32,831 bases of DNA, from positions 1-32,831 of the forward strand of contig JBBMKC010231620.1 in NCBI GenBank assembly GCA_037834085.1, written 5' to 3'. Under the pieces are notes generated by a model, which saw only the letters and a list, made by a program, of their open reading frames with translations, searched no databases and was not told where the DNA came from. Source of the DNA: Bipalium vagum (Eukaryota). A program made the translations under genes and the position numbers. Within the stretch, counting starts at the first letter, position 1; each line of letters starts with the position of its first letter. Of the stretch, positions 1 to 32,831 are shown one piece after another.

Positions 1-92
1 ATAAAGTATTTTGTAGTATGTGCCTTCAATTTTGAAATATAAGTAAAATTCATAAAAAATTAGGGGGGTGAACTTACTTATTTCGCCTACTG
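1..92. mobile_element. Terminus (TIR) of a Tc1-like DNA transposon, continuing left of the window
   Basis: Ends ...GGGGGGTGAACTTACTTATTTCGCCTACTG followed by TA (93-94). The reverse complement TA|CAGTAGGCGAAATAAGTAAG resembles Tc1 TIRs (CAGT start, TA target site). Confidence 0.5.
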
Positions 93-373
93 TATAGATA
101 AAAATAGTGAAAAAATATTAGGAAGATTTTATGAGAATGAGTTGCAACGACCTAAAATTTTTAGAAAATGAATAAAATTAAATATTTATTTTTTAAAATT
201 TTTATTTTATTTTTGAAGACTATGGTCTAAATTGAAGAACTATTTAGTGTTTTATAACTTTAAATATTAGTTCATTAAATATTTGAAATCCATATAAAAT
301 TATTATTTATCATAACATTAATAAATCTTACAATATAATTAAAAATATTAAATTAAAATTAAAATTTTGAAAC

Positions 374-481
374 TGAAATTAAAACAAAAACGGTATACGA
401 TTTTAGCGATTCACTTTTTCATTTTTTTGAAACTCAAAAAATGAAACCTCAAAATCGTATACCGTTTTTGTTTTAATTTCA
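374..481. repeat. Nested foldback: 31-bp perfect inverted repeat enclosing a second ~13-bp inverted repeat
   Basis: 374-404 TGAAATTAAAACAAAAACGGTATACGATTTT is the exact reverse complement of 451-481. Inner arms 417-430 TTTCATTTTTTTGA and 434-446 TCAAAAAATGAAA pair with one bulge. Confidence 0.95.
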
Positions 482-586
482 AAGATAAGGATGCGTAAAA
501 CTATTTACCTAGAAAAATCTTTATCATTAATATATAATTTTAAACTTTTACATATTTGATCTAGACCAAAATTAAATGCTCTTAAA

Positions 587-965
587 TTAAAGTCCAGCTC
601 CAACTGTAACTTCTATGAAAGATTTTGGTTTCAGCCTTTCCATTTCCATTTCTAACTTCTTTTGTTCTAATTCTATCTTTTCTTTATTATTTTTTTGAGC
701 CTCTTTTGATTTTTGAACTGCTGTTGCAACTCCTCTAGCAACTCACCCGCTGCTCCTAAACATGGTATTAACGGAAGAACCCCACAAGATTTTTGTTCTT
801 CAGCTTGCACACCTTCAGTGTTTACAGCTGCGCTGTGATCTTCGATTTTTTCTTTTTCGTTTATTATACTTTTAGATAAATAATATTTTTTTCGTTAAAA
901 GTTATATATTTTGGTTTTCCTATTTCTATAATATTTTTTAATTTGTCCTCAGTGATTTCGGTCAT
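587..965 (-). pseudogene. Frameshifted Polinton/adintovirus small virion protein gene (cupiennin-like/protein X type)
   Basis: Manual translation across two frameshifts: MTEITEDKLKNIIEIGKPKYITFNE/KYYLSKSIINEKEKIEDH...EEQKSCGVLPLIPCLGAAG/VARGVATAVQKSKEAQKNNKEKIELEQKKLEMEMERLKPKSFIEVTVGAGL*. This matches the 'GGFLPLIP..AAG..GGVA.AV' amphipathic segment, coiled coil and terminal GxGL pattern of Maverick/adintovirus proteins. Confidence 0.65.
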
Positions 966-1054
966 GATTTTTTATTAAAAAATTGAAATTTTTTTAGAAA
1001 AATACATAACATAAAAATAAAAATATATATAAAAAACTAAAATTTAACTAAATA

Positions 1055-1575
1055 AATAGTTTATTTAATTAACAAATATGCTCCTAATTTTAACAAAAAT
1101 AAATGGATTTAATCCCATTTCATTTTTTCGATACCACTAAGTAAAGAATCTTCATCATTTATAATCTGATAATGTGGTCGTCTTTCATTTTTCAAATTTT
1201 GGGATAAATCATCCGCTGCTAAAATTTGATCACTGAGTTCCCAACAATATCCCCTATTATACTCCACAAAAGAATCATTATTTTAAATTTGATCGTTGGA
1301 TCCATTTTCTTGAATTTCGATTTTCGATGAAGAAAGAATTGTTGTTTTTCTCGATAAAGAAAGTCTTTCTCTTAAATCAAGGTCAGTTTTTAAATAAGTA
1401 TTGAGTTGTTTCTCAATACTACAAATTGACTCCATTGTTAAATTACAAATTATAAGACCTGGAAATAAGGAACATAGATGAAAAAATCGAATGAACCGCT
1501 TACATGTTTGTCTACATAATCCAAGCTGAGAAGACATAATTTTAGAAACACTGCACTTATTTTATAATTTTTAAT
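1055..1575 (-). pseudogene. Degenerate ORF with HTH-like N-terminal part, probably a Polinton accessory gene
   Basis: The frame of ORF 1283..1537 continues past two isolated stops: ..SSQLGLCRQTCKRFIRFFHLCSLFPGLIICNLTMESICSIEKQLNTYLKTDLDLRERL...QI*NNDSFVEYNRGYCWELSDQILAADDL...KMKWD*IHLFLLKLGAYLLIK*. It is co-oriented with, and lies between, two Polinton-type genes. Confidence 0.4.
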
Positions 1576-2003
1576 ATGCGGACGAAAAGACAAGTAATCG
1601 TAAAAAGAGAAAACCCGGCAACCAAACCATCAGTCATAGAGGAGGTCATTGAAATACCAGACTCACCGGCAGAAGGATAAACTGAAAATCAAAGAATGGA
1701 CACTTCTACGGTGTAGAGCGATGGATCAGAGAGCGAGTTGGAGGAAAATAGTGAGGAAGAATGTAACCACGGATTTCACGAGGAAAGTGGCAATCCAGGG
1801 ATCAACAAGTCATCAAAAGGCAAAGAGAAAACGAGAAGTAACACCAATCACCCAGATGGGAGGACATGATAGCAGAAGAAGATATTATAGTATTGATAGA
1901 GCCGATTGCGTTGGACGCATCAGAGGAAGAGGAAAGCAAAAGGCAACCACTAACATCAAGCAGTGAAGAGCTAAGAAGAAGTCAGTTCCGTTTGAATAAA
2001 TAA
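1576..2003 (+). mobile_element. Purine-rich, higher-GC degenerate coding fragment, likely the acidic C-terminal tail of an LTR-retrotransposon pol
   Basis: Sharp composition change. Interrupted reading ..VIEEVIEIPDSPAEG*..SDGSESELEENSEEE../..DASEEEESKRQPLTSSSEELRRSQFRLNK*. An 'LRRS' motif after an acidic linker is typical of integrase tails. Confidence 0.35.
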
Positions 2004-2890
2004 TAAAGATATTGTTTTATAATTGTTAATATACTGTGAAGAAATATGAAATGAATATTTTCTCCATGAATTTCTTAGTTCAGTTTGATTTTTCTCAATA
2101 CAATCAATCATATAAACCTTTATTCTTAATCCATTTTCTTTTCCAAATTTAGAAATAGTATTTATTTTCATTGGTATATCTTCATCATTATATTTATAGT
2201 TATATTCCTATTCTTTATACCAGCTTACTTTTTTTTATGATGAGGAATTTGGTATTGCATAAAATAAGAAATGATTGACCATATAAAACATTTTTTATCT
2301 CTGTTCTGAATGTTGATTATAATGAGATTAGAATGAGATTGAAAAGGTAAAGGAGTAAATTTTCTTACTCTTAAAACTTTTATTTCATCAATTGAAAGAG
2401 TTAAATGAGAAAAACTATAGATTGTCCACCTAGAATTTTTTAATATTTGTCAAGTGTTTTCCGTTTCTTCTTCTAAATTCTCTTTAATATTTTCTGTTTC
2501 TAGTTTGATGTTATTTATTGTTAATACTTAATCAGATTGTTAATCAGATATTTCATATATTTTTATCTTCATTAAATTTATATTTTTCGTGTTTTTGTAT
2601 AGATGTTATTTTTAGACAAAATATATTTTTAGGCCTATCCACCAGGGCCTGTTTTTTATTAAAAAATTTTGGGGTCATATCCTCTAAGATTGGTTTTACA
2701 TACAAATCATCTTCCTCTTGATTACTACTGAAATAAAAGCTCTTGAATGACATCTTTAATTTTTGCAAAATATTTGAATATATTAGATTTATTATTTGTT
2801 GATGTAGAAAAAAATCATTAAAAAGATCAAACAAACATCTATGCTGTCATTTATTAATAAAAATTATTTCAATTTTTGGATTTTTCCATT
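1990..2890 (-). pseudogene. N-terminal region of Polinton/Maverick (adintovirus-like) protein-primed DNA polymerase B, truncated and frameshifted
   Basis: From ~2440 down: KNSRWTIYSFSHLTLSIDEIKVLRVRKFTPLPF...IINIQNRDKKCFIWSIISY.../VSWYKE*EYNYKYNDEDIPMKINTISKFGKENGLRIKVY...KTISLLFI. These follow in order the conserved pPolB N-terminal motifs GSGW..L.L.I, YIPLP, INI.N.D..CF.W, RVS.Y, FP....I.KFE..N...INVY and LLL. ORFs 2553..2834 and 1971..2171 are pieces of it. Confidence 0.8.
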
Positions 2891-4139
2891 TTTTAAAATA
2901 AAATTTGTCTACTCAGAATGTGTTTTATGGTCCAGAGGAATTCGAATTCGGTGAAATTTACTGTATACTTATTTAGATAGATATAGCAAACTCTGTCTTG
3001 AATTCAAAACAAGTTTGTTCAAATTTTATATTAATAAATTTATTTTTTAAAAATAGTCAACTTTGTTTTGTTTTCAAAACAATTTGTTTTAACTGATAAT
3101 ATTGTGGAGACTATCACCATCCAACTAATCAATTCTGTCAAATTCAAAACATTGCACATTGATCCTTTGATAAAAATTTTATTATGCATGAAAGATATAA
3201 TTTTGTGTGATTTTATTTATCGTTTTTATTGTAAAATTTAAAATCAGTAGATACCTAAAATCTTTCTTTCTTATGGTGAAATGGTAAGCAAATAAAATAT
3301 TAATTACAATAATAAAAATAATATATAAATTATAAAAATTAATCTCATAATTATAATTAATCAGTAACATAAAGTTACTAAAATAATTATTTCACTAAAA
3401 ATTTTAAAAAAGCTTTTTAAAAATTGATTTCTAGTAAAAAATTTAAATAAGATCTAAAAATAGTAACATTAAATAATATAAGTAAGTACTGAAGCATTTC
3501 AGTGCAAAAATACATAAAAATACTCCGAAAGAGAACACAAAAATATCACTAAAAGTGGAGCCAAAGAGGCAAGGAGAATTCAAAAAGATGAACTTAAATA
3601 AATCAAGTGGACAAACATCGAATAACAAATCAAGAAAACGATAGAAATTCAGAAGACGGGAAAATCAATAAACGAAAAAATAATTTGAATCAAAATTAAA
3701 TAAACCAGAAGACATCGAAGCGGAAGCAACAAAGATTTTAGAAAAAGTCAAATCGAAAATTGTTCGATCATCAAATAAATAGTAATTTTATTAATACAAA
3801 GGATATTATTAAACCTTAACAAGTAACTTTCGCTCGAAAATCAATAACTCCTCACATTCTAATGTTGTGCTCGCTTTGCTCACACAAATTTATCTCTATT
3901 GAATCAAAACCCTACAATAAAACTTTAACAGTACCCAAACTGAATCAAAACAATCACGATAAAACCTAATTACACACTTCAAAACAATCTTTACACTCGT
4001 CACAAAAATCATAATCAGAATCGTTCAAATGTCTAAAAAATCAAGATTGTTCAACTGACTGAAAATCAAAAATCAAGCACAAATAAATAATTCAAATCAC
4101 AAATTCAAAGCCAAATGATTAAAATGAAATTTAGATTAA

Positions 4140-4980
4140 TAATAAAAATAAAGGAAACAAAGCAAAATTGAAAATATCCTCATCAGGAGCGACAAGGGGT
4201 CCCTGGGTCGTTCTCTAGGTCTTTTTCAAGTCACCTAGAAATTCCTAAATTCTCGGCGTCCCCATCGTAAATCCTTTTGCATCGTCTGTGGCATAATAAA
4301 GAAAATGTCTTTCTGAAACATCCTGAAATGTCTTCAGATATTAAAAAATTTTCGACGGCAAATCTTTTTTTTTTGACTGGGCGTTTTCTAGGTCTGATCA
4401 TACTAAACTTTGCTTGTAATTGTTTGATTAGCTTTTAAAAACTCAACATGAAAAATTCCACTAAACGCTCATCAAAAGTATTTTTAGGATGAATTTCTCG
4501 TTTCGGGCTTATTTCAGACTTAGACCCTTTGAGTTTCCATCGACTCATTCTTTTGGAAATGGTATAGTAAACCCATTTTTCAAAGACTTGGATTTTGTCA
4601 AAAAACGCCTCAACATTATGCCTTGCAAGAAATGAACTGCAAATTAATAATCGTGCTTGGATGTTCTTCATCACGTTAATATTATCATTTTTAATTTTTA
4701 AGTATTTCAAAATGAATTTCAGTGATGTTTTTTAACTGTAGGAATTCAGTTTGCTAAAGTGATGCAACAATTGTTATGAATTTTTAAAAATTTTTAATGA
4801 GACTTGATTTGTTGGTCAAAAGTGATGAAATTAATAAGTTAAATGAAAACAAGGGAAAGTATGAATTGGAAGAAATGTAACATTTCTTGGTGGTGTAGTC
4901 CTATTTATGTAGAATCCAAGTTTTTTATATTGATAGAGGAAAGACATCAAATAAATAAATTGATGATAACATGCTATTTG
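4140..4980 (-). pseudogene. Degenerate ORF of unknown, probably mobile-element origin, with two basic AT-hook-like motifs
   Basis: The frame of ORF 4435..4710 continues both ways through scattered stops. Downstream it reads IRPRKRPVKKKRF and KRPRERPRDP, resembling decayed KRPRGRP. Confidence 0.3.
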
Positions 4981-6217
4981 TGGAGATATTGAAACTTATG
5001 AGAAGTTGTTCGATAAGTGCGGGTTGTGATACTATTGTTTCAAAGTATATAATCTTACACAAATATTTATAATAAAATAACAAAAATATTATTTTAAAAT
5101 ATTATAATTAGTCATATGGCTAAAATAAAATAAATATTTATTTTTCTTTTTTTCATTCCCGGATTACAGGGTTTTAGATACTCAATATTGATGCAATAAA
5201 TATAGTGAGATGAATGACGTGAAATTGGTTAGTAGGTTGTTCTCAGTAGAATGCTTTTGTGCTGAGCCTATAATTAAAGCTCCCAGCGCTCCATTGGTTA
5301 ATTGAAAATGGGAGACGAAGGAAAATAAATGAAGAAAAATGAATGGAGAATTAATTAATTTTCCCGTTCAATTGAATGTGTTCGAGGTCATATTTAATGG
5401 AGTATCGAAGCTGCCAGATCCAGAAAGTTTTAAGAGAAATTGTGAGTAGAAGATTTTAAAAAGTTTTTTGAGTAAATAATTTTGAAATTTTCGAGAATTT
5501 CGAAAAAAGTTTTGAAGACGAATCTCGAAAAAATAAATAAATCTTTTATTTGAGATTTATCAAAAAATTTTTCATTTTTTATTTGTTAGCTTACTTAATC
5601 ATTTATGTTACCTTCGCGTCGAACCAACTATTATTGGTTTAAAAATTTGAGTCAGATTAGATCAAGTAAAAGAGAGGCTAATATTTAGTTAATATATCAA
5701 TAAATATTAACATATTCATTTCAAAACTGAAAAAAGTGGATAACATTTTAGATATATTTTTAAAATTTATAGATTAAAAATAATCAATATAGCACCTATA
5801 AAACATATTTAAATAAAAAATGAATATAAAATCTTATTTATTCAATTTTATTAAAAAAAGCATTATTTTTTAACCTTTACAAATTATTAATTGGATATCA
5901 TTATATAATATATAATATAATACTACAGTACTATTATTTATCACTAGTACTATTATTTATTATCACTGTAACAGATTAATATTACTAATTATAATAGATT
6001 TTAGTATTTTATTTATATCATAACTTCTCTTAATTAAATATATGTTAAAAGCAAATTATAGAAACAGAATCATCATCCATATTTTTGATTAAATATTGGT
6101 TCATCTGAGAAAAACGAAAAGTTTTTTAAAAATATTTAAGAACACTATTATAATACTCATCAGACGAATAAAACATATTGATTCTATCAATGTTCATTGA
6201 ATCTCAAGTCTGCTCTT

Positions 6218-9200
6218 TCAATCCAATGCTATTTTGAAAGGAGAACCTTTAATTGGACAACCATTCCAATTGATTGAGATTGTATATTCTCCTTTTTCTG
6301 TAGGATTATATGAGCACTTTATTAATCGAGTGTCTTTTGGGTTCTTCTGCACTTCTACTCTGAAAGCTTCTGAAAAGACTCAATATAAAAGTAACCATAA
6401 AAAATTACGTGGTCTCACCTTTAGGACCTTTCACTTGAACCCGTAGTTTTCCGATGCCTGCATGTGTAGTGTCAATTGTAAAATAGCTGTGAAAATTTTT
6501 CAAATGATTTGATTTTAATCCTGGACCAAATACTTTTATATTTTCAAGGTTTTGCTTATCGGTAAAAAACGGGTGGAATGGACTACCTGGTACATGTATA
6601 TTTTCATACATTATATTAAGTTCATGTCGACCATTTAACACTGGCTGTAAATTGAATTGATACTGATTATCACTATTATTTCACAGGTAAAAAAAGTTAA
6701 ATTATCGGAGATAAAATACTTTTGTTTTACGAGATCACATTCAATGGGTTTCAAGTCTGGCCCTATACATGTAACTGAAAGCATCATTTCATTGTTTTGT
6801 GACACAGTTGATTGATCTTTAAACACATTATTTAGGTCGACTGTTATAATATTAATTTCTCCAATAAAACCATGATTAAGACCATCTCCTTGACATTTTG
6901 CACCCTGAGCAGGATCGATGTCCCTTATATTTAATGGAAAGGGACTACCTTGTACAACCTTATCTCCACAGGAAACATGTAACAAATATTGACCTATAAT
7001 GAAATAGTAAATACCTTCATGAATCTTAAATGGGACCTGGAATTTTTATTTGATATGAACATTCATATGTTCCATTTAAAAGCTCCTTAATAGTCACGGG
7101 AATCTTTTCACATTCAGATTTGATGTCTTGAATACTCAATAGTAAATCATTTCCCTCAATATTAAGAGTATCAATGAAGAATTTCGCAATTTCTCCCACC
7201 CAAGCTCCTTTAAGACCGCGACCTTTTAAAATGACCTATTAAATAAATTTATTATTTACTTTTAATAATTTGTAAGTAATATTGAAAAAAATAGTAATGA
7301 TAAATAATATAAAATAATTATTAATAATATTATTATTAGTTAATGAGTTTTTTGAATAAGAATATAAATAAAAATCTTTGGTTCGATTTGGTTCCTCATT
7401 CTCCACATTAATATTCTCCAAAATCCTATCCAAGTGCATAACGTAGGACCTAATTGTTTTGACAAGCATTCTTGCATATCTGTTGTCATAAATGTGGAAC
7501 AAATCGACTTAATTTTTTTATTATAATGATATCCAGCATGTTCTGTACAGTTTTTTTGATAAAATTAATTACAGTAGATAATTTTTGTCTGTCTTTTAAA
7601 ATTGTTATTTTTTCGAGTTTCTCACAAATTTCCTATGGTCATACACTTCCTCCTAACCAAACAGGTTCTTCTTACCAAAAAACTCTATGATTCAAGTATA
7701 AATAGTATGATTGTATGGAGGTTCATTTCTATATGCTACATGTAGGTGATAAATAATGTTCTTTTCTGTCTTCAGAAATATAAAGCAAATAACAATACTG
7801 TTAATTTGTTCGAATTCCATATGAAACAAAATAAATAATTAAATAAAATTTATTTCTATAAAAATCTATTCTTTCATAAAAATCAATAATTAAAACAATT
7901 TTAATTATTGATTTTATTGAATTATTAGAATTATGTAAAATCTTTATAATTCCTTATCTCTTCAGCCTTTCCACATTACTTTCAATCTGCTTGCCATCAC
8001 TGTCCTGTAGGATGTATCTTCGACCATGCACCTTTGTAATCACTTTTTATGGGCCTTCGAAGCTTCCTTGATCCTTATTCCGACATTCGGCCTTGACCCA
8101 CACTTTTTCTCCAACATTGAAGCTTCTTCTGGTCTCTGCTGTATCTATGAAATTCCCTTTGATTATGTCACTCGTGTGTCGTTCCAATTTGTTCTTGCTA
8201 TTCTTGTACCAAACACAAATCCAGCTGGATTTGCATTTATGGATATTTGCCATGTGGGGTTTATAGAAAATTCGATCTCTTTGAGTATGTCAGCCTAATC
8301 TCTAATTTTCTCTCTTCTAATGTTGTGTTCATTAGGTCTCTCATCGTCTGAAATTGTTTTTCAATTTGACCATTTGTGTTGTGATGGTAAGAAGTTCAAA
8401 AACATATCTTAATATTTAGTTTTCTGGGAATCCTCTCATGCTTCTTGATTCGTAAACTTCCAGTAGTCCACATGCAGTCATCTAGGAAATACAAATTTCA
8501 AGATCCATTCGTTTTATAAAATTTTTTGAATTGTGTTTTCGTTCCAATTGCAACTAGAACTATATACTTGCTTCGTTTATCGATTATTCCAAAAACAGAC
8601 CTCTTACGACTCACCGTTTCTCTCAAAGGGTCACATATGTCCGCGTTTATGTCGGCGAATATCTCAGTGTCTTGAACCGCTATTATTTCCTCTTTCGTCT
8701 TCGATGTCAGAACTTTATGTATCTGACAAGCTCTGCCTGACTGAACTACCTGTTTAATCTTAGTTCTAATATTTTTGATTCTGCGTCTATCTTCTAGGTA
8801 TCGGTATACTTTTTCTGTCTCAACTTGTACTAACTGATTTTGAGACTCTCTCTCTTTTCACTCATCCAATCGCCCGTATAATCATCGTCTACTGTCATCA
8901 CATTTAATCTTTTCGTTTGCATCTTTTCCAACTTTACATCCTCGTGTTTTGTCTAGTATGGTATGTATGTCGAGCACTCTCTTCTTGACAACATATCTGC
9001 AAGCAAATTAGCTCTGCTTTTCAATATTCCATTTGTATATCTAAACTACTTAGATAATTCCGTACGCTATCACCATTTCCAGCCCATTTTCATCTATTTG
9101 TGCCAACAATACTCCTATTGGTCCAAAACTGGCGTCGGTCAACAGATCAAAGGCATATTTCAAGGTGAATAGCATTTCTTAATTATGCCGTTTTCATGCA

Positions 9201-12200
9201 AACTCTGAATAGCTTCTTTGATTTTAGCTTCCAGATTCATCGGCTGTCTAAAAGGTTTGACATTAATTGGTTTACCTTAGGTTAAAATGTGATTTTTCTT
9301 CAGATGAGTGCTCTTCGAACTCATGTATAATTTTCCCTAAGGCGGAATCTACCTTGATCCAAAATGTCTTCAGCGCTCTTTGTTTTCTCTCGCCTAACTT
9401 TAACGTCCTACCAAATCTTGCTTCAATCCCACACACATATTCTCAGTCATAATCCCCATCATGATGTAATACTATTCTGCTTTGACTTTGATGAAAAACA
9501 AAATTGTTTCTGTAACTCAATACCTCCGATGAAATCTGGTGCAACCGATTTCAACACAATTAATTGAACCTTTGGTCGTCTGTGGTTAATTTGTGCTTCA
9601 ATCTCGAGCTTACCCAACGTCTCCAGTCTGGTATCGTTTGAGCATCGCAAATTGTCATCACATCTCTCTAATCCCGTTCCTCTCAACTGCATTGCAATCC
9701 TCTTACACATCACGTTGATTCGTGCCCGGTGTCCAATAAAAAATCAGATGTCTATCCCTGCAATGTTATTGTAACTCTCAGCCTCCCCTGTATCTTTTCA
9801 TTGTCTATTTTATCGTTCTGCCTCTCATCACTTATTGCCACCACGTTTTTAAACTCCTTTTTAACAAAAGTCTCCTTTAGAAAACGATATACTTTCCCTG
9901 TCACCTCATCCTCATTTCCTTCTCTCGGCCTCCTGGGATATTTCACTTAACGTGTTTAATTGATGGCTCCCACTATATCCCCGTCTAGCGGAGCCCTGGC
10001 ATTTGGATAGCTGTTATTGTCATCCTCTTCCATTGGATCATCTGCTTCTATTCCATTTATCCTGGACATCAGTGATTTTTCTCTGTCGACTATGTCTTCT
10101 CTAAATCTCCCACCAGTCTTATGGTTCTTCCTGTCATATAAAATTCTAAAGCAATCTGACCTGTAATGTCCACTTCGTCCGCAGTATATAAACATCGCCT
10201 CTGCATAATATGGCTAATGTGGCCGATTTTTCCACAGGCAGAATATCGTGGAGCATTTCTTTTTTGAAAATTCCTAATCATATGACCTCGAACAATAAAC
10301 ATTGCAAAATGGAGAACTTAAGAAAATTTGCCGGTTACATAGAAGTCTAACAGTGGGAATTATAGCTGAAAAACATAACGATTTTCAGGAATTGAAAGTC
10401 AGTATATCTACCACAAACGTAAACTGAACATTGGAATGCTGAGGATTTATGTAGTTATTAAAAATCATGGAGGCTACTTTGATGAATTTTATATATGATA
10501 TAAAATAAATATTTTTTCTTCTTAGTTCGAATAAATATGAAAAGTATTGTTCAATTTTATAAATAAATTAACTATAAAGCATTTTTTATAAACAAAGTGT
10601 TAAATGTTATGTTATATTTAAAATGCGAGTACCTGCTTAATACTTTTGATCGGTAGTATAGATCCAAAGTTTGAGAGATCACGCAGCTAATTTTTGAACC
10701 TCTCTAATTTTATGCAAATACAATTTTAGCATCGTACCCGTTATTATTAGCACGTCGTTTGATGAGAATTTTCATGTTTTAAATGATTTAGATATTATTT
10801 TCCCAACCAAGAATATAAATACAAATCGAAAATGAGCTCTATAAATAGAGAAAAAATCTTAGTTTATAGCAATTTTTCATAAACCAAACAGATGTTTATA
10901 TCTACTTATCCATTTCTTTCGTGATTAAACTGTAACAGTAAAATAAAGAAATCCTCATTTTTGTCACCTTGTTACACCATTTTCATTAGCTGAATTTAAT
11001 TAATTTTAAACAGTTAGCTGGAAAACTCACCCAATTTTATTTATTTATTTTGTAAAATTATTTATATTTAGTGAATTTAAACAAACAAAGATTGTTTATT
11101 CATTAACCCGAAACCTAAAATTTAAGGTTATTCGAAAAAAATTTGTACAAACAAGAAGAAACATCCTTTTTGTTATTACTTTCATTGATCAACAGTGATT
11201 TCAAGGCAAGCATAAAAAATAGTGACTTACAGATTGAAATGTGCTGATTTTGAATGTGACATTTGTTTTGCTGCATCACATCTAGATATTTTGAAATTTA
11301 ACTTTTGTGATATTTTATATTTACAATTTGATCATGTTTTCGCAATATTTTATTATTGGTAACATTTCTATTTTTCAAAATACGTTACATTTTTTTTATA
11401 AAATTTATTTAATAAAAATAATTTTGATTTTATTTCTTCAGGAAACAGTAGATCTGCATGATCTTTGTCAGATGAGCTCTTCACTTATGTAAAATTTTGC
11501 TTCAGCCTTCTTCGCCCAGCCTTGTCGACATCGGGGAATATCACAGTTGTTTGTTTCATTAGATATGCAACTGTTTCGCTTATGTAAAAATAATTCAAAA
11601 CTTTTGTGGATCTTTTATGACTAGACGGAAGTGTAAGGAAATAATCTCTGCAGTTAAATAGTGTGATTATGCTTACTTTGGTTGCCAGATTGGTGATCAA
11701 GACAAAAGTACTGTAAGACAAGTTTTAATCGATTGAGTGATTGGTCTCGCGAAACAATAATCTCCATGCCATTTGCAGTTCCCATGATATTGCGTGAGCC
11801 ACAAAATCATTTCAATAATTGCTACCTTTGTTTGACGAAAGTACAAGGATATTCTGAAAATAATAAAAAAATATTAAATATCCAGATCTGAACTCGGCTA
11901 TTATTATTCGGTCGAACTCCAGATATCTTTACCGCCTCTCAAAGAACAGGTCTCTTCGTCAGATGACAGTACTTCTCCAATCCATCAAATAAAGCAAATA
12001 TCAATGGAATATACATGTATGTGGAGATCGGAAGGTTATTGGACTGCTTTTGGGATTGCAAGGTGGATTTACTAAGTAATGTTGTTTCCTCTGCTTATTT
12101 GAACAGTAGAGATACTGCAGACCACTAAAATAAAAGGCAATGGTCTCCGAGTTGTTCATTTGAACAGAGATCTAATAATGTTCGATACCTACTTTTGGTT

Positions 12201-15200
12201 TATGGCATTTCATATCAAATTAAGAATAATGAAGAGCTATGTGAAAGCTCTAGACAATAACAAAGCAGCATTCAAGTACTTGAGAATGAAGTCTCCACAA
12301 ATCAGTGGTGCTAAAATAGCTGAAAGCATTTTTATAAGACCCCAAATAAGGAAAATGGTGTATGATTCAGATTTTGCAAGAAGCATGAAAATAAAATTAA
12401 GCGCTTGGAAAGCTTTTCAATTATTGTGTGACAACTTTCTTGGCTGAAAATTATAAACATTTGGTGGAAAATCTATTGGACACGTATAACACTCTTGGAT
12501 ACAGAATGTCCTTGAAAATGCATTTTTTGCACTCACATATATATCACTTTCCTCGTAATATGGGGATGTCAGCGACGAACATGATGAACGGTTTCACCAA
12601 GACATTTCTCATATGAAAAAACGGTACCAAGGAAAGTGGAATTCTTCAGTGATGACAGACTACTGTTGGAGTATTCGGCGTGAAACAGATGATGAAAATT
12701 ATAGGGCGATCAAAAAGGACTTCTTTTCTTTGAGTTTATATTAGTTATGTCTTTTATGCCTGTTTTTAGTTATGTTACTTATGATTTACAAATATACATT
12801 TGTGGTTATGGTCTCCATATTTTTTATTTTATTAAAATACAATAATTTAATTATCTCAAAATCTGAATGTGATATGAGAATTGCAATGATAAATTTGGAA
12901 CCAGATTGAGAAAATGTATAGGAAACCACTACGCTTTTTATTTCCCCAGAAAACAAGTTTAAAACTGTTATTTAGTGTTTTCAACAATTTTAACTATAAT
13001 AAAAAGTATAATAGAATATAATACATAAATAAATATAAGTATAAATAAAAATAAATAAACTTGTGATATTGGACTTTCAATTAATTCTGGTGAGGGATCA
13101 ATTTTACTTTCAGCTCTCACTTTGATTCTTCCCAAAGTCCGACTATTCCAGTAAACCACAATTTCAAAGAAATCTGGTTCCTTACATTCTATCCAGAAGG
13201 TCCAAATGGTTTTTGTAATTGTTGTCCAATGTTTTATCTGTTAAGAATTATTAATGAAGCTACAAAATATGAAACTATATTGTATATAAACATTTGTATT
13301 TTCATTACTGGACTCCACAAAAGCTGACATTCTCCCATTTCCGGCTAAAGAATAAGAAAAATCAATTTTTGTTTTTCTTCCTACTGAGATAAGGAGAATG
13401 TTGTCAAATATGTTTTGATGACTCACACATTGTATCTAAATAATAATAATAATTATTATTATTATGATAATAATAATTGTCAAAATGAGTAGTCATTCAA
13501 CCTAAAATAAATTAAAACAATAAAACTATCATTTTTATATATTTTTTAAAATATTAGGTTTATGCATTGAAAGTGAGTCGTTTTGAAAAATTTTTTTATT
13601 TAATAAATAAGATAAATATTAAGTAAACATAAGACGTAAAAGATAATTTATTCAAAATATTTTCCATCGTTAATAATAACTTTCTCCCATGTTTCAAGAA
13701 GCTGATGAATTCCTTGATAAAAGAAATCTGTATCTTTGGTGGCTATCCTATCAGTGATCCAGTTTACAGTTTCCTCGAAGGATTAGAAGCACTTCTCGGA
13801 AAGTGAGTGTGTCATCGACCGAAACAGATGGTAGCCAGAAGGGGCGCAGTCTGATGAATAAGCTGCGTGGGGTAGCACTTCCCATCGAAGCAATTCTAAA
13901 GTTTCCTGGATTCATTTGTTGACGTGTGACTGGGCGTCGTCATGGAGAAAAACTATTTTATACCGCATTTTCTCATATTCTGGCTCTTTCTTTGGCAATG
14001 TCTGGCTCAGATATATTAATTGCTCTCGATATAAAAGTATTAATTTTCTTAATTGAGAATATTTAATATTTTGAAATGACAATTGTTTAATCTTGAATGT
14101 TATTATAAAACAAAATATTCCTTTAAAAATATTTCTATTAACCATTTTAATGCCAGCTTAACCCATTTCATTCCAGAATTCAAGAGGGCGAAGAAATTTG
14201 ATTTACTTGGTGTATAATAGGTTGATTATGTATAATAGGACCTATTAAAACTATGTATAAGTTTCATAAAAATTAAAAAAAATTGAACTGAAATTTAGAA
14301 GAAAAGAATATGCAAAGTAAAATTCTATCAATGTACAATTAAAATATAATGTCTTTGCAGTGATTTTAATTAATTTATTTTTCGTAAAATCTTCAAATAA
14401 CGTATAAATTTCACTATAAAGGGACATCTCCAAATGGGGCTTATGGAATGAAATGGGTTAATAGTAAATAATTTTAATGTTTTCTGAAATTATTGTTTTT
14501 GTAAGATTAATAATAATGAAATCCTACCGATGTAGGATCTGTAGCCTCAATCTTGAAAGGACTTCCTTGAAGTGGTTTATCATTCCATAGAATATCAATT
14601 TCATATAAGCCAATCTCTTTCGGATAATATTCAACTTCATAACGTCCTTGAACAGATTCAGGTTTAATAAGACATTTGGCTAGAGATTTTGGACCTATCA
14701 CATCAACTGTTAATTTACCCTTTTCTCTTCTTGGATCGACAATAAACATAGCTCTTCTTCCAACTTCAGCTTCCACTAATCCTTCACCATATACAACTGG
14801 AGTGACATTGTCATGCATGCTATTTGTTTCGTTATTAATACTGAGTAACATAGATTTTGTAGATTCTTCATTAGAGGTTAAAGGAGCATCTAATTATAAA
14901 AAACTAAGTTAAATCAATAATATTCATACATTCATAACTCACTAAAATTCTGAACATTAAAAAAAAATAATTAATATATTAAGTCACTTACCTTTTAAGA
15001 ACCCCAATGAAGTGTTTTAAAATGTTAATATTAAACAATTTTTCAAAATTATTATATATATATTCGAACTATTTCGGCCAAAGCCATCAAAGTAGATCTG
15101 AGAATTAATGTTTCACCAGAAACCACCTGTTAGCTAGCTATTAGTCGCATTTTCAAGTGAGAAAACCTTTTGTCTCTGCTATTAATCAGTAAAGAAGTTT

Positions 15201-18200
15201 GGCATGGGCAAAAGAACATCTAAGTTGGAGTGTAGAAGATTGGGAAAAAGTATTATGGTCAGATGAGTCATCTTGCATGTTACGTTTTCAGTACTTGAAC
15301 TGTGTTTGGAGACTTCTAAATGAACGCTGTTCTGCTTCCTGTATGACAGGAAAGTAAAAAAAATGGTTTTGGAATGTTTTGCAGCACATGTTGGAAATCT
15401 TGGTAGAATTCACGGAATAATGGATAAAGAAAAATATCGTCAAATATGAATTAGGCAAATGATACCTTCATTAAAAAATTGTTCCCAGGTGATCATTGTT
15501 TGTTTAGGCATAACAATGATCCGAAGCACAAAGCGAAAAATATTTACAAAACAAAAATATTAAAAATTTAGACTGGTCATCTCAAAGTCAGGATTTAAAT
15601 CCTATTGAAAATTTATGGAAAAACAAGTGCCAGTTAAATATTCAACAGATGAAAATGGTTTATTTAAATTTTGTGCGTTCGATGGAAAAATTTAAACCAG
15701 AATTCCTCATGAATCTTGTCGAGAGCGTGCTTGGCAGATGCCAAGCCGTAATAGACAATGACGGCCTGCTAACGAAATATTAACTTTTTAATTATTAATG
15801 AATGTTTTAAGAAAAGTTATCTTAATTTAATAGTGATCGGAATTTTTGTGCGTATTTTAAATAAATACATACATAAATAACAGCTAAGCACAGACAGAAA
15901 TTGAATACTCTGTATAATCCTATAAAGCACCAAAATCTATGTACAATATTAAAAATAAAATATTATTTATTTTTATTAATCTTGTACAAGTGAACTCTAG
16001 GAAATATAAAAATATGAAATCTTAACATAATTTTTTATTAAAATTACGATATTTATAATAACATTTAAGGTTTGAATCACTAATCATATTTTCGAATTAA
16101 AAGATTAATAAATATAATTTATGGAAAAGGGGTAAATATTATTTAAATAAATTTAATGTGAATTAAAATTTACTTATTTTAATAAATTAATATATTCTAA
16201 ATAATAATATCATTATTAAAAAAATATGTCTAGAGTAGAGAAAAATAAATAGAAATAAAGAATTATTTGACTAGTACGATGGTGGTTTGAAAAATTTTGA
16301 AAGTGAAAAGAATAAAATAACATTGATTGTGCAAAAATCACATTATTTTTTCCACAAACTTTTTTATTTTCTTCAACATGTTTAGTCCAACACTTTACTA
16401 GAAATTGGATACCCTGGTGTAGTGACTTTTATCAAGGCTTGCAAAATAGTTATATACAGCATCATTTACTTCTTGATTGTCAAAAACCTTTTGGTCTAAA
16501 AAACATTCACCTCAAATTCCAGCATTAAATTTCACTTATAGATCATTGTGAAACAAAAAGATAAATATTTCTTCAAAAGTGGAATAAAAACATTACCATA
16601 AAGGTGATAAAAAATTATTGTACAAAATGGTGCTTGTACATGTTAATACAAATATATTTTTTAAAAAATCTATCTTTGATATTTATAATAAAAAATGCAC
16701 GAACTTCCGGACAGCCCAATAAAATCGAATTATATTTACAATGATCAAAAATTATTTTAATTAACCAGAAATGAACATAACACAGACTAATACTAAATAA
16801 CAGTAAATGAAGTGAATTCGCAGTTGTTTCCCTGACAAACGCTCTTTAAAAACCACTTAATCCGACTTAATCAAGTAATATTTTTAAAAAAATTAAAATT
16901 CACCTTGCGACATGACGTTTATTGATTCTATAATTTCTTCTACCGGATGCTGCAAGTCTTGTGAAAATTATATCAATATTTTTTTAGGAAATATTTTGTC
17001 AATTAAGTACTTTTATCTACTTCATCGTATCGATCAAAGTCAAACTCATTAATATCTGATACAAAACATTATCAGTGTGAAATCCACAAAATATTACCGT
17101 ACTTTTTTGTTTGAATTCTAAAGAGCCTGACACTTCGACTTCAAAAACACTGACTTCAAATAATGGAAATCCAAAGTGAAAAGTTATGATAATCATGAAA
17201 ACTTACTTTTTTCTTTATTATAACATCCTTCAATTAGATATTGACCAGCAAATGGTAGTTTTATAGAAAATATCACGTCTCCTTTTTTATCCCTCACAGA
17301 TTTTACAACTGGAACTGGAGAATAAATTCCCATATCTTCACTTCCTATTGCAGTCACATCAACATGACCGGACCCGGAATTCAAGCAGTTATCTAAACCT
17401 AGTTATCTAAAACAGTTAATTCATCATTTTTACAGGTTATGGTTATCGTTTGTCCAACAGTTGGCTTAATTCCCGAATCAAAGTCGGGATCAATGGAAAT
17501 AATCTTTACCATTTTCCCATCATAAGCATTAAATTCAAGAGGACATTTATCAAAAATAACATCTTGATAGTAAGCATATAGTGTATGTATGCCTATAATG
17601 GCAGGGGTAAAATCGCATCTTAGCTGTCCAATTTTATTATTCTTTTCTTCACCATAAAGCAACATATCAACTTTCGCCTTATCTGGACATTTGATCCATG
17701 CTTTGAGAAATTCTGAAGGTGCTCCGCCTAATTCAAATATAAATGATGCTTTTACTCCTAATGAGGTAAGAAATTTATCTGTGGTAAAAGAATGGATCAA
17801 CTTCCATCTAGTAGTATTAATAACATATACACGTGGTCTGGGACCTGATCAAAATCATTCTTGTGAGCAAGTTAATCTCAAAGGCAAACCTGTGGTTGAT
17901 TCATTATTAATTAGAAATTGAATTTCATAACAACCATATTGAGGAGGAGTGAAAAAGAATTGACATCCTTTCTCAGGAAGATTTTTTAAAGTACTTTTTA
18001 CCAAAACATTGGGGTTTATGGAATTATCAATTGCCGACAATAGATGAGCTTGTACAGAGACCTTAACAAGTCTGGTGTATTAATTCTAAATATTTATAAA
18101 GGACTAACATATTCAATAATTGCCTGATGCATTTTCATCTCCAGCAGTAATTCTACTGATTCTAATGACCAATATATGGGCTTCATATGAACTTTTTCTT

Positions 18201-20214
18201 GATTAAGGTCATATGCAAAACATTTTGAGGAAACCAGTAAAGTAGTCTGCTTTAGTTGTAAAATAATTTTAAGAAAGGAAATAAAATAAATAGAAAATAT
18301 ATAAAATAACAAATTTTTACATTCTTTACAGAGGAAATCTTTTTATATAATTCATCATTTATAAATATCAACATATTGTTACGGGTTTAATAACCAATCT
18401 TAACATTTTAATTAATACAGTTACTTTCATTCTTTTCCTCCAATAACTTTATTTCTATTTTACATTGGCAGTTAAATAAGTCAGTGAAAAGTAAAAGAAG
18501 AAATAATATATATTAATATAAAACAGCTTATTTTCATAATAAAATCTTGATATAGGTCCAAACAAATTATTTGACCAATCATTTAATGGTTTCCTAAACT
18601 AAAGTTTAATAAAATCCTCAAAATAATAACTTTATCAATCGAATTTCACTGATTTTTTTCTAATTTTCTAATTTCTAAAGCGGTTTTGCACACTTCGATT
18701 TGGTAATCATTAAGAATCTTTTCATTGAATTTTCAAATCATTTCCGAAGTTTTCACTGGATCCTTATAACGTTCTTGAAACACCTGTAGTTACATGAGCA
18801 CAGAACAACACTTTGGAGAACTTTTGACTAATTTCTATTGATGACGAATATTTATTAAGTTCTGATTATCCTTCCATAACCGTTTTATCTCTTGAAAGAA
18901 TCTTTCAGGATCATTTCAATTTATGTCTTTCTATTTTAACAAGTTGAATGACGGTTTCTGTAAAAAATTATATTTTTGTCTGAAATCCGAGAATTCATCT
19001 TTTGAACACCTTTAATACAATAAAATGTGGTTTAAATTTCCATAATTTTTCAGGGAAACATTGAACCAGATGTTATTTTCTTTATGTTTTTCTGTAAAAT
19101 GAAGTCTAAAGTTGGTTCCAAATATAACCATCAATTGAGTAATCAATAATAATAAAAATAATTTTATTAAATTATTGCAATAATAATATAATAATAACAG
19201 TCAAAAGGCTCAGAATAATTGGGGATTTCATTTTGTTTTTATTCACATTTCTCCGAAAATCAAAACTTACCACTGTTCTACAAAAAAATTGCTTTTGTTG
19301 ACATTTTTAAGAAAAACGTCTAACGTTACCGATTTTGTAATTAAATATTGATACGTTTTAATTAATTTACATTATTCTTCATAGTTGTACCGATCACAAG
19401 TTTATATCAAAATTTGTGGAATACAGAATAAACAAGAAAATTAATACTATGAATATATTTCTGAAAAGACCCAGCTGTTTTTGGAAAGAAATTTTCTAGT
19501 CTTAACATTTTTTGTAATGGTGAATTATTTATTATTTTAATGATAATTAATCTATCACCATAAAATTTTTCAGGCAATCCTTATCTTTTGGTGTTTGTTT
19601 ATTTCCTTCCCATTTGAAAAGTTCTTTTAACCGTCACACCAATATGGTCGTTTGAAATCGTTTTCAAACTTAACGAAATGTACTCGAAGTATATTTACTT
19701 ATTTTTTATAGAAGATTTTTGATAATTTTTTAAACAAAATGATATATATATTTATCAATTTATTTCACAATATTTTTAACTTTAGAAACGGAATTTTCAA
19801 GTATTGATCTCAAATAATGTATTTACAATAAAAATAAGAATTATTTATTACTGGAACCAGAACTTAAATGTCTCCGCTTCTGCAAGAGTGGAATTAAATG
19901 AAATTTAATTAAATAAAAATCTAAATGAAAGAGTTACAAAAATGATTACTGATAAAATTGTTATTTATGAGAAAAAATTCAATAACATTCACCGGTTTGC
20001 TTTTCAAAACATTAATTATATGTATTCCAATAGCTGATGTTATGAAACGAACTGTTGATATTGTCGAATGATCAGACTTTTCAATTTTCACTAACAATTC
20101 ATTGCCAGAAGGATCGATTGCTTGAAAGGAAATATTTCTGTAATTCTTCCTGTTAAGAAATTGGAATTCCACATGTGCACCAACATTGCAATAGTCTGGA
20201 CCCCTGAGCTCCAT
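6218..20214 (-). CDS. jbug: Filamin-family protein, jitterbug/FLN-2 type; ~9 Ig (filamin) repeats, ~950 aa, 15 exons
   Basis: Exons joined in frame with GT-AG introns: 20214-19993, 18249-~18105, ~18085/18071-17890, 17844-17434, 17392-17207, 17153-17103, 17055-17011, 16957-16904, 14889-14528, 13435-13292, 13237-13061, 7235-7037, 6993-6720, 6672-6419, 6369-6218 (TGA). The exon 2/3 junction is ambiguous. Repeated filamin motifs (VYGEGL, VFGPGL, G.Y.I.I.W....GSPF). The last repeat AGIGKLRVQVKGPKEAFRVEVQKNPKDTRLIKCSYNPTEKGEYTISINWNGCPIKGSPF resembles the jbug-type 'GPKGAFRVEM...YDPTEPGDY' C-terminus. Confidence 0.9.
7380..7780 (-). mobile_element. Highly decayed transposase fragment, possibly Merlin/IS1595-like
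   Basis: Broken motifs FGK, VWLGGSV, DRQK and a terminal 'LRSYVMHLDRIL'-like segment. Weak resemblance only. Confidence 0.25.
7955..10305 (-). mobile_element. Decayed, internally deleted Ty3/Gypsy LTR retrotransposon in a filamin intron
   Basis: Order gag zinc knuckles (SACGKIGHIS; YCGRSGHYRSDC), protease (FLLDTG at ~9725-9742), RT start (GIIKKCYSP), integrase (SYHHNTNGQIEKQF; ADILKEIEFSIN; PAGFVFG) and GPY/F module (FNVGEKVWVK...FEGP..VITKVHGRRYIL). Many stops and frameshifts; no LTRs seen. Confidence 0.9.
10321..10658 (+). mobile_element. 3' end of a Tc1-like transposon
   Basis: C-terminal 'VIKNHGGYFDE' motif, then a TIR-like end CCTGCTTAATACTTTTGATCGGTAGT followed by (A)TA. Confidence 0.6.
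11183..12977 (+). mobile_element. Chapaev3-type (CMC) DNA transposon with both ends, decayed transposase
   Basis: Motifs YFGCQIGDQDKS, MPFAVPMILREPQNHFNNCYLCL, CGDRKVIGLLLGLQGGFTK*CCFLC, FHIKLRIMKSYVKALD, IFIRPQIRK, AWKAF..DNFLG, MSLKMHFLHSH, VSDEHDERFHQDISHMKKRYQGKW..MTDYCW. Imperfect TIRs CATTGATCAACAGT / ACTGTTATTTAGTG (10/14), flanked by a 3-bp TTT on both sides. The family name is from recognition of this motif set. Confidence 0.75.
13553..14035 (-). mobile_element. mariner (DD34D) transposase C-terminal relic with right end
   Basis: YREQLIYL...KIVFLHDDAQSHV...LRWEVLPHAAYSSDCAPSGYHLFRSM...FFYQGIHQLLETWEKVIINDGKYFE*. Confidence 0.9.
14162..14457. mobile_element. piggyBac-type non-autonomous element (MITE), 296 bp
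   Basis: Perfect 14-bp TIRs CCCATTTCATTCCA (14162-14175) and TGGAATGAAATGGG (14444-14457), each flanked by TTAA (14158-14161; 14458-14461). Confidence 0.85.
15065..15852 (+). mobile_element. Decayed Tc1 (DD34E) transposon
   Basis: WAKEHLSWSVEDWEKVLWSDES, IHGIMDKEKY, HNNDPKH, LDWSSQSQDLNPIENLW, RCQAVIDNDGLLTKY*. Confidence 0.9.
16275..16721. mobile_element. Two opposed mariner 3' fragments
   Basis: TIR-like TACGATGGTGGTTTGAAAA at ~16275 precedes a minus-strand mariner C-terminus. A plus-strand KDKYFFKSGIKTLP..IVQNG segment ends in TIR-like GCACGAACTTCCGGACAGCCCAATA. Confidence 0.55.
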
Positions 20215-20333
20215 GGAATATATTGAAGTAAATATTGCCAATTAAAAAATATGAAAAATCAAGCAAGTAAATTTCTAAAATCCAACTGTTCCCGTTTCTG
20301 TGTGCTTTGTGAGACGGTTGAGGAATTCTATTT

Positions 20334-20393
20334 GTTCTCACAGGCAACGTACAATAAACTAGGTCACCGGTGAGCACCAGTTGCTGTGGAAAC
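20334..20393. promoter_or_regulatory. Putative bidirectional promoter with two RFX X-box-like motifs
   Basis: GTTCTC-ACA-GGCAAC (20334-20348) and GTTGCT-GT-GGAAAC (20380-20393), plus palindrome TCACCGGTGA (20364-20373). They sit in a locally GC-richer 335-bp gap between divergent ATGs at 20214 (-) and 20550 (+). Confidence 0.4.
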
Positions 20394-20549
20394 AAGCTAT
20401 ACATGTTATACATGTTCCTAATCATTAGACACATGGAAAAAAATATTCAATATTAAATTGATATTAATTCCATAAATTCGATATGAAAATGAAAATTAAT
20501 TCTCTTGTATTAAATCATGAAATAAGTTGAATTGACTTGGATTTCGGAT

Positions 20550-23500
20550 ATGACGGACGGGTCAATTGCAAATAATGCAAAAAATATTATGATTAATCTA
20601 AAAACTCTGTCAAAGAGCATTGGATTAGCTCAATCAAATATTTTTCGCTGTAAATCAACTTTAAAATCCATTGAAGATGAACTAGTCTATCTTACAGTTC
20701 ATAATAATAATACCAATACTAACAATAAGGATTCGAAAAAGCCGTCCGGTTATTATCGTGGTACTGACGTATGTCAGAACCAGTATAATATGGTGGAGAT
20801 TGAAGCGGAACCGGGGAAAAGTAACGATTATCCACAGAGCACTGTGTTGACAGATTATCCAAACAAAACCGTGAAATCTAAGAGTCTTTCGAAAAATATG
20901 GTACATTTGTATTTTTGAAAGAAAATCATAAAACCGGAAAAAGATTTGATAAATTGAATAAATTTATAAAAAAAATTACTGTTTAATATTAAAATAATTA
21001 ATAGCAATATTTCATCTAGAGTTCTCAAAATCATTTCTGCAATAAAACCCTTCCAAAAAACACAAATATCTCTAATGTCGGTGGTGAGTTGAATAATTTA
21101 ATGAGAGCTCAACAACGATTAACGTGTCAAATAGAACAGCTTAAATGTGAAATTGGAGAAAAGTCCAGCACCATGAACAGTTGCGTAAAGAACAAGTTTG
21201 TTATGTTATGAAATTGGTCACTTTTCTTAACACAATGTGACTTTAGCCAATTTTTCAATTGTAAATTGAAAGAGATTGATTGTGATATTAATCTTTTGAA
21301 AGTAGATATTGATAAAATCAAACGAGATCTAACGGTTACTTTTATCAAAAGTCGAGGCTATAGTCCGTACAGTCATGATTCGTGTGCCGATGATAATGGG
21401 ACTATTCCCATGTCTGTCAAACAGTCAGGTAATCGAGGACATCTCATAGAACATCATTATGGGTACCAGGATGTTTGCACTCCAGATAATTCTTTGATGT
21501 CATTCCCAAAACCTAAGCAGTCAAAAGCGGGTAGTTTAATGTTGAACATCAAAGATCCTAGAGGTTGTTCTGCAGTATAGACAACTTTTATTTTGCATTT
21601 TTTTCCTAATTATTACTTTCAGACCTTTGAAGACTTAATGAAAAAAAATAAAGTCGACATAGACTGTAACGTTAATAATTGTCGAAATAATCAAAATATT
21701 TGTGAAGTATTAGTAAGTAATTTATTATTTCTCGTGACTTAATTTAAAGAATTAGTTGATCATAAAATGTAAATGTCTTAAAGTTGCTTGAACCTTTTAC
21801 TGTGAACCTTCCCGAAAATTTTATAGAATTTTTTTTCAAATCTATCGGTTTTTATTTTCATATGAGAAAGAAAAACGTTTAAAACTGGCTAAAAGTTAAT
21901 ATTTTAAATACCACTATATAAGAATTTCTTAAATCTGTTATCTTACTATCATCATGAAAAAACCTCATCAAATGATATGTTTTACTTAGTCTACCAAATT
22001 TGTTAAGCTAAGAATATGCCAGAAATTAATAAATAATTTGTCATCCCTGGTTGTTTATAAGAAATTACTGATATTTGACGAATTTCGTCACAAACGAAAT
22101 TTAACTTATTAATTCATCAAAGACAATTGTTTATTTGTCTTTTCTTTTCAAAAAACTTTGGTATTAAAATAATGAATTTTTTGGTATCACAAAATTTATT
22201 CGAAGTTCAATAAATTGTACTAAATTGTTTGCTTCTAAAACATGATCAATATGAAACGCTGATTACAGCGGACTTCGGTTAATACGTTGTTGTTGGGATT
22301 CCAAAAAATCATCGTGATAAGCAACATATCGTGTCGACAGAAGTGACATGTATTACGTAATATGGAAATAAGAAATAAATGAAACAATCGATTTTCAAAC
22401 ATTTATTAATTTAAAGTCCGCAATATCTATATATTGGAGTTTATATTTATCACCGTAGTAACTCTAAATGTCACATAAGTTTATTGACTCGGCAGGAACT
22501 AAAAACTGGATAAAAACAGATACCAAATCTAACAGATTTTCCCGATCTAGTTCCTTCGGATTTTTATTTACTTCGCCCAGTACAAAATTCTTTAGATGAA
22601 AGACTGTTTAATTCAAATGAAGGTATTCATACTCATTTGATCCAAGGACAAGAAGTTTCACGAAAATGCAGTCTTAGAAATACCTTGTAGATGACAGCTA
22701 TCGATCAAAATGAGCTATACATTGCTAATTGAAAATTTTTTTTATAAATAAAATATCTGATTTTTATCTAAAAAATACTTTTTAGATTTATATTGAAATC
22801 TAAATATCTTTCATTAAATTCAATCGATTGAAATTTCTATTTATATAATATTAAAATAAGTCTAGGTTTTGTTTTTTATATTTTAAAATATAGATTTAGC
22901 AAATGCCGCTTCATTTGAAGTTAAGAATCAAAATTGTACTTTTAATGGCCAAAATCCAACTCAATTAATTAAATACCGAATTTGGGAAAACCTCACCAAG
23001 TGAAAGTGCTATAAGAGACTTTTCATCGTTTTTCTGAAATTGGTTCAGTCAAAGATCTTGAACGTTCTGGAAGACCAAGGCTGATCACTGAAAATGAAGT
23101 TCAGAGAATGAGTGAAGTCATTGAAAGTGACCCACGATGCAGTGTTCGATCTGTTGCAACCACCTGCTCCATTTCGCGAACAACAACCCATCGAATTATG
23201 AGATAACAGTTATCATTGAAACTCTTTAAGGTCTATTTCACACAGGAATTACATGAACAGGATTTGCAAGACAGAGTTGAGATGTGCAAAACCCCGGTCC
23301 CAATGTTAGAAAATGTGGATATTCAGGAAAATATTTTTCTTTTCAGATAAAGCAACGTTTTACCTAAAAAGATAAGTAAATAAACATAACGTCAGATATT
23401 GGTCTGAAAGTAATCCACATTTTACTTTTGAAACTGCTAGAAAATCTCAGAAGGTAAATGTTTGGTGTGCTTTGTCAAAAAATAAAATTATCGGTCCGTA

Positions 23501-25383
23501 TTTCTTTGAAGATGAGACTGTTAATGGCCAAAATTATCTATTAATGCTTCAAGACTATTTTATGTTTGAAGTGAGGAAAATGTACAAAGTACGGTCTCTG
23601 GTATTTTAGCAAGATGGAGCTCCTGCGCATTTTTCAACAAATGTACGACGGTATCTTGACGCTCATTTTCCGAACAGGAGGATTGGAAGAGGTGGTTCAA
23701 TTTGATGAGCTCAATGTTCACCAGATTTAACTCCTCTTGACTTCTATTTAAAGAATAAGATATAAAAATCTAAAATCAAAAATATTGACGACTTGAAAAC
23801 AAAAATCACCGAAGAAATAAAAAGTTTTACCACAGAAGCTTTGAATAGCGTATTTTTAAATATTGTAAAAAGGATGAGTTTATGTATATCAGTGAATGGT
23901 AGTCATTTCGAAAAATTGCGATAAATATTTTTATATAAAATAAAAATTGAAAGATTTGTCTTTAATTTTATAAAGCAAGTAATTAAATATCTCAATCTGC
24001 TTAAGAAATATTTAAGTTTACTTTCGGTGGGGACTTATGGGACACCCTGTATAATATTTTAAGAATAAACTTTTTCAGTTCTGCCAGTCAGATTGTTTTT
24101 TACATAAAATATTTTAAATGCAACAGTTTTGAGTGTCGAGTAGTTCTTTAATTCCACAGAAATCTTCGTATCGACAGTATATATTAAATATGCCTACATT
24201 ATAATCGAAAACGTTTGTTCCAAAACCTTTTTTCATAAATTGAATTTAATGAAATTCAACCTAAAATTACATAACAGTTAAATCATGTTTTGACACTATT
24301 TTAGAAAATTCCAAAAATTTTATTTTTAAAAAATAAATATTTAAGACATGAATTCATAATTTTGAAAAGATGGTTAAAAAATTATATTATTTTAAATTTT
24401 GTATTCAACTCTTGTTCTAGATACTGAAATAAAGAAAAAGATTCCATATACGTTTATTCTTATTTGTACGTGTAAATTTCCAAACTAGTTATCCTTATTT
24501 ACTGTACAGATTAATTATCTTAATGTGTATTTAAAGTTATTAATGAGTACTCCATGTCTTTTTAAATTCAGTTTGTCTTTCAAAGTTCAAATTATTTTAA
24601 TTTTTATATGAGGTTTTTATTATTTACAAAGAGATTCATTTTGGTTTTCTTATAGAATTCAAAGCAGATAAATCCAGTTTTGCAGGATTTTGCTTGCTTA
24701 ACTAATCAAATCAAAAACCTTCGTAGGATGGCGGAAAATATATTTAATGTACAGAATTCAAATAATGCTGAAAAACCTCGTATAAACGATCAATCATTTG
24801 ATCAAAACATATCCACAAAAAGTATTCACTGTCAAGATGATATCAATAAATCGGCCATGTCCAAACCAATTGCAGAGGTTTGTCTCCTGCATCTGATATA
24901 TGTTTGTACATAACAATTTAGACAACATTGTCAATGTTTAACCAGTCCAGTTATAGGTCACTGCTTAATCAGGTCAATAATACAAAAACCGAATTAAATT
25001 CTGAATGCACCTCCATATCAGATAGCGACACAACCTGTTTCTTTAATAACGAAGATCAACTTTCAACTCAGAATTTGCTTCGAAGATGTTCGCATCCTAA
25101 AGGAAAATCAAAACTTGAAAATCATTTAACTCATGAAGAACTTCATAATTATATAAAAAGAAAATGTTATAACGATAATGGAGATCACCCAATTCATCGA
25201 AGGCAATCAATACCCCAAAGTAAACTATATCAGAAACGTTTCCAGGAACAAGAAGTAAATGGCTATTGTAAATCTGACGATTTTTGCATTTGTCATTTTA
25301 AAAACGAAACTCATTCCAACAAATTAATCTGTCCTGAGTGTAATCAGCAATTACCAATCATTCAAAATGAGTTCTGTACTTGA
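20550..25383 (+). CDS. Hypothetical ~542 aa protein with several predicted coiled-coil segments, 6 exons
   Basis: Exons 20550-20900, 21020-21195, 21247-21574, 21623-21712, 24656-24877, 24922-25383 join in frame with GT-AG introns (1629 nt including TGA). Heptad-like stretches ELNNLMRAQQRLTCQIEQLKCEI and KLKEIDCDINLLKVDIDKIKRDL. No recognisable domain. Confidence 0.75.
22945..24049 (+). mobile_element. Tc1/mariner DD41D (rosa/VS-type) transposon, 5'-truncated, in an intron
   Basis: FSEIGSVKDLERSGRPR, FSDKATF, VNKHNVRYWS, KVNVWCAL..IIGPYFF, QDGAPAH...SPDLTPLDF with exactly 41 codons between the second and third D, GSHFEKLR*. Ends GGGACACCCTG|TA. Confidence 0.9.
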
Positions 25384-26075
25384 TAATAATTGTAACTATG
25401 ATTTTTAGAGTTCCATGAATTAACGATAGTCAATAATTATGAAATTACTTAATTTTGAGCATATCTTAAATAAAGTAATTTTACTTCATTCTTTTATTTT
25501 TATTGTTCATTATTGAAAGAACTGCGCGAAAACTTATCACAACTATGTTGCAGTGATTAGTTTTAATTTATAGGAACTTTGATTTTTCCTTAAGTATTTT
25601 TCTAAAGTTCCATTAATATTTTGAAGACATTGTCATGTTGTAAATCCAGTTACTCAAAGGTGACTGATGTATATATTGAGATTTGCAGGAAACTCAAATC
25701 AGAAAGAAAGAAAGTAGTTGGTACAGCGGATAAGAAAGATAAAAGTTGGAACACTTGAACAGGTATTAATGGATATAAAATGATAAATATTCAATTGTAC
25801 TCGTAATAAAAATTACGAATATTTTCTTTTACGTTGTATTTCTAATATTATACTAAATTTAATGAAACTAGACTTTATTTTGTAAAGAAAAATCTTCCGG
25901 AATATTGAACAGAACATTTTTATTTTTAAATCACACAAGAGTCCATAAAGGGTAAAATATTTAATTGTTTGCAGTGTACTATATTACTACTTAAATTTCT
26001 AAAAGTTGAATATTTACCAATAATAAAAGTATTTTTTAATTTTTAATGATATGTACAACATAAACCCTTTTAGTT

Positions 26076-26990
26076 ATGGGGTCGAGAAAAACATTAATGG
26101 TCGAAGAAGTCGTACAACTTAAAATATACAAAGAAATTAACTTTTCAAATCGGAAATTATTTAGATTGGTCAAAAAGTTTCATAAAAAACTTGTAACTAC
26201 GGTCTCAGTAAAGGACTAAAGGGTAACTCAAAACTCACTTCTTATCAGAAATATAAGATCAAATATGAAGCGATACAGGCTAGATTAAGTGCACTACAAA
26301 TAAAGAATAAACTTTTATTAATAGGTTAAACAGCACATTACTAATTTATTGTGTCAAGACAAGAATATTAAATGGAAGAAAATGATAAGAAAGCCGAAGC
26401 TAACAAAGAAGTACAAAAATGCTAGACTTGATTGGGCTAGGAAATAGAATGGGGTAAAGTAATTTTTTCTGACGACAAAAAAAGGACCTGATACATATGG
26501 TTATTATTGACATAATTTGCATGATCAAGAAGTGCATAGATTTGTTAGGTTGGCTAAAGGCACAAAACTCGATAATAATAATAACAATGGTCATAAAGAA
26601 ATAAAAGTCTCGCTGTCGAGGCTATGATGTGAGGTTAATATTTCTTTTGTTTTTGGAGAATAGGGAAATAAACTCCGTCATCTGAGTAATTAATTCCTTT
26701 GTCTAATCTTGTCTCGGAGTTTCCAGTTTCCAGATGAAAGAAAGTTACAGTAGTCCCAGTAAATATTTGATTTTTATGCAAACAATGATAATGCAAGAGG
26801 ATTTACCAAGGGAATCCACCGAGTTTGGGAATCCCTAGGTGTTCTGCAAGAACATAAAGAAAAAAGATGTTTTAATTAGTTTTTTGGATAATAATGCAAA
26901 TGAAAATTTTATATTTCAACAATCTGTATTTCCAAAATAACAAAAATGTTGTTTTCAAAGAGCAAATAACTTTACTTGAATGGCCTGCCT
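26076..26990 (+). mobile_element. Decayed Tc3-like transposon interrupted by an unrelated ~250-bp insert
   Basis: N-terminal HTH-like MGSRKTLMVEEVVQLKIYKEINFSNR; KVIFSDDKK-GPDTYGYY*H (cf. FSDEKKFNLDGPDG..YYW); ENFIFQQ; ITLLEWPA. Confidence 0.7.
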
Positions 26991-27225
26991 GAAATCCGGT
27001 TATCAACTCCTACATGTTTGAAACAATTAATTATAATCGAATTCTGTATATTAATCCACACCGAAGAAATCCATGCTACCGCATGTTTAACAGTAATTGT
27101 TTGCAAATGTTTCAATACGTTTTCATTTATCTCACTTACTGTCAGCAGGTAATTCAATAAAAGTTGACGATACCGAAGCTTGAAATTTTAGAAGTGTTCC
27201 AAAACATATGGACGGCATTGTATTT
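26990..27225 (-). mobile_element. pogo/Tigger (DDE_1) transposase fragment
   Basis: NFKLRYRQLLLNYLL...ITVKHAVAWISSVWINIQNSIIINCFKHVG, the typical C-terminal end of the DDE_1 domain. Confidence 0.75.
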
Positions 27226-28535
27226 GAAAGTAATAGTGATTTTATAAATTGAGCGTACTGATGATTTGGTTGTGATAACGTTTTATATTACAATCGTTGC
27301 GTTAAACTCCCTTTTCGTTTGTAGATTGTATTGAAGCTCTGGGTAACTGCAGGCTGTTTGTCAGAAAATACAAATAAAAGATATGCACAGATATTGTCAC
27401 AAAATGGCAGATTCATTGCTTCTTTTTTGCAAACTTTGGAACTAGAATTGATTGAATTGTTGGTTTAGGGATTGTTGTTGATTGAAGGGTTGTTGTTGGT
27501 GTTGTTGGTTGAGGGAGTCTCCACAATTCTGTTCCTTTGAATAACTGCATTTCATTATTGAAAGAAATGTTTGCAGACGATCCACCAAATAGAACCCGAC
27601 TAGTCTCAACACAGATTCCGTGCTGATTTTCAAATCTTCTGATAGACAAACGTAGAAGACACAGAAGTCTCAGCCTCGCCCTGGATTTAAACAACTAAGA
27701 GGAATTTATCATGAATTATATCAAAACTAACATCTGCTCTTAAAAGGAATCAATCAGTACCTGGCTCTACCGGTATCAATCATCGATGGGATCATAAGGG
27801 TTATAGATATGCACAATAAAAAGCTAAATAAGATAGATAATTTAATTAGTCTTAAAGAGAATATTGCGTTTTGCTTTTATAGGTGTGGTTTTGTGGTTTT
27901 AAAATATTTTTGAACTGGCTTTTTGATTTAGCAGCCCGTCCTCATCACAATTTCAAACATTTTAATAAGAAGATCTACTGTATATTGTATAATGTGCGGT
28001 AACCAGTTATACTGTGCTTTGTATGTATTACTAATATACTAAAAAGGAACACTACCATAGCGAACATCAATTATGAAGGTAGTCCCACAACCTTAATCTA
28101 CCATATAGTCAGTGGCTAAACAAAATCAGCCATCGGGGTCGCGTCTCTACACTGATATGATCATTTTCAGTTAGGATGGATTTCATAACCATAATTAATT
28201 TTCAAAATCCAGTGTTTGTTCAGTTTTCGAACTCGTTTACCTTATGATATTATAATTTCTAAATCAGTTCTATTGACGTTAAAATATTCAAATCAATAAT
28301 ATACGAAAATCTTTTCGATCCTATGCAAATTATTATTTATTATCAAGAATATTTCATTATTTTAAAATACAAATTACAATTTAATTTAACTACTTCTTTA
28401 ATTTTCAAATAAATATTAGGTATAATTATTTATTTTGTTTATTGTTTTGTCTAATAGAAATCAAGAATTCTTTTTTAAACTGAAATTTACAATGTCTAGA
28501 GTAAAAGCGTATTTGAAATCTTTTTTTAATTTCAT

Positions 28536-31500
28536 ATGACTAAAAAATCCATATATATTTCGAAAAGTCTGTTCGAGCTACAAAAAATATCAGAAATAAA
28601 ACCTGAATTATACAATGTTAAAATATCTTGTCAATTACTGGACAAGTTATATGAAAAATTTGAAATATCTTTTCTCGAACAGGATGAAGAAATGGCGTAT
28701 ATATATGTGATGAGATATTTGTCATTATTTAATGAAGTTATAAGATCATTTAAAAGAGATATAGTAATTAGTATTTGATATAAAACGTTTTGTAAAGCCT
28801 ATATAGAAATATATCAATGCTCTTAATAATCCCGGAAAAATCAACCTGGCATTTGAAAGAGCTGCCAAATTAAAACTGAGTTTAAAAGCAAGATATGAAC
28901 AGTTTGATCTTAAACATGGTGAAAATGTTGCAGGTATGACATTCGAATTTTATTTGTTTTTTCTGAAGAAGTCTGATTTTCTAACAAAAATTATGAAATT
29001 TCAATTTTTTTTTATTTTAACATCTATTAAATTCTCAACATATGGGTCACAAACCCGTTGGGGGTTGACAAGGATCTCCTAAGACAATCGGAAATATGTT
29101 TGTTGTCTATTCTGTGGTGTAAAATTTTTCATTGGAATAACATTTTGTTCATTTATAGTTACTATTTTTACTATAATTATTATTCTAGGATAAATGTTGC
29201 AAATAAGCGAATCAGAATGATTTCAAACATTTTTATAGAGATTTTTATAGTTTAAATTACTGTTCATCAAAAGACATGACGTTAAAGTATAGAAATAAAA
29301 ATAATCGGTAAGTACTGGTATTTTATCACGATAGTCCTGGATATCACTAATTAATGAATAAACTTTTAAAAAAATCAAAATTTTGGTGTAAGGTTCTATC
29401 AACTTTTTCGCTCTTCACAGCATACCTTACAGGGTAAAAAATTTCAGTTTTTAATACCTACCAAAATTCTCATGGAACAATATTTCACTCAAAACCCCAT
29501 GTGGATTTTTTCAATGGTGGTATTATGAAACCACCGAATCAATGAAAACCGATTAATAAACATGACATATAAATAAATATCAATATCAATATAATTAAAT
29601 ATAAATATAAATTATTTGATAAATATATACCTGTACTTTAAAAGATTTTCCTTAAATCTCTTAGAAAATCGAGTCGTTTTTCCGTTTAGGCTAATGTTAA
29701 AAACAAGACGAATTTTTTCACCATCCTGTCATATTTTGAAAAATATCAAATCTTGATACAATAATACTTTCTATCTGTTACAACGTGTTTCACGATAATT
29801 TTATATTTTTAATAGTTTATTATTTTTTGTTTTTTCTTATCGAATATTTTCTACATTTTTAGTGAATTGTGGATTTTTCAATAATTTTCTTTTTTGATTA
29901 CGGTTTGTATCCCAGAATCGGAAACCAGTCGGAACAAAGTAATAATGTCAAAGAGTCTTGTGAGTGCAGAAAATGATTCGACCAGTACCAATCTAAATTC
30001 CAAGTCTTACATTGATTTTTCAGTGAAGCATTCAAAAAATCAAATCAGTCCACCAGACGAGATCATGTCTGTTCACAGTGTCGCAATTAAAAGCGATTAT
30101 ACTCAGGGATCTAGTTTTATGAAAATGAGAGATTCGTTAACAACTAAAAGTCAAAGCAAACCAAGGTTAATTTTATATAAATATTTATATGGTTCATTTT
30201 TGAGTAAAAACTTGGTTGTCCTGCTTGAAACCACGCAATGGCGATTTTACATTACTGGACACTTTTCGGGATCGCCTCAATTTTATTTCAATCTGTACAT
30301 ATCCAAATTCATCATTTTGCCAGGTGGCAGCAGCTCAGAGAACCCACACATTAAAACATGAAACCTGGCTTAGTTTATGTAAATGATATCATTTGTCTAA
30401 TTATACAAAAAATTAAGTACAATATGACAATTTGTGTCAAGATGATGAATAAACAATCAACGAGAGACTATGTTTGGAATTGCATTCTTCATGAATTCAG
30501 TAAAAGAAAAGCTTTTGAAAGCAACTTACAGTAATAATGCTGTGTATCCTGAAGTCAATGGAAGTTAAAGCATATCAGTCTTGATTTTTCAGATATAGAA
30601 GAAGAAAATTTGATTTGAATGACGTTCCATACGTCTTTTTGGTATTAATCTAACAAAAAATGTTGACTGAGTTTTAGACTTAGCGAGGTTGGATGAAGTA
30701 AAAATATATCTTCATATAAAGGCATTTGGTAAAACTAGCAAAGCTGGAAATTAAATCCCGTATGAATTGAAAATTTTCCTAAAGTTTGTAAGACTAACAA
30801 TCTGAATATTACTGCTTTCCAAGCATCATGACTTTATTTTTCTACAGATTTTCATATTTCATAATCTTGGCCATCTTTATGTGAATTCAGCACTACATCA
30901 AACCAACCTCTACTATTTTGGACTTCCGGGACTTCTAGTCAGTAAAATGAAGAATTCAAAAAAGATTATTTTTATCTCACTTGACTGTTGGCAGCAAGAA
31001 ATTGATTCAAATGCTGACAGTCCTTTGGTCTCTGTTTATTGTCCACTTTTATAACTTTGGTCGGCAATTTATAGCAAAACTGGATATAAAAGTCGATAAA
31101 TTACTTTATTTTAAAAAAAATTATAAATATTTTTTATTTGTTGTTTATTGTTTCAAATATTTTTAGTGATTGAAATTTGGAAAATAAAGTCACAACTTTT
31201 GCGAGATGAGTAAAAAATCAATAAAATAACTTTTCAAAATATAATTATAAAACTTTCTCTTAAATGACCTATATTAACAGTTATCTATTACATTTAATTA
31301 AAATTTAATAAGTTCTTTCAGCTTTCCAAAAAATTTGACAGAATTAACATCAGATCAAGTTCAAAATTTTAACCCAGTCTATAAAAACGTGGTTGGTTTT
31401 AAAATTATTATGGGTTTCCTTCTTCTAACGAATGTTTCATTAAGAGTCCAGGACAGACGGGTTTGAGAAATTTGGGGAATACATGTTACATGAATAGCAT

Positions 31501-32072
31501 TTTACAAGCATTAAGTAACACGTATTTTCTAACCCATTACATTCTTTCAGAAAGTTACAAAAAGGATATCAATCCGACCAATCCCTTGGGATTTGGAGGA
31601 GAGATAATCACCGAGTATGCTTTATTGATAATCGCTTTATGGAAGGGGGCTTATAGTGACATATGCCCATCTGATTTTAAGCACATGATTGAAACTAAAA
31701 ATGAAATGTTTCGTGGTTATGAGCAACATGACAGTCAAGAATTTCTGCTATTCTTCCTTGATGGACTCCATGAGGATTTGAATTGTGGAACCAGGGGTAT
31801 TGCCAGACTTAATTCCGATAAGCAAAATCTGACAGATAGTGAAAAGGCACAACATTCGTGGAAAAATCATATCACGCTGAACAATTCCTTCATAGTTCAC
31901 TTGTTCCAAGTGAAAGCTTTGAATATTGTTTTCAAAATGTTATTTGACTGTATAGGGACAATATCGTTCCAAAATTATATGCGATCACTGCCGAATATCA
32001 TCGGTTACGTTTGACGTGTTCATGTACCTCAGTCTTCCTTTGGCGTCCATTCAAAATAGATGTACTCTTGAG
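28536..32072 (+). CDS. USP8: Ubiquitin carboxyl-terminal hydrolase 8 (USP8/UBPY), 5' six exons; gene continues beyond the window
   Basis: Exons 28536-28763, 28807-28933, 29916-30165, 31322-31391, 31445-31909, 31956-32072 join in frame with GT-AG introns. N-terminal MIT/dimerisation domain (IYISKSLFEL..DEEMAYIYVMRY..PGKINLAFERAAKLKLSLKARYE); USP8-type pre-catalytic QVQNFNPVY; Cys box TGLRNLGNTCYMNSILQ; QHDSQEFLLFFLDGLHEDLN; FQGQYRS..FMYLSLPLAS. The His box is not in the window. Confidence 0.93.
30205..30370 (-). mobile_element. mariner transposase internal fragment in a USP8 intron
   Basis: ELLPPGKMMNLDMY..EKCPVM*NRHCVV, cf. mariner ELLPPG.TINS..Y..KRP.L.NR.GVVF. Confidence 0.6.
30400..30790 (+). 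mobile_element. mariner transposase N-terminal relic in a USP8 intron
   Basis: RDYVWNCILHEFSK..AVYPE..ENFDLNDVP-like segments, cf. mariner HTH 'HCMLYEF..AVY..GNFDLED.PRSGRP'. Confidence 0.55.
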
Positions 32073-32831
32073 GTTAGCTATTTGAAACCCATTGTTTTTT
32101 AATTCTCTTTTATAATGTATTATGATAATCTGCAATAATTTTAAAATTCTTTGAGATTTAATTATGGATCTTTAATGTTAGCCTATTCTTTTTTTTCGAC
32201 CATCACAAGGTATTTGGTCGTGCTGAAAGTCCATTCGATTTTATTTGTGTATTAAAATTAAAATTATTATTTTAAGGTGATTTTTAGAAAGAAATCAATA
32301 ATTATCTCATAATTTTAATTCGTTTTAATACTAACCTAGTGTATCACACTGTAAAGTACACACCTCATTCATTTTTTTTAAAAACAAGCTTCAAACTATT
32401 CAATGATAATGAAAATGAATTTTTCATATTTTTATTTTCTCAAAGGAAAAATATTACTGAACTAAAAAGGTAATAAGAGTAGTTTCAGAGAATGTAGTGA
32501 CCGATTAGGATTGTTAAAAATATTTTAAAAACTGTTTTGAGTTTTAAATCTCAGAATTTTTTGACTAAAAAATAATCTGTCATTCATATCAAGAGAAATA
32601 AAAATAATTGATCAAAAACCCTTCTTTAAAATAAAAATATAATACGTTTTCAAACAAAACCAATTTTTCCTTTGACACCGCAATTAAATAATATCTATCT
32701 TTGATCTGCAATTCCTCAATTTTGAGAAAATTTCATATTTTTGGAATGGGTACAAAAAAAGATTTCACCAGAAAAAATCTATATATTAAAGTATTGTAAA
32801 ATCACAATACCAACTCAGTGCGGGAAATATC

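Follow-up and report, generated by a model that had tools for sequence, protein, structure and literature searches.

The closest described systems are the Alpha adintoviruses, or Polintons, with an OTU-pfam03175 PolB (Starrett et al. 2021, PMC8502044), for which pX-like domains are a described feature and degraded copies are described in many animals. As for vertebrate Mavericks, 96% of 3,511 loci are reported to be degraded, and Polinton ends are described as starting with (AG)3 or (AGT)2 and having a 6-bp TSD (Barreat and Katzourakis 2021, PMC8097293). Insertions related to Orthopolintovirales have been reported in flatworms (10.1101/2025.04.19.649669, cited alongside PMC11131425 and 10.1101/2023.08.22.554363). 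Besides, the TP-vOTU region of preplasmiviricot pPolB is stated to occur also in bidnavirus, PLV/transpoviron, and linear plasmid groups, the bidnavirid vOTU being inactivated (Krupovic et al. 2024, PMC11071308).

We analyzed a window of 32,831 nucleotides, i.e., the whole stretch of DNA, and found that one strand of a locus near its left end carries part of the PolB TP-vOTU region together with a pX-like virion gene (Table 1). The relic looks like an ordinary genomic fossil of a Polinton/Maverick and not a new kind of virus. It is highly probable that an adintovirus-type Polinton/Maverick bearing a virion module and a PolB of presumed Alpha class was once integrated in the germ line, a short way downstream of a filamin gene and in a transposon-rich stretch, and was later deleted or rearranged and decayed. 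This agrees with the original prediction of a decayed virus-like element in an animal host, in that both a PolB N terminus and a pX-like gene were found, as were filamin and USP8 exons.

Like the Alpha adintoviruses as described in PMC8502044, the locus shows a TP-vOTU N terminus, a pX-like gene, a probable adenain directly after pX, a germ-line insertion in an animal, and degradation. Unlike them, it retains only about 13% of polB, has no PLA2 detected ahead of the pX-like part, and holds an unassigned frame and an opposite-strand piece between polB and pX; an integrase, an FtsK/A32 ATPase, penton and hexon genes, and an ITR were not detected in the window. It also resembles the degraded vertebrate Mavericks of PMC8097293 in its stops, frameshifts, insertions, and lack of discernible TIRs, although those loci belong to another host group with another gene set and the likeness is one of description, not of sequence.

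TABLE 1 Positions of the features discussed in the text
Feature	Position	Strand	Basis or remark
Adenain (C5) maturation protease N terminus, tentative	505..579	minus	Matrix ranks; gene order
pX-like (adenovirus protein X-like) virion core gene remnant	587..965	minus	phmmer and shuffle control
Palindrome of 108 nt, adjacent arms	374..481		MITE-like or fold-back
Broken reading frame, 158 codons	1062..1537	minus	Frame test P 0.010; in element by position only
GC-richer acidic coding-like stretch	1576..1985	plus	Adjoins the truncated end of polB
pPolB remnant	1986..2480	minus	Sequence matches; fold of relative P0008
Probable upstream part of polB gene, heavily broken	2481..2890	minus	ATG at 2890; frame test P 0.03
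Broken mariner transposase remnant	about 4731-4231	minus	SETMAR match, E 8e-4
Decayed Ty3/gypsy retrotransposon	about 10300-7950	minus	Weak Integrase_H2C2 match; inside filamin intron

PolB remnant

All motifs on which the original prediction was built occur on the minus strand where it had placed them. A phmmer search with the 2539-2228 frame against 1.84 billion proteins returned 138 hits (best E 1.3e-9); the same frame had no match in Pfam, in PDB sequence and word-index protein searches, or in a scan of viral contigs. Such fossils escape Pfam and word-based searches, yet they are plain to an exhaustive HMMER search. When 25 long hits were scanned, Endonuclease_7 was found in 10, DNA_pol_B_2 in 2, and no family in 10; DNA_pol_B_2 (PF03175) reached E 3e-25 in the relative P0034. 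A profile of the hits matched two pieces in successive frames, 2638-2234 (iE 4e-23) and 2228-1992 (iE 2e-7), with nothing below iE 0.29 elsewhere in the window. As the first frame had seeded this profile, the second served as an independent test; the HHalign values were 99% for the first and 93% (E 3e-7) for the second. The repaired peptide is indeed a match to the N-terminal region of pPolB, as had been predicted. However, the single polB gene proposed to run from 2890 to 1990 is solid only at about 2480-1990; homology is loose as far as about 2640, and the 2846-2556 frame gave no match, the piece upstream of 2480 being probably the earlier part of the same gene.

The fold was deduced from a model of the relative P0008 (pLDDT 82), with residues 164-318 of which the window piece aligns. 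Residues 70-202 of the model resembled the Y-family little-finger-like TP fold (Z 9.2, rmsd 3.1, 113 aligned), and residues 212-355 resembled the OTU fold (Z 6.7, rmsd 3.9, 106 aligned; many OTU rows at 5-6.7), so that both folds of the preplasmiviricot TP-vOTU described in PMC11071308 are present in this relative of the fragment. Against a viral structure library, Drosophila-associated adintovirus 2 ranked first (E 6.7e-29); a Foldseek search of PDB with the model had no match at E 0.001. The remnant corresponds to the last helix and strand of the TP domain, the linker, and the first half of the vOTU protease domain. It keeps the vOTU catalytic Cys and stops before the catalytic His, and a Ser between the last helix and the last strand of TP is predicted, from the placement given in PMC11071308, to be the retained replication-priming residue. 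Unlike preplasmiviricot pPolB, the locus lacks the His-bearing vOTU strand and all polymerase domains: about 163 codons are left, i.e., about 13% of a 1265-residue PolB, with about 87% missing, and neither a 997-position HMM nor the 138 hits match anywhere else in the window, the exonuclease/polymerase core thus being absent from the locus. Judging from its relatives, the PolB would belong to the Alpha (pfam03175) class, although the core is missing here.

TP-vOTU from a non-Polinton source, such as a bidnavirus, a PLV/transpoviron helicase fusion, or a linear plasmid, might also be considered, since those groups too possess it, and the palindrome, lying leftmost in the cluster, might then be a parvovirus-like or plasmid terminus. 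Indeed, the structure matches of P0008 include PolB entries labeled "densovirus/parvoviridae" from bird swabs. However, polinton PolB fragments mislabeled as parvovirus proteins are described in PMC8502044, the relatives extend into Endonuclease_7 and a PF03175 polymerase, and the pX-like neighbor is an adintovirus feature. Besides, the inactivation of the bidnavirid vOTU is not seen here, as the catalytic Cys is kept; the His region is absent. A non-Polinton origin is therefore extremely improbable, and we retain the assignment to a Polinton/adintovirus. In two of the PolB relatives, P0010 and P0132, the latter being an unannotated NCBI planthopper protein, the vOTU region is tandemly duplicated.

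Reading frames and their breaks

Coding character was assessed as the fewest breaks (stops or shifts) in a stretch compared with 500 dinucleotide shuffles. On the minus strand, the test gave P = 0.036 for 965-590, 0.010 for 1537-1065, 0.012 for 2480-1990, and 0.030 for 2890-2481, values that are optimistic because the boundaries were picked post hoc. By comparison, P was 0.032 for the gypsy remnant and 0.056 for the mariner remnant, both broken in a similar way to the Polinton pieces, whereas on either strand of three noncoding control stretches it ranged from 0.15 to 0.95. The polB remnant has stop codons at 2452-2450 and 2210-2208, and its frame is broken near 2230; the pX-like frame is interrupted by frame breaks near 875 and 752 and a stop at 745-743; and the 1537-1062 frame, by internal stops at 1285-1283 and 1111-1109. 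These breaks are unlikely to stem from an assembly error, given that the polB gene is cut short and has in-frame stops as two of the breaks in its core, and that the host USP8 exon stays open for 169 codons. The remnants are too short to bear out the predicted lack of introns. The locus now encodes nothing functional.

pX-like gene and putative adenain

For comparison we used 95 loci, consisting of 14 viral contigs and 80 metagenome contigs (the best 80 of 457) with this PolB, and additionally L016. By tblastn, only the polB piece of the window matched these loci (78-81 of 95). With phmmer run at full sensitivity, the 965-590 frame with X at the breaks found the open reading frame at 18-665 of the metagenome contig L020 as the best of 1054 (E 1.2e-5, 21.4 bits), a score that none of 300 shuffles reached (best 14.9). 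Conversely, when the L020 frame was the query, the unjoined frame 751-527 was the top match in the window (iE 5e-4). The L020 frame itself has a weak match to Adeno_PX (E 0.033, below cut-off) and runs directly into adenain, with PolB on the same contig. By its match to this one homolog, the 965-587 piece is assigned to a pX-like virion gene, in support of the predicted Polinton/adintovirus-type element. L020 thus resembles the locus in having a pX-like part followed by adenain and a PolB of the same family on the same strand, whereas it differs in that the protein similarity is only distant, the contig is largely open-framed, and other genes lie between its pX and PolB. In L020 the pX-like domain and adenain share one open frame, possibly through fusion or a lost stop.

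No PLA2 domain was detected in the pX-like remnant, and scans of viral contigs with this piece and with the L020 frame gave no matches. Membership of 965-587 in a 33-member pX-type family built from L001 was rejected (score -2.1, with shuffles up to 11). The exact GGFLPLIP motif did not hold up as a marker: among 21 viral loci with the DNA pattern, none had a PolB, ATPase, or pX-type match, and mentions of GGFLP in the literature were unrelated listings.

Directly after the pX-like stop begins a piece that had escaped the original prediction and that is cut off near the hairpin; it is probably the N terminus of adenain. A 16-residue matrix from 6 templates, designed after the sequence had been seen, placed its motif at 579-532 first among 65,562 positions, and a score over 30 residues from 3 templates placed it 54th among 65,478; by HMM the piece was not significant. 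The order of pX and then adenain is that of L016 and L020, unlike that of L001.

Middle frame and opposite-strand piece

The middle gene of the original prediction, placed at 1575-1055, is coding-like, but its frame starts at 1537. It had no match in Pfam, NCBIfam, PHROGs, PDB sequence, word-index proteins, or the 95 loci. ESM Atlas searches with its 1537-1286 part and with the 894-676 frame of the pX-like piece returned K-box hits at or below 0.82, which is chance level. We rejected its identity with the conserved gene preceding PLA2X in L008 and L016, as the best rank was 13 and in another frame.

The stretch at 1576-1985 has 44% GC compared with 22-32% in the other pieces and reads best on the plus strand, although its frame test is not significant (P 0.23). 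No match was found in family, 95-locus, or window-internal searches. It is a candidate for an oppositely oriented Polinton gene or for a piece of another mobile element; an origin from the gypsy element was dropped, as neither blastn nor tblastx gave a match to 7950-10300. Because this stretch differs from its neighbors in GC content and strand, the cluster is a mosaic.

Such a mosaic might have arisen by chance, with a lone polB fragment lying in unrelated transposon debris and the pX-like and adenain-like matches being coincidental. The GC-richer piece separating polB from the other frames would fit this, as would the richness of the region in other remnants and the finding that one pX-type family and 26 HMMs from the 95 loci have no significant match to 505-1537. 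It is nevertheless very unlikely: the shuffle control of the pX-like match and the top rank of the unjoined frame in the whole window argue against coincidence, pX lies on the strand of polB, the order of pX and putative adenain is that of L016 and L020, and a short AT-rich spacer (966-1054, 8% GC) separates the genes. We therefore keep to a single degraded Polinton.

Hairpin and search for further Polinton genes

The long hairpin reported in the original prediction is real. Its 52-nt arms are 87% complementary and 4 nt apart, its z score is -9.8, none of 200 shuffles was as stable, and the arms occur once in the window; Rfam gave no match on 1-6000. That it belongs to the ends of the element was, however, not supported. 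A reading as a Polinton TIR was rejected, as no pair of Polinton end motifs exists in 1-6000, where flank repeats were short AT-rich matches only, and no TSD was found at the hairpin. The most plausible interpretation is a MITE-like or fold-back palindrome that may stand at the cut left end.

Of the further Polinton genes that the original prediction proposed to look for, none but the tentative adenain was found. The rve integrase had no match with 246 open reading frames of 14 loci or 26 family HMMs, searches that decayed or deleted copies could escape, and the integrase remnant at 8000-8900 belongs to the gypsy element, not to the Polinton. An 8-sequence HMM of the packaging ATPase reached E 0.32 at best in the window, and a candidate ATPase at 1549-1674 was discarded when its initial E of 0.006 fell to E 8. 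The DJR major capsid and penton gave no match with shallow profiles of 3-7 sequences. Likewise, 26 gene-family profiles from the 95 loci had nothing below iE 0.05 in 1-4300, and no Polinton piece of the window had a match in Pfam, NCBIfam, PHROGs, or PDB sequences. As the searches of the window gave neither an integrase, ATPase, or capsid nor a TIR or TSD, no boundaries are assigned to the element. L001, one of the 14 viral loci with this PolB, has a DJR capsid, an A32 ATPase, and a C5 protease.

Divergence and decay

Divergence was compared over 141 profile columns with 97 relatives, 150 sequences having been aligned and 53 dropped for less than 80% cover. The deviation from consensus that had been predicted is marked: the mean identity of the fragment to the relatives is 27.7%, below that of every member (mean 36.5%, minimum 27.9%), its best match is 36% (member best-hit minimum 41%), and it keeps 16 of 28 conserved columns compared with a member median of 24.

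It had been suggested from this deviation that the relic represents a distinct, undescribed Polinton/adintovirus clade specific to a fast-evolving host, with intact copies elsewhere. The identity values are consistent with such a clade, as are an end branch of 1.42, the longest of 98, a middle frame without a homolog, and word-based searches that gave no close relative. However, when random AT-biased decay, at rates that are an assumption, was applied to 12 intact polB genes, 8%, 10%, and 13% per site yielded identities of 0.292, 0.280, and 0.266 with 2.3, 2.7, and 3.7 stops, and 10% decay left 18 of 28 conserved columns, compared with 0.277, 2 stops, and 16 of 28 in the window. Correcting the best match of 36% by the simulated loss of 0.84 gives about 43%, which is within the member range. 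Deviations at conserved columns are more radical in the fragment than in the members (mean BLOSUM -0.5 versus 0.25), but they number only 8, and 141 columns are too few to define a clade. In a quick tree the fragment was nested within the known family beside P0013 and P0018 (SH-aLRT 90, unstarred), which does not give firm support. Simulated neutral decay of 8-13% per site is therefore enough to account for the stop count as well as the divergence, and a new clade need not be assumed. A distinct clade, for which we found no positive support, is thus distinctly improbable, and a decayed member of the known family is preferred. It is likewise doubtful that the relic stems from a host-specific Polinton/adintovirus lineage of a fast-evolving, short-intron animal, with a pX gene lacking PLA2, an unknown 1537-1062 protein, intact copies elsewhere in the genome, and no close relative in the searched collections.

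Proposed history of the locus

By analogy with known Polintons, the parent element would have integrated via an rve integrase, and its replication would have been protein-primed, starting at the TP serine, with the vOTU protease freeing TP. Its DNA would have been packaged in a double-jelly-roll capsid, with adenain as the maturation protease. Once inserted, the element may have lost most of polB and everything up to the virion module to large deletions or rearrangements, whereby the 5' part of polB would have been brought next to that module, and the palindrome may have cut the left end. Neutral mutation, roughly 8-13% per site, would then have added stops and frameshifts. The locus would thus record a past invasion of an animal lineage by a virion-encoding Polinton; intact copies, if they exist, would add an under-sampled animal to the adintovirus host range. 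The relic points to no new mechanism, since Polintons occur widely in animals, mostly as degraded loci.

Host and genomic neighborhood

The window is AT-rich eukaryotic DNA. Its minus strand carries spliced filamin exons (top PDB match filamin-A, E 1.4e-15), and a USP8-like deubiquitinase exon lies on the plus strand at 31403-32014 (E 1.2e-42); because of these exons, the host is an animal. The filamin frame ends near 6220, and therefore the Polinton relic sits downstream of the gene; a position inside a filamin intron was rejected for the same reason. The divergent filamin gene (about 20250-6220) has very short introns, such as one of 43 nt near 7036-6994, and also multi-kb introns containing transposon remnants. 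Plus-strand open frames at 20526-30361 may be further upstream exons of the USP8-like gene.

Several other remnants surround the relic. We take the gypsy remnant at 10300-7950 to retain zinc knuckle, protease, and integrase motifs and to lack most of RT. Part of the mariner remnant (4232-4282) has a 77% inverted match to 26841-26791. The minus-strand sequence at about 92-60 presumably represents a Tc1-type transposon end after a TA, for which no partner was found within the window, and a plus-strand open frame of 114 codons at 12103-12447, without a Pfam match, is presumably a remnant of a DNA transposase common in invertebrates. Upstream of polB, the plus-strand stretch 3465-4200 is strongly A-rich (49% A, 16 CpG) and coding-like by eye; its frame test was not significant and searches gave no matches, and additional Polinton genes at 3400-4200 were rejected on these grounds. 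In one read run, 69% of the words of 300-4800 are present. Two weaker AT-rich palindromes occur at 7854-7940 and 15940-15988.
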